Assembly: GCA_965223705.1 (NCBI GenBank)
Contig: OZ245015.1
Span: forward strand, 4,320,001-4,384,000
Origin: Myxococcota bacterium
GTDB taxonomy: Bacteria > Myxococcota_A > UBA9160 > UBA6930
Direction: 5' to 3'
Length of the DNA: 64,000 bases
In this document: one piece after another, positions 1-64,000 of the stretch
Position numbering within the stretch: the first letter of the stretch is position 1
How the letters are laid out: every line of letters begins with the position of its first letter
Notes under the pieces: model-generated
Databases searched by the model: none
Told to the model about the DNA's origin: nothing
What the model saw: the letters and a program-made list of their open reading frames with translations, nothing else
Made by a program: the position numbers and the translations under genes

Positions 1-371
1 GGGTCCTCGGCGAAGAGCTGGGGAAGGTTGTCAAACGGACTGTCGCCCGCGGGCGTCCCGTTCTGCGGCAGTGTGTCGCCCAAAGCCCCGAATTGGTCGA
101 CGGTCGAAAGAACCGAAGCACTCGCAGAGGCACCGTTTTGACCGTTGATGAAAGCGGTACCGAACGCTCGGGACTCCGCTCCCACGCCCTGTGTAGGGTC
201 GAAATCCGAGTAGAGGGCATCGAGTGCTTCGGCAGGAGCACCGGAGGCATCGATGAAGTTCACACCTGCTGCGACGTATTCTGAGAAGTCCCAGCCGGCG
301 ATGAAGGCGGCGTTTGCGCTACTGGAAGCCAGTAGGAGCGAAGCCGCGATTGCCATGGTCTTTTTGATCAT
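1..371 (-). CDS. Secreted protein, partial (3' end beyond window); PEP-CTERM-like N-terminus
   Basis: Manual translation (absent from ORF track because no stop in window): MIKKTMAIAASLLLASSSANA|AFIAGWDFSEY..., open to position 1; AAGGAAG upstream of ATG at 371 (alternative ATG 386). Sorting signal not visible. Confidence 0.75.
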   Translation of the reverse strand, partial: MIKKTMAIAASLLLASSSANAAFIAGWDFSEYVAAGVNFIDASGAPAEALDALYSDFDPTQGVGAESRAFGTAFINGQNGASASASVLSTVDQFGALGDTLPQNGTPAGDSPFDNLPQLFAED

Positions 372-386
372 TAGAGCTTCCTTCAT

Positions 387-406
387 TGCGCCTCACCAGA
401 GGCGCA
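387..406. other. Short perfect hairpin upstream of the partial secreted-protein gene
   Basis: TGCGCCTC-ACCA-GAGGCGCA, 8-bp perfect stem. Confidence 0.4.
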
Positions 407-422
407 CGTCATAAGTGCAGCG

Positions 423-458
423 AGGTGCCGGGCCTCGCCGGAGCGGAGCCCGGCACCT
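423..458 (-). terminator. GC-rich stem-loop 3' of the ElpS-like gene (mRNA-stabilising or terminator-like)
   Basis: AGGTGCCGGGC (423-433) / GCCCGGCACCT (448-458), 11-bp perfect stem about 20 nt after the stop; no clear U-tract. Confidence 0.45.
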
Positions 459-477
459 GGAGAGCAGCTGCGTCCGC

Positions 478-2163
478 CTAGAGCAAGCCGGCGAGATCGA
501 GCACGGTCCAACCGTCCGTCCAGAGCGGCTGACCGGCAATGAACCCGCCGCGGGTCGAGGACGTTCCCAGCGGAATCGTTCCGCCGATTGCACCCAACCC
601 ACCCGGTCGAGGATCAATCGGGGCCGACTTGAGACCGGCGCTCAGCTTGTTTGCGGAGTCGCCCGTCGGGTCGAAGGACGTGTCGGCATTGCCGAAGGTC
701 GCGCCGATCGTGTTTAAGCGGTTCACGCCGAGAGCCGAGGTCCGCGTGTCTGCGTCGCCGCAAGCGAGGAGCGCCAGCTCCGTTGCGTTCTGACCACCCG
801 AACCACCTTGGAACGTCGAGGACAGCACTTCGGTCGTGCAGGCTTCCGGTGTCCCCGTGCCGTCGATTTGTTCGGCGGTGGAGAAGCCGGTGCATCCATC
901 AGACGTGTTGTCGTCGACGTCGATGCCTTGACCGATCGGGTTGTTCACGATCGCGTTCACGAGCATGCCGCCGGCGCCGTTGCGGAATTGCACACCGCGG
1001 TTGTTGCCCACGCCTGCGACGCCCGTGGGCGTGAAGTCAGGCGAAGTGACGAGACCGGACCCGAAAGTGGTCCAGTTTGCGAACCGGAAGTTCGACTTCG
1101 GTCGGCAATCGGCCGTGATACCCTTGTCGGCATCGTTGAAGTCGTCGCCGTCGAGCTCGCCGGCCTTGTCGCCGGAGTCGGAGCCGAAGGTTCCGATGTT
1201 ATCGGTCTCGCCAAAGAAGGGCATAATGGCGAAGAGATCTTCATTCACGCCGGTGTAGCCCTGATCGGTGTCGAAGGAATCATCGCCGGCAAATGTCACC
1301 ATCAGATTGTTTCCGTTGACGGTTCCGCCGAACCATTCCATGCCGTCGTCGAAGTTCGCAAAGACCTCGATGAACTCGAAAACGGTCGCGTCGCCGACGC
1401 CGGCGAGAGTCACGCCATTGATCTCGTTCGCTGTACCGATCTGGTCGCCACCGTGTTTGACCTGGATGAATCGCATCGTGCCGCTGTAATCGTGGACCAG
1501 CGGATTCGCGCTGTTGCCGTAGGAAGCCTGGAGCGAGTCGACATCGCCCGGGAGCTCGATCCCCTCAACGGTGCACTCGCCGAGGAGGCTGCCTGACAAG
1601 CCCGCGCAATCGGAGCCGTTGCCGACGTTCACCGGTGCTTCGCCGAGGATCACGAGGCCACCCCAGAGCTGAACCGCCGCGGTGCCATCGGCGGCAAGCG
1701 GAGCGGACGGAACGGTCGTGGGCGTGTCGTCCCAGTACTGCGACTCGAGAGTCGCCCCGGTCGCCTGGTTGAGGAAGGCACCCGTACGGTCCGGCACGTT
1801 GTCCGAGTTGAGATCGAGAGCAGCCGTCGTGAAGATGATCGGGGACGTCGGGAGCCCTTGGGCTTCGAGCGCACCTTGGCGCGTGATAATCAGAGAGCCA
1901 GGAGCTCCGGCCGAGCCCGCGGCGGAACGCCCCTGTCCGCGAACGACGCAGCCAGGGAGAATTGTGAGCACGACCGGCTCGCCACCCTTCGTTCCGTCAC
2001 CGACGGCCACCGGGCCGTCGAGCAGAATCGGGCAGGGATTCGGCGCGACGCCCCAAGTCTCGGACGACGCGATCGTGCCCGACTTCACTGTGCTTTGAGC
2101 ACCTGCCGAACCGGCGACACCGGCGACGGCAAGGGCAATCAAGGCAGTCAACAATCTGCGCAT
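478..2163 (-). CDS. Secreted beta-helix-type protein of the TBDR-associated family (ElpS-like)
   Basis: Signal peptide MRRLLTALIALAVAGVAGSAGA|Q; AGAGGA RBS before ATG 2163; family motifs WGGLVILGEAP, NEINGVTLAGVG, DDGMEWFGGTVN, DDSFDTDQGYTG, C-terminal WTDGWT; adjacent to TBDR. Confidence 0.75.
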   Translation of the reverse strand: MRRLLTALIALAVAGVAGSAGAQSTVKSGTIASSETWGVAPNPCPILLDGPVAVGDGTKGGEPVVLTILPGCVVRGQGRSAAGSAGAPGSLIITRQGALEAQGLPTSPIIFTTAALDLNSDNVPDRTGAFLNQATGATLESQYWDDTPTTVPSAPLAADGTAAVQLWGGLVILGEAPVNVGNGSDCAGLSGSLLGECTVEGIELPGDVDSLQASYGNSANPLVHDYSGTMRFIQVKHGGDQIGTANEINGVTLAGVGDATVFEFIEVFANFDDGMEWFGGTVNGNNLMVTFAGDDSFDTDQGYTGVNEDLFAIMPFFGETDNIGTFGSDSGDKAGELDGDDFNDADKGITADCRPKSNFRFANWTTFGSGLVTSPDFTPTGVAGVGNNRGVQFRNGAGGMLVNAIVNNPIGQGIDVDDNTSDGCTGFSTAEQIDGTGTPEACTTEVLSSTFQGGSGGQNATELALLACGDADTRTSALGVNRLNTIGATFGNADTSFDPTGDSANKLSAGLKSAPIDPRPGGLGAIGGTIPLGTSSTRGGFIAGQPLWTDGWTVLDLAGLL

Positions 2164-2352
2164 GGTAATTGTGGTTCCTCTGGATGAGTTTGTTTCAACG
2201 CCGAGCCCCGCTCCCCGTCCTCGAGGTTCTGGCCCACCGTCGGCGCCTAATGTGTCAGTGCGGGGTGACACACGCGCCGCGCTCGTGTGATGTTTCGTTT
2301 GCCCCTCGGTGACAAGACATTCTTCCCCCTGGGACGCTCATCTCGCGCCTTC

Positions 2353-5300
2353 TCAGAACGTTCGCCGATAGGAAAGGGAGACCGAATAGTCCCGCCCGGA
2401 GCGGAACCGCCGCTCGTAAATGTCGCTGCTTGTCTGCTCGGGGTCGTAGAGGACACCCCGTTGGCTGTCGAGGAGGTTCTTCGCACTGAACTTCAGGACC
2501 AGCGGTTCGAACGTTTCCTTGCCCGGGCGAAGAAACCCGAAGCTCTGGCTGAACACCAAGTCGAGCTGAGAAAAGCCATCGGTGAACTGATCCAGGATCA
2601 GCGAGTTGACCTGTCGGTTCGGGGCGATCTGAGCCACGCCTGCGGCGTTGAGGACATCACTGATCGAGAAGAGCGCTAGGGTGGCCTTCGTTCCCCAAGC
2701 CGGATGGTCGAAGCTCAAGTCGACGTTCGCGATCCACTCCGGCTGTCCGAAAAGGCGCCGCTTCTCCTCGAGACCGCCGAAACGAGCGAGGCCGTCCGCT
2801 TCCGTCGTGCCAAAGAACCCCTCTGAGCGCGCGAGGGTCGCGAAACCGCGTTCCACTTCGGCGTCGATGTACGTGAAATTCCCGCCGATCGAGAAGTAGC
2901 TCGGGAACTCGGACTTGATCGGCTGGTAACCAAAGATCTTCCCGGCCAGGAAGCCCAGGTTCTTGCGCGCCTCGAACTCGAAACCGAGGAGATCGGCATC
3001 TGTCTGGTTGTTGAACCACGTGCGATAAAACGCGAACGAAGTCGAGTCATTGATCGTAGGATCGCGGAGCACGATCTTCTCGATCGGATCCTCAATCGTT
3101 TTATGAAATACGCTGAACGCGACCAGATCGCCTTGGTCGCCCCAGGTGTACTCCAAGCGCGCGTCGAAACTCTCGACTCTCGAGACGTCGAGCTGCGGGT
3201 TCCCGACCTCGAGACCGCTGCTGTCGACGGGAATCGTGACGTAGTAGCCGAGCTCGCGAAAAGACGGACGCGCGACCGTCTTTGAATAGGCGAGTCGTAG
3301 ATTGACACCTTCGAAGGGGCGATAGCCGACACCAATCGTGGGAAGGAAGAACCGCTCGTCGAGCTCCCCGTCGATCAGACTGTTGGGATCATCGACATCC
3401 ACGAATCCCGTGGCTGGATCGATTTGGACGTCGAGCCCGAGAATCTCGTCATTGAACACTGTGCCTGGGACCGCCGTGCCCTCGGTTCGCGTCACCGAAT
3501 TGTCGAGTCGGTCGAAAAACAAATAGCGAGAGGGAAAGACTTCGGGCGCTCCGAGAATCACTTTCGGATCGCCGTTTCGATCGAACGCCCGAGCGTCATT
3601 CGCCGAGGTCAAGCGCAGCGATTCGACGCGAAACCCGCCGAAGACATCGAACACATCCCAGAAGGTGAGCTTCGTATCGAAGTTGAAGGACCAGACCCGC
3701 CTTTCGGACTCGTTGCTCGACAATTGGAGGTTCACCAGTCGGTCCGTGTCGGGGTCCACCGCCAAGCTCGGGATCAGATTGGTCCCCACTTCCTCGAACG
3801 AATCGCCGAGCGCGATCCCCTGCGAGAAGTTCGCCAAGCAAATATCTCGCTCGAATCGACAGCGCTCTTGATCGAACAGAACGCCATCGCCGAGGAAACT
3901 CGCCCCGACATCGCGATCGGAGTTTTCGTACCAGCCGCCGGCGCGGATCGTCCAATCGACGAATCCGAACAATGACCGCTCGTAGCTGATGTCGAGGCGT
4001 GCGAAGTTCTGATTCTCTTCAATTTCGGTGTCGCTGAGCAAAATGTCGTCATTAATCGCGAAGACGCCGTCGCGTTCCGTTATCGGGTAGGTCTCCGGAA
4101 TGAAGGCAAGGTCCGGAGACGTGTTGAAGATCCGGTTCCTCAGTCCGAATTCTTCCTGGTCTGTTCGCGCCGTGTTGGCCACCCAGTTGATCTCGAGCCC
4201 TTCGAAGCGGTCCCAGCGGTGAGACCCATTGATCTGAAAGAGAGTCAGCGAACGCTCGCGATCGACACCCCGACCTTCGTTCACGTTCGACAGCCACTGA
4301 TGCCCTCGGAGAGGCGACGATGTGCGTCCACCCTCGTCGGAGTTGATATTGAACGCGATCCACGACCCCGGTGTCGCGAAGTTGTTGAAGCTGTCGGCAG
4401 AGACCGCTTCTCCCTGCAGTGTGTCGTCGACGAACACGTCGTAGTCGAACCCGGGAATGAAGCCGTTTTCTTTGTGCTGGACGATTTCCTCTTCCTTTTT
4501 CGTGTCGAAGAACGTGAAATCGATGGTGTGGTTCCCCTCGGTGTCGAGGTCGAAACCCAAGCCGCTAAACGCGGTGCGTTGCAGGACGCGCTCGCTCTGG
4601 GTGAGCTCGAACAGGCCTTCCGAGAGGTTGAGCTCGCCGAAGGCGAGGTCTCCGGACTGCTCTTCTCGCAAACCGGCGACTTCAAAACCGAACGGCGGTG
4701 TGATCAAGAGGTTCCGGCGACGCGGTTCCCGCGTTTCCTGAAATCCCTCCGACGTGGAGTAGTCGATCTCGTTGCTCAAGATCGCCTTGAAGCGGACGTT
4801 GCGACCGAAGAGTTCGTTGTTTCCTCCGGCGGAGACCTTGAAATCTGTCTCGAACGGGTTTGACCGGTCGCCACCCGTCGATGATTGGTCGTTGTACCGG
4901 AGGAACGTGTCCTGGGCTCGGTCCTCGAGCCCAGCGCCGGCGCTGAACTCGATGAAGAAGTTGTCTTCGGTGTACTGGTCGGTGCGGATGTCGATCGTAC
5001 CGCCCGCGGAGTTTCCGGGCGCGTCTGCGCCGAAGGTCTTCGCCACGACCAAGTTCGAGACGACTTCCGCGGGAAACAGATCGAGCTGAACCGATTGGCT
5101 CTCCGGGTCCGGGCTCGGTACCGGCGCGCCGTTAAAGAGCGTGCTGCTGTACCGATCTTCGAGGCCGCGAATAATGGCGAACTGCCCCTCGACGATGTTG
5201 ACGCCGGCCACGCGCTTGAGCGCATCGGCCACGTCGCTGGCCGCGAACCGCGAGAGGTCCTCGGCGCTCATGATGTTCAGCAGTTCATCGGACTCGAGCC

Positions 5301-5847
5301 GCAGCTCGAGCGATGTCATGATCTCGCTCACCGTAGACGCTTCGACGACGAACGCTTCGAGGTCGAGCACCTCGCGGCCTTCTTCGGTGGGGAGCGGCGG
5401 CATCGGAAAATCGGCGCGGTTCAGTTGCCCGGCGACGACCTGAAAGTCGGTCATGGTCGATGCTCGGTAGCCAGACTTCACGAAGCTCAGGCTGTACGAG
5501 CCTTCGGGGATCGAAGGAAACGTGAACGCGCCGTCCGGGTCGGTGAGCTGAACTTCCTGGCGGGGTTCGGATCCATCGCCGGGGTCGGGCCACACGACAA
5601 TGACCGAAACACCTGATACGGGCACGCCTGCTTCGGAATCGAACACCTGACCTGCCACACTTCCGTGGCCCGCCGCCGCTTCCGTCGCGGGTGCATCTTT
5701 GTCGACCGCGCTGGCGCTACCGATATTGCCGAGAACGTCTTCGAGGTCTCCCTGTGCCGACACGGGGAGCGCCATCATCAGGCAGAGCGCTGTGGCGGCG
5801 ATGATTGCAAGAGCGCAATGCGCCAGGTGGGGAGCGATTCGCTTCAT
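2353..5847 (-). CDS. TonB-dependent receptor with N-terminal carboxypeptidase-regulatory-like domain
   Basis: Signal peptide ending VSA|Q; plug motif DALKRVAGVNI...IIRGLEDRYSSTLFNG; YSKTVARPSFREL, GNPQL, KNLLD; C-terminal ...SLSYRRTF. Confidence 0.93.
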   Translation of the reverse strand: MKRIAPHLAHCALAIIAATALCLMMALPVSAQGDLEDVLGNIGSASAVDKDAPATEAAAGHGSVAGQVFDSEAGVPVSGVSVIVVWPDPGDGSEPRQEVQLTDPDGAFTFPSIPEGSYSLSFVKSGYRASTMTDFQVVAGQLNRADFPMPPLPTEEGREVLDLEAFVVEASTVSEIMTSLELRLESDELLNIMSAEDLSRFAASDVADALKRVAGVNIVEGQFAIIRGLEDRYSSTLFNGAPVPSPDPESQSVQLDLFPAEVVSNLVVAKTFGADAPGNSAGGTIDIRTDQYTEDNFFIEFSAGAGLEDRAQDTFLRYNDQSSTGGDRSNPFETDFKVSAGGNNELFGRNVRFKAILSNEIDYSTSEGFQETREPRRRNLLITPPFGFEVAGLREEQSGDLAFGELNLSEGLFELTQSERVLQRTAFSGLGFDLDTEGNHTIDFTFFDTKKEEEIVQHKENGFIPGFDYDVFVDDTLQGEAVSADSFNNFATPGSWIAFNINSDEGGRTSSPLRGHQWLSNVNEGRGVDRERSLTLFQINGSHRWDRFEGLEINWVANTARTDQEEFGLRNRIFNTSPDLAFIPETYPITERDGVFAINDDILLSDTEIEENQNFARLDISYERSLFGFVDWTIRAGGWYENSDRDVGASFLGDGVLFDQERCRFERDICLANFSQGIALGDSFEEVGTNLIPSLAVDPDTDRLVNLQLSSNESERRVWSFNFDTKLTFWDVFDVFGGFRVESLRLTSANDARAFDRNGDPKVILGAPEVFPSRYLFFDRLDNSVTRTEGTAVPGTVFNDEILGLDVQIDPATGFVDVDDPNSLIDGELDERFFLPTIGVGYRPFEGVNLRLAYSKTVARPSFRELGYYVTIPVDSSGLEVGNPQLDVSRVESFDARLEYTWGDQGDLVAFSVFHKTIEDPIEKIVLRDPTINDSTSFAFYRTWFNNQTDADLLGFEFEARKNLGFLAGKIFGYQPIKSEFPSYFSIGGNFTYIDAEVERGFATLARSEGFFGTTEADGLARFGGLEEKRRLFGQPEWIANVDLSFDHPAWGTKATLALFSISDVLNAAGVAQIAPNRQVNSLILDQFTDGFSQLDLVFSQSFGFLRPGKETFEPLVLKFSAKNLLDSQRGVLYDPEQTSSDIYERRFRSGRDYSVSLSYRRTF

Positions 5848-5985
5848 CGATTTTTGCTCGGTCGGCAACGCTTTCGGATGCGCCGGTACTCTACTGATGG
5901 TCCGATGAATCGGAGCCTCACTCGCGTGATGAAACCGGGGTGATTCTGTGACGCGACGGAGGCGCGCCGATGAATCGCGTTCGCA

Positions 5986-7341
5986 CTAGCGGGGGCGTAC
6001 GGCTCCTTCGACGCGGGCGAGGAATCGTTCGACGCGCGGCTCGCGCTTGATCGCGAGCGCATCGCGCAGGAGCTCGGCCGCCTTCGCGTAGTCGCGACCG
6101 GTAACGGCGAACTGAGCGTGCTCGAGCAGCGCGCGATATTCGAAGTCGTCGAGCTTTCGGGCGCGCTCCACCAGGAGAATCGCACGCTCTTCCTGACCGC
6201 GTCCGTGGTAGTAGGACGCGAGCTCGAGCAGTGCCTCTCCGCGGGTCCCGTCGCGATCGACGATGGATTCCAGCAGCTTCGCCGCTTCTTTCTCGCGACC
6301 TTCGGCGCGCGCGACCTTCGCTTTCAGGGTCAGCACCTTGAGCTCGTCCTCTTGCGAAAGCTCCTTGGCGTAGCGCGCGTCGACGGAGTTGAGGATTTCT
6401 TTTGCCGAGTCGAACGAGCGCGTCCGAATCAAGAGCTCAGCCGCGCGGTACGCCGTCGTAAACTGGCCGCCGCTCTTGTCGGAACGAATCACGTCGAGGT
6501 ACGCGTTCTTCGCTAAGTCGTACATCCCCGCGTTCATGTAGATATCGCCGAGCAGCACGAGACTGCTGGTCTCGGTTTTTCCCATCATGCGAACGGCTTC
6601 TAAGTTGGTCGCGGCATCCATCGGTTGCTCGAGCCCGATGTACGCGTTGGCCTGGAGCATCCAGGCACTGACGTCGCTGGGATCGTCTTCGATCAAGCTT
6701 TGGAACAGGGCTACGGCCTCGCGGTGCTGGTTCGTCGCGAGAAGTGCGCGCGCCAGGCCGAGCTGCCAATCTCGCGTGTCGGGCTCCTGCAAGATCGCGT
6801 TGCTGTACGCCTCTTTCGCCGCCAGGTTCTTCTCGAGGTTGATGTAGCAGTAGCCGAGCAGGCCGTAGTTCCGGCCGTCGCGGTCGCCGAGCTCGACCGC
6901 GCGGCCGAGGTGCGCAGCACCGCCTTTGAAATCGCCCTTCTGGACGCGCAGGAGTCCCAGGTTCTTGTGGGCGCGCCGGAAGTCCGGAAACTTGTCGATC
7001 GCGCTGCTGTAGTGCTTGGCGGCGGAATCGAGCTGACCGTTCTGAAAACTCAGGTTCGCGAGGACGAAGTCGAGCGCCGCACTACTGTCGCCGGTGATCT
7101 GTTGCGCGAGGACGCTTTCCGCAGCTTTGGGGTTGGCCTTCATCAGCCCGATGACTTCCCGCAGCAACTCGAGCTCGGTGTCTTTGACCTGAGGCTCGGC
7201 GCCGGAGAGAAAGCCGTAGCTTCCGAGAAAGCGCTTCTTCCACTCGGGATCGTCCAAGAATGAGGAGATCTCCGGAGAAGTTGCCGCGGTCGCCGCGCTG
7301 GCGAGTAGAACGAAACAGGCTGCGAGGATTGTTGTGCGCAT
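5986..7341 (-). CDS. Periplasmic tetratricopeptide-repeat protein (TonB-system associated)
   Basis: Signal peptide; many TPR-type helical repeats (e.g. RAHKNLGLLRVQKGDFKGGAAHLGRAVEL). Confidence 0.88.
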   Translation of the reverse strand: MRTTILAACFVLLASAATAATSPEISSFLDDPEWKKRFLGSYGFLSGAEPQVKDTELELLREVIGLMKANPKAAESVLAQQITGDSSAALDFVLANLSFQNGQLDSAAKHYSSAIDKFPDFRRAHKNLGLLRVQKGDFKGGAAHLGRAVELGDRDGRNYGLLGYCYINLEKNLAAKEAYSNAILQEPDTRDWQLGLARALLATNQHREAVALFQSLIEDDPSDVSAWMLQANAYIGLEQPMDAATNLEAVRMMGKTETSSLVLLGDIYMNAGMYDLAKNAYLDVIRSDKSGGQFTTAYRAAELLIRTRSFDSAKEILNSVDARYAKELSQEDELKVLTLKAKVARAEGREKEAAKLLESIVDRDGTRGEALLELASYYHGRGQEERAILLVERARKLDDFEYRALLEHAQFAVTGRDYAKAAELLRDALAIKREPRVERFLARVEGAVRPR

Positions 7342-7432
7342 CACCGGCGAGGCTACTCGATCGGAATGCGCCGAAGTGTTCCGGTCGAGCCGTTCGGCCG
7401 TCTCTTCAACACTTCGTCATCGATTCTTCAAA

Positions 7433-8365
7433 CTAGGGCGATCCGCTGTAAAAGGCCTCGAGCACGACGCGACCGGCGCTTCCCAAGCTCAGTGGCGAGC
7501 ACTTGTCGAGTGTGTCGTCCTGGGTGTGCCACGGCGGATAGTCGAGATCGATCAACACAGCCGCGGGGAATCCGATCTGGAGGAACGGCGTGTGATCGTC
7601 GATGATCGCCTGACCCAAGCGAGGGACAAAGGCCCCTTCGTTTTGGCGACGGGCGGCGTCAAAGAGCTTTTTCGTGAGCGCGGGAAAGCGCTGCGCGCCG
7701 GTGCGCTCCTGGAAGATCTCGAGCTCCGCGTCGCCGACCATGTCGACGATCACCACGGCTTCGGGACGCGCATTCGGACGAAGTCGTTTCCAGTGCTTCG
7801 CCATGTAGCGGGAGCCGACGAGGTAGTCTTCGAGCTCACCCGCACGACCGAAGTCTTCTCCGTCGAAGAAGGCCACCTCGAGTCCCGGTTCCGCGCCCGC
7901 TTCGGCGACGACACGAGCGATCTCGAGCAACACCGCGACGCCGGATCCGCCGTCGTTTGCCCCGACGATCGGCCTCGCGCGCCCCATCGGATCGTCGTCG
8001 AGATCGCCCCACGGCCGCGTGTCGTAATGCGCACCGAGCAGGATCCATGAACCGTCGCGGCCTCCGATGAGCCCGGTGATGTTCGTAAAGTCGCGCGGAG
8101 CGCTCTCGTGCCGGGCTTGGTACTTGAGCGGAATGTCTTCGACCGTAGCGCCCAGCGCTTCGAGGTGTTTCCGGATATAGCGCTGAGCTCGCTCATGCCC
8201 CGGCGTCCCCGGGGCGCGCGGCCCCATCGCGACGAGATTCTGGAGGTGAGTCCAAGCGCGCTCCTCCGAGAAGCGCGCGGCGAGATCGGCGGAAACGGGA
8301 TCGGCTCCGGGTTTCGAACCGCAGGCCAAGACGAAGACAACGAGGAAGCCGTGGATCCACCGCAC
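7433..8365 (-). CDS. M28 family zinc peptidase / type II glutaminyl cyclase-like lipoprotein
   Basis: Lipobox VLAC; motifs AHYD, GANDGGSG, FFDGED, DMVG, DDH, WHT. Confidence 0.85.
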   Translation of the reverse strand: MRWIHGFLVVFVLACGSKPGADPVSADLAARFSEERAWTHLQNLVAMGPRAPGTPGHERAQRYIRKHLEALGATVEDIPLKYQARHESAPRDFTNITGLIGGRDGSWILLGAHYDTRPWGDLDDDPMGRARPIVGANDGGSGVAVLLEIARVVAEAGAEPGLEVAFFDGEDFGRAGELEDYLVGSRYMAKHWKRLRPNARPEAVVIVDMVGDAELEIFQERTGAQRFPALTKKLFDAARRQNEGAFVPRLGQAIIDDHTPFLQIGFPAAVLIDLDYPPWHTQDDTLDKCSPLSLGSAGRVVLEAFYSGSP

Positions 8366-8374
8366 CCGCAGAGG

Positions 8375-9934
8375 TTAGTTCACGCGAATCGGAATCGGCA
8401 GACGCGCCCGCGCCGAAACGGGCTGCCCGTCCCGCGTCGGGGGTGTGAACTTCCACGTTCGGACCTGGGTGAGGACAAACGCTTCGAACTCCGGCAGATC
8501 CGACGAATCGATATCGGCGGTCAGGACCTCGCCTTCTGCGCTGAGCTCGACGGACAACACGATCTCGCCTTGGATCTTCTTGCGCCGCAGCTGCCAAGGT
8601 AACTCGAGCCCCGCGCTACCGACCGGCCGCGGCGGTCGGTCGAGATCGGTCGCGTTGTGAATGCGCGCGAGCTCTTGCGCGCGCTTGAGCGCGGCAGCCC
8701 GCTTCGCGTCGCGGTGCGTTCGCTCGTGTCGAGCCAGCGCGGCCCGCGCATCACCGCGTTGATACAGCCCACGGAACCCTTCGTGCGAGCACGCACCGTC
8801 CGCGCAAAAGATCTCCCACAGACTCGCGGCGGCGAGTTCCGATGCGCTCGCGCCGCCGACTTGTGGATCGTTGACGACGAGCGTCGCGATCGCGATGCGC
8901 GGCTCATCCGCCGGAGCCACACCGATAAACCACTGATAGAGACCTTCCGGCGCGTGCCCGCTCAAGGTCCCGGTCTTACCGGCGACGGAAATCTCGCCGA
9001 GAAAGGGCGAGCCCGAAGCGTTGTGGAAAGCGCGGCGCGCGGTTCCACTGCGGGTGACCGAAATCAAATGCTCGCGCAGTTCGGCTGTGAGCTCGGGCGT
9101 CCAAACCGCTTCCGCCGGCCGCGCTTCGGGGATTTCGTAGTCGTTTCCATAGCGATCCCGAATGCGTGCGATCCAGTGGGGCGTCACCAGACCACCGTTG
9201 GCGAGAAGCGCTGCGAGACGGGCCGCGCTGAGCGGCGTGATGAACGAGCCGGCGAGTCCCGAACCGAGCCGGCCGAGATCGAAGGGACCTTCGCCGCTGT
9301 CGATCTCACCCGTCGCGTGCCCCGGCGCTGGCGCTTCGAGCAGTCCGGCGCGCTCGATCTCGTCGACGAGTAGCGTCTCGCCGACGTCTCGCGCGGCGAA
9401 GCGTGCGAAGCACTGATTGTTCGAGTTTGCGAGAGCGGTGCGGAACGTTTCGACGACTCCGCCTTCCCGAGGAGGCGTAAAGTCGCCACCGTGCAACGCG
9501 TAGCGGTTTCCCGTGTATCGGCACGGGCCCCGTGCCGCATCGGGAGCGTGTTTTAGAACCGCTGCAGCCGTGACAACTTTCATCAGCGACGCGGCCGGGT
9601 AAGCGCGCGTCGGCGGGAAGGCCTCAGGATCGGTCGAAAGGTAGGCGAACACTGCGCCGCTCGACGCATCCATCACGAGGATGTGACCGCGGTCGACCTC
9701 GCGCTCTGTGAGTAGGGCCCGCAGATTGGACTCGAGCATCGGATCGGTCGTGTATTCGACTTCGTAGTCGCCGACGCGCTCAAGCGTGCGAAGTCCTGCT
9801 GCGGGAACCGTCGCTTGCGACGCCCGCGCTCCCGGGGGCAAGCGTTCGAAGAGTTCCTGCGCCGGCTCCGCACCCGCGGGACACCCGAAAACGAGCGCCC
9901 CGAGCAGCGCGAGTGTTCGGACGCGCCCGCTCAA
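8375..9934 (-). CDS. Penicillin-binding transpeptidase domain protein fused to a C-terminal TonB domain
   Basis: SxxK (SLMK), SxN (SNN), KTG (GKTGT); last ~90 aa is a TonB_C domain (WKFTPP...PIPIRVN); overlaps the tonB stop by 4 nt. Confidence 0.85.
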   Translation of the reverse strand: MSGRVRTLALLGALVFGCPAGAEPAQELFERLPPGARASQATVPAAGLRTLERVGDYEVEYTTDPMLESNLRALLTEREVDRGHILVMDASSGAVFAYLSTDPEAFPPTRAYPAASLMKVVTAAAVLKHAPDAARGPCRYTGNRYALHGGDFTPPREGGVVETFRTALANSNNQCFARFAARDVGETLLVDEIERAGLLEAPAPGHATGEIDSGEGPFDLGRLGSGLAGSFITPLSAARLAALLANGGLVTPHWIARIRDRYGNDYEIPEARPAEAVWTPELTAELREHLISVTRSGTARRAFHNASGSPFLGEISVAGKTGTLSGHAPEGLYQWFIGVAPADEPRIAIATLVVNDPQVGGASASELAAASLWEIFCADGACSHEGFRGLYQRGDARAALARHERTHRDAKRAAALKRAQELARIHNATDLDRPPRPVGSAGLELPWQLRRKKIQGEIVLSVELSAEGEVLTADIDSSDLPEFEAFVLTQVRTWKFTPPTRDGQPVSARARLPIPIRVN

Positions 9935-10593
9935 TTGATTTGAATCGGAATCGGCAATCGCGCTTGTGCGCGCACCGGTCGACCCTGTTGCGTGGGCGGA
10001 GTGAACTTCCAGTCTCTGACTTCGGCGAGGATGAAGTTGTTGAAGTCGGGAAGCGTGGAAGAATCGAGCTGCACGTCCATGACGTCGCCGCCGGTGTCGA
10101 GCTTGACGAGCAGGACGACGCGCCCCTTGACTTTCTTTTTCAACAACCGACGCGGAAAGTTGAACCCCGAGACACCGATCGGTCGCGGCGTTTGATCGAG
10201 GCTTGAGAAATCGACGAAGTCCTCGGTTCCGAGATCGCGCGACGAAGTCCCGATCGTCGGCATCGCGAAGTCTCCCGCGAGCGATCCTCCCGTGCCGGGG
10301 TTGAGGGCGATATCGAGCTGGTCGAGCGAGAGCTGCGGCGGATCCTCTTCGAGCTCCGGCGGCGGCGGCTCTTCCTCAGGCGGGGGCAGTTCTTCTTCCT
10401 CGATTTCCTCGATGTCGGGCGGCGTGTACGCCATGACCATCTCATCGATCTCTCGGGTCGGCGGCTTGACCTTCCCCATCATCTGTACGAGGGCCATCAC
10501 CAAGAAGAGAACCACCGCGAAGAGCACCCCTGCCGCGAGGCCTGCGCGAGCCTCACCGGGGCGTTCGGGCAATCGAAACGTTCGCTTCGGCAT
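9931..10593 (-). CDS. tonB: Energy transducer TonB
   Basis: N-terminal TM helix, Pro/Glu-rich linker (LPPPEEEPPPPE), TonB_C domain. Confidence 0.9.
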   Translation of the reverse strand: MPKRTFRLPERPGEARAGLAAGVLFAVVLFLVMALVQMMGKVKPPTREIDEMVMAYTPPDIEEIEEEELPPPEEEPPPPELEEDPPQLSLDQLDIALNPGTGGSLAGDFAMPTIGTSSRDLGTEDFVDFSSLDQTPRPIGVSGFNFPRRLLKKKVKGRVVLLVKLDTGGDVMDVQLDSSTLPDFNNFILAEVRDWKFTPPTQQGRPVRAQARLPIPIQIN

Positions 10594-10603
10594 TGGGGGG
10601 CCC

Positions 10604-11008
10604 TCAGTCGTTTCGCGTTGAGAGGCTGATCTTCTTGGCCCCGGCGTTTTTGACTTCGCTCCAAACGTCGGAAAAAACGCCGTGGTCCGCGCGCGCGTCC
10701 GCCTGGATGATGACGGGCAACTCGTCGCGGGTGAGAAGCTGTTTCACTCGCGCGCCGACGCCCGAGACGCCGAGCTCGCGTCCGCCGTAAACCACTTTGT
10801 TGTCGGCGGAAACCGCGATGATGATGCTGTTCTTTTCGAGGTCTTCGTCCAAAACCGCGTCGGGTTTCGCGATCTCGACCCCCGGTTCTTCGACGAAGAC
10901 GGTCGTCACGATGAAGAAGATCAACAGGATGAAAATGCAGTCGATCATCGGAGACAGGTTGATCTCCGTTTCGGTATCCGGATCTTCGAGGACGCTTCTT
11001 CGGGCCAT
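10604..11008 (-). CDS. exbD: Biopolymer transporter ExbD
   Basis: [22 protein letters not shown] and IIQAD motifs. Confidence 0.93.
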
Positions 11009-11311
11009 GATCTGACATCGAGGGTGGACGAAGGCGCGGGCGGGGCAAAGCCGCTTCGGGTGAAGAAGAAGTTACGTTTGGAAGAAGGCCGGCCGCGGCT
11101 TCCCGAATTGTGTGACGAAACCGCCCGACACACGCCTCCGAAAACCAACACCGAAAGCGCGTTCCGTTCGCCACACTGTGGTCCGTGCGAATCCATCGGT
11201 GGCAGTGGCGCCGAACGCACCATGGAGCGCACGGGGACCCCCAATCCCCGAAAGAACACTACGGACGGAAAACCCAAGCTAGGCGCCAAGACAGATACCG
11301 GAGCCCGAACC

Positions 11312-12079
11312 ATGTCACGCTGGTTTCTAGGCTTCCTGTTCGGCTTCACGTCGACGCTGATCGCCTTGACGATCGGGTCGCAGGAAGCCCAGGCTGCTTC
11401 ACTCAACTTCAACAGTCTCGCCAGCGGCGAGGTCGTCTCCACCCAGTTCGCTGGGCAAGGGGTGACGATCAGCGCCATCAACCCAAACCAACCGTTCGAC
11501 CTAGCCGTCGCTTTCGACGGGGACGACCCGGCGGCGGCCGCCGCCGACCCGGATCTGGTCGGTCCCTTTTCGAGCGGGAACCTCGCCGGGCAGGACGTGG
11601 GAAACCTGTTGATCGTCGCCGAGAACAACGTCGACGGGAACAGCGACGGATTGATCGACTCGCCGGATGATCAGGGCTCGGGTTCCGGCGCCACGTTCGT
11701 CCTCGACTTCGCGATGAGCGTCGCGAGCTTCGGTTTCGATCTCATCGACATCGACGCCGACGAAACCGGCGAGATCCGGCTCTTCGGAGCGAGCGGAGTG
11801 ACCTCCTTCCTCTTTCGGGACCTCCCCGGACCCACCGTGTTCGGCGACAACTCCGCGAACCGCGTCGACCCATTGATCGCCGGTTCGGAAGGTTGGGATC
11901 GCGTCGAAATCGAGCTGTCCCGCTCGGGCGCAATCGCGAACGTGAACTTCACCGTGGTTCCAGAGCCTGCGAGCGGGTTGGCTGTCGCCCTAGGGCTCGC
12001 CGGCCTGGCGGGCTGGCGGAGGCGAAGACTGCGCGCCGCCTCGCCAGCCCGCTCCGCACGGAACCCCCATTCTTCGTAG
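11312..12079 (+). CDS. PEP-CTERM sorting domain surface protein
   Basis: GGAG RBS, signal peptide (…QEAQA|A), C-terminal VPEPASGLAVALGLAGLAGWRRRR. Confidence 0.88.
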   Translation: MSRWFLGFLFGFTSTLIALTIGSQEAQAASLNFNSLASGEVVSTQFAGQGVTISAINPNQPFDLAVAFDGDDPAAAAADPDLVGPFSSGNLAGQDVGNLLIVAENNVDGNSDGLIDSPDDQGSGSGATFVLDFAMSVASFGFDLIDIDADETGEIRLFGASGVTSFLFRDLPGPTVFGDNSANRVDPLIAGSEGWDRVEIELSRSGAIANVNFTVVPEPASGLAVALGLAGLAGWRRRRLRAASPARSARNPHSS

Positions 12080-12095
12080 AAAAGGGTCACGCAGG

Positions 12096-12184
12096 CGCCC
12101 AGATCCCCGCAGGGCCTATTCCCCCAATCCCAATCCCATTTTCCGAATACCCTGTGGGGATCTGAGGCGTTCTGATCGCCTCAG
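12096..12184. repeat. Long imperfect inverted repeat with an overlapping alternative hairpin
   Basis: CGCCCAGATCCCCGCAGGGCCTATTC (12096-12121) pairs with GAATACCCTGTGGGGATCTGAGGCG (12145-12169); CTGAGGCG (12162-12169) can alternatively pair with CGCCTCAG (12177-12184). Confidence 0.7.
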
Positions 12185-12341
12185 TCCAACGCTTTTTCCC
12201 TCATCGGCTCGGCCATCTGTATAGAATGCAATCCGCCCTTCTCTGAGAGGCGTTTAGATAGATAGGTGCCGAGACCCGTGTCCCGAGGCGAATCCTCCGG
12301 GCGGAACGGTCCGGAAGCAATCATCAATAGGGGAACTCGTA

Positions 12342-13685
12342 ATGAAGCGACTCGCATTCTTCGCTGCGCTCGGCTCGATGCTCTTCGCGCTGTCAGCGCA
12401 AGCAGACGTCCAGCCCGGCGATGAAATCCGGTGGGACGATCGGGAAAAGGTCCGCGGCCTGCTCCCGGATGAGATCTTTCCGTATGTAGCCGAGGGCTAC
12501 AAAGACCTGTACATGCGGATTGTGCCGACCGGCGACTACACGCCGAACCAGAAGTACATCGAGGCCACCGTCAAATACGCCTGCCAGGCGACGGTGAACG
12601 ACAAGGGCGTTCTCGAGAACTACACCGCGGGCGAGCCCTTCCCGTACTCGAAGTGGTCGCAGGAAGCGACGAATCACTCGTGCGACCTCAAGGAAGACGA
12701 TCCGCAGTTCGCGATCAAGCTGGGCTGGAACTACAACTACCGCTGGCAAGGTGGCTCCGGCCTGAACCTCCCGCACTGGGGCTTCAGCTGGATGCGCAAC
12801 AACGGCAAAGAGCGCTGGCGCCTGGGCCAGGGCGAGTATCGCCGCACCTACTTCAGCCACCGGGCCGACCTGCTGCCCGACACCACGGTCCTCGAAGAGG
12901 GCACCGAAGTCGAATGGGCCGAGTTCTTCGACGTGAAGACGCCCTTCGACCTTCGCGGCACGATGTTCCTGCTCTACCGCTACGTGACCGACAAAGAGGA
13001 CGACACGTGGGCGTACATTCCGGCGCTGCGCCGCGTGCGCCGCATCGCGGCGACCCAGAAGTCGGACTCGCTGCTCGGCACGGAGTTCTCTCTCGAGGAC
13101 TTCTACGGAATGGCGGGCTACATCTGGAACCAGGCTTGGGAGTACGGTGGTACGACCACCAAGCTCGCGGCTTTCGGCGGAAGCAACGGGAACTACGGCC
13201 GCAAGTGCTGGAACCACATCATTCCGGACGACATGGGGCTCCAGGGTATGTCGCGCCTCGGCACCGACGAAGAGTGGGAGTACTGCAAGTTCGGTCCCTA
13301 CAACGCCATGGCGTGGCACGACGAAGACTGGCAGAAGCGCGAAGCTATCCAGCTCGACATCATTCCGCTGCAGAAGGGTCACCCCTACAGCCGGCGGAAG
13401 TTCTGGGTCGACCGCGAGACCTACACGCCCATGTATTTCATGGCGTATGACCGCGCGGGTCAGCCGTACAAGATCCTGAACGGTGGCCACCGCTGGAGCG
13501 AGGACAGCCCGATTCCGGACAATCACGGACGGCGCACCCTCAACTACTCGTTCATCGCCATCGCGAACGTGCAGAACGAGATCTCGCACACCGGTCAATT
13601 TGACAACGCGAGTTCTCCGCCGTTCAGCATTGCAGAGTCGAGGAAGTACTACGACACCACGCGCTTGAAGCGCCGCGGTCGCTAG
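12342..13685 (+). CDS. DUF1329 domain periplasmic protein (LolA-like superfamily)
   Basis: Signal peptide; GEPFP, DDTWAYIPALRRVRRI, HPYSRRKFWVDRET, YDRAG motifs. Confidence 0.85.
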   Translation: MKRLAFFAALGSMLFALSAQADVQPGDEIRWDDREKVRGLLPDEIFPYVAEGYKDLYMRIVPTGDYTPNQKYIEATVKYACQATVNDKGVLENYTAGEPFPYSKWSQEATNHSCDLKEDDPQFAIKLGWNYNYRWQGGSGLNLPHWGFSWMRNNGKERWRLGQGEYRRTYFSHRADLLPDTTVLEEGTEVEWAEFFDVKTPFDLRGTMFLLYRYVTDKEDDTWAYIPALRRVRRIAATQKSDSLLGTEFSLEDFYGMAGYIWNQAWEYGGTTTKLAAFGGSNGNYGRKCWNHIIPDDMGLQGMSRLGTDEEWEYCKFGPYNAMAWHDEDWQKREAIQLDIIPLQKGHPYSRRKFWVDRETYTPMYFMAYDRAGQPYKILNGGHRWSEDSPIPDNHGRRTLNYSFIAIANVQNEISHTGQFDNASSPPFSIAESRKYYDTTRLKRRGR

Positions 13686-13709
13686 TCCGACAACACTCGG
13701 CGAGAATCG

Positions 13710-13748
13710 AACCGGGCGTTCGCGAAAGCGGGCGCCCGGTTTTTCTTT
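13710..13748 (+). terminator. Intrinsic terminator after DUF1329 gene
   Basis: AACCGGGCGTTCGC-GAAA-GCGGGCGCCCGGTT followed by a T-rich tract; lies between convergent genes. Confidence 0.8.
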
Positions 13749-14568
13749 ACGTGCTCGGTACCGGCTGGCACACGGGGCACCAATACGTCGCGCGGGCGCT
13801 CTCCCCCGCCCGGCCCGCGCGAATTCGCGTTCCGCAGCGGGGACACGGCTGGCCCGCGCGCCCGTGCACATGCGTTCGTGCCTCTCCGCGCGCCAGTGGG
13901 CGGTCAGCGGTCACGGTACGCGTTGTCGTTCGCTTCCAGCCGCCGAGGTTGGCCTGAAGGAGCGCCCGGCCCCGGGTGAAGAGCGCCTCGACTTGCCGAT
14001 CGTCCAAGTTCGTCGGCGACGTCTCGGGGTGTAGGCCCGCCTCGAAGAGCAACTCGTTCCGGTATTCGTTGCCAAGGCCGCAAGCGACGGTCTGATCGAG
14101 CAGGAGGTCGGTCACGGTGTGCGGTGCTCGCAGACGTGCGCGCCGGGCAATCTCGTCGAAGCTCACGCGCTCGGCCAACAGGTCGGGTCCCAGGCGCCCG
14201 AGCCTTGGGTGGCCCACGACTTCAGTCTCCGTGAGAAGCTCCGCGACCATCGGTCGGAAACAAACGTGTACGTAGCCCTCGGTCGCGATACGTGTTCCGG
14301 CTTGGTAGGCCGGTCGTTCCCACGTCTCGCCGCTGCGGTAGCGATCCCAGCGCCCTTTCATCCCGAGGTGGACGTGGAGATTCCATCGACGCTCCGCCGC
14401 GATACCGACGAGCATGTGCTTGCCGCGCGTCTCGACGGCGTCGATCGTCGCGCCGACGAGGGGGGAGACATCGCCTCGATTCCGGAGCCAGATCCCCTCG
14501 AGCGAGCGACCGACGAGATCCCGCTCGAGCACGCGAGCGATCTTCAAAACGGTATCGCCCTCGGGCAC
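13747..14568 (-). CDS. nei: Fpg/Nei family DNA glycosylase / AP lyase (endonuclease VIII-like)
   Basis: GTG start giving (M)PEGDTV; RGKHML, HLGMKG, H2TH LLDQ...GLGNEY, zinc finger CPRC...CPVCQ. Confidence 0.9.
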   Translation of the reverse strand: MPEGDTVLKIARVLERDLVGRSLEGIWLRNRGDVSPLVGATIDAVETRGKHMLVGIAAERRWNLHVHLGMKGRWDRYRSGETWERPAYQAGTRIATEGYVHVCFRPMVAELLTETEVVGHPRLGRLGPDLLAERVSFDEIARRARLRAPHTVTDLLLDQTVACGLGNEYRNELLFEAGLHPETSPTNLDDRQVEALFTRGRALLQANLGGWKRTTTRTVTADRPLARGEARTHVHGRAGQPCPRCGTRIRAGRAGESARATYWCPVCQPVPST

Positions 14569-14570
14569 CG

Positions 14571-17500
14571 CTAGCGCTCGTCTCGTGCGAATCGCTCGAG
14601 AACGAGCCCTTTGTAGTCGGCGCGAAAACCGGCCTGGACGAACGCCTCGGAAAATTCCGATTCCCTCGCGGTCTCGCCGTCGATCTGTTCGATGCGCACC
14701 GCTTTTCGGCTGCGATCGCGAAAGAGCTGTGTCAATGCGCGCGCGGCTTGGGTGACGCGACCGACGGGGTCGAGCGCATCGCTCGCGAAAACGGAGACGC
14801 GCGCGCCGCCACGCTCGAGAAACAGCAGCGCCTCGCCGTCGTGGATCACCACGCACGCGCCGCTCGCACGGCGGGGTTTTCCCGCGCCGGGCCGGACCTC
14901 CGGCCAGGCGAGTGCGGCGCCGAAAGGGTTCGCCGGGTCGCAAGCCGCGAGGAGGCGCGGCGGGCTCTCAGCGTCGGATTCGCGACTGCCGCGCAGTCGG
15001 TCCACCGTGCCCACGTGCGCGAACTGAGCACCGACGAGCTCGTCGACGAAATGGCCGCGCCGAATCTTTCCCGCTTCTTCCATCGATCGAAACAGCGGAT
15101 AGAACGCGGTGAAGCCGCCGGACTGTGCCTCGATCGCCAGCATGTCGCGGCTCGCGATGCCGTGGCGGGCGAGAAGCATTTGCGCCCGCCCGTGGAGCCG
15201 CTCCGTCGGCTCGGGGCGTTTGGCAAAAAGGGGTTCGACGCGCGACCACCGGCCGACGGCGAGGTTTTGCGTGGCAGAACGTCGCGCCCTGCCCCGACCT
15301 CCCCGCGGCGCGCGCAATGCGCGGAGCGGGGCGAAGGTGTCGTTCGTGACGAGCCCCCACCACACCAGGTCCCACAGCGCGTCGAGGGTTCGCGCGGAGT
15401 CCGCTTCCGTCGCGGCGTCGAGGTCGGCGAAGAAACTCGCGCCGTTCGTTCCCAGGTGCGCGAGCAAGGCATCGTGAACCGGCTCCCTCTCGTCCGGCAA
15501 CTCCGGGGGATCGGCGAGGAGCGTCAATCGTTCTCGGCGGTAGAGCGCGATGCGGCCGTCTCGCTCGCCCAACGCTCCGCGACCGACCCAGACCAAGCGA
15601 CCTTCCGCACCGAGCTCGTCGAGCATGCGAGGATCGAAATTCGATACCCGAGCGGGGAGGATCCGTGTTTCGAGATCGCCGAAAGAGACCGGGAGCCCCT
15701 CGAGCTGGTCGAGCGCCGCGTCCACCCGAGGTGCTTCGGCTCCGATTCCGTGCCATGACGGAAGGAAGCGCGCGTAGGTGCGCGATTCGACAGGTGCGAC
15801 CTCGCCGCGAAGTTTCGCCAAGGTGCGGCGTCGGATTCTCCGCAAGACGTCGGCGTCGCAGTATTCCTGGTCCAATCCAGAAGGATGAAACTCGCCGACG
15901 AGGAGTTTCTCTCGCGACGCGAGGTCCGCGAGGAGCGTCTTCGCCTGAGCGGAGACCCAGGCATACCGTTCGGCCAAGGCCTCGGGAACGAACGGCCCGC
16001 GGTAGCGCGCGAAGCGCTGCACGAGTTGATCGAGCGGCCGAACGGTCTCCTCGAGAAAAGCCTCGGGCAGTCCGCGCGGGGGAACGACGCCGAGCGCGTC
16101 GCGATAGAGCGCCGTGTCTTCAGCAGCGATCCAACGCGCCGCGCCGCCGATCTTCACGGGGACGGCTCGCCTCGAGGCCTGAAGCTCCGCCAGCCAACCG
16201 GAAGCGTCGGCGTCGCAGCGCGCGAAGATCTCCTCTTCGGACAGATCGCCCAAGCGCCGGAGCAAGTCGTGAAGTCCGTCGAGATGGGTCACCTGGTATC
16301 CCGGAGCCGTACCCTGCAGCTCCGCTTCGACGTCCGCGATGACGTCGGCGTCGAGCAGCTCCCGGAGCTCTTCTTGTCCGAGCAGCTCCCGGAGCATGTG
16401 ACGATCGAGGGTGAGCGCTTGCGCCCTTCGCTCGGCGACCGGCGTATCTCCCTGATACAGATACGTCGCGGTGTAGGCGAACACCAAGGAACGCGCGAAA
16501 GGCGATGCCGACGGGGTTTCGACCTCATCGATCCGCAACGTGCGTTCGCCGATCTCGCGCAACAAGCCCGTCAGACCCGGCAGATCGAAGGTGTCCTGCA
16601 AGCAGCTCCGATACGTCTCGAGAATAATCGGGAAGGCCGGGTATTCGCGGGCGACCGCGAGCAAGTTCTGCGCCCGCAGGCGCTGCGTCCAAAGCGGGGT
16701 CCGCGCGCCGGGGCGGGCTCTCGGAAGCAGCAGCGCGCGCGCCGCGTTCTCTCGAAATTGTCCCGCGAAAAGCGCCGAATGACCGAGCTGCTCCACCACC
16801 AGGTCTTCGATTTCGTCGGGGTCTGGCAGCAGCAACGCGACGTCGGGCAGAACGTCCGCGTCCGCGAACCGCATGACGATGCCGTCGTCACTCCAGAGCG
16901 TCTGACACTCGAACCCCGTCTCTCGGGAAAGCCGCGCCTCGATCGCGAGGGCCCACGGCGCGTGGATTCTCGAGCCGAACGGTGACAGGATGCACAGCCG
17001 CCAATCTCCGAGTTCGTCGCGAAATCGCTCGACCGTGACACGCCGATCGGTGGGAAGGGTGCCGGTGGCGTCGATTTGTTCCGTCAGGTACGAGACGAGG
17101 TTGCGCGCGGCGTAGCCGTCGAGGTGGTGGGCTTCGCGCAAGAATTCCTCGGTGGCGTCGCGCGCGGCGTCTTCTCCCGACCCGATCCGCTCCCCCATCT
17201 CGCGAACGAACGCGCCGAGAGAACGCCCCAAAGTCACGGGGCGACCGGGCCCGTCGCCGCGCCAAAAAGGCAGCTTTCCGACTTCGCCCGGCGCGGGCGC
17301 GACGATGACGCGATCTCGGGTGATCTCGACGATGCGCCAGGTCGACGCACCGAGGGTCACCGTCTCGCCGGCGCGAGACTCGTACACCATCTCCTCGTCG
17401 AGCTCCCCGATCCGCGGTCCGGAATCGACGGTATGGACGGCGTAGAGCCCCCGGTCGGGAATGGTTCCGCCGGACAAGAGCGCGAGCTTGGCGGCGCCCT

Positions 17501-19007
17501 TGCGACCTTCGAGTACGTCGCGATCGCGGTCCCACACGATCCGCGGCCGAAGCTCGCCAAAATCCGTCGACGGATAGCGACCCGCCAGCATGTCGAGCAC
17601 TCCGGACAACACCTCGCGCGTGAGCCCGGCGTAGTTCGCCGCGCGGCGGACGAGTTGCTCCAAGTCGTCGACGGTCCACGCCTCGGTCGCGCACATCGCG
17701 ACGATGTGTTGGCTCAAGACATCGAGCGGCGAGTTCGGAACCGAGAGCGGTTCGACTTCGCCCGCTTCCATTCCGGTCGTCACAACGACCGCTTCGAGAA
17801 GATCGCCTCGGTGTTTCGGAAAGATCCTGCCGCGACTGGTCTCACCCACGGCGTGACCCGCGCGGCCGATCCGCTGCAGGCCGCGCGCGACGTCGCCGGG
17901 CGATTCGACGAGGAGCACCCGATCCACGGCGCCCATATCGATTCCAAGTTCGAGAGAACTGGTGGCGACGATCGCTCGCAAGCTTCCTGTCTTCAGCGCC
18001 TCCTCGATTTCTTTGCGCTTTCCGTGCGCCAAGCTTCCGTGGTGAGCGCGCACGAGATCGCGCTCTGCCAGCTCGTTCAATTTTTGAGCGAGCCGCTCGC
18101 AAAGACCGCGGCTATTGACAAAGACGATTGTGCTTCCATGCGCTTCGATCTCCGCCAGGATCTCGGGGTAGAGCACCGGCCACAAACTGGGAACCGGCGG
18201 CTCGCTGTCCCGCGCATAGAGCTCTCGGAGAATGGGCCCGGACGGTGGGCCGTCCCTTTCTACTGGACGCGGCTGAAAATCTGCGGGCCGGGTCATGTCG
18301 GGCACCGGTACCGAGACCTCGAGCTCGAGCTTCGGCGGTCGCGTCGCGTCGACGACAGCGACGCTCCGATCACCACCGAGAAACCGCGCGACTTCGGCGG
18401 GCGGCTTCGCCGTCGCGGAAAGGCCGATCCGCTGGGGATCGACCGCCGCTTCGTTCGCCACCCGTTCGAGGGACAACATGAGATGCGCGCCGCGTTTCGT
18501 CGGAGCCAACGCGTGGATCTCGTCGACGATGATGGTTTCGACCGTTCGCAGGGTCTCGCGTTGTTGCGAGCCGAGGATCAGGTAGAGGGATTCCGGCGTC
18601 GTGACGAGAATCTCCGCCGGGTTCCGCGCTTGCTGCTGCCGTTCCCGCTGCGGCGTATCTCCCGTGCGAACCGCGACCCGAGGCGTGCGAAACGGTGTCC
18701 CTAGGCCTTCGGCCGCCCGTGAGACGCCGACGAGGGGTGCGCGGAGATTTCTCTCGACGTCGTAGACCAACGCCTTGAGAGGCGAGACGTACAAGACCCG
18801 AACCCCGGGCGAGAGGTCTTCCCTCGCCTGACCCAATCGATCGATGCAGTAGAAGAACGCCGCGAGCGTCTTGCCGCTACCGGTCGGCGCGAGCAGGAGT
18901 GCGTGGCCGCCGAGTGCGATGCGCTCCCACCCGGCCTGCTGGACGGGCGTCGGTCCTTCGAAGTTGTCGGCGAACCAACGACGCGCCGCTTCGCTCAGGA
19001 AATCCAT
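14571..19007 (-). CDS. lhr: Lhr ATP-dependent helicase (long form with C-terminal winged-helix/glycosylase-like domain)
   Basis: APTGSGKT, DEIH, SAT, ATSSLELGIDMG, QRIGRAGH; 1478 aa; C-terminal DPANPFGAALAWP. Confidence 0.95.
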   Translation of the reverse strand: MDFLSEAARRWFADNFEGPTPVQQAGWERIALGGHALLLAPTGSGKTLAAFFYCIDRLGQAREDLSPGVRVLYVSPLKALVYDVERNLRAPLVGVSRAAEGLGTPFRTPRVAVRTGDTPQRERQQQARNPAEILVTTPESLYLILGSQQRETLRTVETIIVDEIHALAPTKRGAHLMLSLERVANEAAVDPQRIGLSATAKPPAEVARFLGGDRSVAVVDATRPPKLELEVSVPVPDMTRPADFQPRPVERDGPPSGPILRELYARDSEPPVPSLWPVLYPEILAEIEAHGSTIVFVNSRGLCERLAQKLNELAERDLVRAHHGSLAHGKRKEIEEALKTGSLRAIVATSSLELGIDMGAVDRVLLVESPGDVARGLQRIGRAGHAVGETSRGRIFPKHRGDLLEAVVVTTGMEAGEVEPLSVPNSPLDVLSQHIVAMCATEAWTVDDLEQLVRRAANYAGLTREVLSGVLDMLAGRYPSTDFGELRPRIVWDRDRDVLEGRKGAAKLALLSGGTIPDRGLYAVHTVDSGPRIGELDEEMVYESRAGETVTLGASTWRIVEITRDRVIVAPAPGEVGKLPFWRGDGPGRPVTLGRSLGAFVREMGERIGSGEDAARDATEEFLREAHHLDGYAARNLVSYLTEQIDATGTLPTDRRVTVERFRDELGDWRLCILSPFGSRIHAPWALAIEARLSRETGFECQTLWSDDGIVMRFADADVLPDVALLLPDPDEIEDLVVEQLGHSALFAGQFRENAARALLLPRARPGARTPLWTQRLRAQNLLAVAREYPAFPIILETYRSCLQDTFDLPGLTGLLREIGERTLRIDEVETPSASPFARSLVFAYTATYLYQGDTPVAERRAQALTLDRHMLRELLGQEELRELLDADVIADVEAELQGTAPGYQVTHLDGLHDLLRRLGDLSEEEIFARCDADASGWLAELQASRRAVPVKIGGAARWIAAEDTALYRDALGVVPPRGLPEAFLEETVRPLDQLVQRFARYRGPFVPEALAERYAWVSAQAKTLLADLASREKLLVGEFHPSGLDQEYCDADVLRRIRRRTLAKLRGEVAPVESRTYARFLPSWHGIGAEAPRVDAALDQLEGLPVSFGDLETRILPARVSNFDPRMLDELGAEGRLVWVGRGALGERDGRIALYRRERLTLLADPPELPDEREPVHDALLAHLGTNGASFFADLDAATEADSARTLDALWDLVWWGLVTNDTFAPLRALRAPRGGRGRARRSATQNLAVGRWSRVEPLFAKRPEPTERLHGRAQMLLARHGIASRDMLAIEAQSGGFTAFYPLFRSMEEAGKIRRGHFVDELVGAQFAHVGTVDRLRGSRESDAESPPRLLAACDPANPFGAALAWPEVRPGAGKPRRASGACVVIHDGEALLFLERGGARVSVFASDALDPVGRVTQAARALTQLFRDRSRKAVRIEQIDGETARESEFSEAFVQAGFRADYKGLVLERFARDER

Positions 19008-19026
19008 GGTCGGGGGGCGCCGTCAC

Positions 19027-19788
19027 TCACCACGTTGCGTCGGGCTCGGCTCGCGCGAGCACCTGCATCTCGGCGAGGAGGTGCCCCAAGTGCTCGGTGT
19101 GCCGGCCGGATCGGCCGTCGACGGCGACACTGTTTCCGCTCTCGGGGAGCTCGAGTGTCGCTTCCCGACATGTTCGCTCGACTTCGTCGCGCCAGGGCTC
19201 GGCGAGCGCGCGCACGTCGGGCCACCATCCCGCGCGAGCTGCCGCTTCGCCGATCGGATCCGCCGCAAAGAGCTCGCCGGTAAAGCGCCACAACCCGTCC
19301 AGTGCGGTTTGCGTGCGGCGATGACTCTCCTCGGTGCCGTCACCCAGCCGCAGCAACCACGAGCGGCTATGTCGCTCATGGAACGCCGCCTCTTTCGATG
19401 CTCCGCGTGCGAAGTCGGCGAGTTCTCCGTCGTCGCTTTCGGTCAGGTTGGAGAGCCAGAGTCGGTCGTAGACATCGAACAGATATTGACGAGCGATGGT
19501 GGCGGCGAAATCCCGGTTCGGTTGTTCGACGAGGACCGCGTTCCGGAAGGCCTCGGCGTCTCGCAAGAAGGCCAGCGCATCGGGGTTTCGACCCTCATCG
19601 TCGAACTTCGATGCGCGCTCGTAGAGCGCCTGGGCTTGGCCCAACAAATCGAGGGCGATATTCGCGAGCGCGAGTTCCTCTTCGAGGATCGGCGCGTGGC
19701 CGCACCACTCCGATAGGCGGTGGCCGAGAATCAGTCGATCGTCGGCCATACGCACGACACACTCAAAGCGAAGTTCCCGCTCTTTCAC
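19027..19788 (-). CDS. paaC: Phenylacetyl-CoA epoxidase subunit C
   Basis: ADDRLILGHRLSEWCGHAPILEEELALANIALDLLGQA; GRHTEHLGHLLAEMQ. Confidence 0.95.
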   Translation of the reverse strand: MKERELRFECVVRMADDRLILGHRLSEWCGHAPILEEELALANIALDLLGQAQALYERASKFDDEGRNPDALAFLRDAEAFRNAVLVEQPNRDFAATIARQYLFDVYDRLWLSNLTESDDGELADFARGASKEAAFHERHSRSWLLRLGDGTEESHRRTQTALDGLWRFTGELFAADPIGEAAARAGWWPDVRALAEPWRDEVERTCREATLELPESGNSVAVDGRSGRHTEHLGHLLAEMQVLARAEPDATW

Positions 19789-20097
19789 CTACGCACCCTT
19801 CAGCGCGCGCGGCACCGCGTAGAACCGCGGATGGCGATAGAGCTTGTCGTCCGCAGGGTCGAAGAACGAGGGCGCGTCTTTCGGTTGGCTCGCGGTGATC
19901 GACTCGAACGGAACCACCCACAAGCTCAGCGGATGCCCGCGACGGGCGTACACGTCGCGGGCGTTCTGGAGTGCGAGCTCGGAGTCGGGGGCGTGCACGC
20001 TCCCCACGTGGACGTGCGGCCCGCCCTCTTTTTCTTGGGCAAAGACTTCCCAAAGCGGGCCCTCGGAGAACGTCTTGTCAGTGTTGGGGGTCGCCAC
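19789..20097 (-). CDS. paaB: Phenylacetyl-CoA epoxidase subunit B
   Basis: WEVF...HVGSVHAPD.ELALQNARDVYARR; DKLYRHP. Confidence 0.95.
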   Translation of the reverse strand: MATPNTDKTFSEGPLWEVFAQEKEGGPHVHVGSVHAPDSELALQNARDVYARRGHPLSLWVVPFESITASQPKDAPSFFDPADDKLYRHPRFYAVPRALKGA

Positions 20098-20100
20098 GAT

Positions 20101-21057
20101 TTAGGCCGACAACCGGTCGGATTGACGCTTCGCCTCGTAGGCGGCTGCGGCCTCCCGCACCCACGCGCCTCCTTCGTGGGCGCGACGCCTCGCTTCGAGG
20201 CGATCGTGATTGCACGGCCCTTCCCCGCGCAGGATCGCGGCGAACTCGTCCCAATTGATGGCGCCGGTTTTCCAGTGACCGGTATCGGGATCTCGCGCTA
20301 GTTCCGGGTCGGGAATCACCAGACCCATCGCCTCCGCCTGGGGAACGGCGAGATCAACGAACCACTGCCGTAGCTCGTCGTTGCCTTTGATCTTCACTTT
20401 CCAGTCGAGAAGCACGTCGTTGTGAGCAGACGCGTCGTCGGGAGGGCCGAACATCATCAGTGTCGGCCACCACCAGCGGTCGAGTGCGTCTTGCGCCATC
20501 GCCTTTTGTTTCGGCGTGCCCTTTGCGAGATTCGACATGATCTCGATGCCCTGGCGCTTGTGAAAGTTCTCTTCCTTGCAGATGCGCACCATGGCGCGCG
20601 CGTAGGGTCCGTACGAACACTTGGTCAACATCGTCTGGTTGACGATGGCGGCCTGGTCGACGAGCCAACCGATCGCGCCGACGTCGCCCCAAGTCAACGT
20701 CGGATAGTTGAAAATGCTCGAGTAGCGAGCTCGTCCACGGAGCAGTTGATCGATGAGATCCGAGCGATCCACTCCGAGCGTTTCCGCTGCGCTGTACAAG
20801 TACTGCCCGTGGCCCGCTTCATCTTGGACCTTGGCGAGGAGGGAGATCTTGCGGCGCAGACTCGGCGCCCGGGTGATCCAGTTGCCCTCGGGCAGCATGC
20901 CCACGACTTCGGAATGCGCATGCTGGGACATCATGCGAATGAGCTGTTTCCGGTAGCGATCGGGCATCCAATCCTTCGGCTCGATGCGCTCGCCCCGTGC
21001 GATCCTCTCCTCAAAGGCCGCAGAACGGTGGTCTTCAGTGTTGGCTTCCGGCGACAT
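20101..21057 (-). CDS. paaA: Phenylacetyl-CoA epoxidase subunit A (di-iron catalytic)
   Basis: [53 protein letters not shown]. Confidence 0.97.
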
Positions 21058-21153
21058 GGAACCCTCCGGCTGGATAATGAATCCCGTAATAATACCGGCC
21101 GTCTAGGGATGGTTGTAGGATGGCCCCTCGGGAAACGCATCGGGCGGGAATTT

Positions 21154-22587
21154 TTGAACGAACGGGAACGCAATCAGATTCTCTGGGTACGAGCCGTGGA
21201 GGAAGCGGACGAGGGCGGTGCACTGTTGTCCCCCGCGGCCCGGGACCGCGCCTCCCGTCGTGCGCGCCCGCTGGCTCCGCCGGATGAGGCGTCGCCGGAA
21301 GCGTTTCTCGTAGCGCGGGCGGAGCTCCTCGACCGGCAAGTTGCCACGGCGGAACCGGGGCTCGAAGGCGCTCTCGAAGCGACCCAGGTGCCCTCACCGT
21401 GGCTCTTCGTCTTGCTCGGGCTTTTCTCCGGATTGGCGCTGGAGGTGATCGGCGGCGATCCCCGGATCAATTTGCTCGCCTTGCCGCTCCTCGGTGTGCT
21501 GGCCTGGAACGCCCTGCTTTTTGTCGTGGAATTCGTGCGGCTCGCCTCCGGACGCCCCATTCGATTCCCGCGCTGGCTGCGCGGCTTTCTCTCGCGCGTT
21601 CGCTTGCGCCGGGCGGGCTGGATCAAAGAAGGCGAAGCCGCCCTGCGCGCGGCGGTGGTGGCGCGCTTCGGGATGCTGTGGGTGAGCCACGGCGCCGAGC
21701 CCGCAGCGCTTCGACTGCGCGCGGGGCTCCATCTCGCGGGCTTGGGTTTCGCAGCGGGAATCGTTGCAGGGCTCTATACCGCGGGCTTTGCTCTCGCATA
21801 CCGCGCGACGTGGGAGAGCACGTTCCTCGACGCGGAGGGCGCACTGCGTTTTCTACGGGTACTGCTCGCCCCAGGGGTGAACGTCCTCGGGTTCGCGTTC
21901 CCGACGGTGACGGAATTCGCGGCGCTCGAAGCACCCGGTAGCGGCCCCGCAGCGAACTGGATCCATCTTTGGGCCGTGAGCCTCGCCGTTTGGATCGGTG
22001 CGCCTCGCGCGCTCTTCGCCGGCGTGCACGCGCTTCGGGCGCGTCGCGATAGCACCCAGGCCACGCTCGACCTCGACGATCCCTACTACCACCGCCTTCT
22101 CGCGTGGCGCGAAGCGGGCGGCCGAGGGGCCACGGTGATTCCCTACAGTACGCAGCTCGCCGCCGGCGCCGCGGCATCTCTGCGCGAGCTTTTGTTCGAG
22201 CTGCTCGGAAACCGCACCCAGGTGCGTCTCGCCGATCCTGTCCCCTACAGCGGAGCGCTTCCAGAACTCGGCAACTCTCTGGAAGACGTGGTCGTCCTCG
22301 TATTCAACCTCGCCCAATCGCCCGAGCAGGAAGTACACGGCCGCATTATCGAAGAGCTTCAAGAAAAGCTGCGCGGCCGCGGACGCTTGCTCGTTCTCCT
22401 CGACGAAGAATCCTACGCGGCGAAGGCCGATGAAGGACGGCTCCTCGAACGCCGCCGCAGCTGGCAACGTGTCGCTCGGGAATCGGGGATCGTCGCGGTA
22501 CCGTTCGCCGGAGAAACGCGGCTCGCGCGGACGACCCTCGACGCGGCCAGTCGAGAACTCGGCGTATCCCGAGGCAATGCGGCATGA
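21154..22587 (+). CDS. DUF2868 domain membrane protein
   Basis: TM segments, YRATWESTFL motif, PEQEVHG; overlaps downstream GTPase gene; TTG start at 21154 inferred (longer ORF overlaps paaA antisense). Confidence 0.75.
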   Translation: MNERERNQILWVRAVEEADEGGALLSPAARDRASRRARPLAPPDEASPEAFLVARAELLDRQVATAEPGLEGALEATQVPSPWLFVLLGLFSGLALEVIGGDPRINLLALPLLGVLAWNALLFVVEFVRLASGRPIRFPRWLRGFLSRVRLRRAGWIKEGEAALRAAVVARFGMLWVSHGAEPAALRLRAGLHLAGLGFAAGIVAGLYTAGFALAYRATWESTFLDAEGALRFLRVLLAPGVNVLGFAFPTVTEFAALEAPGSGPAANWIHLWAVSLAVWIGAPRALFAGVHALRARRDSTQATLDLDDPYYHRLLAWREAGGRGATVIPYSTQLAAGAAASLRELLFELLGNRTQVRLADPVPYSGALPELGNSLEDVVVLVFNLAQSPEQEVHGRIIEELQEKLRGRGRLLVLLDEESYAAKADEGRLLERRRSWQRVARESGIVAVPFAGETRLARTTLDAASRELGVSRGNAA

Positions 22588-24005
22588 AGAGCGACCGAGA
22601 CGTCCTTTCGCTCTCCCTGATTTCGCATACGAACGTGGGCAAGACGTCGCTCGCGCGAACACTGCTGCGACGAGACGTCGGCGAGATCCTCGATCAGGCT
22701 CACGTCACGCGCGAGGACGAACGGTTCGTGATGCTCGAAGGAGATGACGAGCACCGCATCGTGTTGTGGGACACGCCGGGGTTCGGCGACTCCGGGCGAT
22801 TGTTCGCCGAATTAGAGCGGCACGAGCGACCTCTCGAGTGGTTGTCGTCCCAGTCCTTCGATCCCGAAACCGAAGCGCCGCTTTCCTCGAGCCGCGCTGC
22901 CGTTCAGAACGTGATGCGCGAAGCAGACGTGATCCTGTATCTCGTGAACGCCTCGGAGGATCCGGCGATGGCGGGATACGTCGAGCCGGAAATGCGCATT
23001 CTCGGATGGATCGGGAAACCGGTCATCGTCCTTCTCAACCAGACCGGAAGCCCGACAGACGCGGACGAACGACGCCGGGACGAAGAACGGTGGCGCTGGC
23101 ATCTCGCGTCTTTCGCGTCGGTTCACGAAGTGATGAGCCTCGACGCGTTCTCCCGCTGCTGGGTTCAGGAGGGTCTCCTCCTGCTCCGGCTCGAAGCACT
23201 CGTCGAAGAGCGCCATCGCAAGCACATGACCCAACTCCTCGAGCGTTGGCGACGCGACAACTTGGCGATCCTGTCGGAAGCCGCAGGCGAATTCGCGAAC
23301 GCCCTGTGGGCATCCGCGTGCGACCGCGAGACCGTCGGCGAAGCCGTCCTCTCTCGCGTCGCCCGCAAGCGGGCGGCGGAAGAGCTCGCCCGACGCCTCG
23401 ACGCGAGAACCCGCGCCTCACTCGATCGATTGATCGCGTTGTACGGACTCGAAGGCGAAGCCGCGACGTGGGCGCGCGGGGCCTTCGCCGATGTCAAAGT
23501 GCCCGGCGACAAGCCCGACCCGCGAAAGATTTCGGTGCTGGGCGGCATGGCTGGGGGAGCACTCGGCGGACTCATCGCCGACATCGCTCACGGTGGACTC
23601 ACGTTCGGCGGGGGAACCGTCGCGGGCGCGATTCTCGGTGGCCTCGGCCTCGGCGGATTGGCCTGGGCCTACGAACAGCTCACGGGACAGTCCGGGGAGC
23701 CGGTGGTTGCGTGGTCGCCCGCGTTTATCGAACGACTCGTACGCGACGGGCTGCTGCGCTACCTCGCGGTGGCCCACTTCGGGCGCGGTGCCGGGGCCTT
23801 CCGCGATCGAGTCACCCCGGCGGCTTGGGCGCCGCGGGTCGAGCAACTGCTCGAGCGCAATGGGCGCGCCTTCGCAAAATTGGTCAAAAACGCGAAGCCC
23901 GAAGCGCGCGGAGAAACACCGAGCGCGCTGGTTGCGCAATATGAGCAGTCTTTAAAAGGCCTGCTCGCGGATCTCTACCCTGGGTCGGAACGACTGCTTC
24001 GCTAG
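22584..24005 (+). CDS. P-loop GTPase with DUF3482 domain
   Basis: [21 protein letters not shown]; Gly-rich hydrophobic hairpin; [10 protein letters not shown]. Confidence 0.85.
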
Positions 24006-24643
24006 GCGTCGTCCGGGAACGGGACGCCCGTACCACCGATCCCGCAATAGCCCATGGGGTTCTTGTCGAGATATTGCTGGTGGTAGTCCTCAGCGTAGTA
24101 GAACGGACCGGCGGGCTCGATTTCGGTCGTGATCGACGGGCCGCCCGCTTGGGAGATCGCTTTTTGGTACATCTCGCGCGTCTCGAGAGCCGCTTCGCGT
24201 TGCGCGTCGTTCAAGGTGTAGATCGCGGAGCGGTACTGAGTTCCGACGTCGTTTCCCTGACGCATTCCCTGGGTCGGATCGTGCGCCTCCCAGAACACCT
24301 TGAGTAGCGCCCGGTAGCTCACGATCGCGGGATCGAAGACCACCAGCACGACTTCGTTGTGCCCAGTGAGCCCGCTACAGACTTCTTCATACGTCGCGTT
24401 CGGCGTGTGGCCGCCCGCATAGCCGACTGCGGTGCTGTAGACGCCGGGCACCTGCCAGAATTTGCGTTCGACGCCCCAAAAGCAGCCGGCTCCGAAAATC
24501 GCCTGTTCGAGACCCTCGGGAAACGGCCCTTTGAGCGGGTGCCCCGAAACCGTGTGCTGGGGCGGAACGGGCATCGCTGTATCGCGTCCCGGTAGGGCCT
24601 CATCCGGAGCGGGAACCTCGAGCTTTTTCTGAAAGAGCGCCAT
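24002..24643 (-). CDS. msrA: Peptide-methionine (S)-S-oxide reductase
   Basis: [41 protein letters not shown] before ATG 24643. Confidence 0.97.
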
Positions 24644-24686
24644 CGCGTACCTCCGCGAGACAGTGTACCGGTGTCTGGCCCGGGTT

Positions 24687-25517
24687 TCAGGCGGGGGCCG
24701 GAAGGCCTTCGAGGAACTCGCGCAGGATGCCCCCCACTTCGTCGCGGTGGCTTCGCAGAGGGAAGTGCCCCGCACCCTCAACGACGTGCAGGACGGCGCC
24801 GGGAATAACCGACGCGACCTGGCGGGACATCGCTTCTGTGGGGAAGTGGTCCTCCGCGCCGGAAACGATGAGTGCCGGGCAGCGGATCTTTGCGCAGTCG
24901 TCCACCCAATCGGACCGGGAGTACGTCTCGTCGAGGACCGCGAGAAGCGTCTCGACCGTGTGATCTCGCAGGCCGTGAATCGCGCGCGCGAGCCGATCCG
25001 AGTCGGCGGCGAGTCGATCGGCCACTTGGTCGTTCATTCGGAGACGCACGTTTTCGATGTAGAACGCCCCGAACTCGCCCGCTTCCACGAGCGGGCGGTG
25101 CGCTTTCCACCACGCGACGTCTTCCGGCGTGGGCCCGAACGGCGGGCCGCTGATCGAAATCAGCGCGCGCACGCGCTCCGGGTAGTGGGAGGCGACATAG
25201 AGCGAGAGCGCACCCCCCATCGACGGACCGCCGAAAATCGCGCGCTCGATCCCCAAGGTGTCGATCCACGCCATGAGGTCCCGCGCTTTGCAGGCATACG
25301 TATTTTCTTCGCGCTTCGGCGACTTTTCGGAAAGCCCGTGACCCCGCGCGTCGGGATGGAGCACGCGGTAGGTCGCCCACAAAGGCTCGAGGTCGGCCAC
25401 GACGTTCCGCGATTCTTCGACCGACCCCGGGTGGATCCACACCACCGCGGGCCCGGTCGGATTACCGCGGGCGAGCCAGTGGACGCGCGCGCCGTGATGG
25501 AGGATGCACTCGGGCAT
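24687..25517 (-). CDS. Alpha/beta fold hydrolase
   Basis: DARGHGLS, nucleophile GPSMGG, GAED, AGHF. Confidence 0.88.
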
Positions 25518-25523
25518 GGGGCG

Positions 25524-26753
25524 CTAGGCGACGTGCGCTTCCCGCTCGATCAATTCGCGCTGCACGTCGGTGATGTAGTCGCGAACAGTCGGAGCCGCGT
25601 CTCGCTGGCGCGCGAGCTGCATCTGAAACGCGAGCTGGCTCCCGGTTCGAAACATCATCTCGGCGCTGATCAGGTAGAACTCGAACATTCGGCAGAAGCG
25701 CTCGTCGTACATCTCCGCGATCGTTTTTCGATTCGCCTCGAAACGGTCGTGCCAGTTGCGGACCGTATCCGCGTAGTGAACGCGCAAGAACTCGAGATCC
25801 GTCACCCACAAACTGTGCTGCTCGACCGACGCGAACACTTCCGATAGCGCCGGCGAGTAGGCTCCGGGGAAGATGTACTTACGGAGCCACGGACTCGCCG
25901 TTCCGGGCGGGCTCATGTGACCGATTGAATGGAGGACGGCGACGCCGTCGTCGACCATCAGCTCGTTGATCTTGTCGAAGAACTCTCCGTAGTGCGCGAC
26001 GCCGACGTGCTCGAACATGCCCACGGAAACGATGCGGTCGAAGCGTTCCGAGACCTCGCGGTAATCCTTGAGTTCGAACCGCACGCGCCCCAGGAGACCC
26101 GACGCCTCCGCCCGCTGGCACGCGAGCTCGTGCTGTTCTTTCGAGAGCGTCACGCCGAGGACTTCTACCGGAACGACTTCAGCGAGATAGAGGGCGAGCC
26201 CTCCCCAGCCGCAACCGATGTCGAGAACGCGCTGCCCCGGCTTCAAGCCGAGCTTTGCGGCGAGGAGCCGGCACTTGTTTCGCTGTGCCTCTTCGAGGGT
26301 ATCGCTGGGATTTCTGAAATAGCCGCAGGAGTAGAACATCCCGTCGTCGAGAAACAAGCGATAGAAATCGTTTCCCAGGTCGTAGTGGTGCGCGACGTTC
26401 CGCTGCGCCTTGCCGATCGGATTCGCCTGTTGAAACCGCTTCAACCCCCGGGAAATGCGACGCAGGAAGCTCTGCATTGGATACGAACCCAAGTTCAGTC
26501 GGTTCGTCGAGAACAGGGTCAAAAAATCGCGAAGGCTCGATTCCGGAAAGGTCAGGCGCCCGTCCATGAACGCTTCGCCGGCGTGAAGCTCCGGGTTGAG
26601 GAAGAGCTTCCAGTAGAGACTCGGGTCGGAGAGGCGCATCGTCACGTCGAGCCCCGGCTCGCCAGCGAAGACGTGGGAGCGGCCCGCTGCGTCGATCACC
26701 GTCAGTCGACCCACTCGAACGAACGACTGCAACATGTGGGAAAGCGGGAACAT
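25524..26753 (-). CDS. cfa: Cyclopropane-fatty-acyl-phospholipid synthase family methyltransferase
   Basis: HHYDLGN, YSCGYF, LDIGCGWGG, SVGMFEHVG, KYIFPG. Confidence 0.92.
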   Translation of the reverse strand: MFPLSHMLQSFVRVGRLTVIDAAGRSHVFAGEPGLDVTMRLSDPSLYWKLFLNPELHAGEAFMDGRLTFPESSLRDFLTLFSTNRLNLGSYPMQSFLRRISRGLKRFQQANPIGKAQRNVAHHYDLGNDFYRLFLDDGMFYSCGYFRNPSDTLEEAQRNKCRLLAAKLGLKPGQRVLDIGCGWGGLALYLAEVVPVEVLGVTLSKEQHELACQRAEASGLLGRVRFELKDYREVSERFDRIVSVGMFEHVGVAHYGEFFDKINELMVDDGVAVLHSIGHMSPPGTASPWLRKYIFPGAYSPALSEVFASVEQHSLWVTDLEFLRVHYADTVRNWHDRFEANRKTIAEMYDERFCRMFEFYLISAEMMFRTGSQLAFQMQLARQRDAAPTVRDYITDVQRELIEREAHVA

Positions 26754-26761
26754 AGAGGCTC

Positions 26762-27988
26762 CTAGCGCGCGGGTTCTCCGGGAATGGTTTCGCGCTGCAA
26801 CACGTCGTCGGTTTCCATCGCTGCGATTTCCGCCTCGTCGTAGCCGAGCATGCCGGACAACACATCGCGATTGTGCTCGCCGAGGTAGGGGGCTTCGAGA
26901 TCGAGCGACTCCGGGAAGTCCGAAAAGCGCAGCGGATTCCCCGGCACGTGGAAATCGGGCAGCCCGCGGTCGGAAATCGTTCGAATCGTTCCCCGCGCGC
27001 GGTGGTGCGGATGCTCCATCGCCTCTTTCACGGTGAGGACCGGACCCACCGGGATCCGGCCTTCCATCAGGGCGTCCATCGCTGCGTCGTCGCTCTCCAT
27101 GCCCCGAATCCAGGTTTCGACGATCTCTACGAGCGCGTCGACGTTCTCGACGCGCTTGCCGTTATCGACGAAGCGCGGATCCTGGATGATGTCTTCGCGC
27201 CCGATGACTTTGCAGAACTGCGGCCACTGGTGCTCGAGCGCGACGATGAACATGTAGCGCTCTCGTCCTCGGAAGATGCCGGTGGGTGCCAACGCGAAAT
27301 GGTGCCGACCGTTCCGCGTCGGATTCATCGCGCCTTCGGACAGGCTGACGACCTGGGTGGTGATGTCGTGGTGGTGGAAGTAGCAATCGAGGAGCGAGAT
27401 ATCCAAGTACTGGCCTTTTCCGCTCTTCTCGCGGTGCAGCAGTGCGGCGTTGATCGCCCCGAAGGCGTGAGCTCCGGTCAGGGTGTCACCCAGACTGAAC
27501 ATCGGATAAGACGGCGCCCCGCCCTTCTCGCCGATCAGTTCCGTGATCCCGGCGAATGCCTGGGCGATCGGGTCGTAGCCCACCATCTTCGCAAGTGGCC
27601 CGGTCTGACCGAACGTCGTGATCGAGCACATCACCGCGCGTGGATTGATCTCGTGGACGACATCCCAGCCGAGTCCGAGGCGCGCAATCGCGCCCACGGA
27701 AAAATTCTCGATCACCACGTCCGCTTTCGCGACCAGCTTTTTCGCAGCTTCGAGAGCGCGCGGGTCGCGGAGATCGAGACACACGCTCTTCTTGCCTCGG
27801 TTCTGCTGCACGAAGTACCCGCTGCGCCCGTCCTTTACGAAAGGCAGCCCGCGAGCGCCATCGCCGGTAGGCGCCGCCTCGACCTTGATCACGTCGGCGC
27901 CCAGCTCGGCAAAGAGTCGGGTGCAGGCCGGCCCCGCGAGGAAATGAGTGAAATCGAGCACGGTGTAGCCGCTGAGTAGATGCGCCAC
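26762..27988 (-). CDS. Family III (CaiB/BaiF) CoA-transferase
   Basis: LDFTHFLAGP, ELGADVIKVE, NRGKKS, APYLGEH; GTG 27988 preceded by GGAGG. Confidence 0.92.
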   Translation of the reverse strand: MAHLLSGYTVLDFTHFLAGPACTRLFAELGADVIKVEAAPTGDGARGLPFVKDGRSGYFVQQNRGKKSVCLDLRDPRALEAAKKLVAKADVVIENFSVGAIARLGLGWDVVHEINPRAVMCSITTFGQTGPLAKMVGYDPIAQAFAGITELIGEKGGAPSYPMFSLGDTLTGAHAFGAINAALLHREKSGKGQYLDISLLDCYFHHHDITTQVVSLSEGAMNPTRNGRHHFALAPTGIFRGRERYMFIVALEHQWPQFCKVIGREDIIQDPRFVDNGKRVENVDALVEIVETWIRGMESDDAAMDALMEGRIPVGPVLTVKEAMEHPHHRARGTIRTISDRGLPDFHVPGNPLRFSDFPESLDLEAPYLGEHNRDVLSGMLGYDEAEIAAMETDDVLQRETIPGEPAR

Positions 27989-28086
27989 GAGACCTCCTGC
28001 AGCCCGAGCCGGGAAAACCGGCTGGTACGGGGCAATCACTCGGTGCAGAATAGGCGACTTTCGACGAACGCCTGGAGGAAACCTCA

Positions 28087-28857
28087 GTGCAAACCGGCCC
28101 CCGACTGGCGGGCAAGAATATCCTCGTCACCGGCGGAGCCAGTGGGATCGGGAGAGCGGCCTCGCTCAGGCTGGGTGTCGAAGGCGCCCGGGTGTGCGTC
28201 GCGGATATCGCTTCCGAAGGCGTTCGCGCTGTAGCCGACGAGATCGAGTCCGCGGGCGGCCAGGCCGAGCCGCTCACGCTCGACGTGACCGACGGAGGCG
28301 CCGTCGCGGCCGCGATCGCGAATTTTGCGAGCCGGAACGGGAGACTCGACGGCGCGTTCAACAACGCGGGCATCGAGGGTCCCGCGCTCCGGACGCTCGA
28401 GTACCCCGACGATGCGTGGGATCGCGTCCTCGACGTCAACTTGAAGGGCGTGTGGTGGTGCATGAAGGCCGAGCTCTCCCAAATGATGTCCCAGGGCGGA
28501 GGCGGCTCGATCGTCAACACTGCATCGGTCGCCGGCATTCGGGGGTTCCCGGGAGCTTCGGCCTATGTCGCTTCGAAGCACGGGGTCGTCGGTCTCACGC
28601 GCTCCGCCGCCGTGGAATACGCCCGCCACGGAATCCGCGTGAACGCCATCTGCCCGGGCTTTATCAAGACGCCCATGGCGGACCGTGTGGGAGAGGCCGG
28701 ACGGGTGAACCCCGACGCCATGGGAGGCCTCGCACCCATTGGGCGGATGGGAGAGGCACGCGAAATCGGCGACGCCGCGAGTTGGCTGCTCTCCGACGAG
28801 GCGGGCTTCACAACCGGCGTGGCACTCGAAGTCGACGGGGGATACGCCGCTCGCTAA
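28087..28857 (+). CDS. Short-chain dehydrogenase/reductase
   Basis: TGGASGIG, NNAG, YVASK, VDGG. Confidence 0.95.
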   Translation: MQTGPRLAGKNILVTGGASGIGRAASLRLGVEGARVCVADIASEGVRAVADEIESAGGQAEPLTLDVTDGGAVAAAIANFASRNGRLDGAFNNAGIEGPALRTLEYPDDAWDRVLDVNLKGVWWCMKAELSQMMSQGGGGSIVNTASVAGIRGFPGASAYVASKHGVVGLTRSAAVEYARHGIRVNAICPGFIKTPMADRVGEAGRVNPDAMGGLAPIGRMGEAREIGDAASWLLSDEAGFTTGVALEVDGGYAAR

Positions 28858-28869
28858 GCGGCAGTCGGT

Positions 28870-29877
28870 ATGCAACGTCGGATCGGCATCATGTTGTGGC
28901 CGTCCCCCGGGATCGACGCGGGCTTCTCCCGCGCGCTCTGGTGTGAGCAGGAAGGATTCGACGACGTCTGGTTCCCCGACGGCGAGGGAATGCAGGACGC
29001 GCTGACCCTTGCTGCCGGGGTCGCTTCTCGAACCGCTCGTATCCGTTTGTGTACGGGGATCGTCCCCGTCTACAACCGCCCCCCCGCTGTCTTGGCGACT
29101 TCAGCGCTCGCGCTGTCTCACCTCGCTCCCGGTCGGTTCGTCCTTGGGATTGGATCCTCGACGCACGCGATGATCGAGAACTGGTACGGCCGGTCTTTCG
29201 AGAAGCCTTTGGCCAACGTTCGCGAAACGACGCAGCTCTTGCGCCGCCTGTTCGCGGGCGAGAAAACGGATTTTCAAGGCGAGGTCCTTCGCAGTCGGGG
29301 TTTCCGGTTGAAGGAGCGCCCGGGCGGCGAGATTCCGATTCATATCGCCGCCATGGGGCCCAAGATGCTTCGCCTCGCCGGCGAAGTGGGAGACGGTGTC
29401 GTGTTGAACGACATGACCCCCGACGACCGTATTCCCGCAGCGCTCGAACAGATCGACGAAGGCGCGAAGCGAAGCGGACGTCGGGTCGAAGACCTCGAAA
29501 TCTCGATCCGGCGTGCCACCCTCGTCACCGACGATGAGAACGACGCTCGAGAGATGTTCCGGAGCCAGTTCACCTTTTATGCGTCAACTCCGGTGTACCA
29601 ACGGCAAATGATCGAGCTCGGCTACGCATCGGCGATCGATGAGATTCGGCTCGGCTACGCGAACCGCGATCGGGGGCGCAGCCTCCGCGCCGTCGACGAT
29701 GCCATGGTCGAACGGTTCTACGTTTTCGGTGATGGCGAAGCCTGTCGCCGGCGGGTCCGCGCGAGTTTCGACGCCGGGATCGACACGGTGTTCGTGAGCC
29801 CTCAGGCGCGTTGTAGCGACCACTTCGATGCCACGTGCCGAGCGTTTGCGCCGACCGTCTTTGCCACCGGATCGTGA
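28870..29877 (+). CDS. LLM class flavin/F420-dependent oxidoreductase
   Basis: GFDDVW, GRFVLGIG, IHIAAMGPKMLRLAGEVGDG. Confidence 0.9.
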   Translation: MQRRIGIMLWPSPGIDAGFSRALWCEQEGFDDVWFPDGEGMQDALTLAAGVASRTARIRLCTGIVPVYNRPPAVLATSALALSHLAPGRFVLGIGSSTHAMIENWYGRSFEKPLANVRETTQLLRRLFAGEKTDFQGEVLRSRGFRLKERPGGEIPIHIAAMGPKMLRLAGEVGDGVVLNDMTPDDRIPAALEQIDEGAKRSGRRVEDLEISIRRATLVTDDENDAREMFRSQFTFYASTPVYQRQMIELGYASAIDEIRLGYANRDRGRSLRAVDDAMVERFYVFGDGEACRRRVRASFDAGIDTVFVSPQARCSDHFDATCRAFAPTVFATGS

Positions 29878-29886
29878 GGAAAATCG

Positions 29887-30906
29887 ATGCCGCGCCAATC
29901 GCGAAAGCTTCGCTTCGGTCTCTGGTACGCGTTTCGCAACCCCGAAGCCTGGAGACGTCCCTTCCCAGAAATCTATGCCGAGGTCTTCGAGCAAATCGAG
30001 TGGGCGGAGCACCGCGGCTTCGACGACGTCTGGTTGACCGAGCACCATTTTTGCGAGGACGGACACGCGCCCTCGATCCTTCCTCTCGCCGCAGCCGTCG
30101 CGGCGCGGACGAAACGCATCCGGATCGGTACGGGCGTTCTGCTGCTCCCGCTCCACAATCCCGTCCGCGTCGCCGAAGATGGCGCGACCATCGACATCAT
30201 TTCGAACGGTCGGTTCGAGTTGGGCGTCGGAGTCGGCTACCGGCCGCAAGAATTCCCCGCTCTCGGCGCAAGACGCGAGGAGCGTGCGACGCGAACCGAC
30301 GAAGGGCTCGAGATCATTCGTCGGCTCTGGGCCGGTGAAACGCTTTCCTTCTCCGGCCGGCATCACCAGTTCGAGAACGTGAAGCTCGAGCCGATGCCTG
30401 TACAGGAGCCGCCGCCGATCTGGGTCGGCGGGTTTGCGCCCGCATCGGTGCGACGCGCAGCGCGTTTGGGAGATGGCTACCTCGGCACGGCCGACGACGG
30501 GACGCTCACCGCCCTCTACCGTGAGGAACTGGCAAAAGCGGGCAAAGACCCCTCGGCCGCGCGCATCGCCGGGGGGCACTTTTGGCTCATCGCTTCTCGC
30601 GACCCGGAAAAAACCTGGGCCGAGCTCGCACCCCACGTCCTCTATCAGATGCAGGTCTACAACCGCTGGCTCGAGGACGCGGGCCAGGCGCTTTTCCCGG
30701 AGATGTCCGATGTCGAGGCGCTTCGCGCCACGGGACTGCTCAAGGTCCTGACACCGGCCGAGGTCGTCCGGGAAATCCGGACTTACCTCGAGATTTGCCC
30801 ACTCGAGAGGTATTACAGCTGGACGATTCCGCCGGGCGTACCCGCCGAGGCGATGACGCCGTATCTCGAGCTTTTTGCGGCAGAGGTGATTCCCCACTTC
30901 CAGTGA
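29887..30906 (+). CDS. LLM class flavin-dependent oxidoreductase
   Basis: VWLTEHHF, NPVRVAED, GRFELGVGVGY, PPIWVGG. Confidence 0.9.
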   Translation: MPRQSRKLRFGLWYAFRNPEAWRRPFPEIYAEVFEQIEWAEHRGFDDVWLTEHHFCEDGHAPSILPLAAAVAARTKRIRIGTGVLLLPLHNPVRVAEDGATIDIISNGRFELGVGVGYRPQEFPALGARREERATRTDEGLEIIRRLWAGETLSFSGRHHQFENVKLEPMPVQEPPPIWVGGFAPASVRRAARLGDGYLGTADDGTLTALYREELAKAGKDPSAARIAGGHFWLIASRDPEKTWAELAPHVLYQMQVYNRWLEDAGQALFPEMSDVEALRATGLLKVLTPAEVVREIRTYLEICPLERYYSWTIPPGVPAEAMTPYLELFAAEVIPHFQ

Positions 30907-30984
30907 GAGAAGACGCAACTTGCGGGTCCGTTGCCGGCCAGCGAGCCCTTAATCTCGACCCGCAAGCCGGCCGATAGAACGAAG

Positions 30985-33057
30985 GTGTCTTCCTCGAATC
31001 AGCCGCCGCTGGTGCTCGTGGCCCTCGCCCAGGGTCCGCGTGAAGTCGCTTGCCAGGAACTGATCCGGCGCGGCTGCTACGCGGAGCCCGTCCTCACCGA
31101 GCACCTCCCGGAACTCACCCGCGAGCTGGGAAGTTGTTGTGTTCTCATCGATTTCGATACTGCGATTGATTCACTGCCCCACCGACTTTTAAACCGCGCG
31201 AACGACCCGGTACCGATGTTGATCTTCGCGCGCGATGTCGGAGTCGCCGCTCCGCTTGCCCAGGCCGACCCGCAGTACGTCGACGTCATCGCGAGACCTT
31301 GCGATTGGGATGACGTCGCGCTGCGGGTTGCGCGACTTCTCGAGACCTGCGCCGGCTGGAACGCGTTGCAGCGCTCTCAGCGCGTCGCCCGCATGGGAAG
31401 TTGGAAGTGGGACTACGAATCGGATGAGATGCAGTGGTCGGACGAGACGTTCCGCGTGCTCGGTCTAGAACCCGGAAGCTTCATCCCGAGCGGACAAACG
31501 CTTCTCTCCCGTGTGCACGCGGACGATCGCACGACGGTCCAGGACAAAATGCGTTGGTCGGCAAAGACCGGAAAAGGGTTCTCCCTCGAGCATCGGGTGT
31601 CACGACCCGACGGGGAGACCGTTCGGGTGCGACACGAGGGCGAAGTCTCGGACGTCGACGGGGTGCTGATCGGAACGATCCAAGACGTCACGAGTCAGGT
31701 CGAGTCCATTCAGTCTATCCAGCAGCTCGCCAACCTGGACAGCCTCACCGGCTTGGCGAATCGCCGCTACTTCCTCGAACGGCTCGATCAGGCGATCTTG
31801 GAAGCGCAACGAACGGGGCAGCTCGGCGCGCTCCTTTACTTGGATCTCGATCAGTTCAAGCGCATCAACGACAGCCTCGGCCACCGCGCCGGCGATGTCC
31901 TGTTGCGGACCGTCGCGGAGCGGATCATCCGACAAGTCCGCGAGCACGACGACGTCGGTCGCCTGGGGCAACTCGAGAGCGGGCTGCATTCGATCTCCCG
32001 ATTGGGTGGCGACGAGTTCACCGTGTTTCTTCCGAACGTCACGCGCCGAGGCGACGTCGAACGCATTGCAAAGCGCCTGCTGCAATCGCTCGGGCGCCCC
32101 ATCGAAATCGATCACCGCGAGGTCCTCGTCACCGTGAGCATCGGAATCGCGATGTTCCCATCGCACGCCGAAGACGCGGAGACCCTCCTGCAACACGCCG
32201 ATAGCGCGATGTACTTCGCGAAGGACCGCGGGCGCAACAACTACCAGTTCTACGACGACTCCATGGGAACCGAAGCGCTTCGGGGCCTGCTCCTCGAGTC
32301 GAATTTGCGGCGCGCCCTTCCGGAAGGCGCGCTCTCGGTGGCGTATCAGCCCCGGATCCGCGTGAGCGACGGAACCGTGTGCGGAGCCGAAGCGCTCATG
32401 CGGTGGAACGACAGCGAGCTCGGGAAAATCGCCGCGAGCGAGTTTATTCCCGTCGCCGAAGAGTCCGGGCTGATCGTGCCGCTCGGCAGTTGGATCTTCG
32501 AAACGGTCTGCGAGGAGAAGAGTCGGCTCAATGCCGACGGTGCACCGCCGATCCCGCTATCGGTGAACGTCTCTCCTGCCCAGTTCGTGCGAGACGACGT
32601 CGAGTCGATGGTCACCCACGGTCTCCGGCATCACAACATCGAGCCCTCCCAGATCGAAATCGAGATCACCGAGAGCCTCCTCATGCAGCAGGATCAGAGC
32701 GTCGCGAACGCACTTCACACCCTGCGATCGATCGGAGTCCGGATCGCGCTCGACGATTTCGGCACGGGCTACTCCTCGCTTTCCTACCTGACGCAGTTTC
32801 CGATCGACACGCTCAAGATCGACCGTTGCCTCGTCCGCGATGTCCACAGCGACCCCAATTCTCGCGGCATCCTTCGAGCGCTCATCGAGATGGGACACAG
32901 CCTCGGTATGGTGGTCGTAGCCGAAGGCGTCGACTGTATGGAGCAGTACGAGATCTTGAAGAAACTCGGGTGCGATGAGGCCCAGGGGTTTCTGTTTAGC
33001 CAAGCCGTTCCGATCAACGACTTCAGACACCTGCTGCACCACCGCTTCGACGACTAG
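30985..33057 (+). CDS. PAS-GGDEF-EAL c-di-GMP turnover protein with degenerate receiver-like N-terminus
   Basis: PAS (GSWKWD..WSDE..RVHADD), DSLTGLANR, RLGGDEF, EALMRW, DDFGTGYSSL; start 30985 (GTG) or 30931 (TTG) uncertain. Confidence 0.92.
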   Translation: MSSSNQPPLVLVALAQGPREVACQELIRRGCYAEPVLTEHLPELTRELGSCCVLIDFDTAIDSLPHRLLNRANDPVPMLIFARDVGVAAPLAQADPQYVDVIARPCDWDDVALRVARLLETCAGWNALQRSQRVARMGSWKWDYESDEMQWSDETFRVLGLEPGSFIPSGQTLLSRVHADDRTTVQDKMRWSAKTGKGFSLEHRVSRPDGETVRVRHEGEVSDVDGVLIGTIQDVTSQVESIQSIQQLANLDSLTGLANRRYFLERLDQAILEAQRTGQLGALLYLDLDQFKRINDSLGHRAGDVLLRTVAERIIRQVREHDDVGRLGQLESGLHSISRLGGDEFTVFLPNVTRRGDVERIAKRLLQSLGRPIEIDHREVLVTVSIGIAMFPSHAEDAETLLQHADSAMYFAKDRGRNNYQFYDDSMGTEALRGLLLESNLRRALPEGALSVAYQPRIRVSDGTVCGAEALMRWNDSELGKIAASEFIPVAEESGLIVPLGSWIFETVCEEKSRLNADGAPPIPLSVNVSPAQFVRDDVESMVTHGLRHHNIEPSQIEIEITESLLMQQDQSVANALHTLRSIGVRIALDDFGTGYSSLSYLTQFPIDTLKIDRCLVRDVHSDPNSRGILRALIEMGHSLGMVVVAEGVDCMEQYEILKKLGCDEAQGFLFSQAVPINDFRHLLHHRFDD

Positions 33058-33887
33058 CTGCTGACGATCGGAGACAATCGATCGAGCTGTTGCGTATCCG
33101 CATCGATGCGGAATTGCCAATCGCTGGCGCCGTCGATCGGCGTATCGGTGCGACAGCGCACGACCGCGGCGATGCGTTTGACGGAAAACGGCGGGACGTA
33201 ACCGAGACGCAGTTCGATGAACCGGAAGCCGTCGGGCGGCGCGAGCGTGGCGCACTTGGTGCCGTCCCGGGAATACACCTCGAGCCTCGCCTCGCAGGTT
33301 TCCTCGGTCAGCAACACCGCCAACGTTCCGGTAGATGGGCAAACCTGGGTTTGCTCGACGGGCCCGCCGCACAAGACGGGACGCCCACCCCAATGAACCA
33401 GGGGTTTGTCCGGCTCAAAGGACACCGCCTCCCGAGCCATGGCGACCCGGGGTGCACCATTCTCTTCGTCGGCAAAATCCGCGAGGATCTCCTGCACCCG
33501 CGACTCGACGAAATGGACGAGTTCGCGAGCGTCGGGGGGCGGTTCGACCCGCTCGTCCGTGGGTTCAGCGAATTCTGCCGGACGATCCGAGCGGGCGAAG
33601 AAGAGCAGACCGAGACCCAGCACGCCTCCGGTGAGGAGTGCGAGCGGCAGGGTTTTCTCTGCGACGGCGGGGGCGAAACGCGCCAGCATGCCCGCGGAGG
33701 CCCAAACGGCGCACAGAGCGAAGGCCACGATGGCGACCAGGGTCGTCCAGGGAACTGCGCCGGTCTCGCTGGCCTCTTGCCGCCGATCGACGTCCCCGAG
33801 GGCCCGGTCGCCAGGCGTCGTTTGAGCGTAGGTCGACGGGGCTCGATGGGACGCGAGTGGTCGTTGGCAGTGGGTGCAGCGGTCCAC
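33054..33887 (-). CDS. Hypothetical two-TM membrane protein
   Basis: 277-aa ORF filling the gap between annotated genes; N-terminal CTHC, two hydrophobic helices, soluble C-terminal domain. Confidence 0.6.
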   Translation of the reverse strand: MDRCTHCQRPLASHRAPSTYAQTTPGDRALGDVDRRQEASETGAVPWTTLVAIVAFALCAVWASAGMLARFAPAVAEKTLPLALLTGGVLGLGLLFFARSDRPAEFAEPTDERVEPPPDARELVHFVESRVQEILADFADEENGAPRVAMAREAVSFEPDKPLVHWGGRPVLCGGPVEQTQVCPSTGTLAVLLTEETCEARLEVYSRDGTKCATLAPPDGFRFIELRLGYVPPFSVKRIAAVVRCRTDTPIDGASDWQFRIDADTQQLDRLSPIVSS

Positions 33888-33979
33888 GTCTCTGGATTCC
33901 TTCGCGGATCACATCGGCGGGCCAGAAGATCGACGTTAGGCGTGTCGTGAGCGTTAGACTGAGGGGCAGCGGAGGACCC

Positions 33980-35209
33980 ATGACGAACCAGAGCCAGCCG
34001 AAGCGAATCCTCGAAGGTGTTCGCGTACTAGACATGACCCAGTATCTCGCGGGAGCCGGCGTCACCCGGATGATGGCGGAGCTGGGCGCGGACATCACGA
34101 AAGTCGAGATTGCGCCGGTCGGCGATCCGGGGCGGCTCCTGCCCGTCGTCAAGACCGAGCGCAGCGGCTTTTTCGTCCAACACAATCGCGGCAAGAACAG
34201 CTTGTGTCTCGACTGGAGCAAGCCCGAGGCCCTCGAAATCATTCGAGAGTTGGCGGCGGAGTCGGATATTTTCTGCGAGAACTTCGGGCGCGGCGACATC
34301 CTCGAACGGAGAGGCCTCGACTACGCGTCGCTCAAGGCGATCAAGCCCGATCTCATCTACCTCTCGGTTTCCGTCTTCGGCCGTAAGAGCCCCTGGTCGC
34401 AGAAACCCGGTTACGACTACGTCGCCCAAGCGGCGTCGGGGATCATGCACATGGCGGGCGAGCCCGACCGCCCGCCCGCCATGGTCTGGAGCGCGTTGGG
34501 TGACACCAACGCCGCCGTACACGGCTTCGGTTCCTTGGGCTACGCGTTGTTCCATCGCGAACGAACCGGCGAAGGACAGTACATCGATCTCGCGATGACG
34601 GATTGCCTGTTCCACTTCCACGAGGGCGCGCTCGAAGCACACCATCTGACGGACGGCCAGTTCGTCCCGAAACGATTCGGCGCGCACCACCAATTGGTGT
34701 TCCCGGCGGGCACGTTCAAGAGCCCCGACGGCTACATCGTGCTCCTCGCGCTCGACCTCCAATGGGAGAACGTGTGCAACTGCCTAGGGCGCCCGGACCT
34801 CATGACCGATCCGCGGAGCAAGACCATGGAAGCGCGCGCCGAGCACCGCTTTGAGTTGGTCGAGATCATCGAGTCGTGGATGGCGACTTTCGACAACGAC
34901 GAGGCGATCCTCGAGGAGCTCGAAAAGCATCGCGTTCCGGCGGCGCCGGTGCTTGCGCCGACCGACGCGTTGGACCATCCGCATTTCAAGGCTCGCGATA
35001 TGGTGCGCTGGGTGAAGGACCCGATCCTCGGTGAGATCCCGATCCCGGGGTTCCCGTGGAAGTTCAGTTCGCAGCCGACGCTACCGGACATCACGGCGCC
35101 CCTCCTCGGAGAACACAACGGGCAGGTCCTCCGTGACCGGCTGGGCTACGACGAGGCGAAGATCGCCTCTCTCGCCGACTCGGGCGTCCTGCACAGCAAA
35201 GACGCGTGA
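33980..35209 (+). CDS. Family III (CaiB/BaiF) CoA-transferase
   Basis: GGAGG RBS; LEGVRVLDMTQYLAG, HNRGKNS, APLLGEHN. Confidence 0.92.
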   Translation: MTNQSQPKRILEGVRVLDMTQYLAGAGVTRMMAELGADITKVEIAPVGDPGRLLPVVKTERSGFFVQHNRGKNSLCLDWSKPEALEIIRELAAESDIFCENFGRGDILERRGLDYASLKAIKPDLIYLSVSVFGRKSPWSQKPGYDYVAQAASGIMHMAGEPDRPPAMVWSALGDTNAAVHGFGSLGYALFHRERTGEGQYIDLAMTDCLFHFHEGALEAHHLTDGQFVPKRFGAHHQLVFPAGTFKSPDGYIVLLALDLQWENVCNCLGRPDLMTDPRSKTMEARAEHRFELVEIIESWMATFDNDEAILEELEKHRVPAAPVLAPTDALDHPHFKARDMVRWVKDPILGEIPIPGFPWKFSSQPTLPDITAPLLGEHNGQVLRDRLGYDEAKIASLADSGVLHSKDA

Positions 35210-35239
35210 TTCGAGAGCACGCGACGTAACCGGCGGGCG

Positions 35240-35788
35240 ATGGAGCGAGCGGCGCCCGGCGGACTTCTCTTCCTCATCGTGTTCGGCGCCGCGGTTCAAG
35301 CCGACGGCAGCCCGAGTGGCGTCTTGCGCCGACGGGTCGCTGGAGCGGCGCGCGCGGGGGCAGTGAACCCCGACGCGCGCTTCATCGTCACCGGCGGCGT
35401 CGGTCGGCACGAGCCCGCGGAAGCCCTTGTCATGGCCGAGCTGCTCCGCACGAACGGCGTGCCCGACAACTGCATCCTGGTCGAACCCGAGAGCCGCGAC
35501 ACACTGGAATCCGCGATCCGCTGCGCCGACCTCGTCGCGCGACACTGGATCCCGGGGAGTCGGGTGCTGTCGTGTTCGAGCCCGTACCACAACGTTCGCT
35601 GCGCCGTGCTCTTGCGCGCACTCGGGATTCCGGCCGAGCGTGCGCCCATGCCGAGCGATCGGCCCCACGTGAGCGCCAGGAAACTCGCCTATCAGCTGTT
35701 ACGAGAATGCGCGGCGTTGCCCTGGGACGCAGCCCTCGTGTTCGGCATGCGGCTCGCCGGTCGCGCCCGGCGACACGATCTCCACTAG
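35240..35788 (+). CDS. YdcF/DUF218 family protein
   Basis: IVFGAAV...LRRRV, VTGGVG..EA..M, EPESRDTLES, SPYH. Confidence 0.8.
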   Translation: MERAAPGGLLFLIVFGAAVQADGSPSGVLRRRVAGAARAGAVNPDARFIVTGGVGRHEPAEALVMAELLRTNGVPDNCILVEPESRDTLESAIRCADLVARHWIPGSRVLSCSSPYHNVRCAVLLRALGIPAERAPMPSDRPHVSARKLAYQLLRECAALPWDAALVFGMRLAGRARRHDLH

Positions 35789-36876
35789 TCGAACGTGAGC
35801 ACCGTCCGAGTCACCTCGCCCGCCTCCATCGCTCGGAACGCTTCGCCTACGCGATCGAGGGGCTCGTGCCGCGTCACCATCGAATCGAGATCGAGACGAC
35901 CCTGGCGGTACAATTCGAGGTAGCGCGGCGCATCCATCGTGAACCGATTCGATCCCATCATGCACCCGATGATGCGCTTCTCGAGAAAGAAGTGCCCCGC
36001 GTTGACCGACACGTGCTCCCCCACCGGAATGGCACCGACGAGAATCGCCGTGCCGTGGGGAGCCAAGCAATAAAATGCCTGCTCGAGCAGCTTCGGCACG
36101 CCGACGGCTTCAAAGGCAAACTCGGCACCGCCACCCGTCATCTTCTTGATGAGCTTCACCGGATCGCCGGAAGACGGGTTGATCGTATCCGTCGCCCCGA
36201 ACTTCTTCGCGCTCTCGAGTTTCTCGTCGAGAAGATCGACCGCGATGATCTGCCTCGCACCGGCGATCTTGGCGCCCTGGATGACGGAGATCCCGACGCC
36301 GCCCGCACCGAATACGACGACCGAAGAGCCGGGGGTCACCTTCGCAGTATTGAGCGCCGCACCCACACCGGTGGTGACGGCACAACCGACGAGCGCCGCC
36401 CGATCGAGCGGAATGTCTTTGTCGATCTTCACCACCGCGCGGTTGTGCAACAACATCGCTTCGGAGAACGCCGCGAGATCCGCGAACTGGTGAATCGTCT
36501 CGTCACCCTGGCGGATGCGGGGCGTGTCGCCCTCTCCGCGTTGGCAAGCGCCGCGATCGATGCACAAGTGGGGACGCCCCTGGACGCACTGCGTGCAGCC
36601 GCCGCAGAAGAGCGAGGTGCACGCGATCACGTGGTCGCCAGGGGCGACGTTGCGCACGCGCTCGCCGACCGCCTGCACGACGCCCGCGGGCTCGTGGCCG
36701 AAGATCGCGGGACGCGGGGACGGGATCGCTCCGTGTAAGGCGTGAAGATCGCTATGACACACGCCGCAGGCGGCGGTCTTGACCAACACCTCGTCGGGAC
36801 CGGGCTCCGCGAGCTCGACGTCTTCGATGGTTAGGGGTTGGTGTTTTTCGCGATAGACCGCGGCCTTGACCTGCAT
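35785..36876 (-). CDS. Zn-dependent alcohol dehydrogenase (MDR family)
   Basis: GVCHSD, GHE, CGGCTQC...C, GAGGVG. Confidence 0.93.
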   Translation of the reverse strand: MQVKAAVYREKHQPLTIEDVELAEPGPDEVLVKTAACGVCHSDLHALHGAIPSPRPAIFGHEPAGVVQAVGERVRNVAPGDHVIACTSLFCGGCTQCVQGRPHLCIDRGACQRGEGDTPRIRQGDETIHQFADLAAFSEAMLLHNRAVVKIDKDIPLDRAALVGCAVTTGVGAALNTAKVTPGSSVVVFGAGGVGISVIQGAKIAGARQIIAVDLLDEKLESAKKFGATDTINPSSGDPVKLIKKMTGGGAEFAFEAVGVPKLLEQAFYCLAPHGTAILVGAIPVGEHVSVNAGHFFLEKRIIGCMMGSNRFTMDAPRYLELYRQGRLDLDSMVTRHEPLDRVGEAFRAMEAGEVTRTVLTFD

Positions 36877-36983
36877 GGTGCCTCCAACCGCCGACGGGGC
36901 GGCCTTCGTATTCTACGCCGCCGGAAGCCGCGACGGCTAGAGGCACCCGAAAAAGATGGGGGGCCGAGGAGCCTTGATCGGCG

Positions 36984-37241
36984 TCAGTTGCCCGCTTTGA
37001 TCGCGTTGCCCTGCTTGTCTTTGAAGTTGCCGATCGCGATCATGATGAAATCCACCATCGCCCAGATACCGAGACCGCCGAAGGTCAAGAGCTGAAGCAG
37101 CCCCGTCCCGATCTTTCCGACGTAGAATCGGTGAATGCCGAAAGCGCCCAAGAAAAAGCACAGCAGCAGCGCGGGAACGAAACCCTTCTCGCTGACTCCC
37201 ATCTCCATTGTCGAATCAGCCGTCGTCACACTTGCACTCAT
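36984..37241 (-). CDS. TM2 domain protein
   Basis: ALLLCFFLGAFGIHRFYVGKIGTG...GGLGIWAMVD. Confidence 0.9.
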   Translation of the reverse strand: MSASVTTADSTMEMGVSEKGFVPALLLCFFLGAFGIHRFYVGKIGTGLLQLLTFGGLGIWAMVDFIMIAIGNFKDKQGNAIKAGN

Positions 37242-37585
37242 GCGTTTTCACTCCTCATCGTGGGGGAAGGGGCGGCGCGCAAACGCTGTCCCGGGTAAGC
37301 GACCAGGCGCCCCTGGCCATCTCGAAAGCTTCCGGTCAGCAGCTCGTAGGTCACCCACAGCGCGTGGATGCCGTCGATCGCGAGAAACGTCGCTCCGAGG
37401 ATCGTCTCCCCGACGGCGAAGCACCCGATCCAACCGATCGTGAGACCGAGATCGAGCAACCCCAGTCCGTAACGCCCCAGGTAGAAATGCTGGGCGCCGC
37501 AGAAACCGAACAGCGCGGAAATGATCACCGCAGTTCCGTAGTTCTTCGGCGAAATTCTGGGATCTCGGTCGCGAACCGCTTCCAT
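37238..37585 (-). CDS. TM2/NINE domain protein
   Basis: SPKNYGTAVIISALFGFCGAQHFYLGR; FRDGQG tail; 4-nt overlap with next gene. Confidence 0.85.
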   Translation of the reverse strand: MEAVRDRDPRISPKNYGTAVIISALFGFCGAQHFYLGRYGLGLLDLGLTIGWIGCFAVGETILGATFLAIDGIHALWVTYELLTGSFRDGQGRLVAYPGQRLRAAPSPTMRSENA

Positions 37586-37753
37586 AGTGAATGGCTTATC
37601 GACCCGTGCGTCGCCGCGGCTGAACTCGAAATGAAATGCTGATTTGCAACCTGCCTACGGTGTGCGGGTCACCTTCCGGCCCGTGCCCACAAACTGCGCC
37701 CCGGGCTCACACGGCTGTGGATTCGTACCTGGCCGAAGGCCTAAGCTCCCAGG

Positions 37754-40342
37754 ATGCCCGGGCCCTCGCGAAAGCCCTCGCGAAAGTTATGGAAGGGCTT
37801 AGGCCTCCTCCTCGCGATTCTCGTTTTAGGGTTTCTCGCCGCGATTCCCCTGGTCGTCCGGCACTACGCTTCCGCCGAGTATGTCGAAGGCCGTCTCTCC
37901 GACCTGTTGGGTCGCCAGGTGACCGTTGCGCGTGTGGGCCTGAGCTTCCGACCGGACTTGCGGGTGCGTGCCCAAGGCATCGTGCTCGAGCCCGACTTAC
38001 ACGTGCGCGCCGTCGAACTCGCCCTGAAACCTGTTCCGCTCCTTTCCGGACGCTTGGAAGCGCGCCGCGTGATCTTCGAAGGCGTGCGCGCGGAGCTTCC
38101 CCTCGACGACGGAACGGACCGCCCCGAGGTGCAGCTTCGAGCCTGGCGGCTCACCCCGCTGTTCGAGTTGCCCGCTCTTTCGTTCGAGGACAGCGAGTTC
38201 ACGCTTGCGAGCACAGAACGCCCGAACGTCATGATTCATTTCGACGTTCTGTCCCTCGACCCCGTACGGCCGAATCTTCCCGCCGGCTTGAGCGCACGCG
38301 GTGAATTGCGAACCTCCGATTCCGCGAGCCCGTTTGAGGTCGAAGCACAGCTCGACTCGATCGGCGCGGAAGAGCCGCTGGGTTCGCAGCGCGGGGCTTT
38401 CTCCCTTGCGCTGCGAAACTTTCATGCGACGGAGCTGAAAGCACATTTTGCCGACGTTCTCGGTCGCGATTGGCGGGCGGATCCAATCGATCTCAGTGTC
38501 GAGGGCCGCTACGAAAACGGTTCGCTGCCCGATACGGAACTGTCGCTTCGACTCGCTAAAGGATCGATCCGCAGCGGTGCGGCGCGGATCGATGGGCCGG
38601 GTACTCTTCGCGCGACGGTCTCCTGGGACGGCGCCGAGGCGAAGTTTCGGGACGTCGTGCTGCAGACTGCCGGAGTGCGCTTCCGCGATCACCGCTTTCG
38701 ATCGGTGCGAACTCGAATCGATTGGGACGGCACTTGGCTCGACATCGGCAATTTTTCCGCCGACGCCTACGTCGGGAGCCTCGGCCTCACCGGCTCGGAC
38801 TACCGCATCGGACGCTGGGCGCGTCCCCTAAAGCTCGAGGTCAAGAACGTCGACGCGCTCGAGATGGACGGCCGCATCCGTTTTTCGCAGGCGACGGAAA
38901 AAGGCGGCATCCCGAGCGTCGAAGAAGCGGACGTGCGAGGGCTCACTCTTCGCGACGTTCGCGGAGAACTCGATGCCGGGAGCGGCGCGCTGCTGCCCGC
39001 GCGAGTCGATCGCGTTACCTGGGAATCGCCCGCAGAAGGCGAAAAACGCGTTCTACAGCTCGAGGGCTCCGTCGACGACGGCAACCTCCGTTTCGATGCT
39101 CGGGTCGAAGCGGCCGGCCCGGGCCAAGAGCCCGTCTACGACGTCGTCCTCGACGTCGACGCAATGGACCCGAGCCGCGTTCGCCTGGTCTGGGAGGACT
39201 TCGTCGACGCGGGAGTCGTCGAGACGCGTGTCGCCGGGAAGATCCACATCTTCGAATCACCCGCGGACGGCTTTGTATGCGACATCGACCTCCGACAACA
39301 CGACGGCATCACCGAGGTCTTTGGGATCCGGCTCGAGGAAGCGGCCCGTTTTTCCGGTCGTCTCGTGAAGCGACGAGACGGCCCCATGGAACTCACGGAC
39401 GCCAAAGCGCGCTCCGAGCGCGTTCACTTCGAAGGGTACGAAGGAGACGAGGCCAGTGCGGCCTTTCGATGGGACCCGTCGGGTTTGACCTTCGACCGGT
39501 TGACGTTCAAGGCCTACGGGGGCGCGTGGGATCTCGCCGGTACGACGACCCTCGACGCGTCGCCGCACATTCGAGCGACCGGCTTTTTTGAAGATGTTCG
39601 CATCGAAGCACTGCGGGCGTCCGACGGCGCGGGCGGCTCTGCGATGCGGTTGGGCGCGCGCGGCGACATCGAGTTGGTGTGGCACCCGAAACAGCGCACG
39701 TTCGAAACCCTCTCCGGTCGCGGAGACGTAACGGTTGCCGACGGCGCAACGCCGGGGCAGAAACTCCTGGCCGCGGTCGCCGGCGGTCTTTTGAAAGCGC
39801 TACCGGTCGTGGGCCGCGCGAGAACAATGGTGGACCCGGAAACAGAGAATCCCATCCATCACGGACGCGGTTCGTACGAGGTGCGGAACGGGCGCCTCCA
39901 GTTTGACGCCGTCGAGCTCGCCACCGGCGACTACGATCTCGTAGGCACGGGCTCCCTCGCACCGAGCGGCGATCTGGAATTCCGGGGCGATCTGACACTG
40001 ACGCGCGCCGGGGTCAGCAAGACCACACAACGGCTGACGGCGCCGGTCCCGTTCAAAGAGGCTTTTCGGTTGCCGGCCGTACCCGTCCAGCTCGAGGGAT
40101 CGCTCTACGATTGGGACTCGATTCGCGCGCGAGCGGATATGAAAGCGGTCCCGGTGGCGACCTTGCGCGGCATTGTCGGCCTACCGGCGCGCGCCGGTTC
40201 GATCGTCCGAGACGCGGGAAAAGCCGCGCGACGCATGGGAGAAGCTGCCGCAGGCGTCGTCACAGGGGGCGGAGCTGCCCCCGAGGGCAACCCCAAAACG
40301 GAAGAGCCCGCTTCGGGTGATCCCGAGGCAGACAAGCAGTAG
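37754..40342 (+). CDS. AsmA family protein
   Basis: N-terminal TM anchor, long beta-strand-rich body, AsmA-like C-terminus (GSYEVRNGRL...LVGTGSL...PVQLEGSL). Confidence 0.75.
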   Translation: MPGPSRKPSRKLWKGLGLLLAILVLGFLAAIPLVVRHYASAEYVEGRLSDLLGRQVTVARVGLSFRPDLRVRAQGIVLEPDLHVRAVELALKPVPLLSGRLEARRVIFEGVRAELPLDDGTDRPEVQLRAWRLTPLFELPALSFEDSEFTLASTERPNVMIHFDVLSLDPVRPNLPAGLSARGELRTSDSASPFEVEAQLDSIGAEEPLGSQRGAFSLALRNFHATELKAHFADVLGRDWRADPIDLSVEGRYENGSLPDTELSLRLAKGSIRSGAARIDGPGTLRATVSWDGAEAKFRDVVLQTAGVRFRDHRFRSVRTRIDWDGTWLDIGNFSADAYVGSLGLTGSDYRIGRWARPLKLEVKNVDALEMDGRIRFSQATEKGGIPSVEEADVRGLTLRDVRGELDAGSGALLPARVDRVTWESPAEGEKRVLQLEGSVDDGNLRFDARVEAAGPGQEPVYDVVLDVDAMDPSRVRLVWEDFVDAGVVETRVAGKIHIFESPADGFVCDIDLRQHDGITEVFGIRLEEAARFSGRLVKRRDGPMELTDAKARSERVHFEGYEGDEASAAFRWDPSGLTFDRLTFKAYGGAWDLAGTTTLDASPHIRATGFFEDVRIEALRASDGAGGSAMRLGARGDIELVWHPKQRTFETLSGRGDVTVADGATPGQKLLAAVAGGLLKALPVVGRARTMVDPETENPIHHGRGSYEVRNGRLQFDAVELATGDYDLVGTGSLAPSGDLEFRGDLTLTRAGVSKTTQRLTAPVPFKEAFRLPAVPVQLEGSLYDWDSIRARADMKAVPVATLRGIVGLPARAGSIVRDAGKAARRMGEAAAGVVTGGGAAPEGNPKTEEPASGDPEADKQ

Positions 40343-40406
40343 GATAATGGGCGGAGGCATGCGGAAGGGCGGGATCCCCACTCGCGCCGATTCGCGGAGA
40401 ACCCTC

Positions 40407-40814
40407 ATGAAAGCTGTTGCGAGCACCCTTGCTGTCCTTCTCCTCACGGCGATCGCCACCCCGACCTGGGCAGGCGGGTACCGACACCACTGGGGCCACC
40501 ACCATCATCATCGCCACCACTACCACGACTACGGCGCGGTCCTGGGCGCCGTCGGCGCGGGCATCCTCATCTACACGATGGGCCGGATTCACGGAAACCA
40601 CGCCCGCGATCGGAGTGAGGCGAGCGTCTCTCCCGTCGCTTACCCCGCGGACGGCCAGAGCCTGCACGAGCAAGATCGAGATCGTTACGAATGCCACCGA
40701 TGGGCCGTCGACGAGTCCGGGTTCGACCCGACGCGGAGCCGGCGCGGCGACGCCGACACGTACCACCGGGCAATGACGGCCTGCCTCGAAGCACGCGGCT
40801 ACGTCGTACGCTGA
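40407..40814 (+). CDS. Small exported His-rich protein with YPxxGQ / two-Cys domain
   Basis: GGAG RBS, signal peptide, HHWGHHHHHRHHYH, hydrophobic Gly segment, YPADGQS..QDRDRYECH..ACLEARGY. Confidence 0.7.
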   Translation: MKAVASTLAVLLLTAIATPTWAGGYRHHWGHHHHHRHHYHDYGAVLGAVGAGILIYTMGRIHGNHARDRSEASVSPVAYPADGQSLHEQDRDRYECHRWAVDESGFDPTRSRRGDADTYHRAMTACLEARGYVVR

Positions 40815-40871
40815 CGAAAAAAGGGCCGAGGTATAGTTCCTCCACCGTTCGGTGAAGGAGAAGCGGCCCTC

Positions 40872-42032
40872 ATGCTTTTTGACCTGACCGATGAGCAACA
40901 GCTCATCATCGATACCGTTCGCAAGTTCGTGGATGAGGAGGTCGCTCCGGTAGCCAGCGACCTCGACCACAAGGACGAGTATCCCCACGCACTCGTCGAT
41001 CGGGTCAAAGAACTCGGCCTGTTCGGGACGACCATTCCCGAGGAATACGGCGGGATCGGCCTCAACTACCTGACCTACGCCATGATTTGCGAGGAGCTCG
41101 CTCGCGGCTGGATCTCCATGCCGGGCTTGATCAACTCGCACCTCATGATGGCCTACATCGTTCGCATGTTCGGAACCGAAGCACAGAAGCGCCACTGGCT
41201 GCCGCGGTTCGCGAGCGGCGAAGCGCGTGGCGGACTCGCTCTATCGGAATCCGACGCGGGGACCGATGTGCAGGCGATTCGCACGACGGCGCGCCGCGAC
41301 GGCGACGAGTACGTGATCAACGGCTCCAAGATGTGGATCACGAATGCCCGCTACGGCAACTCATTCGCTCTGTTGGCGAAGACCGACACGACCGCCGAAA
41401 AGGCCTATCAGGGCATGAGCATGTTCATCATCGAGAAAGGTGGGCCGGGCTTTACCGTGAGCCGCGATATTCCGAAGCTCGGCTACAAGGGCATCAAGAC
41501 GTGCGAGCTCACGTTCGAAGACTTTCGCGTGCCGGCCGCGAACCTGGTCGGCGAGAAGGAAGGTGCCGGCTTCAAGTACGTGATGAGCGCCCTCGAAACC
41601 GGTCGCATCAACGTCGCTGCGCGCGGCGTCGGAGTCGTTCGCGCGTGCTTCGAAGCGTCGATCCGCTACGCGCAACACCGCAAGACCTTTGGCAAACCCA
41701 TCGGCGAGCATCAGCTGATCCAGGAAAAGTTGGCCGACATGGCGACGAACCTCGAAGCCGCCAGACTCCTCACGTACAGCGCCGCCCGCGCCAAGGATCA
41801 GGGCGCGCGGGTGGACCTCGAAGCCGGCATGGCGAAGCTCTTCGCGAGTGAGGCGGCGATGAGCGCCGCACTCGAAGCGATGCGATTGCACGGCGGCGTC
41901 GGGTATACGCTCGAGTTTCCCATCGAGCGCTATTTCCGAGACGCTCCGCTCCTCATCATCGGAGAGGGCACGAACGAGATCCAAAAAACCGTGATCGCGC
42001 GCCAGCTCCTCAAGAAGCACGCCGTATCGTGA
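40872..42032 (+). CDS. Acyl-CoA dehydrogenase
   Basis: ALSESDAGTD, NGSKMWITN, RKTFGKPI, HGGVGY, IGEGTNEIQK. Confidence 0.95.
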   Translation: MLFDLTDEQQLIIDTVRKFVDEEVAPVASDLDHKDEYPHALVDRVKELGLFGTTIPEEYGGIGLNYLTYAMICEELARGWISMPGLINSHLMMAYIVRMFGTEAQKRHWLPRFASGEARGGLALSESDAGTDVQAIRTTARRDGDEYVINGSKMWITNARYGNSFALLAKTDTTAEKAYQGMSMFIIEKGGPGFTVSRDIPKLGYKGIKTCELTFEDFRVPAANLVGEKEGAGFKYVMSALETGRINVAARGVGVVRACFEASIRYAQHRKTFGKPIGEHQLIQEKLADMATNLEAARLLTYSAARAKDQGARVDLEAGMAKLFASEAAMSAALEAMRLHGGVGYTLEFPIERYFRDAPLLIIGEGTNEIQKTVIARQLLKKHAVS

Positions 42033-43240
42033 ACCCTCCGGCGCCGCTGCCGCTAGCGGGCGTGCGGATCCTGGCTCTCTCGTCTTTCGGGGCCGGCCCG
42101 TGGGCCACGATGCTTCTGGCCGATCTCGGGGCCGATGTCATCAAAATCGAAGACCGAAAGCGCGGCGGCGATACGTCGCGCAGCGTGCCACCGCTTTGGG
42201 AAGACCAGGACGGCGACTCGCTGTACTTCCAGGCGATGAACCGCAACAAGCGATCGCTCTCCCTCGATATTCGAACCGAACGCGGACGCGAGATCTTCGA
42301 GAAGCTCGTCGCGGTTTCCGACGCCGTCTACAACAACTTGCGCGGCGACCAGCCGGAAAAACTCCGGCTTCGCTACGCGGATCTCGCATCGATCAATCCG
42401 AAAATCGTGTGTGCTAGCTGCTCGGGTTACGGAACCGAGACATCGCGCGCGGCGGAGCCCGGCTACGACTTCGTCGTTCAATCCGTGACGGGCTACATGT
42501 CGCTCACGGGTGAGCCCGACGGTCCGCCCGCGCGCGCGGGTGTTTCGGTGATCGATTTCGGCGGGGGCACGCTCTCCATCGTCGGCCTCCTTGCGGGGCT
42601 GGTTCGTGCGCGGGAGACCGGTCGCGGCGGCGACGTCGAAACGTCGCTCTACGAGGGCGCGCTGTCGATGCTCAACTACTTGGCGGCCTGGAACCTCAAC
42701 CTGGGTATCAATCCAAACCGCTTGTCGCGTTCCGCCCACCAGAGCATCGTGCCCGTCCAGACCTTCCCGACCGCGGACGGCTGGATCTTCGTGATGTGCA
42801 TGAAGGACAAGTTTTTCGACGCGCTGTGCGACAAACTCGGTCTCCCTGAGCTGCCCACAGATCCGAAGTTCGAAACCCTCGCGCAACGCTTCGAGCATCA
42901 GCAAGAGCTCTTGCCCCAGCTCGAAGCCGTCCTCAAAACACGATCGACCGATCAGTGGCTCGCGACGTTGCGGCCCGAAGTGCCGTGCGCGCCCGTCAAT
43001 GATCTAGCTTCGGCGCTCCGCGATCCGCTGATCGAAGAACTCGATGCGATCTGGGAAGTCGAGCACCCCGAACGCGGGACGCTGCGCGAGATCGCCTGCC
43101 CGGTTCGACTGGCTGACACGGAGCCGCTTCCCCGGCGCGCAGCGCCGGGGCTCGGCGAACATTCCGAAGAGATCCTACGCGGTCTGGTCGGTCTTTCGGC
43201 TGACGAGATTCGCGCGCTACGCGACGACGACGTCGTCTAA
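42029..43240 (+). CDS. Family III (CaiB/BaiF) CoA-transferase
   Basis: LAGVRIL, DLGADVIKIE, NRNKRS, APGLGEHS; overlaps acyl-CoA DH stop. Confidence 0.92.
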   Translation: MNPPAPLPLAGVRILALSSFGAGPWATMLLADLGADVIKIEDRKRGGDTSRSVPPLWEDQDGDSLYFQAMNRNKRSLSLDIRTERGREIFEKLVAVSDAVYNNLRGDQPEKLRLRYADLASINPKIVCASCSGYGTETSRAAEPGYDFVVQSVTGYMSLTGEPDGPPARAGVSVIDFGGGTLSIVGLLAGLVRARETGRGGDVETSLYEGALSMLNYLAAWNLNLGINPNRLSRSAHQSIVPVQTFPTADGWIFVMCMKDKFFDALCDKLGLPELPTDPKFETLAQRFEHQQELLPQLEAVLKTRSTDQWLATLRPEVPCAPVNDLASALRDPLIEELDAIWEVEHPERGTLREIACPVRLADTEPLPRRAAPGLGEHSEEILRGLVGLSADEIRALRDDDVV

Positions 43241-44604
43241 CCGCCGCCGGCACGCGACAGCGTGTCGTCGAGCGCTTGGCCGACGCGCGACACGATTTCG
43301 TCGATCTCGAAATCCTGAACGATCAGGGGCGGCGCGATGACGAGGCTTCGCCCCGCCGGCCGGGTGACCACCCCTTTGGCCAACAGCGACTCGTACGCGA
43401 GTTCCATGAGGGCGTCCGCATCGTCGTTGATGATCTCATCGTTTGCGTCCCGTCGTAGGAAATCGACACACGCGCCGAGCCCGACATTGCGCACGTCACC
43501 CACCAGCGGGTGATCCGAAAACTGCCCGAGGCCTTCTCCCAACCTCTCTCCCATGCGTCGCGCGTGTTCGACGAGATTGTCGCGCTCGATGATCTCGATC
43601 ACCTTGAGGGCCGCGGCGGCGCCGACGGGATGGGCGGCGAACGTCGCCGCGTGCGCCAACGTGCCCACTTTTTCGGACCCGGAATCCAGCGCCGCGTAGA
43701 GATCTTCGCCGAGCACGAACGCCGAAAGCGGGAAATACCCGGACGTTACGCCTTTGGCGATCGTCATGTGATCGGGGTTCAGGCCCAATGTCTCGGTGCC
43801 GAAGAGGTTCCCAGTTCGCCCGAAGCCCGTGACGACCTCGTCGATCAGAAGGTCGGCACCGTGCTCCTTGAGGACGCCCTGAAGCGCGGGAAAGTATTCG
43901 CGCGGCGGTACTTTGAATCCCGACGAAAAGCTGATCGGCTCGGCGATCATCGCCGCGATGCTTCCCTCGGGTTCCCGCTCGATCAGCTCCCGCAACTCCG
44001 CCGCGCGACGGGTTGCGAAGTCCGCGCCGGTTTCGCCGGGCGCGCGCTCGCCGTGATAGTCAGCTTGGCCGACGTGACGAAAGCCTTCGAGGGGGAGACC
44101 GAATTCTTCGTGGTGCCCCCCGGTGACACTCGCGGAAGCCAGGGTGCCGCCGTGGTAGCTGCCGTGGCGACCGATGATGGTCTTTCGTCCGGGCTCGCCT
44201 CGCGCTACCGCGCCGAACCGCATGAGCTTGATGGCGTAGTCGATGGCCTCGGAGCCGGAGACCGCGAACACGACGTGCGCGTTGTGCACCGGAACGATCT
44301 CCACCAATTTTTCGGCCAACTCGAGCGACGTCCTACTCGTCCGGTTCATTCCACACACGAAGAACGGCAGTTCCCGGTACTGGGCCGCGATGGCGTCGAT
44401 CAATTCTTCGTTCTGGTAACCGAGTGCTGAGACATAGAACGACGAGGTCGCTTCGATGTATTCCCGCCCCTCCGTATCGTATACATAGATGCCTTTCCCG
44501 CTCTCGATCACGCGGGTGATCGCGCTCGTATTCTCCGAAACGCGTTGGAAGCCGATCAGCAGCGGAAGGCGCTCGTCATCCAACATCGGTTGAGGTGTGG
44601 CCAC
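43237..44604 (-). CDS. Class III (omega-type) PLP aminotransferase
   Basis: SGSEA, SYHG, DEVVTGFGRTG, TIAKGVTSG. Confidence 0.93.
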   Translation of the reverse strand: MATPQPMLDDERLPLLIGFQRVSENTSAITRVIESGKGIYVYDTEGREYIEATSSFYVSALGYQNEELIDAIAAQYRELPFFVCGMNRTSRTSLELAEKLVEIVPVHNAHVVFAVSGSEAIDYAIKLMRFGAVARGEPGRKTIIGRHGSYHGGTLASASVTGGHHEEFGLPLEGFRHVGQADYHGERAPGETGADFATRRAAELRELIEREPEGSIAAMIAEPISFSSGFKVPPREYFPALQGVLKEHGADLLIDEVVTGFGRTGNLFGTETLGLNPDHMTIAKGVTSGYFPLSAFVLGEDLYAALDSGSEKVGTLAHAATFAAHPVGAAAALKVIEIIERDNLVEHARRMGERLGEGLGQFSDHPLVGDVRNVGLGACVDFLRRDANDEIINDDADALMELAYESLLAKGVVTRPAGRSLVIAPPLIVQDFEIDEIVSRVGQALDDTLSRAGGG

Positions 44605-44614
44605 GGAGTCTCCT

Positions 44615-46417
44615 TCAGCGCGCGCTCTCGAGCGACGCGCGCCTTCGTTTCGTTGCAGACTGATCGACCGAAAGCGTCTCGTCTGCGATAGAGCCCGAGA
44701 ACTCGACCCCGTAGACCTCGTTCGCTTGATCGATCGAAACGTAGCTTTCGATCACGTCTTCGAGCACGGCGGCGGGATCGCGCTCGAGCGGATCCCCGTA
44801 GCCACCACCCGCGACTTCGAGTCCCGACAACCACTGGTGCTTTCGCAGTTCGATCTGTCCGACGCTCGGCGCCTCCGAGCGATTGCCGTGTTCGTCGACA
44901 ACAAACATCCGACCCACGTTGCCGTCGCCACCGCCTCGGACACCGCGCGGCGGATTGACTTGGCCGTCGGCGGCGAATACGACCGTCATCGGGTGGTGAC
45001 TCGGTCCGTACGTGAGCTGCACGCCCGGCGCACCGCGGTGCGTGCCGGGGCCGCACGCGTCTTGCGTCAGGCGGATTTCTCTAAAGTGGATCGGATAACT
45101 CAGCTCGTTGATTTCGACGCTGTCGCGGTACATCAAGCCGGCGACCACTGGAATACCGTACGTGATCCAGCCATCCGAGTCCGGTGAACCCGGTCCGCCG
45201 TTGTTCCCGATGATGAGTTGGTTCACGTACGGATGATCGTCGTGACGCGCGTCCTTTCCCGAGATCACGCTGAAGCCTGCCCCCATGCCGATCCCGCCCT
45301 CGGCGAGGCCGTGGCCGGGGCCGAGATCGGCGAGTGCCGCTTGCACGTTGTTCAGCAAGCGCTCCGAAATGTTCGTGGTCGCGACCGAGCAGCTGTGCGG
45401 AAACTCAGGGATTCCGATCGCTGCACCTTCGCGCAACTTCATTCGAATGCACCGATAGGAACCGCCGTTGCGCGGGATATCGGATGGCAGACAGTTGTAG
45501 ACCCCCGCCACCGAGTTGCTGATCGAGCACGCGTGGGACAGATTGAGCCCGTTCTCCATGTTGTCGATGTTCGAAGTCAGATCGATCTCGATCACGCCCT
45601 CTTTCGGGTCGACCACGAGCCTGACGCGAACGGGGATGCCATCGGGAAGTAGCGGCGGCATCGGGTCGTGAAAGCTCTCGCGCGAAATCTCGGCTCCCGG
45701 AAGGTCGGCAATCGCCTGGCGCATACGCACTTCACTGTAGTCGAACCACTCTTTGATGAACTGCTTGATCGTCGCCTTCCCGTACTTGCGAAAGATGTCG
45801 TGGATCCGCTTTTCACCGGTTCGTGCGGACCCGAGCATCGACAGAAAATCACCGTGCCAATAGTCGGGCACGCGGATCCGCCGCTGACACATCCGGATGA
45901 TGTCATCGATCATCTCGTAGTCGCGCTGTACGCGGACCGCCGGGAAGATCAACGCCCCTTCTTCATAGACGTCTTTCGCCGCGGCGTGATAGGTCGTCGG
46001 AAGACTGTTACCGATGTCCGCTTGGTGAGCCTTTGCGCAAACGTTGAACAGATGTTCGCCTTCCCAGAACACAGGAACGATGATCGTGTGGTCCGCGGGA
46101 TGGGAGTTCCCCGCGTAGGGGTCGTTGTGTAGATAGGCGTCGCCCGGAGCGATGTCGTCGTGAAACTCACACATGGCGGCGCTCTGAAGGTTCAAGCCGT
46201 AGGTGTGCGCCGGCAAGCCCTCGGCCGTGGCAAAGAGCTCGTTGTCTCCCGTTGTGATTCCACAGGAAAAATCGCGCGCGCTGTTGATCACCGCGGAACG
46301 GCCGGTGCGGAGCATGGTGTTCGTCATTTCGCGCACGACACCGTCGAAACGGTTCGCCAACACGGCGAGCAACATCGGAGAGAGCGCCTCGGTACCTACC
46401 TTGAGATCACCGTCCAT
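44615..46417 (-). CDS. Hydantoinase B / oxoprolinase family subunit
   Basis: SARDFSC, NDPYAGNSHPAD, HQADIG, GGGYGDPLERD. Confidence 0.93.
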   Translation of the reverse strand: MDGDLKVGTEALSPMLLAVLANRFDGVVREMTNTMLRTGRSAVINSARDFSCGITTGDNELFATAEGLPAHTYGLNLQSAAMCEFHDDIAPGDAYLHNDPYAGNSHPADHTIIVPVFWEGEHLFNVCAKAHQADIGNSLPTTYHAAAKDVYEEGALIFPAVRVQRDYEMIDDIIRMCQRRIRVPDYWHGDFLSMLGSARTGEKRIHDIFRKYGKATIKQFIKEWFDYSEVRMRQAIADLPGAEISRESFHDPMPPLLPDGIPVRVRLVVDPKEGVIEIDLTSNIDNMENGLNLSHACSISNSVAGVYNCLPSDIPRNGGSYRCIRMKLREGAAIGIPEFPHSCSVATTNISERLLNNVQAALADLGPGHGLAEGGIGMGAGFSVISGKDARHDDHPYVNQLIIGNNGGPGSPDSDGWITYGIPVVAGLMYRDSVEINELSYPIHFREIRLTQDACGPGTHRGAPGVQLTYGPSHHPMTVVFAADGQVNPPRGVRGGGDGNVGRMFVVDEHGNRSEAPSVGQIELRKHQWLSGLEVAGGGYGDPLERDPAAVLEDVIESYVSIDQANEVYGVEFSGSIADETLSVDQSATKRRRASLESAR

Positions 46418-46432
46418 GTCGGTCCTCCGCGA

Positions 46433-48526
46433 CTACCCCTGGTCCCACGAAATCACGTAGCTTCCGGCGGCGCTCAGTTGCGCCCGGGCACCGGGAGGTA
46501 AAACAATCGTCGTCGTCGCTTCCTCGACGATCGCCGGCCCGTCGATGACATCGCCGAGTTTGACGGAATCGCCTCTCAGGATTGCTGTAGGCCGGGTTTC
46601 ATCCAGATCGAACATCGCGTCACGCACGCCTAGAGACCCTCCGACGACTTCTTGACCGTCCGCTCGGTGACTCGACTGCGGCAGATGAACCGCGAGGCGT
46701 CCCGTCCAGTTCAGGAACTCGATCGGAGAGTTGCGATCCTCGACACTGAAGATGCGGCGGTGGTTCGCATGAAACGCCTCGATCAGCTCGTCGACTTGTC
46801 GATCGGAGTCGAGCCGGTTTCCCCGGAGCGTCACGGGGATATCCCACACCTGCGCCGCGTAGTGTGCATCGACGCGATACTCGATCGAGTGATCGGTAAA
46901 ACCGCGCGAGGAGAGCTGCTTCGCGAAACCCGTAAGCTCTTCCTCAATCGCCTGCAGCCCCGCGTTGACCGCGTCGCGATCGAAGTGGTCCGATCGCGTC
47001 GGCACCGTGGTCGTCGCTTCGGTCTGAATGTCGGAGAATTGCATGCCACAGGCGGACAACACACTCGCCGTCCGCGGAATAATGACGTTGCGACACTTGA
47101 GCTCTCGCGCGATGGGCATGATCCCGAGGCCTGCAGCACCCCCGCCGGCGACGACGACCGTTTCGGCTGGATCGATCCCTTCGCTGACGGTGATGTCTTT
47201 GATCGCGTTGATCATCGTTTCGTTCGACACGGCGAAGACGGAGTAGGCCGCAGCGGAGACGCTGATTCCGAGCGGTTCGGCGATCGTCGCGAGCGCTGCT
47301 TTCGCCGCCGCTAAATCGAGTTTCATACGACCACCGAGAAAGTAGTCGGGATCGATATAGCCGAGCACCAACGCCGCGTCGGTGACCGTCGGATCTTTAC
47401 CGCCCATGCCGTAGCAAGCCGGGCCGGGGTTCGCGCCCGCGCTCTCGGGCCCCACCTTGAGGAGCCCAGCAGAGTCGAGCCAGGCGATCGAGCCGCCGCC
47501 AGCACCGACGCTGCGAGCGTCTACGGCCGGAATGCCCAACATGTGGCCGGTGAAACGCTCGCCCAACCAGGTTTCCTGGGTGATTGTGATGTTGCCGTCT
47601 CGCACCAGGCTGACATCAAACGTGGTGCCGCCCGTGTCGACGACGAGCACCGATTCGGCCTTGCCCTCGAGCTCCGCATAGCGCCGACCCGCCACCGGAC
47701 CCATGGCCGGCCCGGAGCGAACCGTATGGATGGGTTTTGCGACGACGCTTTCGACGTCGAGACAACCGCCGATGGTCGTGCTGACCAGGATTTCGCCCGC
47801 GTAGCCTTCCGCGCGCAGATCTTCTCGCAAATCGTTCAAGTGCGACTGCATGAGCGGCTTGATCGAAGCATCGATGGCGACGGACGACGCGCGCCGGTAT
47901 TCGCGCAAGATCGGATTGAGCTGATGGCTCAAGGTGAACGCCACACCCGGGAGCTCCGACGCGATCAGTTCGCCGAGGCGGATCTCGTGCGCGGGATTGG
48001 CCGTCGCCCAGAGGAGCGAGACCGCGCACGCTTCAAAGCCTCGCTCCCGGATCTCCGCCAACACGCCTCGCGCCTGCCGTTCGTCGAGCGGGGTGTAGAC
48101 GTCGCCTTGTGCGTCCATTCGTTCGTCGATTTCGAACGTGTAGCGACGCGGGACATAGGGCTTCGGGAACGGCTTCGAGAAATCGTGCGGGTCGAACTTG
48201 CCGCCCTCGCGGAGGACCAGCACATCGGGAAATCCAGCCGTCGTGAGAAAGGCCGTCTTGGCGACGTTCCCGGTGACGATCGCGTTGGTTGCGCGTGTCG
48301 TTCCGTAGACGAAGAGCTCGGCGTTGGCCAGCACATCGGCGAGTGACAAGCCGAGCTCCCCTGCCGCGGTTTCAAGGGCGGCCTTCAGCCCATTGAAGAT
48401 GCGATCGCGGGTGGTTAGGGCCTTCCCGATGGTGAAGCGACCGCTCGCGTCGGCGATCACCACGTCGGTGAACGTGCCGCCCGTGTCGACGCTGATCCGC
48501 CAGCCAACGGATGATTGTTGATCCAT
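46433..48526 (-). CDS. Hydantoinase A / oxoprolinase family ATP-dependent subunit
   Basis: DTGGTFTD, GTTRATNA, SGPAMG, DTGGTTFD, GAGGGSIA, SAGANPGPACYG, PTVTDA. Confidence 0.95.
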   Translation of the reverse strand: MDQQSSVGWRISVDTGGTFTDVVIADASGRFTIGKALTTRDRIFNGLKAALETAAGELGLSLADVLANAELFVYGTTRATNAIVTGNVAKTAFLTTAGFPDVLVLREGGKFDPHDFSKPFPKPYVPRRYTFEIDERMDAQGDVYTPLDERQARGVLAEIRERGFEACAVSLLWATANPAHEIRLGELIASELPGVAFTLSHQLNPILREYRRASSVAIDASIKPLMQSHLNDLREDLRAEGYAGEILVSTTIGGCLDVESVVAKPIHTVRSGPAMGPVAGRRYAELEGKAESVLVVDTGGTTFDVSLVRDGNITITQETWLGERFTGHMLGIPAVDARSVGAGGGSIAWLDSAGLLKVGPESAGANPGPACYGMGGKDPTVTDAALVLGYIDPDYFLGGRMKLDLAAAKAALATIAEPLGISVSAAAYSVFAVSNETMINAIKDITVSEGIDPAETVVVAGGGAAGLGIMPIARELKCRNVIIPRTASVLSACGMQFSDIQTEATTTVPTRSDHFDRDAVNAGLQAIEEELTGFAKQLSSRGFTDHSIEYRVDAHYAAQVWDIPVTLRGNRLDSDRQVDELIEAFHANHRRIFSVEDRNSPIEFLNWTGRLAVHLPQSSHRADGQEVVGGSLGVRDAMFDLDETRPTAILRGDSVKLGDVIDGPAIVEEATTTIVLPPGARAQLSAAGSYVISWDQG

Positions 48527-48572
48527 GGGCTACCTCGAGGGCCCATTACAGCACAATTTTCTGGGCCCTGAT

Positions 48573-49631
48573 CTAAGCGCCGACCTCGGGATAGTGCGTC
48601 GCCATATTCTCGGGGTAGCTGCGGGCGAAGTAGTTCCAGAGTTGCTCGCCGTAGACCGCGGGCCGATGGCGCGATTGCATGTCCCCGACGCCGGCCTCGT
48701 TTTCCTCTTTTCGCGCCATGAAGCCCGCTCCGGCGTGTCGCGGACTCGCCGCCACCGCTCGGGCGAACTCTTCCGAGAGCGGCAGCGGCGAAAGCGGCGT
48801 GTCGAGAGACGGCCCGTGGAAGTAGCCGGCCGAATAGCGCGTTTCCGTCGTAATCACCCGATGGGGCGTCGCGACGAAGTAATTGCCCGTCATTCCCTGC
48901 AGCATTTCACCGAGGTTGATCACCAGCCCGTCGGGGACGGTCTGAACGGGTACCCAGCTCCCGTCGCTCGACTCGATCTGAAGCCCCGGAGTCGGACCGG
49001 GCGCGAGGATGGTGAGAAAACCCGTGTCGTGGTGCGCGTTGACGCCGGCTCCGCCGGCGGGAGTCGCCGGGTAGCGAATGAGTTTCGTAAGCGACATCGA
49101 CTCGCCTTCGAAAAGATCGTTCAAATAGCCTTCGTCGAGGCCCAGCCCGAGCGAAAAGATCGCCATGAGTTCTCGCGCCAGCGCGTCGCATCGGGAGAAC
49201 CAGGCCTCGACGTGCGCCTGAAAGCCCGGAAGCACGTCATCCGGCAGCCACTGATTCGGGCCGAGCAAACGGAGATACGAAGGCGTCACATCGGGCGGGC
49301 GCGCGGGATTCTCTGTCCAGAGGTCGACCTGCTCTCGGATATCGGGGCGCCCGTTCGTGTATTCGGCCCCGAGGTCTTCCCAGCCCCGAAAGTGTCGCGA
49401 GTACCGCTTGTCGATCCGCGCCTTTTGCTCTCGGGGAAGCGCGAACAAGCGCTTCATCAGATCGAAGGTCTCCGCGAGAAACTCCCGGGAAATGCCGTGA
49501 TTCGTGACGATGAGAAAGCCCACGTGGTGGCAGATCTCGCGGACTTCGTCCGCGAGATTCGCCCGGTCGGCGGGAACTCCCCGCCAGCGGCTGAGATCCA
49601 CCACCGGAACCTTTGCTGCGTCCTCTGCCAT
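48573..49631 (-). CDS. 2OG-Fe(II) oxygenase, isopenicillin N synthase family
   Basis: VPVVDLS, GFLIVTNHG, HxD (AHHDTG), TPHRV, RYS. Confidence 0.92.
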   Translation of the reverse strand: MAEDAAKVPVVDLSRWRGVPADRANLADEVREICHHVGFLIVTNHGISREFLAETFDLMKRLFALPREQKARIDKRYSRHFRGWEDLGAEYTNGRPDIREQVDLWTENPARPPDVTPSYLRLLGPNQWLPDDVLPGFQAHVEAWFSRCDALARELMAIFSLGLGLDEGYLNDLFEGESMSLTKLIRYPATPAGGAGVNAHHDTGFLTILAPGPTPGLQIESSDGSWVPVQTVPDGLVINLGEMLQGMTGNYFVATPHRVITTETRYSAGYFHGPSLDTPLSPLPLSEEFARAVAASPRHAGAGFMARKEENEAGVGDMQSRHRPAVYGEQLWNYFARSYPENMATHYPEVGA

Positions 49632-49680
49632 GCGTCTTAGTCTAGTCGAAGAAGGATCGCCGGGCGGCCCCGTGCTCCCG

Positions 49681-50835
49681 TTAGCGCTGCCGTTGTGCTT
49701 CCTCCGCACCGCGCAGCGATATCCGTACCCGCTCGGGGTTGATATCGACGATGGACAGGTCATTGGGCTTCTTCACATCGTCCACGGACACCGAGAAGGT
49801 CCTTCGACCGAGTCTCGCGAGGTAGGCGTCGATCTCGACGGAGACGCCGTCCTGTTCCGTGAGCAGAAAATCGCGCCGCTGCCCCCGCAGCTTCACTTCG
49901 AGCGTGCCGGGCTGCACCGACTCGAGGACGAGATCGTCGGGGAGATTGTTGATGCGAACCGAGGCGGTGACCGTCGCTTCGTGAAGATCTGAGCCGAACA
50001 CAAAGAGAACCCACAACGCGACCGATCCGGCGATCGCGAACAGCGCGTCTCTCCGGCCGTACCACCAGGGCGCGGCCTCGTCGGACTCATCGTCGTCGGC
50101 CCCGCGAAGCTCCAGTGCGAGATCTTCGGGGCGGGACAACACGCGCAGCTGACCACCGCGTGCCACCGATACCGTCCCGCGTTCCTCAGAAACCGCGATG
50201 CAGATCGCGTCGCAACGTTCGGAGAGCCCCAGAGCGGCTGCGTGTCGTGTGCCGCCCGCGCCGAGCTCTGCGTGATTCCCGGAAAGCGGCAGGTGGATTG
50301 CGAAGCGCTCGACGACGTCTCCGCGAATCAGCACCGCGCCGTCGTGCCCCGGCGAGCTCGCATCGAAGATCGACAGCAGCAAGGGCTCGCTGAGCCGGCC
50401 CGCAAGACGCACCCCGCCTTCGAGGTAGCGGTCGAGCGTCTCCTCCCCGGGAAGAACGATCAGGGCTCCCGTACGCGTGGACGCAAGGCGCGCGACCGTC
50501 CTCACGAGTGAATCGTGAGCCTCGTCGTCGACGGGCGCCTGAGTCTGCCCGGGGCGGAACCTGCCGAGTTGTTCAAACACCCGCCGCAAGTCGTCTTGAA
50601 AGACCACGACGAGTATCAAGACGAGCACCGCGAAAAACGCCCGGAGAATCGAAGCCGTGACTTCGAGCTCCAACCTCGTCGCGAAGAAGTAGATCGCTCC
50701 GAGGACCGCGAGCCCGACGACAGCCGCCCGGGCGTGCGTCGCCCGCATGTAGCGGATCAGTAGCCAGCCGAGCGCCGCAACGATCGCGATGTCGAGGACG
50801 TCGAGCCAACCAGGTATGGGGAACCAAACAGGCAT
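49681..50835 (-). CDS. dacA: Membrane diadenylate cyclase (CdaA-type) fused to a YbbR/CdaR-like domain
   Basis: Three N-terminal TMs (LDIAIV...VVVFQDDLRR), GALIV, HDGAV, GTRHAAA, VSEERGTVS; additional TM then YbbR-like VRINNLPDDL...EVKLRG...INPERVRI. Confidence 0.88.
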   Translation of the reverse strand: MPVWFPIPGWLDVLDIAIVAALGWLLIRYMRATHARAAVVGLAVLGAIYFFATRLELEVTASILRAFFAVLVLILVVVFQDDLRRVFEQLGRFRPGQTQAPVDDEAHDSLVRTVARLASTRTGALIVLPGEETLDRYLEGGVRLAGRLSEPLLLSIFDASSPGHDGAVLIRGDVVERFAIHLPLSGNHAELGAGGTRHAAALGLSERCDAICIAVSEERGTVSVARGGQLRVLSRPEDLALELRGADDDESDEAAPWWYGRRDALFAIAGSVALWVLFVFGSDLHEATVTASVRINNLPDDLVLESVQPGTLEVKLRGQRRDFLLTEQDGVSVEIDAYLARLGRRTFSVSVDDVKKPNDLSIVDINPERVRISLRGAEEAQRQR

Positions 50836-50858
50836 AGAATCAATCGCCGGATTCGGTG

Positions 50859-52163
50859 CTAGATCTTCGACATCAGCAGAGTCGCTATACCGAGGAAACT
50901 GAAGAAGCCCACCACGTCGGTCACGGTCGTCAAGATGATAGACGAAGATTGGGCCGGGTCCTGGCGCAGTGCAGTGAGAACCATCGGGATCACCGCACCG
51001 GACAAGCCCGCCAACGTCATCGACAACACCATCGAGAGCCCGATGACGAGACCGAGGCCCCATGATTGGCTCCAGAAATAGACGGCTACCGAGGTGGTCA
51101 ACGCGACGGCCACCCCGTTTCCCGCGCCGGCGAGCATTTCCTTCGCGGAGACTTTGAGCCAGTGCCGTGTGCGGACCTCCCGCAAGGCCAATCCCCGCAT
51201 CGTCACGGCAAGCGCCTGTGCACCCGTATTTCCAGATTGGCCGGCCACGACGGGAAGGAGGACTGCAAGCGCTGTCACAGTCGCGATGGTCTCTTCGAAG
51301 AGACCGACCACCGTCGCGGCGAGAAAGGCGGTGAGTAAGTTGACTTGCAGCCAAGGCAAGCGTTTCCGAATCGCGAACAGCGGCGAAGAGAGGGCACGCT
51401 CTTGGTCGCTGGCGCCGACCATGGTGATCGCACTGGCCAGTGCCCGCTCTTGGGCTGCCTGTACGAGCTCTTGTTGGCGCAGCACCCCCATGAGACGACC
51501 GTCGATGTCGACGACCGGAAGGCTGCCGACGCGCTGCGCTTCGAAGGTTTGAACGATCTCATCGCGGGAAGCTACGACGGGCACGCTGACCGGCGTGCCT
51601 CTCACCAGACTGTCGAGCCTCACGCCATCCTCGGCCAGTACGATCGATTCCAGGGGAACGGATCCCTGAAGCACACCGTCGGCGTTGACAACGAAGACAT
51701 CTTGATCGCGACGGCTTCGAAAAGTCTTCAACCGTTTCACCACATCCTGTGTGGAGGCATCCGGTCGGAAGCTCGTCGCCCGCGGATCCATCAGGGAGCC
51801 GGCGGTTTCGGGCGGGTACTCGAGTAGCGCACGCAGCTCCTCGGCCAGATCGTGATCGAGGACCTCGAGGCAGCGTTCCAGCTCATCGGGGTTGAGTCGC
51901 GCGAGCATCGCGGCCGCTCGGTTCTGGCTCAACGCCGAAAGAACCTCGCGCCGACCGGTTTCCGAGAGGCTTGCGACAATCCGGGAGGCGCGGTCCGGAG
52001 TCAGTCGCCCGATCACAGGCAGCATGACCGCCGCGCCGAGGGTCTCGAGAAAGGCGGCAGATTCGGCATCGTCGCCCGTTTCGATCAGCCGGGCCGTGGC
52101 GTCCGGCTCGGCGATCGCGAGGAGCGAGGCCAACGCGCGATCCGCGTTCTCCGAATCAGGCAC
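50859..52163 (-). CDS. mgtE: Magnesium transporter MgtE
   Basis: YPPETAGSLM, CBS pair, KRLPWL, GQSGNTGAQ, DPAQSS, TTVTDVVG; GTG start 52163. Confidence 0.93.
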   Translation of the reverse strand: MPDSENADRALASLLAIAEPDATARLIETGDDAESAAFLETLGAAVMLPVIGRLTPDRASRIVASLSETGRREVLSALSQNRAAAMLARLNPDELERCLEVLDHDLAEELRALLEYPPETAGSLMDPRATSFRPDASTQDVVKRLKTFRSRRDQDVFVVNADGVLQGSVPLESIVLAEDGVRLDSLVRGTPVSVPVVASRDEIVQTFEAQRVGSLPVVDIDGRLMGVLRQQELVQAAQERALASAITMVGASDQERALSSPLFAIRKRLPWLQVNLLTAFLAATVVGLFEETIATVTALAVLLPVVAGQSGNTGAQALAVTMRGLALREVRTRHWLKVSAKEMLAGAGNGVAVALTTSVAVYFWSQSWGLGLVIGLSMVLSMTLAGLSGAVIPMVLTALRQDPAQSSSIILTTVTDVVGFFSFLGIATLLMSKI

Positions 52164-52986
52164 TTCGGTCCCCTTCTCCAGCCGAGCCGGCAAATGCGTC
52201 GAGCAACCCGCGAGCTCCTGCGGAAATGATCTCGCCGATGGCCGCGCCCGCGTCGGCGTCCTTGCCGCGCCGTGCGAGGAGCGACGCTTCGAGGTCGCGA
52301 AGCGTTCGGTAGCGAATCGCCCCCAAGTATTCTCCGCCCACGTCGACGACCGGCAGAGCGTGCACGTCCCTCCAACCGGGATGCGCCACGACGGCCGCCC
52401 GGTCGGCGGTTGCAGCGATTCGGTGCGGAGCATTCACCATGAGCTCGGCGATTGGCGTGTCCGGATCGGCGAGAAACAGCTCCCGCAAGTTGAGCGCACC
52501 GACCAGGCGCTGCTCTTGATCGACGATGTAGAGGTTGTACCGAGTGGCCTTGGGGTCTTCTCGAACTCTTGCGAGGGCCTCTCCCGCCGTCAAGCCGTGT
52601 GCCAACGCGAGAACATTGGGATCGAGAAGCGCTCCCGCGGTTCCCTCGCGAAATCGCAAGAGCCCGCGGACGTCTCGTTCGGTCTTGCGCGGGAGAAGGC
52701 GCAGCAGCTCGTCGCGTCGCCCGTCGGACATGCGACGAAGCAAGCGTGCGCAAAGCTCGATGGGAAGCTGCTTGAGCAAGCCCGCCACTTGCTCCGCCCG
52801 GAGTTCCGCAAGTGCCGCCGTCGCGTGATGAGGAGACAGTCGGCGCAAAATACCGATCGCACTCTCGGGCTCGAGGCGAGCCAGGATTTCGGTGGTCTCG
52901 CCGGGAGAGAGCCGTTCGAGTGCGAGGGTGGCACGCTCCGGGAAGGTGTTGAGCAATTGATCCGCCAGGCGTCGCGTGAGCGTCAT
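52156..52986 (-). CDS. Soluble MgtE N-domain + CBS pair protein
   Basis: MgtE_N-like helical repeats, EGTAGALLDP, LYIVDQEQRLVG, LPVVD; no TM domain. Confidence 0.85.
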   Translation of the reverse strand: MTLTRRLADQLLNTFPERATLALERLSPGETTEILARLEPESAIGILRRLSPHHATAALAELRAEQVAGLLKQLPIELCARLLRRMSDGRRDELLRLLPRKTERDVRGLLRFREGTAGALLDPNVLALAHGLTAGEALARVREDPKATRYNLYIVDQEQRLVGALNLRELFLADPDTPIAELMVNAPHRIAATADRAAVVAHPGWRDVHALPVVDVGGEYLGAIRYRTLRDLEASLLARRGKDADAGAAIGEIISAGARGLLDAFAGSAGEGDRSA

Positions 52987-52997
52987 GACCCCTCTCC

Positions 52998-53828
52998 TCA
53001 GCGCAAAACGACCCGCTCGAGAAGGTGAGCGTTCGGCACACTCCACACCTCGTCGTCGCTGCGCACCAAGGTATCGACGGCCCCGACCCTCTCGACCAGC
53101 CCGCGGCGGCCATCGATCTCGACGGCCGTGTTTTCGGGAAACGATTGCTTCATGAAATGACCCGCGAGGATATGCGTAATGAGTGGCCTCGCACCGAGAG
53201 CGAACGCGAGTCCGACGGCAAGGCCCGCTGCCCCCACCATGACCGTGAGCGGAAGAACGAAGACCTCGACCGCAATGCCGAGCTGCTCGGCGGCGATCGC
53301 GAGCATCAATCCGACCACCGCGATCTGCGCCATGAACCCGAGTCGCGGTGCGGAGAGCAAACCCGCGGCCGCGGCGCCCGAGCTCACCAAAGTCGCGACG
53401 AATCGCCCGAGGACGAGCCCGCCCAGGCCGATCAGCGCCGCGCCGATCACGTTGGGGATGAAGGCGATCAGCCGATCGATCGTGGTGGTCACCGCCTTGA
53501 GGCCGAGCGTTTCAACCGCCGACAACAAGAATGTAAGCATCACGAGCCAGAACAGCAGACGAGCGACGATCTCCGAGAAACTGAGGTTCAGCCCGGCGCG
53601 ATCCAGAAGATCGGCGATCTTGAGACGCGCCGCGGCGCGGTCGAGCCCGAGGGCGCGCAGGCCGCGACCCGCCACCATCTCGAGTCCGCTCGAAACGAGC
53701 CACCCCAACGCGAAGATCAGCACGGCCCCGACGAGGTTGGGAAGAAAGGCCGCCACGTTTCCGCCGAGCTCAGAAAACACATGGACAAGAACCTCGCGCA
53801 GCGCGTCGAGGTTGAACAGTTCGCTCAT
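52998..53828 (-). CDS. Small mechanosensitive channel (MscS/CmpX-like) protein
   Basis: Two TM_helix repeats (AFLPNLVGA / AFIPNVIGA), GLAFALGAR, C-terminal beta domain ending VPNA. Confidence 0.85.
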   Translation of the reverse strand: MSELFNLDALREVLVHVFSELGGNVAAFLPNLVGAVLIFALGWLVSSGLEMVAGRGLRALGLDRAAARLKIADLLDRAGLNLSFSEIVARLLFWLVMLTFLLSAVETLGLKAVTTTIDRLIAFIPNVIGAALIGLGGLVLGRFVATLVSSGAAAAGLLSAPRLGFMAQIAVVGLMLAIAAEQLGIAVEVFVLPLTVMVGAAGLAVGLAFALGARPLITHILAGHFMKQSFPENTAVEIDGRRGLVERVGAVDTLVRSDDEVWSVPNAHLLERVVLR

Positions 53829-53872
53829 CGTCTCTCTCCTTGTTTCAGGAAACTTTGGGGCTCGGTGTCGGC

Positions 53873-54895
53873 TCAGGTGAGCTCTGTCTCATCGGTCAAC
53901 TCCTCGTGAAAGCTCTCGACCGAATCCGCGACCCGCTCCGGCACGTCGAAGAACGCGACGTGAAAGAGAGCGTCCCCCTCGTTGACGAGGGGAAGCTCTG
54001 TCCGACCGATCACGACACCCGCGTGCGTCGCCTTGACGATGACTTCTTCCGCGCCCAACGGGTCCGCGATGACTCCGAGCTGATCCCCGGGTTCGACTGC
54101 GGCGCCCAACTTCAAGCGCTCGCGCAGGATCCCGCTGTCCGGCGCGCGAACCCACTTACTGGCCTGCGCGACGAACGGCCGCCCGACGCCCTTGCTCCGC
54201 GGCGGCTTGACCATGCCCAGGGCGCCCATCACGCGCAGGGTGCCGTAGGCGCCCGCTTGGATGGGGGCTTCGTCAAAGCGGAGCGCTTCTCCCCCTTCAT
54301 AGAGGAGCATGGGAATGCCCCGGTCGACCACCGCTTGTCGCAACGAGCTGTCGCGGAGGGTCGCGTTCACGACGACGGGAACTCCAAAAGTCCTGGCCAG
54401 ACGCTCCGTCTCGGCATCGTCCAAACTGGCTCGAATTTGCGGCAAGTTCGAGCGGTGCACGGCCGCCGTGTGGAGATCGATCCCATGCGTCGATCCTTCC
54501 ACCACTTCGGAGAGAAACAAGTGCGCGAGTCGAGACGCGAGCGATCCCTGAGGCGATCCCGGAAACGAGCGGTTCAGATCTCTCCGATCGGGCAAATAGC
54601 GGGTCAATCCGACGAAGCCGTAGAGGTTCACGATCGGAACCGCGATGAGCGTACCGCGCAAGGCACGGAGGCTCCGATGGGCGAGGACGCGACGAATGAT
54701 CTCGACGCCGGCGATTTCGTCACCGTGCACCGCGGCGCACACGAACAAACGGGGACCCGGCTCCCGACCGCACACCACTTCTACCGGGAGCGCGACTTGG
54801 TTCCCGCTCACCCGTTTCGCGAGGGGTATTTGAATCCGTTTCCGCTCGCCGGGCCCGATTCGCTCGCCGGCGAGAAGAACCTCGGGATCAGGCAC
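53873..54895 (-). CDS. Succinylglutamate desuccinylase/aspartoacylase (M14) family zinc hydrolase
   Basis: VHGDE, RDLNRSFPG, IDLHT, YEGGE; C-terminal biotinyl-like domain. Confidence 0.92.
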   Translation of the reverse strand: MPDPEVLLAGERIGPGERKRIQIPLAKRVSGNQVALPVEVVCGREPGPRLFVCAAVHGDEIAGVEIIRRVLAHRSLRALRGTLIAVPIVNLYGFVGLTRYLPDRRDLNRSFPGSPQGSLASRLAHLFLSEVVEGSTHGIDLHTAAVHRSNLPQIRASLDDAETERLARTFGVPVVVNATLRDSSLRQAVVDRGIPMLLYEGGEALRFDEAPIQAGAYGTLRVMGALGMVKPPRSKGVGRPFVAQASKWVRAPDSGILRERLKLGAAVEPGDQLGVIADPLGAEEVIVKATHAGVVIGRTELPLVNEGDALFHVAFFDVPERVADSVESFHEELTDETELT

Positions 54896-55352
54896 GTCGT
54901 GCCCTTCCCCTCTTTGCTTTCTTTTTCGGAGCCTGAACCATCCGGCGGCTCGGGTCGATCAGGAAGGGCCCCGACAGCGCGGTCCGTCCCAGGAGCATGC
55001 GGTGGATCATCTTCCCGCGATTGACCAGGCTGAGATCGACGTCGCGCTCGACGGGCCCGAGTCTGATCCGCGTTCGAACGAAATAACGAGTCTCGGTTTC
55101 TCCGTTGCTCGAACGGACGCGTGAACGCCTCAGAACGCGTGCGGTCACGTGCACACGTCGATCTCGTCGCTCTCGATGGAGGACAACGTCGAATCGAATC
55201 CGCCCGCGCGGAAGCTCGACCACGTTTTCGACGTGGAGGGCGCTTGAGCGGGCGCCGGTATCCACCTTTGCGCGGAGCTTCTTGATGTTCCAATCGGGCA
55301 GGTCGACGTACTCGGTCCACCCAATGAGGACGGGCTCGTCGTCCGATCTCAT
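54888..55352 (-). CDS. RimB-like retropepsin-fold protease ('ATP-dependent zinc protease' family)
   Basis: IGWTEYVDLP, AKVDTGARSSALH, VRSSNG, MLLGR; ATG overlaps the rimK stop. Confidence 0.88.
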   Translation of the reverse strand: MRSDDEPVLIGWTEYVDLPDWNIKKLRAKVDTGARSSALHVENVVELPRGRIRFDVVLHRERRDRRVHVTARVLRRSRVRSSNGETETRYFVRTRIRLGPVERDVDLSLVNRGKMIHRMLLGRTALSGPFLIDPSRRMVQAPKKKAKRGRARRA

Positions 55353-56581
55353 TCGCTGGGCACCGGATCCGACGACTCGCGAGCGTTCGGCGCCTTTCGC
55401 TTGCGTACCTTCCGACGGGGCTTGGGCGCGAGCCCGCGTAGAGTGAGCATCTTCCCGAAGCAGAACAGGGTGTCCCCGGCCAGGATCTCGCGGTCGTTTC
55501 GCGGGTTCGGAATCGAGACACTGCCTCGCTGGATCGTCAGGATCACCACGTCGAGACCGCGCAGGCCGGATCCTTTGACGGTTTTCCCGCACAGGTCCGA
55601 GCGCGGATCCACGGGGATCTCCATAACGCCGTACCCGCTCTGTAGTGTGAGGCGCTGGCGAATGTCGATGTCGGGGAACAGGACTTCTTGCTCGATCAGG
55701 GAAATGATCTCACCGGCCACGTCGATTCCCGTCGCCGTTTCGATCCCCTCCAGACCGGGGGACGAGTTGACTTCCATCAACATCGGACCGTCGTTGCCTT
55801 CGAGGAGATCGACGCCCGCAACGCGGAGCCCCATGACCTGCGCTGCGTTGACCGCCACGCGCTCGTATTCCTCGTCCAGGGTGACGACCTCGGCAGAACC
55901 ACCGCGGTGGATGTTGCTGCGGAACTCATCGCCTTGCGCCTGGCGGCGCATCGCCGCGACGACACGAGAGCCCACGACGAAGGCGCGGATATCCCGACCT
56001 TTGCTCTCCTTGACGAATCGCTGCAGCAAGACGCTCATCTTCGCGGGCCCCGAGAGGGTTTCGATGATGGCCTCTGCCACTTTCGTCGAATCCGCGAGGA
56101 TCACCCCGACACCTTGGGTGCCCTCGAGAAGCTTGATCACCACGGGCGGCCCGCCCATACGCTCGATGCCCGGGAGGATCTCCGAGGTGTGCCGAACGAA
56201 GAGTGTCGTAGGAAGGCCGATCTTGTGGCGACTCAAGGCCTGGAGTGCGCGAAGCTTGTCGCGAGAAACCGTGATCGCGTGAGAGGGGTTCACGCAGAAG
56301 ACGCCCATTTGTTCGAACTGGCGGACGACGGCGGTCCCGAACGCCGTGATCGAAGCGCCGATTCGAGGGATCACCGCGTCGTATTGCGAGAGCCTCTTGT
56401 TCTTGAAGTAGAGGTGCGGGCGACTGGTCTCCACTTCGATCGTGAAGGAGAGCGGGTTGAGTACCTTCGCCTCGTGCCCCCGTTGGGTCGCCGCCTCTTT
56501 GAGGCGACGCGTGCTGTAGAGACGCGGCCCACGTGAAAGGATCGCGATCTTGAGAGAGTCGGCCTCTTCTCTCGCAGCCAT
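55349..56581 (-). CDS. rimK: RimK family alpha-L-glutamate ligase fused to a C-terminal RCK_C (TrkA-C) domain
   Basis: LYSTRRL, IPRIGAS, SRDKLR, KLLEGTQGVGV, FRSNIHRGG, EVNSSPGLEGIE; then EIPVDPRSDLCGKTV...ILTIQRG...PNP...ILAGDTLFCFG (RCK_C). Confidence 0.93.
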   Translation of the reverse strand: MAAREEADSLKIAILSRGPRLYSTRRLKEAATQRGHEAKVLNPLSFTIEVETSRPHLYFKNKRLSQYDAVIPRIGASITAFGTAVVRQFEQMGVFCVNPSHAITVSRDKLRALQALSRHKIGLPTTLFVRHTSEILPGIERMGGPPVVIKLLEGTQGVGVILADSTKVAEAIIETLSGPAKMSVLLQRFVKESKGRDIRAFVVGSRVVAAMRRQAQGDEFRSNIHRGGSAEVVTLDEEYERVAVNAAQVMGLRVAGVDLLEGNDGPMLMEVNSSPGLEGIETATGIDVAGEIISLIEQEVLFPDIDIRQRLTLQSGYGVMEIPVDPRSDLCGKTVKGSGLRGLDVVILTIQRGSVSIPNPRNDREILAGDTLFCFGKMLTLRGLAPKPRRKVRKRKAPNARESSDPVPSE

Positions 56582-56731
56582 AACCACCCCACCGTGAAGA
56601 GCACGAGCACCGTCTTGCTCGCTCTTCGTGTCATATACCAGGTTTCCGACGGGATGGGAAAGGGATGACGGTCCGCCCAGGCGTCTCAGAGCTTGTATTG
56701 TCTCGCGACGAGGCGAATGGAGACTCGCAAG

Positions 56732-57796
56732 ATGGACAGAGAAACGCTCACGTGGGCCGGAATCGCGCTGTGTCTCGTTCAGTCCGGAATGTTTTCGGGA
56801 CTGAATCTGGCGCTTCTGGGTCTCAGCCGTCTTCAGTTGCAGGTCGAGGCAGAGTCGGGAGATCCTGCGGCGTCCCGAGTCCTGGCTCTCCGTCAGGATT
56901 CGAACTTCCTACTCACGACGGTGCTCTGGGGCAACGTGAGTGTGAACTGTCTACTGACCCTCCTGTCGGACTCGGTCCTCTTCGGCGTCGCTGCCTTCGC
57001 GTTTTCGACCTTCGGCATTACGATCGTCGGAGAGATTCTTCCCCAGGCGTATTTCTCGCGAAACGCCATGCGCGTCGGTGCGGCGCTGACGCCCTTCGTC
57101 CGCTTCTATCAGTGGGTTCTCTTTCCAGTCGCAAAACCCACCGCTCTCCTGCTCGACGCGTGGCTCGGCGAGGAGGAAATCTCCTACTTTCGCGAGCGCG
57201 AACTCCGCGAGGTGATCCGTCAACATATGTTGGCGGAGGACGCCGACCTCGAAAGCCACGAGGGTCTGGGTGCCCTCAACTTCCTCGTGATGGATGACCT
57301 CCCGATCGGTCAAGAGGGAGAGGCCGTCGATCCGGCTAGCGTCATCTCGCTCCCTGTCGCCGTGGACTTGCCGGTCTTCCCTTCGATCCGTCGGGACGCG
57401 GAAGACCCCTTCTTGAAGAGGGTCGAACAAAGCGGCCACAAATGGATCGTCATCACGGATACCGAAGAACAGCCCCGCCTCGTACTGGACGCGGATGCTT
57501 TTCTGCGCGAGGCCCTGTTCGGTACGGGTGAGCTCGATCCGTACTCGTTTTGCCATCGACCCATCGTCGTCGACAACGCGCGCGTCCCCCTCGGTGTCGC
57601 GATCCGACGACTCCATGTCGAGCCGGAGCACAAAGAAGACGACGTTATCGACCAGGATCTGATTCTCGTCTGGGCCGATACGCGTCGAATCGTCACGGGA
57701 GCGGATTTACTCGGGCGCCTCTTACGCGGGATCGTCCGCAAGCGTCGAGCGTCGCAGGCACAACGGGCACCCGTGCTGGCCGCCCCGTCCGAGTAG
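56732..57796 (+). CDS. CNNM/DUF21 domain membrane protein with degenerate CBS region
   Basis: SGMFSGLNLALLGL, LLTTVLWGNV, GEILPQA, FPVAKP; start 56732 or 56717. Confidence 0.88.
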   Translation: MDRETLTWAGIALCLVQSGMFSGLNLALLGLSRLQLQVEAESGDPAASRVLALRQDSNFLLTTVLWGNVSVNCLLTLLSDSVLFGVAAFAFSTFGITIVGEILPQAYFSRNAMRVGAALTPFVRFYQWVLFPVAKPTALLLDAWLGEEEISYFRERELREVIRQHMLAEDADLESHEGLGALNFLVMDDLPIGQEGEAVDPASVISLPVAVDLPVFPSIRRDAEDPFLKRVEQSGHKWIVITDTEEQPRLVLDADAFLREALFGTGELDPYSFCHRPIVVDNARVPLGVAIRRLHVEPEHKEDDVIDQDLILVWADTRRIVTGADLLGRLLRGIVRKRRASQAQRAPVLAAPSE

Positions 57797-57809
57797 GCCC
57801 GCAGACCCG

Positions 57810-58685
57810 TCAGAGGTACATCCCGACGCCTTCCCCCGGCTTCGTCGGAGGCGGCGCCTCGGCGCTACGCCCGGCGAGCATCTCTTCGTGGGTCACGCCG
57901 CCGAACATCTGCTTCAAGCGATCGTCCCATGTGTCGGCTGTCGAAGCGACCATCTCGATCGCGAAGCGGAGCTCTTCTTCCCTGAATTCAGAGCCGAGAA
58001 TGCTCTCGTCAAACCAGATCGAGCGATTCTCGGGATCGAGTGCAAAACGGCCGAACATCAGTCCGAAGTTGAGTCTCGCGAGGAAGAGACCGAGCTCGGG
58101 CGTGACGACGACACCGACATTGGTAATCGCGAAGACGCGAATCACCACGCGCCCATTCGGCATGGCGCGGGGAGCGACCATGAGGTGGACCCCGGCCATG
58201 GGAACGACGTAGTCGCCATCGTTGTCCTTGTCCGGTCGTCGCCCGAGGATCTCCGCAACGACGCTTTCGATCCGGACTCGCGCGAGGGCGAGCTTCTTCT
58301 TCGCTTCGTGCTCGAGTTTGCGGCTGCCGTGTGCGATGTCGAGTTTCAATTCGGGCTTTTCGCCAAAGACCTCCACCAGGAGTTGTGTCAGCTGATCCAC
58401 CGCGGCTTCGGCCTCGGGCGCGGCTTTCGTCCAGGGGTTGGCCGCGTTGGCCGGATCCTCGGAACTGAATCCGCGCTCCCTCAGAGCACGCCGCACGTCC
58501 GCGTCGAGCTCGGGCACAGATCGAGGGCGCCCCGGCACCGAGACCTCGAGCCCGCCGTCCTCCCGGCGGTTGATCTCCGCGACATGAAGCGGACGCCCCG
58601 ACGGGACCACGGCGATGAAATCAAGCGGTTCGAGCGCCTCGACCTCGGCAATCAGAAAGGCTGTCGCGACGGAAGGATCGGCCAT
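57810..58685 (-). CDS. YbjN / T3SS-chaperone (CesT-like) domain protein
   Basis: C-terminal DNDGDY...LARLNFGLMFGRF...ADTWDDRL..FGG pattern; GAGAG RBS. Confidence 0.7.
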   Translation of the reverse strand: MADPSVATAFLIAEVEALEPLDFIAVVPSGRPLHVAEINRREDGGLEVSVPGRPRSVPELDADVRRALRERGFSSEDPANAANPWTKAAPEAEAAVDQLTQLLVEVFGEKPELKLDIAHGSRKLEHEAKKKLALARVRIESVVAEILGRRPDKDNDGDYVVPMAGVHLMVAPRAMPNGRVVIRVFAITNVGVVVTPELGLFLARLNFGLMFGRFALDPENRSIWFDESILGSEFREEELRFAIEMVASTADTWDDRLKQMFGGVTHEEMLAGRSAEAPPPTKPGEGVGMYL

Positions 58686-58697
58686 TTCGTTCTCTCC

Positions 58698-58937
58698 TCA
58701 CGGGGTGCCGGTCGTGGGAGGCACCGGCAAAGGGTGGGCCTTTCGATGGCGGTGACCAACGGCCGCCAGCGCCCAGCCCACGCCGGCGCCGGCCAGGAAG
58801 ACCCCGAGAACCAGGAGCGATCGAGACATCTCGACCTGCCAAAACAGGAACCGGACCTCGACCACTTCGACGTTCTGAGCCGTGAAGATCGCCAAAATCA
58901 GTGCCGCCGCCGCGGCGAGGCTCAACTTCCATCCCAT
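58698..58937 (-). CDS. LapA-like small membrane protein
   Basis: IFTAQNVEVVEVRFLFW followed by second TM; AGGAG RBS. Confidence 0.85.
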   Translation of the reverse strand: MGWKLSLAAAAALILAIFTAQNVEVVEVRFLFWQVEMSRSLLVLGVFLAGAGVGWALAAVGHRHRKAHPLPVPPTTGTP

Positions 58938-58963
58938 ACGGGCTCCTCTGACGTCGATTGGTT

Positions 58964-58979
58964 TGCAACGCTTGTGCCG
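58964..58979 (-). promoter_or_regulatory. Sigma54 (-24/-12) promoter for the LapA-like and YbjN-like genes
   Basis: Minus strand reads CGGCAC-AAGCG-TTGCA (consensus TGGCAC-N5-TTGCW), about 27 nt upstream of ATG 58937. Confidence 0.7.
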
Positions 58980-59136
58980 AAGTGAGCTTGTGGCAAACGA
59001 CCTCGCCTTGGGGCTCGATGTACCCGTTACCTCGGTTTGCCACGGCTGCGAACAAAACGAGGGGCTCGCGTGTCCGCTACTCTGCACGATTCGTTCGGCG
59101 CGACGACCCCGCTGAACGAACTTCCCCCGGGGCCCC

Positions 59137-60972
59137 ATGTTCCTTCGAGCGCGCGGTTTGGCAATCTTGATTGCGGTGCCGTTGTTCGCTGCGACCTCGA
59201 TCACCGGGGCAGGTGCCGCGGAGGCACCGCCGATCCGCAATGTCCGAGAGATCATCTGGCGCGGGGCCGAAGCAGTACCCGTCGGTGAGCTCGAAGAAGC
59301 GATCTTGACGACCCGAGCGAGCCGCCTTCCGTGGGTGGAATCGCGCCCTTTCGAAGAGGACGTCCTCGACGGGGACGTCCATCGTCTCCGGAGCCACTAC
59401 CGTCAGCAGGGATTCTACGAGGCCGAGATCGGCGCCACCGTGGAAGCGGTGGGAAAAAGCCGGGTTCGCGTCGTCTTCGACATCGAGGAAGGTGAACCCG
59501 TCAACCTCACAACCTTTGATTTCTCCGTCTCCGAAGTGATTCCGGAGTTGTCCGAAACCTCCCTGCGAGAAGGGCTAGCCCTCAAGGTCGGCGAGATCTT
59601 CAGCGTCGCGCGCTACCGCAAGAGCCGAGATCGCATTCTCAACCGGCTGGCCGACGTGGGATATCCGGCTGCGCGCGTTCAGGGCGGGGCGGATGTCACG
59701 CTCGAAAACCGCGAAGCCGTGGTGCGTTGGTTGGTGCACCCGGGGCGCCGGGTCCATCTCGGCGATTTTTCTGTCGAGGGACTCGAGCGAGTCGAACGCG
59801 AGCTCCTCCTGCGGGAGTTGCCACTCCGAGAGGGCGAGCTCTATTCGCGTAAGCGGATCCGAGACGCCCAGCGCGCCTTGTACGACCTCGGTCTGTTCGC
59901 CTCCGTAGCGATCGAAGCGCGGAGCCCCGGGAAAGGCGGGACGAACAACGCTTCGTGGCCGGTCGAGATACGCGTCAAGGAGCGCGAACCGCGCTCCATC
60001 CGTTTCGGCTTGGGCTACGGAACCGACGATCGCCTCCGCGCGCGCGGGGAGTGGCAACATCGAAACTTCCTCGGCGGCCGTCGCTCTCTTGCGCTCGAGG
60101 GAAAGGTCTCGTCTCTCATCCAAGGCTTCGAAGCCACCTTCGTCCAACCCCGCTTCATCGATTGGGACACGGACCTGACCCTCGATCTCCAGTTCGCCCA
60201 AGAGACGACGCCGGCCTTCGACAGCGAGGGGGTTGCCCTGGGCTGGTCGGTCGAGCGGCCGATTTTCGAGAAAGTGACTGTCCGCGGCGGCCAGCGTTTC
60301 GAGCTTCAGAAGGTGACGGAAATCGAAGCTGACGATCCACTCGTCTCCGGCGATGAGGACGAGTCGTTTCGTTTGAGCGTGCTGCAGTTCGGTTTGCGCC
60401 GGGTAGACGTCGATTCCGTGGTCGATCCTCGTCGGGGCACCTGGCTCGACCTCACGCTCGAGCCGTCGCTCAAAGCTTTGGGCTCGGAAGTCGACTACGT
60501 GCGGTCCGTCCTGGACGTTCGGGGTTACACGCCCGTCGGCCCCATGGTCCTGGCAGCCCGCATGCGGCTCGGCGCCCTCGAACCGCTGCGCGACGACGGC
60601 GCTGGCGCGGTCCCCGTCTTCAAGCGCTTTTTCTCCGGCGGCAGTGCGTCCGTGCGTGGCTTCGATCTAGACCGTCTCGGCCCCCTCGACGACAACGAAG
60701 ATCCTATCGGCGGTCTGACCGTCGCAGAGGTCGGGGTTGAGCTGCGTTTCCCTCTGTGGAAACAACTCGGCGGTGTGTTGTTCACCGACGCCGGCCAAGT
60801 GAACCGTCGCTCCTTCCACCTGGGCGGTAGCGAGTTCTTCTACTCGACGGGTGTCGGCTTCCGCTACGCGACGCCGATCGGTCCTCTCCGCGTCGACCTC
60901 GCCCAGATCCTCAACCCGCCCTCGGGTATCCAGCCCTTCCGCATCCATTTCTCGATCGGACACGCGTTTTGA
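59137..60972 (+). CDS. tamA: Omp85/TamA-type outer membrane protein
   Basis: Signal peptide, three POTRA-like domains, FFSGGSASVRGF, TPIGPLRVD, C-terminal SIGHAF. Confidence 0.9.
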   Translation: MFLRARGLAILIAVPLFAATSITGAGAAEAPPIRNVREIIWRGAEAVPVGELEEAILTTRASRLPWVESRPFEEDVLDGDVHRLRSHYRQQGFYEAEIGATVEAVGKSRVRVVFDIEEGEPVNLTTFDFSVSEVIPELSETSLREGLALKVGEIFSVARYRKSRDRILNRLADVGYPAARVQGGADVTLENREAVVRWLVHPGRRVHLGDFSVEGLERVERELLLRELPLREGELYSRKRIRDAQRALYDLGLFASVAIEARSPGKGGTNNASWPVEIRVKEREPRSIRFGLGYGTDDRLRARGEWQHRNFLGGRRSLALEGKVSSLIQGFEATFVQPRFIDWDTDLTLDLQFAQETTPAFDSEGVALGWSVERPIFEKVTVRGGQRFELQKVTEIEADDPLVSGDEDESFRLSVLQFGLRRVDVDSVVDPRRGTWLDLTLEPSLKALGSEVDYVRSVLDVRGYTPVGPMVLAARMRLGALEPLRDDGAGAVPVFKRFFSGGSASVRGFDLDRLGPLDDNEDPIGGLTVAEVGVELRFPLWKQLGGVLFTDAGQVNRRSFHLGGSEFFYSTGVGFRYATPIGPLRVDLAQILNPPSGIQPFRIHFSIGHAF

Positions 60973-63900
60973 AACGAGCGTTGCGTCTCATCGGCTGGTC
61001 GGCGCTGGGTTTGCTCTTGATCGCATCCGGCGTCCTCGGCGCCGTTGTAGGCGTCGCTCATGGCTGGCAGCGGGACCGACTGCGCGGCTTCGTCGAAGCG
61101 CGCCTGACGGATGCCCTCGGAGAACCGGTGCGGTTCGACGCGCTCGAGGGGGTGCTCTACCGAGAGATCGGCGTGACAGGACTCGAAATCGGTCCCGCCG
61201 ACGCACGTATCGCCGCCGTCTCACGCGCACGTCTTCGATGGAACGCGTCCGCTCTTCTTCAAGGCCGCGTCGAAGTGTCCGAACTGATCATCGAGGAACC
61301 CCGGGGACGACTGGGCGGCGGCGAGTCTTTCTTGGACGGAGGCGACGATGAACCGGAGGCGGGTGGGGAGCCTCCTTTCGCGTTGCACATCGAGACAGCG
61401 ACGATCCGTGGCGGGCAACTCGAGTGGGCCCCGGACGCCGACCGTCGCGTCCTGGTTCGCGGCGACTTGGCGATTCGCGATCTGTCGGTCGACGCCGATG
61501 GATTCGCCGCAACCGGAGTAGACGCCGAGGGCACTGTCGAAGATCGCGCTCGCCGCCGGGTCGCTTTTTCAGTTCGGGGCGCATGGCAGCACGACGCCTG
61601 GCGGCTCGACGAATTTCAGGCGCACGGCGCGGGCTTGGCGGCGTCGGGCCAGGGCCGAGGAGACACCCTCGTCGTGGAACAGCTTCACGTCGCGATGGAC
61701 GTGACTTCGCTCGGAGAGCTCCTCGAGCTGGCAGGCGTTTCCGCGGACGTTTCGATCGGTTCCCTCAAAACCTCTCTCAACCTCGGCGGACCTTGGTCCG
61801 CGTTGGGCGGCGCTGTCACCCTCCGCGCCGACGATATCGCCGCGGGTGGCAGGCGCTGGGAATCGTTACGCCTCGAGGCCAAGAGTTCGGGGCCCTCTCG
61901 CTTCATCTTCGACGAACTGAGCTTGCGCGGCGGTCCACTCGCGGGGACGGTCGCGCCCGGCGCGACGGCACGGTTCGACGAGACGCGCATCGCCCTCGAG
62001 GGATTCGATCTCTCGTTCGACGGCGGCGGCAAGTTGCTGCTGCGCGAGCTCGCGTTCCCGAGATCGGCCGCGACACCGGACGCTCTGATCGCGCACCCCG
62101 GCTTTGGCGGAGACCTACGCGCGGAGCGTTTGCGCCTAGAAGCTTTCGCGCAACTTCTCCCGCTGGACGGAATCGATCTCGCCGGCGTCCTGACCGCGGA
62201 TCTCCGGTTCCGAGGAAACGCGTCGGGCTTCCTCGCTGCCGGCGTCGCCGGACTCGAGGACGGAGCGTTCGCCGCGCCGACTGCCCGGGCGCAGAAGGTG
62301 TCTGCCGAGGTTCGTTTCGGCGAGGCGTTGGGCCCCCTCGCCGGGCGGCTCCGCGCGTCGCTCGGGGGCATCGAGAGCGACGGCGCACCACTCGGCGAGA
62401 TGGTGTTCGACGTCGCATTCGACGAGCGGGCCCGCTTCGAGGTATCGGACCTCCGCTGGAAGACAGACGCGATAAGCGTCGCCGCTGAACCCGGGAGCCG
62501 GTTCAATCTCACGGGAGATCATGTCGTACTCGACACCCTGACGCTGCACTCCGGAAGCCAGCGACTCGTCGCGCGGGGGCGTCTCAGCCAACAACGTTTC
62601 TCCGACCTCGTCATCGAGCTCCGCCGTCTGGATCTGCCCTGGCTGCGGGACCTGATGGCGGGTTTTGATCTTGCACTCGAGGATGAAACCCTCGCGGGAA
62701 CGCTCACGGGAAAGGTCCACCTGAACGGACCCCTCACCGACCCCTCGGTCCGCGGCGAACTTCAGGGCGATCGGGTCGTGCTCTCGGGAGTCGCTTTCGA
62801 CAGGGTCGATGCCACGGCGGTGTCCGTGGCAGAGACGGTTGAACTCGAAACCGCTTGGATGGTTGACGGGCGTCGGGCCCTGGAACTCGCCGTCCACACG
62901 TCTCGCGCCGATCTTCGTCGCGACCCTTCGAGCCTCTTGGCCTTCCCCGCGACGCGCGTTGACGTCGTCTCGAGCGAGTTCGATCTCGCTTCCGTGCAAG
63001 CCTTCGCCCCGGCTTCTGTCGAGGCGATCGGAGGTCGCCTCACGGTCGACGTCTCGTTGCGCGGAGGAGATCCCCCCACGGTCATCCGCGGCACTTTTGC
63101 GTTGGAGGACGGCTCGCTCAAGCTAGCCGGGGTCGAACAAGCGGCGGCGCCGATCGCGTTGTCGGGCACCGCCAACGTGCGTGGCATCGTTGTCGAGAAG
63201 CTCGCGATCGGACCGGAAGGTGCCCGCTTACAGGGACACCTCGGGTTGGGTTGGCCCGGCACCGAGTCCGACGCACTCTCGGGAGAGCTCCGCTTGGCGG
63301 GCTACACCTTGCGCTGGCCCGGCATCGCGAAGGGAAAGCTCGAAGGTGTCCTGTCGCTTTCGGGCCGGGTGCGGGCGCCCGTTGCAGCGGGGAACCTCGT
63401 GCTCTCGGAGGTCGCCATCCGTCTCCCGGAGACCGGCGCCGCGGAATTGAAGGAGATCCGTGTGCGGAGTGGCAGCCCGGACGACACCGCGCTGTCCTAT
63501 CGCGAGGAGGAGGAAGCGTCACCACTTGACCCGGTGGCCCTCGATCTCGACGTTGAACTCAAAGCCAACTCGTGGGTGCGCGGCCGGGGGGTCGAGGCCG
63601 AGATCAAGGGCAATGTCGATGTCAAGAAGCGACCGGGCGGGGAGTTCACCTACGCAGGCGTCCTACAGACCGTGCGGGGCACCTATGAGATCTACGGTCG
63701 CCGTTTCCAGATCCAGAAAGCGCAAGCGCGGCTCGACGGCGGGAGTGAATTGGACCCGATCTTGAACGTCCGAGCGCTGCACCGAGTTCGCGCGATGCGA
63801 ATCTTCGCTCTCCTCGAAGGTCGACTATCGGATCCCCGACTTCGCTTTGAAAGCGAGCCCAACCTGACCGAAACGGACATCGCTTCGTACTTGATCTTCG

Positions 63901-64000
63901 GCCGACCGTCGTCCGAAGCCGGCGCGCGAGATCAGGCTGTCCTGCAGAACGCCGCAGCGCAAATTGGTGCCGGGCTCGCGGGAAACGAACTCGAGCGGGT
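60969..64000 (+). CDS. tamB: Translocation/assembly module TamB (DUF490), partial
   Basis: Manual translation from TTG overlapping the tamA stop: LKRALRLIGWSALGLLLIASG...; the same frame gives the DUF490-like GTYEIYGRRF..DPILNV..SEPNLTETDIASYLIFGR near the window end; middle not read codon by codon. Confidence 0.88.
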   Translation, partial: MKRALRLIGWSALGLLLIASGVLGAVVGVAHGWQRDRLRGFVEARLTDALGEPVRFDALEGVLYREIGVTGLEIGPADARIAAVSRARLRWNASALLQGRVEVSELIIEEPRGRLGGGESFLDGGDDEPEAGGEPPFALHIETATIRGGQLEWAPDADRRVLVRGDLAIRDLSVDADGFAATGVDAEGTVEDRARRRVAFSVRGAWQHDAWRLDEFQAHGAGLAASGQGRGDTLVVEQLHVAMDVTSLGELLELAGVSADVSIGSLKTSLNLGGPWSALGGAVTLRADDIAAGGRRWESLRLEAKSSGPSRFIFDELSLRGGPLAGTVAPGATARFDETRIALEGFDLSFDGGGKLLLRELAFPRSAATPDALIAHPGFGGDLRAERLRLEAFAQLLPLDGIDLAGVLTADLRFRGNASGFLAAGVAGLEDGAFAAPTARAQKVSAEVRFGEALGPLAGRLRASLGGIESDGAPLGEMVFDVAFDERARFEVSDLRWKTDAISVAAEPGSRFNLTGDHVVLDTLTLHSGSQRLVARGRLSQQRFSDLVIELRRLDLPWLRDLMAGFDLALEDETLAGTLTGKVHLNGPLTDPSVRGELQGDRVVLSGVAFDRVDATAVSVAETVELETAWMVDGRRALELAVHTSRADLRRDPSSLLAFPATRVDVVSSEFDLASVQAFAPASVEAIGGRLTVDVSLRGGDPPTVIRGTFALEDGSLKLAGVEQAAAPIALSGTANVRGIVVEKLAIGPEGARLQGHLGLGWPGTESDALSGELRLAGYTLRWPGIAKGKLEGVLSLSGRVRAPVAAGNLVLSEVAIRLPETGAAELKEIRVRSGSPDDTALSYREEEEASPLDPVALDLDVELKANSWVRGRGVEAEIKGNVDVKKRPGGEFTYAGVLQTVRGTYEIYGRRFQIQKAQARLDGGSELDPILNVRALHRVRAMRIFALLEGRLSDPRLRFESEPNLTETDIASYLIFGRPSSEAGARDQAVLQNAAAQIGAGLAGNELER

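Follow-up and report, generated by a model that had tools for sequence, protein, structure and literature searches.

A gene for a penicillin-binding transpeptidase, fused through a helix to a TonB C-terminal domain (TonB_C), follows tonB in a TonB-type gene cluster of the window, i.e. the whole stretch of 64,000 nucleotides that was analysed (Table 1). The cluster is encoded on one strand and comprises DUF3450, a TtpC-like ExbB, ExbB, two ExbD, TonB, a TPR protein, a TonB-dependent receptor, a 597-aa protein and a PEP-CTERM protein. Beyond the left edge of the window it goes on with an unknown protein of 269 aa, DUF3450, the TtpC-like long ExbB, ExbB and ExbD. By domain content and order it fits the six-gene set of Vibrio TonB2/TonB3. 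The peptidase M28 gene was rejected as a core part of the cluster, since it was not found in the other cluster loci, and probably lies outside the core. The genome holds five TonB-dependent receptors and only two TonB_C domains over the cut-off, those of TonB and of the fusion. The candidate TonB box stretch is kept across 32 aligned receptors. A promoter and terminator scan at the locus remained at chance level and a repeat scan of the locus gave nothing relevant.

Table 1. Genes and features at the locus (positions in the window; aa, amino acids of the protein concerned)
Feature	Position	Strand	Remarks
PEP-CTERM protein, 5' part of 270 aa	1..386	(-)	runs past the left edge of the window
Exported protein, 597 aa, beta-helix look-alikes	478..2271	(-)	conserved neighbour of the receptor
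TonB-dependent receptor	2353..5868	(-)	N-terminal CarboxypepD_reg, plug, barrel
Receptor's candidate TonB box, aa 170-176	5341..5361	(-)	directly ahead of the plug; role from position and pattern
TPR protein, TtpD position	5986..7344	(-)	domain match and order
Peptidase M28 gene	7433..8365	(-)	inserted after the fusion; domain match
Transpeptidase-helix-TonB_C fusion gene	8375..9934	(-)	519 aa, TTG start, 4-nt overlap with tonB stop
TonB_C domain of the fusion, aa 427-519	8378..8656	(-)	paralog of the TonB_C of the cluster TonB
Single long helical spacer of the fusion, aa 388-429	8648..8773	(-)	AlphaFold
Class-B-like penicillin-binding transpeptidase domain of the fusion, aa 56-385	8780..9769	(-)	without PBP_dimer pedestal
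KTG motif of the fusion, aa 320-322	8969..8977	(-)	homolog alignment
SxN motif of the fusion, S171-N173	9416..9424	(-)	homolog alignment
SxxK motif of the fusion, S116 nucleophile and K119	9578..9589	(-)	homolog alignment
Signal-peptide-like leader of the fusion, aa 1-23	9866..9934	(-)	sequence, crude patterns
tonB	9931..10593	(-)	220 aa; N-terminal hydrophobic stretch, then Glu/Pro linker and TonB_C
exbD (the cluster has two)	10604..11008	(-)	domain match

The fusion protein and its paralogs

A protein search with the fusion gave 478 matches from 8000 candidates, the best 120 of which, own protein included, were analysed. Both Pfam domains were found in 119 of these best 120 of 478 homologs, and the remaining one also has a TonB_C-like end. 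Single contigs spanned the fusion gene in 4 of 4 runs (2 samples of 1 study, possibly the source), with no indels listed. Because the architecture is shared by the homologs and single contigs cross the gene, the fusion is confirmed as genuine and an assembly artefact is ruled out. The sequence-only reading had described the fusion of the two domains, intact active-site motifs, a helical linker and a gene overlap, and each of these features was borne out, the overlap joining the TGA stop of tonB and the TTG start of the fusion.

In the fusion protein, Pfam Transpeptidase matched aa 84-370 (E 1e-23) and Pfam TonB_C aa 446-514 (E 8.5e-10), both above cut-off, and the C-terminal domain is over the cut-off for PF03544 as well as for TIGR01352. 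The three motifs S116-L-M-K119, S171-N-N173 and K320-T-G are all present. They are near-invariant in the best 120 of 478 homologs: in the SxxK column Ser was found in 119 of the 119 rows with a residue and Lys in 120/120, the SxN column is kept in 120/120, and the KTG column has Lys in 119/120 and TG in 120/120. As patterns, ASxxK, SNN and KTG were counted 119, 120 and 119 times in the same set. Cys138, Cys175, Cys377 and Cys382 are invariant in the transpeptidase domain of the fusion family.

An AlphaFold model of the fusion, built with 118 homologs, reached a mean pLDDT of 93 and a pTM of 0.84. Its top fold matches are class B PBPs, with C. difficile SpoVD (7rcz, E 5e-18) and also PbpA among them. 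The PBP_dimer pedestal (PF03717) was not found in the fusion at E 0.01, some 55 residues preceding the domain, and the scores of 59 and 50 bits are to be compared with cut-offs of 455 and 688 for mrdA and spoVD, respectively. Neither Pfam nor NCBIfam gave a match to a beta-lactamase family, no SEDS gene was found among the annotated neighbours of fusion and solo loci, and an Atlas search at 0.85 returned plain transpeptidase clusters only. By its domain matches, the fusion belongs to the superfamily of PBP transpeptidases (PF00905) and, since the pedestal is missing, it is not a canonical class B PBP. In the model, residues 388-429 form one continuous helix of 42 residues, and the part ahead of TonB_C consists of a folded transpeptidase and this rigid helix, with neither the membrane helix nor the disordered linker of a TonB. 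The fusion is thus not an energy-transducing TonB. A loose AxA pattern is present in 71 of 77 leaders of fused homologs, a crude pattern applied with no control set. Cys18 of the window's leader could be part of a lipobox, but is not conserved across the family; the lipobox pattern itself was matched in 1 of 77 homolog leaders and not in the window's fusion.

The same transpeptidase family also has a solo form, which is near-core: 191 of the 225 genomes of the host class have a member, and nifU adjoins the solo gene in 21 of 21 loci. At least two members of the family are present in 15 of the 19 genomes with a fusion, that of the window included. In an unrooted tree, from which two partial fusions were left out, fused (18 rows) and solo (47 rows) transpeptidase domains are split at 100/100, the fused transpeptidases forming one branch. 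At the N-terminus of the solo form, basic residues are followed by a conserved motif and then by a hydrophobic segment, and the solo paralog is apparently membrane-anchored; it also has a weak match to PF13354 (E 0.03). The anchor motif was found in 38 of 46 solo proteins, in 1 of 17 fused ones and in 0 of 77 leaders of fused homologs, whereas the hydrophobicity over 19 residues sets fused and solo leaders little apart (1.66 versus 1.85). These counts suggest that in the fused enzymes the solo anchor was replaced by a signal-peptide-like leader and TonB_C.

The TonB_C domains of the fusion and of TonB align without gaps, with 47 identities in 93 columns (E 2e-32). This is the alignment for which 47 identities in 89 positions had been counted by hand, now over a longer span. 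The fused domain had also been called a duplicate of the neighbouring one; paralogy stands, a recent copy does not. The window's fused TonB_C is 51% identical to its own TonB, which ranks 12 of 16 among the TonBs of its own and other genomes, and fused domains on average share 50.8% identity with the TonB of their own genome and 49.4% with those of other genomes. Because the TonBs of other genomes are about as close to the fused domain as its own, it is probably an old paralog of the neighbour's domain. A recent duplication was rejected on the same identities and on the four-fold sites, of which the two copies in the window share 15 of 31.

Trees of TonB_C mostly, and weakly, part the TonBs from the fusions, but we claim no order of events. 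TonBs stood apart at 95 in a quick tree and at 75/81 in a careful tree of 33 rows, whereas they did not form one group (3 changes) in a tree of 129 rows; the 33-row and 129-row trees leave out three long rows, and all trees are unrooted, with no outgroup. AU tests did not formally reject pairing of the fused TonB_C with the TonB of its own genome (p 0.07) and did not quite reject pairing of the window's fusion with the solo transpeptidase of the same genome (p 0.051). Even with these tests and with two similar domains only 1.6 kb apart, the chance that the arrangement is an assembly artefact or a recent accidental copy is negligible in view of the common architecture, the spanning contigs and the divergence at four-fold sites.

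Pairwise conservation is lower for the fused TonB_C (48%) than for the TonB_C of TonB (65%). At the position that we take to correspond to R166 of E. coli TonB, assuming its numbering and role, Arg is present in 94% of 53 TonBs and in 53% of 49 transpeptidase fusions, and the window's fusion has Gln.

Distribution, linkage and a second catalytic domain

The TonB_C subfamily of the cluster was found in 47 of the 225 genomes of the host class, and in 12 of 401 genomes of the phylum, every one of which belongs to that class. After inspection of every match, the transpeptidase fusion was counted in 19 of the 225 class genomes and a fusion with an M15-like peptidase in 2; one further fusion (G124), cut by a contig end, was left out of the 19. 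Recurrence in relatives is found both here and among the best homologs. The hosts are known here from metagenome-type assemblies only, and one class of Myxococcota was found to have the trait.

A fusion is present in 16 of the 40 genomes with the cognate TonB versus 5 of the 185 without it, these genomes falling in six families and kin not being independent. Eleven of the 19 transpeptidase fusions lie inside the cluster, at four different sites: in the gap between tonB and the TPR gene (G000, G052 and G085), behind the receptor, ahead of DUF3450 or at the cluster's far end. Another (G078) adjoins a cluster-associated gene at a contig edge, and 7 of the 19 sit among unrelated genes. Four further in-cluster copies were found among 24 metagenome loci. 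The fusion is an optional accessory and not essential to the cluster, because 22 of the 68 genomes of one family (f11) have the cognate TonB and the fusion was found in none, while one genome (G051, 95% complete) has the fusion, although the TPR protein, the receptor and the cognate TonB were not found in it. Two other genomes, G100 (93% complete) and G127 (89%), have retained the fusion together with a related module around receptors of a more distant subtype; cognate TonB and TPR protein were not found in either.

Two genomes, G030 and G083, have the gene for the M15-like peptidase-TonB_C fusion in the tonB-TPR slot. Its product is an exported protein of 250-280 aa in which the same TonB_C subfamily follows a different domain. 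Both genomes have the solo transpeptidase only and no transpeptidase fusion. The family has 44 full-length members, in all of which (44/44) Arg77, His98, Asp105 and His141 are invariant. H98, D105 and H141 make up a His-x6-Asp and distal-His pattern in a LAS fold and are presumably the zinc ligands, as in the M15/LAS family. The domain remains below Pfam cut-offs (M15_3 E 0.09, DUF5715 E 1e-4; 13.3 bits as against 23.2 for M15). Its model matched 1lbu with Z 8.2 and an rmsd of 3.5 over 99 aligned residues, a score to be read against the 7.8 obtained for an unrelated PulL domain. The M15-like domain was found in 0 of the 24 metagenome loci, and its gene context is known for two genomes of one genus.

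A third enzyme partner of TonB_C was not found among 78 matches, in the class loci or in the 24 metagenome loci. Of those among the 78 that lack PF00905, nine were inspected, revealing eight TonBs and one fusion fragment. A profile search of 50%-identity representatives was dominated by proteins with multiple TonB_C repeats, and its 150 matches listed included two single-domain rows, both fragments of the transpeptidase fusion. Two unrelated folds for enzymes of the peptidoglycan stem, on one docking domain and in one slot, are the strongest sign of wall editing for the cluster and suggest such a role.

Possible roles of the fusion

Our preferred reading, which we put forward tentatively, is that of a soluble enzyme that edits the wall and is docked at the uptake site, the receptor's TonB box being the probable dock. 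A duplicate of the near-core, membrane-anchored PBP may have exchanged its anchor for a cleaved signal peptide and TonB_C, and the product would be exported as a soluble periplasmic D,D-peptidase, either a transpeptidase or a carboxypeptidase. The non-energised copy of the cluster's TonB_C would then act as an address tag on the enzyme and, like TonB, could pair with the TonB box of the cluster receptor by beta-strand addition. The helix, about 6 nm long (42 residues x 1.5 Å), would place the active site at the peptidoglycan, where the enzyme may adjust cross-links or stem peptides and so allow the six-part TonB machine to cross the wall or to brace against it. The data suggest, and do not prove, that the wall is edited where the uptake machine crosses it.

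TonB_C binds the TonB boxes of outer-membrane receptors. Two points favour the receptor's box as the dock: it is the established ligand of this fold, and a related receptor module is retained in G100 and G127, where cognate TonB and TPR protein were not found. The preferred reading draws further on the near-invariant motifs, the class B PBPs as best fold matches, the 100/100 split of the transpeptidases, the anchor motif that is all but confined to solo proteins, the linkage within the cluster, the co-occurrence with the cognate TonB, the M15-like substitution and the box-like stretch in the receptor. A precedent for a Ton motor that works against the wall is ExbD, which binds peptidoglycan (PMC10771500, excerpt). 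Against it stand the 7 of 19 unlinked copies, G051, the absence of fusions found in f11 and the lower conservation of the fused TonB_C; moreover, the receptors of G100 and G127 are of the more distant subtype and the M15-like context is confined to two genomes of one genus. Docking at the box in particular is called into question by the Gln at the R166-equivalent position and by the Arg retained in just 53% of fusions, and TonB could meet competition for the box from an unattached TonB_C. The sequence-only reading had proposed a peptidoglycan-modifying enzyme targeted to TonB-dependent receptors, which is supported in part. As to the enzyme and its genetic tie to the TonB system, this proposal gained from the intact motifs, the recurrence, the 11 of 19 linked copies across several gene orders and the M15-like replacement, and as to the targeting it lost from the Gln.

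It is somewhat unlikely that TonB_C is instead a general address or wall-binding module, with one origin in the cluster, a linkage that is historical and a function in general periplasmic wall maintenance. Peptidoglycan binding by the TonB C-domain has been proposed and would fit such a module, as would the unlinked copies, the fusion of G051 without a cluster and the fact that the fused domain drifts faster. The single origin of the fused transpeptidase would likewise make the linkage one inherited event. However, the gene moved several times within the cluster and yet remained there, a fusion is found in just 5 of 185 genomes without the cognate TonB, and a second enzyme was recruited to the same TonB_C domain and slot.

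The role and the machine could also be those of the preferred reading with a different dock, namely the TPR protein, TtpC/DUF3450 or TonB itself through a heterodimer of C-domains. Genetically, the TPR protein or TonB would be as plausible a partner as the receptor box. The fusion co-occurs more tightly with the cognate TonB (16/40) than with the wider receptor family, where it is present in 18 of 78 genomes, and both fusion types often lie directly between tonB and the TPR gene. The relaxed R166-equivalent position would agree with such a dock, and the link between TolA, CpoB and PBP1B provides a known analogue (PMC11721397, excerpt). Against it, G100 and G127 keep the fusion although neither TPR protein nor cognate TonB was found in these 93% and 89% complete genomes. 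We consider docking on these other components unlikely.

A regulatory function appears improbable. In that case the enzyme domain would bind the wall and serve as the tether of a TonB mimic, which would sit in the receptor box and keep it closed, or mark it, until TonB takes its place. In favour of this, a TonB_C that lacks a membrane anchor cannot transmit force, and the fold of the subfamily is kept; both enzyme types nevertheless keep full catalytic motifs, beyond the needs of a tether. Still more improbable is a beta-lactam sink or weak beta-lactamase below the receptor that traps incoming antibiotics. The serine penicillin-binding fold and the predicted soluble, exported state of the protein would suit it. 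A zinc peptidase fold, in contrast, does not bind beta-lactams covalently, so that the M15-like substitute could not be acylated, and the beta-lactam-binding variant of the earlier proposal is weakened accordingly. In addition, the fusion lacks a match to beta-lactamase families, and the parent paralog, near-core and next to nifU, is unlike a resistance gene.

Beyond this locus, we see an even chance that the fusions represent an undescribed class of TonB-system accessories, i.e. peptidoglycan enzymes in soluble form, with a serine D,D-peptidase and an M15-like zinc peptidase as interchangeable versions, which a non-energised copy of the system's own TonB_C directs to the uptake site. If true, TonB-dependent import would come with wall-remodelling enzymes of its own, and TonB_C would be a transferable tag by which enzymes are sent to one selected outer-membrane receptor. 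According to recent work the wall has a role in anchoring (PMC10771500, excerpt), and the fusion bears on how TonB reaches and pulls receptors through the peptidoglycan. Two unrelated wall enzymes with the same TonB_C and slot are small soluble reagents with which to ask whether the wall is edited locally during uptake and whether targeting by TonB_C can be separated from energy transfer.

Relation to known systems

The fusion is a conserved and apparently undescribed accessory that belongs to a TonB2-like system and whose catalytic domain is interchangeable. A literature search, which mostly covered papers outside subscription journals, gave no description of a transpeptidase-TonB_C or M15-like-TonB_C fusion, in agreement with the initial impression that the architecture is not characterised, and no paper on a wall enzyme dedicated to a TonB system. 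Secretion and flagellar machines do have dedicated wall enzymes, to which the fusion may be likened.

With the class B PBPs (MrdA/PBP2, FtsI, SpoVD and M. tuberculosis PbpA) the fusion shares the transpeptidase fold and the SxxK/SxN/KTG motifs. It differs from them by the lack of a pedestal match, scores far below the mrdA and spoVD cut-offs, a signal-peptide-like leader, the absence of SEDS genes among the annotated neighbours and the C-terminal TonB_C. The M15-like fusion, in turn, has the fold and the His-Asp-His pattern of the M15/LAS zinc peptidases (Streptomyces DD-peptidase 1lbu, ChiX, Ply500 and VanY), from which it is set apart by its position below Pfam cut-offs and its TonB_C.

TonB_C is also found as a module on other non-TonB proteins. 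For TonB proteins with extra domains in Bacteroides, such as M56-TonB_C and CarboxypepD_reg-TonB_C, none was functionally characterised to the knowledge of the authors of PMC10350073 (excerpt), and M56-TonB_C is the second commonest M56 architecture (CenIR preprint 10.64898/2026.04.08.717257, excerpt). Those are membrane signalling proteases or multi-domain TonBs, whereas the protein described here is predicted to be a soluble peptidoglycan enzyme.

The Vibrio TonB2/TonB3 systems are organised as TtpB-TtpC-ExbB-ExbD-TonB-TtpD, and TonB3 has its own receptor; as in our cluster, DUF3450 comes first, an ExbB is long and the TPR protein comes last (PMC6957404, excerpt). The window's cluster differs in its two ExbD, its distinct TonB_C subfamily and its beta-helix/PEP-CTERM module, as well as in the optional gene for a wall enzyme with TonB_C, which goes unmentioned in section 3.1 of PMC6957404. 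In the type II secretion system of Aeromonas, ExeA/ExeB (GspAB), a partner that binds peptidoglycan is connected with an outer-membrane channel through a TonB-like protein (PMC4098917, excerpt). There, ExeA binds the wall, cutting not being described in that excerpt, the target is a secretin, and two proteins take the place of a fusion.

The Tol-Pal system's wall enzyme provides a further comparison, CpoB being a TPR protein like the one encoded in our cluster. In that system, a TonB-homologous motor and a TPR protein are tied to a D,D-transpeptidase, PBP1B, via TolA and CpoB (PMC11721397, excerpt). Whereas these are separate partners that act at division, the docking domain is here fused to the enzyme itself and belongs to an uptake cluster.

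Enzymes joined to TonB_C and a solo PBP

The TonB_C domain of the transpeptidase fusion belongs to the same subfamily as that of an M15/LAS-like protein, which is predicted to be an exported zinc peptidase and whose family comprises 44 proteins (P0123-P0166). Pfam matches to its M15/LAS-like domain fell below the cut-offs. Two to nine tandem TonB_C matches per protein were seen in many of the profile-search matches P0202-P0351. In the genomes G076 (locus L072), G102 (L079), G199 (L097) and G198 (L106), the cognate tonB occurs a second time as a stand-alone gene distant from the cluster. A solo PBP, which lacks the pedestal and appears to carry a membrane anchor, is near-core across the class, and its gene is adjoined by nifU in 21/21 loci.

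Coordinates of the features discussed (G, genome, G000 being that of the window; C, contig; L, locus)
Feature	Coordinates	Position or further locus
Receptor module	window 478-5868 and G000:C1 about 4,318,660-4,320,390	
OmpR/PhoB-like response regulator and 316-aa protein genes	L033:8644-10332	left of window
PEP-CTERM protein gene	window 11312-12079	
DUF1329/LolA-like protein gene	window 12342-13685	
M15/LAS-like predicted zinc peptidase-TonB_C gene	L030:6086-6925 (G030)	L067 (G083)
Solo pedestal-less PBP gene	L032:7455-8777 = G000:C1 about 537,450-538,780	
M28 peptidase gene	window 7433-8365	between fusion and TPR gene

Genes in and beside the cluster

Insertion of an M28 peptidase gene between fusion and TPR genes was found only in the cluster of the window's genome; the leader of the encoded protein looks lipobox-like. 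The response regulator and the 316-aa predicted exported protein, the latter with no Pfam or NCBIfam match, adjoin the cluster repeatedly in many genomes. In the window, the PEP-CTERM and DUF1329/LolA-like protein genes lie upstream of exbD in divergent orientation.

The receptor module

The receptor, a 597-aa beta-helix-like protein, a PEP-CTERM protein and a 269-aa uncharacterised protein move together as a module, which is paired with another TonB type in genome G100 and has no Ton genes nearby in G127. Look-alikes to the 597-aa protein came most commonly from Verrucomicrobiota.

Follow-up and report, generated by a model that had tools for sequence, protein, structure and literature searches.

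Gene content of the locus

The window, a 64,000-nucleotide stretch of a myxococcotal genome, carries seven co-directional genes from rimK to a diadenylate cyclase gene (dac) and a divergent CNNM gene (Table 1). The first-pass annotation had read them as one candidate c-di-AMP-controlled module for polyglutamate, Mg2+ and osmotic homeostasis; all eight genes were found, with the domains it had named, by domain searches of the window. The tight packing of the seven genes was also confirmed, the gaps along rimK, rimB, the M14 gene, the PF05552 gene, the MgtE_N-CBS gene, mgtE and dac being -4, -8, 44, 11, -8 and 23 nt. However, such packing is ordinary for this genome, in which gaps of at most 50 nt separate 68% of 2808 co-directional pairs, and runs of at least seven tightly spaced co-directional genes number 34 (both according to our own gene caller). 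Moreover, the run extends beyond dac, with gaps of 49 and 46 nt, into 2OG-dioxygenase and hydantoinase-like genes, so the seven-gene unit has no defined limits. The promoter scan of the locus yielded no sigma-70 sites, terminators occurred at chance level, the Rfam search revealed no riboswitch (a single snoRNA match was due to chance), and neither GC content nor GC3 pointed clearly to recent transfer.

Table 1. Features of the locus (positions in the window).
Feature	Position	Strand	Evidence
Accessory diadenylate cyclase, CdaA_N-DAC-YbbR, 384 aa	49681..50835	minus	PF19293, PF02457, PF07949
RHA replacing canonical RHR (family signature)	50239..50247	minus	alignment of homologues
DGA catalytic motif, metal-ligand His just before	50335..50343	minus	H164-A167 invariant in 32/32 aligned members
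MgtE Mg2+ channel, TM5 aspartate kept	50859..52163	minus	PF01769, PF03448, PF00571; 2YVX, E 3e-43
Soluble MgtE_N-CBS protein, paralogue of the MgtE cytosolic region	52156..52986	minus	PF03448 + PF00571; no hydrophobic segment
CmpX/MscS-type membrane protein, six hydrophobic segments, putative channel	52998..53828	minus	PF05552, E 5e-17
M14 / AstE-AspA zinc hydrolase, predicted glutamyl-peptide trimmer	53873..54895	minus	PF24827, E 3e-35; 3CDX, E 9e-21
RimB-like retropepsin (DTG motif), predicted poly-glutamate protease	54888..55352	minus	PF05618, E 1e-23
RimK alpha-L-glutamate ligase with C-terminal RCK_C (TrkA_C) and basic tail	55349..56581	minus	NF007764, 337 bits (cut-off 331); PF02080, E 3e-8
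RCK_C domain of RimK	55391..55654	minus	keeps Arg and Pro aligning with the KR...SP stretch of KtrA/KtrC
Divergent CNNM/DUF21 membrane protein, putative Mg2+ exporter	56717..57796	plus	PF01595, E 2e-34

MgtE scored 221 bits against TIGR00400, slightly below the cut-off of 233; it has the MgtE_N domain, the CBS pair and the five-TM domain, and the pore residue D416 is invariant in 22 relatives. The seven PDB matches of the soluble MgtE_N-CBS protein at E <= 1 were six MgtE-type entries and IMPDH, the best being MgtE cytosolic domains; with MgtE_N also present, its identification as DarB was rejected. Of 8000 candidates, 569 were homologous to it at E <= 1e-20. Its clusters occur most often in Pseudomonadota, and its gene lies near the cyclase gene in only three of the 21 other genomes of the class that carry it. 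The product annotated as an MscS-like channel retains that label only in part: it belongs to the PF05552 family, but scored 69 against NF033912 (cut-off 100), and the full MscS cytoplasmic cage (PF00924, PF21082) was absent at E <= 0.001. The divergent CNNM gene was likewise recovered, though its product has no Pfam CBS match; it is closer to human CNNM4 (E 6e-26) than to bacterial CorB (E 1e-4).

RimK aligns with Pseudomonas RimK (7QYR, E 7e-98) and has the ATP-grasp residues. The RimB-like protein, encoded next to it, scored 97 bits against NF052261 (cut-off 200) and has the DTG motif and no hydrophobic segment, while the M14 hydrolase retains all of its motifs (HGDE, NR, DLH and E). The tail of RpsF in this genome is acidic, and its last residue is Glu.

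The accessory cyclase and its neighbourhood

The start of the cyclase gene was placed at 50835, as compared to 51354 for the longest ORF. According to hydropathy and domain matches, the protein consists of three TM helices, a DAC domain, one TM helix and one YbbR domain, that is, a CdaA-CdaR-like fusion; this type of fusion may already be listed in Galperin's 2023 survey "All DACs in a row". Its AF2 model (pLDDT 86.7) superimposed on CdaA/CdaM in Foldseek with an rmsd of 1.4-2 A, and its score against TIGR00159 (CdaA), 168.7 bits, was below the cut-off of 188.8. The genome encodes two DACs, and the other one belongs to a canonical folP-cdaA(RHR)-cdaR housekeeping locus; the cyclase of the window is an accessory enzyme, separate from housekeeping cdaA.

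The H-D-G-A, T-R-H and SEE residues and the fold are invariant across 32 members of the family sharing 34-60% identity. Two active-site differences from CdaA are family-wide. The third position of RHR is Ala in all 120 best homologues and in 102 of the 107 tree rows, and Arg in none; the Tyr preceding LPLS is replaced by His. RHA is present also in another DAC class (one verrucomicrobial and one planctomycete genome), and the His before LPL in an actinobacterial DisA-type cyclase. We therefore predict an active accessory enzyme. Counting against this, RHR has been described as essential, though on the basis of triple mutants only (PMC3328451, PMC4568413, PMC13022847). Searches of the 95%-complete genome turned up neither a DHH nor a PgpH-type phosphodiesterase, a further point against the proposed role.

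The cyclase occurs in about 104 of the 151 genomes of the class (hand count, best E <= 1e-50). No full-length RHA fusion turned up on plasmids; a metagenome scan with the single protein gave no matches, and one with the cyclase alignment gave 80 loci, mostly short, of which the 31 that were tagged or long were kept.

The linkage of the cyclase to Mg2+ transporter genes, noticed in the first-pass annotation, recurs in two phyla and involves three unrelated transporter folds. A gene for MgtE, CorB/CNNM or CorA lies within 3 kb of the cyclase gene in 23 of 55 class loci, which are the best matches to the window's cyclase, include three picked for lying near rimK, and contain kin that are not independent. 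The same holds for seven of 20 loci in a second phylum, where dac-mgtE adjacency also recurs. Of the 55 loci, 50 were kept and five dropped as short or broken; of the 20, 18 were kept. The chance of finding such a gene within 3 kb in this genome is 0.85%. The transporter gene is usually the immediate co-directional neighbour, at a distance of at most 500 bp in 16 of 43 loci. More than half of the class loci lack the link, which is thus not family-wide, and none of nine cyclase loci in other Myxococcota classes and Planctomycetota had an Mg2+ transporter gene within 3 kb.

In the cyclase tree, the 28-row clade holding the window's enzyme contains 25 rows with an Mg2+ transporter gene. The partner switches among CorB, MgtE, CorA and CNNM within the clade, and 13 changes were counted over the whole tree, which is midpoint-rooted and gives no direction of change; housekeeping cdaA dropped out of it (short locus). 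Genes with osmotic or glutamate-related roles also recur nearby, namely those for MscS, an Na/Ca exchanger and GDH, a rloBC-like pair, glgE/amylase-type genes, and a glycerate kinase with a mannosylglycerate-synthase-type GT. In the best reading, the cyclase probably ties c-di-AMP to the control of Mg2+ levels. CorA is not known to have a CBS pair; therefore, a single c-di-AMP binding mode cannot cover all transporter partners.

Association with rim genes and competing explanations

The complete seven-gene order was found in one of the 151 class genomes, namely that of the window, and the notion of a conserved seven-gene module was rejected. The pairwise dac-Mg2+ and dac-rim links recur. A rimK match was present in 33 of the 151 genomes. 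The rimK counts are those of the class-genome searches rather than of script-labelled neighbourhood or tree loci, because the "rimK" of one such locus, L101, is a distant ATP-grasp protein (25% identity) with no match in the rimK search of its genome, and the label was rejected; L154 and L157, on the same branch, are probably mislabelled likewise. Rim genes together with Mg2+, MscS and Usp genes were found, in stretches lacking a DAC gene, in Vibrio europaeus, Salinivibrio, V. nigripulchritudo and Phaeobacter, the Vibrionaceae examples combining rim with mgtE or corA and mscS. The combination of rimK-rimB-M14 with Mg2+/MscS genes is a widespread set, often without a c-di-AMP enzyme, and the proposal of a single wired module was not upheld. 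The rim set of V. nigripulchritudo adjoins ectoine genes.

These distributions bear on the possibility that c-di-AMP made by the cyclase binds the RCK_C domain of RimK and the CBS proteins, in the role of c-di-GMP in Pseudomonas RimABK, which we consider unlikely. Among 55 RCK_C sequences, every one keeps the KtrA/KtrC-type Pro and at least 90% the Arg, and the R169A substitution in KtrC was reported to abolish c-di-AMP sensitivity (PMC11067040). However, in a family represented by 81 genomes, none of which showed a DAC domain, RimK-type RCK_C with the same conserved Arg occurs in 21, and the full-length RimK-RCK_C fusion is present in seven of seven genomes of one genus. The domain is therefore not an obligate c-di-AMP receptor, and the conserved Arg was rejected as a mark of c-di-AMP binding. 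While the RCK_C profile matched 6I8V (KtrC), 7AGV (KhtT) and 4XTT, the best structural match was PH0236, and MthK scored similarly. The cyclase gene lies within 10 kb of a true rimK-RCK_C gene in six, and within 20 kb in nine, of the 27 class genomes with both (proximity at 10 kb is above chance, and the orders vary), and it adjoins rimB-rimK-M14 in four of 20 loci of the second phylum. Yet RimK is about 300 aa long in three of these four loci, two of them confirmed to lack RCK_C, and dac is within 10 kb in only three of the best 80 rimK-RCK_C loci. Second-messenger enzymes flank rim elsewhere, as the diguanylate cyclases do in V. europaeus and Salinivibrio, and the RimA EAL protein in P. fluorescens (PMC7343187). 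RimK may be under direct c-di-AMP control, but the data lend this no support. Nor do they support the expectation of up to three co-encoded receptors, given RCK_C in a family where no DAC was found and a soluble CBS protein that is an MgtE paralogue. It is similarly doubtful that a conserved rim/Mg2+ channel/MscS osmotic module is re-wired in each lineage, using c-di-GMP in Pseudomonas/Vibrio and, here, c-di-AMP from a dedicated RHA-type CdaA-YbbR cyclase, with RimK RCK_C and the MgtE/CorB CBS pairs as its binding sites. If true, c-di-AMP control over ribosome or poly-glutamate modification would be without precedent, as would a cyclase devoted to Mg2+ transport.

Alternatively, Mg2+ channel, MscS, rim, rlo, glucan and glutamate genes could simply shuffle within one osmotic-stress island, the cyclase feeding the global c-di-AMP pool with no local receptor. 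Gene order, which differs in nearly every genome, the DAC-less stretches listed above and the much wider occurrence of the cyclase than of rimK all agree with this reading. Nevertheless, the usual position of the transporter gene as the immediate co-directional neighbour, and the recurrence of dac-mgtE adjacency in the second phylum, are tighter than a loose island predicts, and we hold it to be less likely. Finally, the RHA protein might not be a c-di-AMP synthase at all, being instead a weak or dead membrane sensor, or making another nucleotide product, and acting on CdaA or the transporter by contact. Although the two active-site changes and the canonical cdaA in the same genomes fit such a role, the residues that bind metal and nucleotide do not vary within the family and both substitutions are natural in other DAC classes, making it very unlikely.

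Proposed role and comparison with known systems

The locus is best explained, at about even confidence, as two separately evolving modules joined together: rimK-rimB-M14 with Mg2+/MscS genes, and an accessory CdaA-YbbR membrane cyclase, predicted to be active, which probably contributes to adjusting Mg2+ flux when osmotic conditions change. From the observed genes, domains and neighbourhood statistics we infer the following steps. As has been suggested for CdaR, the outward-facing YbbR domain and the TM helices would monitor turgor or the condition of the envelope, and the DAC domain would add c-di-AMP to that made by housekeeping CdaA. The functional partner would be the adjacent Mg2+ transporter, MgtE here and CorB or CorA in relatives. 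It may be affected indirectly, through K+/Mg2+ exchange; direct binding of c-di-AMP to the transporter CBS pair, by analogy with B. subtilis MgtE, is conceivable, if on the less likely side. RimK would glutamylate RpsF or build poly-alpha-glutamate, which RimB could cut and the M14 hydrolase trim, and this arm would belong to the same osmotic response with no need for c-di-AMP. The RCK_C domain of RimK would more probably act in dimerisation or bind a different ligand.

c-di-AMP is mainly known as a regulator of K+ and osmolytes in Firmicutes. Its link to Mg2+ rests on c-di-AMP binding by B. subtilis MgtE and on the parallel drop and recovery of c-di-AMP and Mg2+ upon osmotic upshift (PMC8844918); S. 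aureus MgtE, in contrast, does not bind c-di-AMP (PMC11686323). The gene of an accessory cyclase family that, in two Gram-negative phyla, lies next to genes for Mg2+ transporters of three unrelated folds provides independent genomic support for this link, names concrete cyclase-transporter pairs and suggests that c-di-AMP likely helps tune Mg2+ balance under osmotic stress. In addition, the RHA cyclase is a natural variant bearing on the importance of the third RHR residue, and the RimK-RCK_C fusion is a candidate ligand-gated glutamate ligase.

The cyclase shares with Firmicutes CdaA (DacA)/CdaR three N-terminal TM helices, the DAC fold, the HDGA, TRH and SEE residues, and YbbR after a TM helix. 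It differs in combining CdaA and a single YbbR in one chain, in carrying RHA where CdaA has RHR and His where CdaA has the Tyr before LPLS, in being a second copy besides canonical cdaA, and in its Mg2+ transporter neighbours in place of the glmM of cdaA-cdaR-glmM. The cyclase, MgtE and MpfA genes of the B. subtilis osmoadaptation circuit are not known to be linked, whereas here a dedicated cyclase gene is physically linked to transporter genes. Common to both are a cyclase, an MgtE importer, a CNNM/CorB-type protein (here a putative exporter) and an osmotic theme, c-di-AMP regulation of the CorB-family exporter MpfA being left open in the B. subtilis study (PMC8844918). The dacZ-mscS2 operon of Haloferax volcanii likewise co-encodes a diadenylate cyclase with a mechanosensitive channel; DacZ, however, is of the soluble archaeal class and the main cyclase of its genome, and Mg2+ and rim genes are not mentioned in the accessible part of the report (PMC6741144). 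Tandem CBS domains are shared with DarB/CbpB and OpuCA, from which the soluble protein is distinguished by MgtE_N and its MgtE-type structural matches. As in Pseudomonas RimABK, a RimK above the NCBIfam cut-off is accompanied by an adjacent RimB-like protease, an acidic RpsF tail and a nearby cyclic-dinucleotide enzyme. The RimA EAL phosphodiesterase is absent among the 12 proteins scanned at the locus; the nearby enzyme here is a DAC, RimK carries RCK_C, an M14 hydrolase is added, and Mg2+ and MscS-type genes are attached.

The predicted RHA cyclase and its family

The genome containing the window (4.56 Mb, 95% complete; class UBA9160) shares its phylum with a Polyangiaceae genome. It has two diadenylate cyclase (DAC) genes, one of them a canonical copy with the RHR motif in a folP-cdaA-cdaR locus. 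The other, the accessory gene dac of the window, encodes three transmembrane helices, a DAC domain, a fourth transmembrane helix and one YbbR domain; its AF2 model (pLDDT 86.7) lies within an rmsd of 1.4-2 A of CdaA/CdaM. Motifs HDGA, TRH and SEE are invariant across 32 aligned members of the family, while in all 120 best homologues of the window cyclase the third RHR residue is Ala (RHA) and the CdaA Tyr before LPLS is His. Mutants with RHR changed to AAA are dead, only such triple mutants being shown in the accessible text of the sources (PMC3328451, PMC4568413, PMC13022847). RHA also occurs in another DAC class (one verrucomicrobial and one planctomycete genome), and the same His in an actinobacterial DisA-type protein. 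Given the invariant motifs, the limitation of these dead variants to triple mutants and the natural occurrence of both substitutions, the protein is likely an active diadenylate cyclase, as predicted from these features. Searches of this 95%-complete genome turned up no phosphodiesterase of the DHH or PgpH type.

With 5062 of 8000 candidate proteins matching at E<=1e-60, the family is large; close homologues carry the label Myxococcota, and its Atlas clusters belong to Myxococcota and Acidobacteriota. The gene was found in about 104 of the 151 genomes of the window's class (hand count), in 27/98 genomes of a second phylum (its centre carries the label Thermodesulfobacteriota), and in 2/251 Planctomycetota genomes. 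Full-text search found no paper on a fused diadenylate cyclase-YbbR in Deltaproteobacteria, though Galperin 2023 may already catalogue the fusion, and none combining rimK, rimB and mgtE; in PMC10219603 rimK appears only as a reference-list entry, and the other matches looked unrelated from their titles and the openings of their abstracts. The value of the window's gene set lies not in the order of seven genes but in the RHA cyclase family and its Mg2+ transporter partners.

Mg2+ transporter genes beside the cyclase

Recurring neighbours of the cyclase include transport genes (CorB, that is CNNM-CBS-CorC; MgtE, CorA, MscS, Na/Ca exchanger) as well as GDH, Usp, an rloBC-like pair, glgE/amylase-type genes and the rim trio. 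An MgtE, CorB/CNNM or CorA gene lies within 500 bp of it in 16/43 loci and within 3 kb in 23 of the 55 class loci examined, which were picked as best matches to the cyclase, three on account of rimK (50 kept; the other five were broken, or both short and untagged). By chance such proximity would be 0.85% in the window's genome. The 3-kb count was 7/20 in the second phylum (18 kept) and 0/9 in other Myxococcota classes plus Planctomycetota (8 kept); among 80 metagenome loci it was 15 of the 31 kept, a figure biased by the keep rule. In a maximum-likelihood tree of 107 rows, which include some duplicates and in which related rows share gene context, the window cyclase belongs to a starred clade of 28 rows, of which 25 are tagged for a nearby transporter (13/16 genome-derived rows), the partner alternating between CorB, MgtE, CorA and CNNM. 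In a second starred clade 9/12 rows are tagged; over the whole tree there are 13 changes of Mg state.

Of the 20 loci in the second phylum, 7 have dac immediately upstream of mgtE and 4 have it convergent with rimB-rimK-M14-CNNM. In most of the remaining loci there (among L230-L246) it lies downstream of a DUF4147-MOFRL glycerate kinase gene, followed in L236 by a mannosylglycerate-synthase-type glycosyltransferase gene, a pair hinting at compatible-solute synthesis. Further RHA cyclases (L100, L103, L114, L264, L266, L268; genome C1, 800730-805588) adjoin an rloBC-like set made up of a 7TM inactive transglutaminase, ATPgrasp_ST and an unannotated ~420-aa protein, in many cases together with a second M14; between set and cyclase, L100 and L103 have a gene for a glutamate-receptor-like ion channel.

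The window MgtE keeps the pore Asp. MgtE of B. subtilis binds c-di-AMP, but that of S. aureus does not, according to the accessible text of PMC11686323; binding by the window MgtE is therefore not to be assumed. The soluble MgtE_N-CBS protein is a paralogue of the MgtE cytosolic domain, its Atlas clusters being most frequent in Pseudomonadota; its gene is near the cyclase in 3 of the 21 other class genomes having it, and Pelagicoccus has cmpX-mgtEN-mgtE near rim, the RHA cyclase type being absent. The divergent CNNM protein has no CBS pair detectable by domain search and matches the human CNNM4 membrane domain at E 6e-26, against 1e-4 for bacterial CorB. Close relatives were seen near RHA cyclase or rimK in L098, L122 and L133.

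Gene packing and the rim genes

Domain searches found all eight genes of the first-pass annotation with the domains assigned to them. Its tightly packed seven-gene unit holds as to packing (intergenic gaps of -8 to 44 nt on the minus strand) but is not distinctive: by our own gene caller, 68% of the 2808 co-directional pairs in this genome have gaps <=50 nt, runs of >=7 genes number 34, and the present run extends beyond dac, the next two gaps being 49 and 46 nt. An operon is plausible for the minus-strand run. No homologue of the adjoining dioxygenase was seen in the cyclase neighbourhoods compared. In E. coli, ybjN is part of the rimK operon. A BamA/TamB-like pair recurs near RHA cyclase or rimK (L089, L104, L106, L122, L143, L144).

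Features flanking or divergent from the minus-strand genes
Feature	Position	Strand	Basis and remarks
2OG-Fe(II) dioxygenase, two hydantoinase/oxoprolinase-like ORFs, aminotransferase-like ORF	43237-49631	-	dioxygenase from domain search, others named from sequence; continue the co-directional run
Divergent CNNM protein	56717-57796	+	membrane-domain match
Two-domain YbjN/T3SS-chaperone-fold protein (TY-Chap3 + TY-Chap1)	57810-58685	-	domain search; upstream of module
BamA/TamA-like gene	59137-60972 and beyond	+	domain/family searches

The window RimK scores above its NCBIfam cut-off, and RpsF of the same genome has an acidic tail with terminal Glu. RimK-RCK_C is widespread, the best 80 loci coming from Planctomycetota, Actinomycetota, Verrucomicrobiota and others; rimB and/or M14 adjoin it in most of these. 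As to conservation of the dac-rimK linkage, proposed earlier as a check, 3 of the best 80 loci have dac within 10 kb. Full-length rimK-RCK_C is present in 30 other class genomes, 27 of which also have the cyclase, at <=10 kb in at least 6/27 and at <=20 kb in at least 9/27; these are lower bounds, many class assemblies being fragmented, and the closeness is a real excess. The rim trio occurs with mgtE, corA/zntB, mscS or usp in Vibrio europaeus, Salinivibrio, Phaeobacter, Acaryochloris and V. nigripulchritudo records, none with a DAC gene within the stretch examined; two further Vibrionaceae records have rim genes but lack such neighbours, and one Bacteroidota record has M14 only.

Possible mechanism and known systems

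In the most probable of the readings considered, given about an even chance, the accessory cyclase, with YbbR as part of an envelope sensor, produces c-di-AMP that would help to adjust Mg2+ flux under osmotic shifts. Such a role agrees with findings in B. subtilis: in the accessible text of PMC8844918, c-di-AMP and Mg2+ move together and recovery is limited by Mg2+ re-import; the osmotic reading fits the osmotic role described, in the part available, for the related glutamyl system Rlo (PMC12239564). A direct effect on the adjoining transporter is only tentatively proposed, the alternative being K+/Mg2+ exchange; the rim arm would be a co-regulated osmotic module independent of c-di-AMP. What the analysis observed is the genes, their motifs and their surroundings, from which enzyme activity, sensing, ligand binding and co-transcription are inferred.

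The rim-trio records without DAC would suit a stress island lacking local c-di-AMP receptors, a reading we consider rather unlikely beside the recurrence of Mg2+ transporter genes at the cyclase. Full wiring through RimK, as first proposed, is distinctly improbable. In its RCK_C domain the Arg and Pro that align with KtrA/KtrC are retained, and KtrC R169A has no c-di-AMP sensitivity in the accessible text of PMC11067040; the counter-evidence is that RimK-type RCK_C occurs in 21/81 genomes of the family of a Leifsonia genome and DAC in 0/81 (controls detected in 11/14), that one genus has the full fusion and no DAC in 7/7 genomes, and that RimK is ~300 aa in 3/4 dac-rim loci of the second phylum, RCK_C being absent from it in both loci scanned. 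That the cyclase is dead or altered, as its RHA might suggest, is very improbable beside its invariant motifs.

A diguanylate cyclase gene adjoins or lies near the rim trio in two records (V. europaeus, Salinivibrio), echoing RimA of P. fluorescens as it appears in the accessible text of PMC7343187. On the V. europaeus plasmid (L274, 5346-13451) the rim/Mg2+/mscS module shared with the window is accompanied by this c-di-GMP enzyme, 28 nt separating its gene from rimK-M14-rimB-mgtE-corA-mscS-usp downstream.
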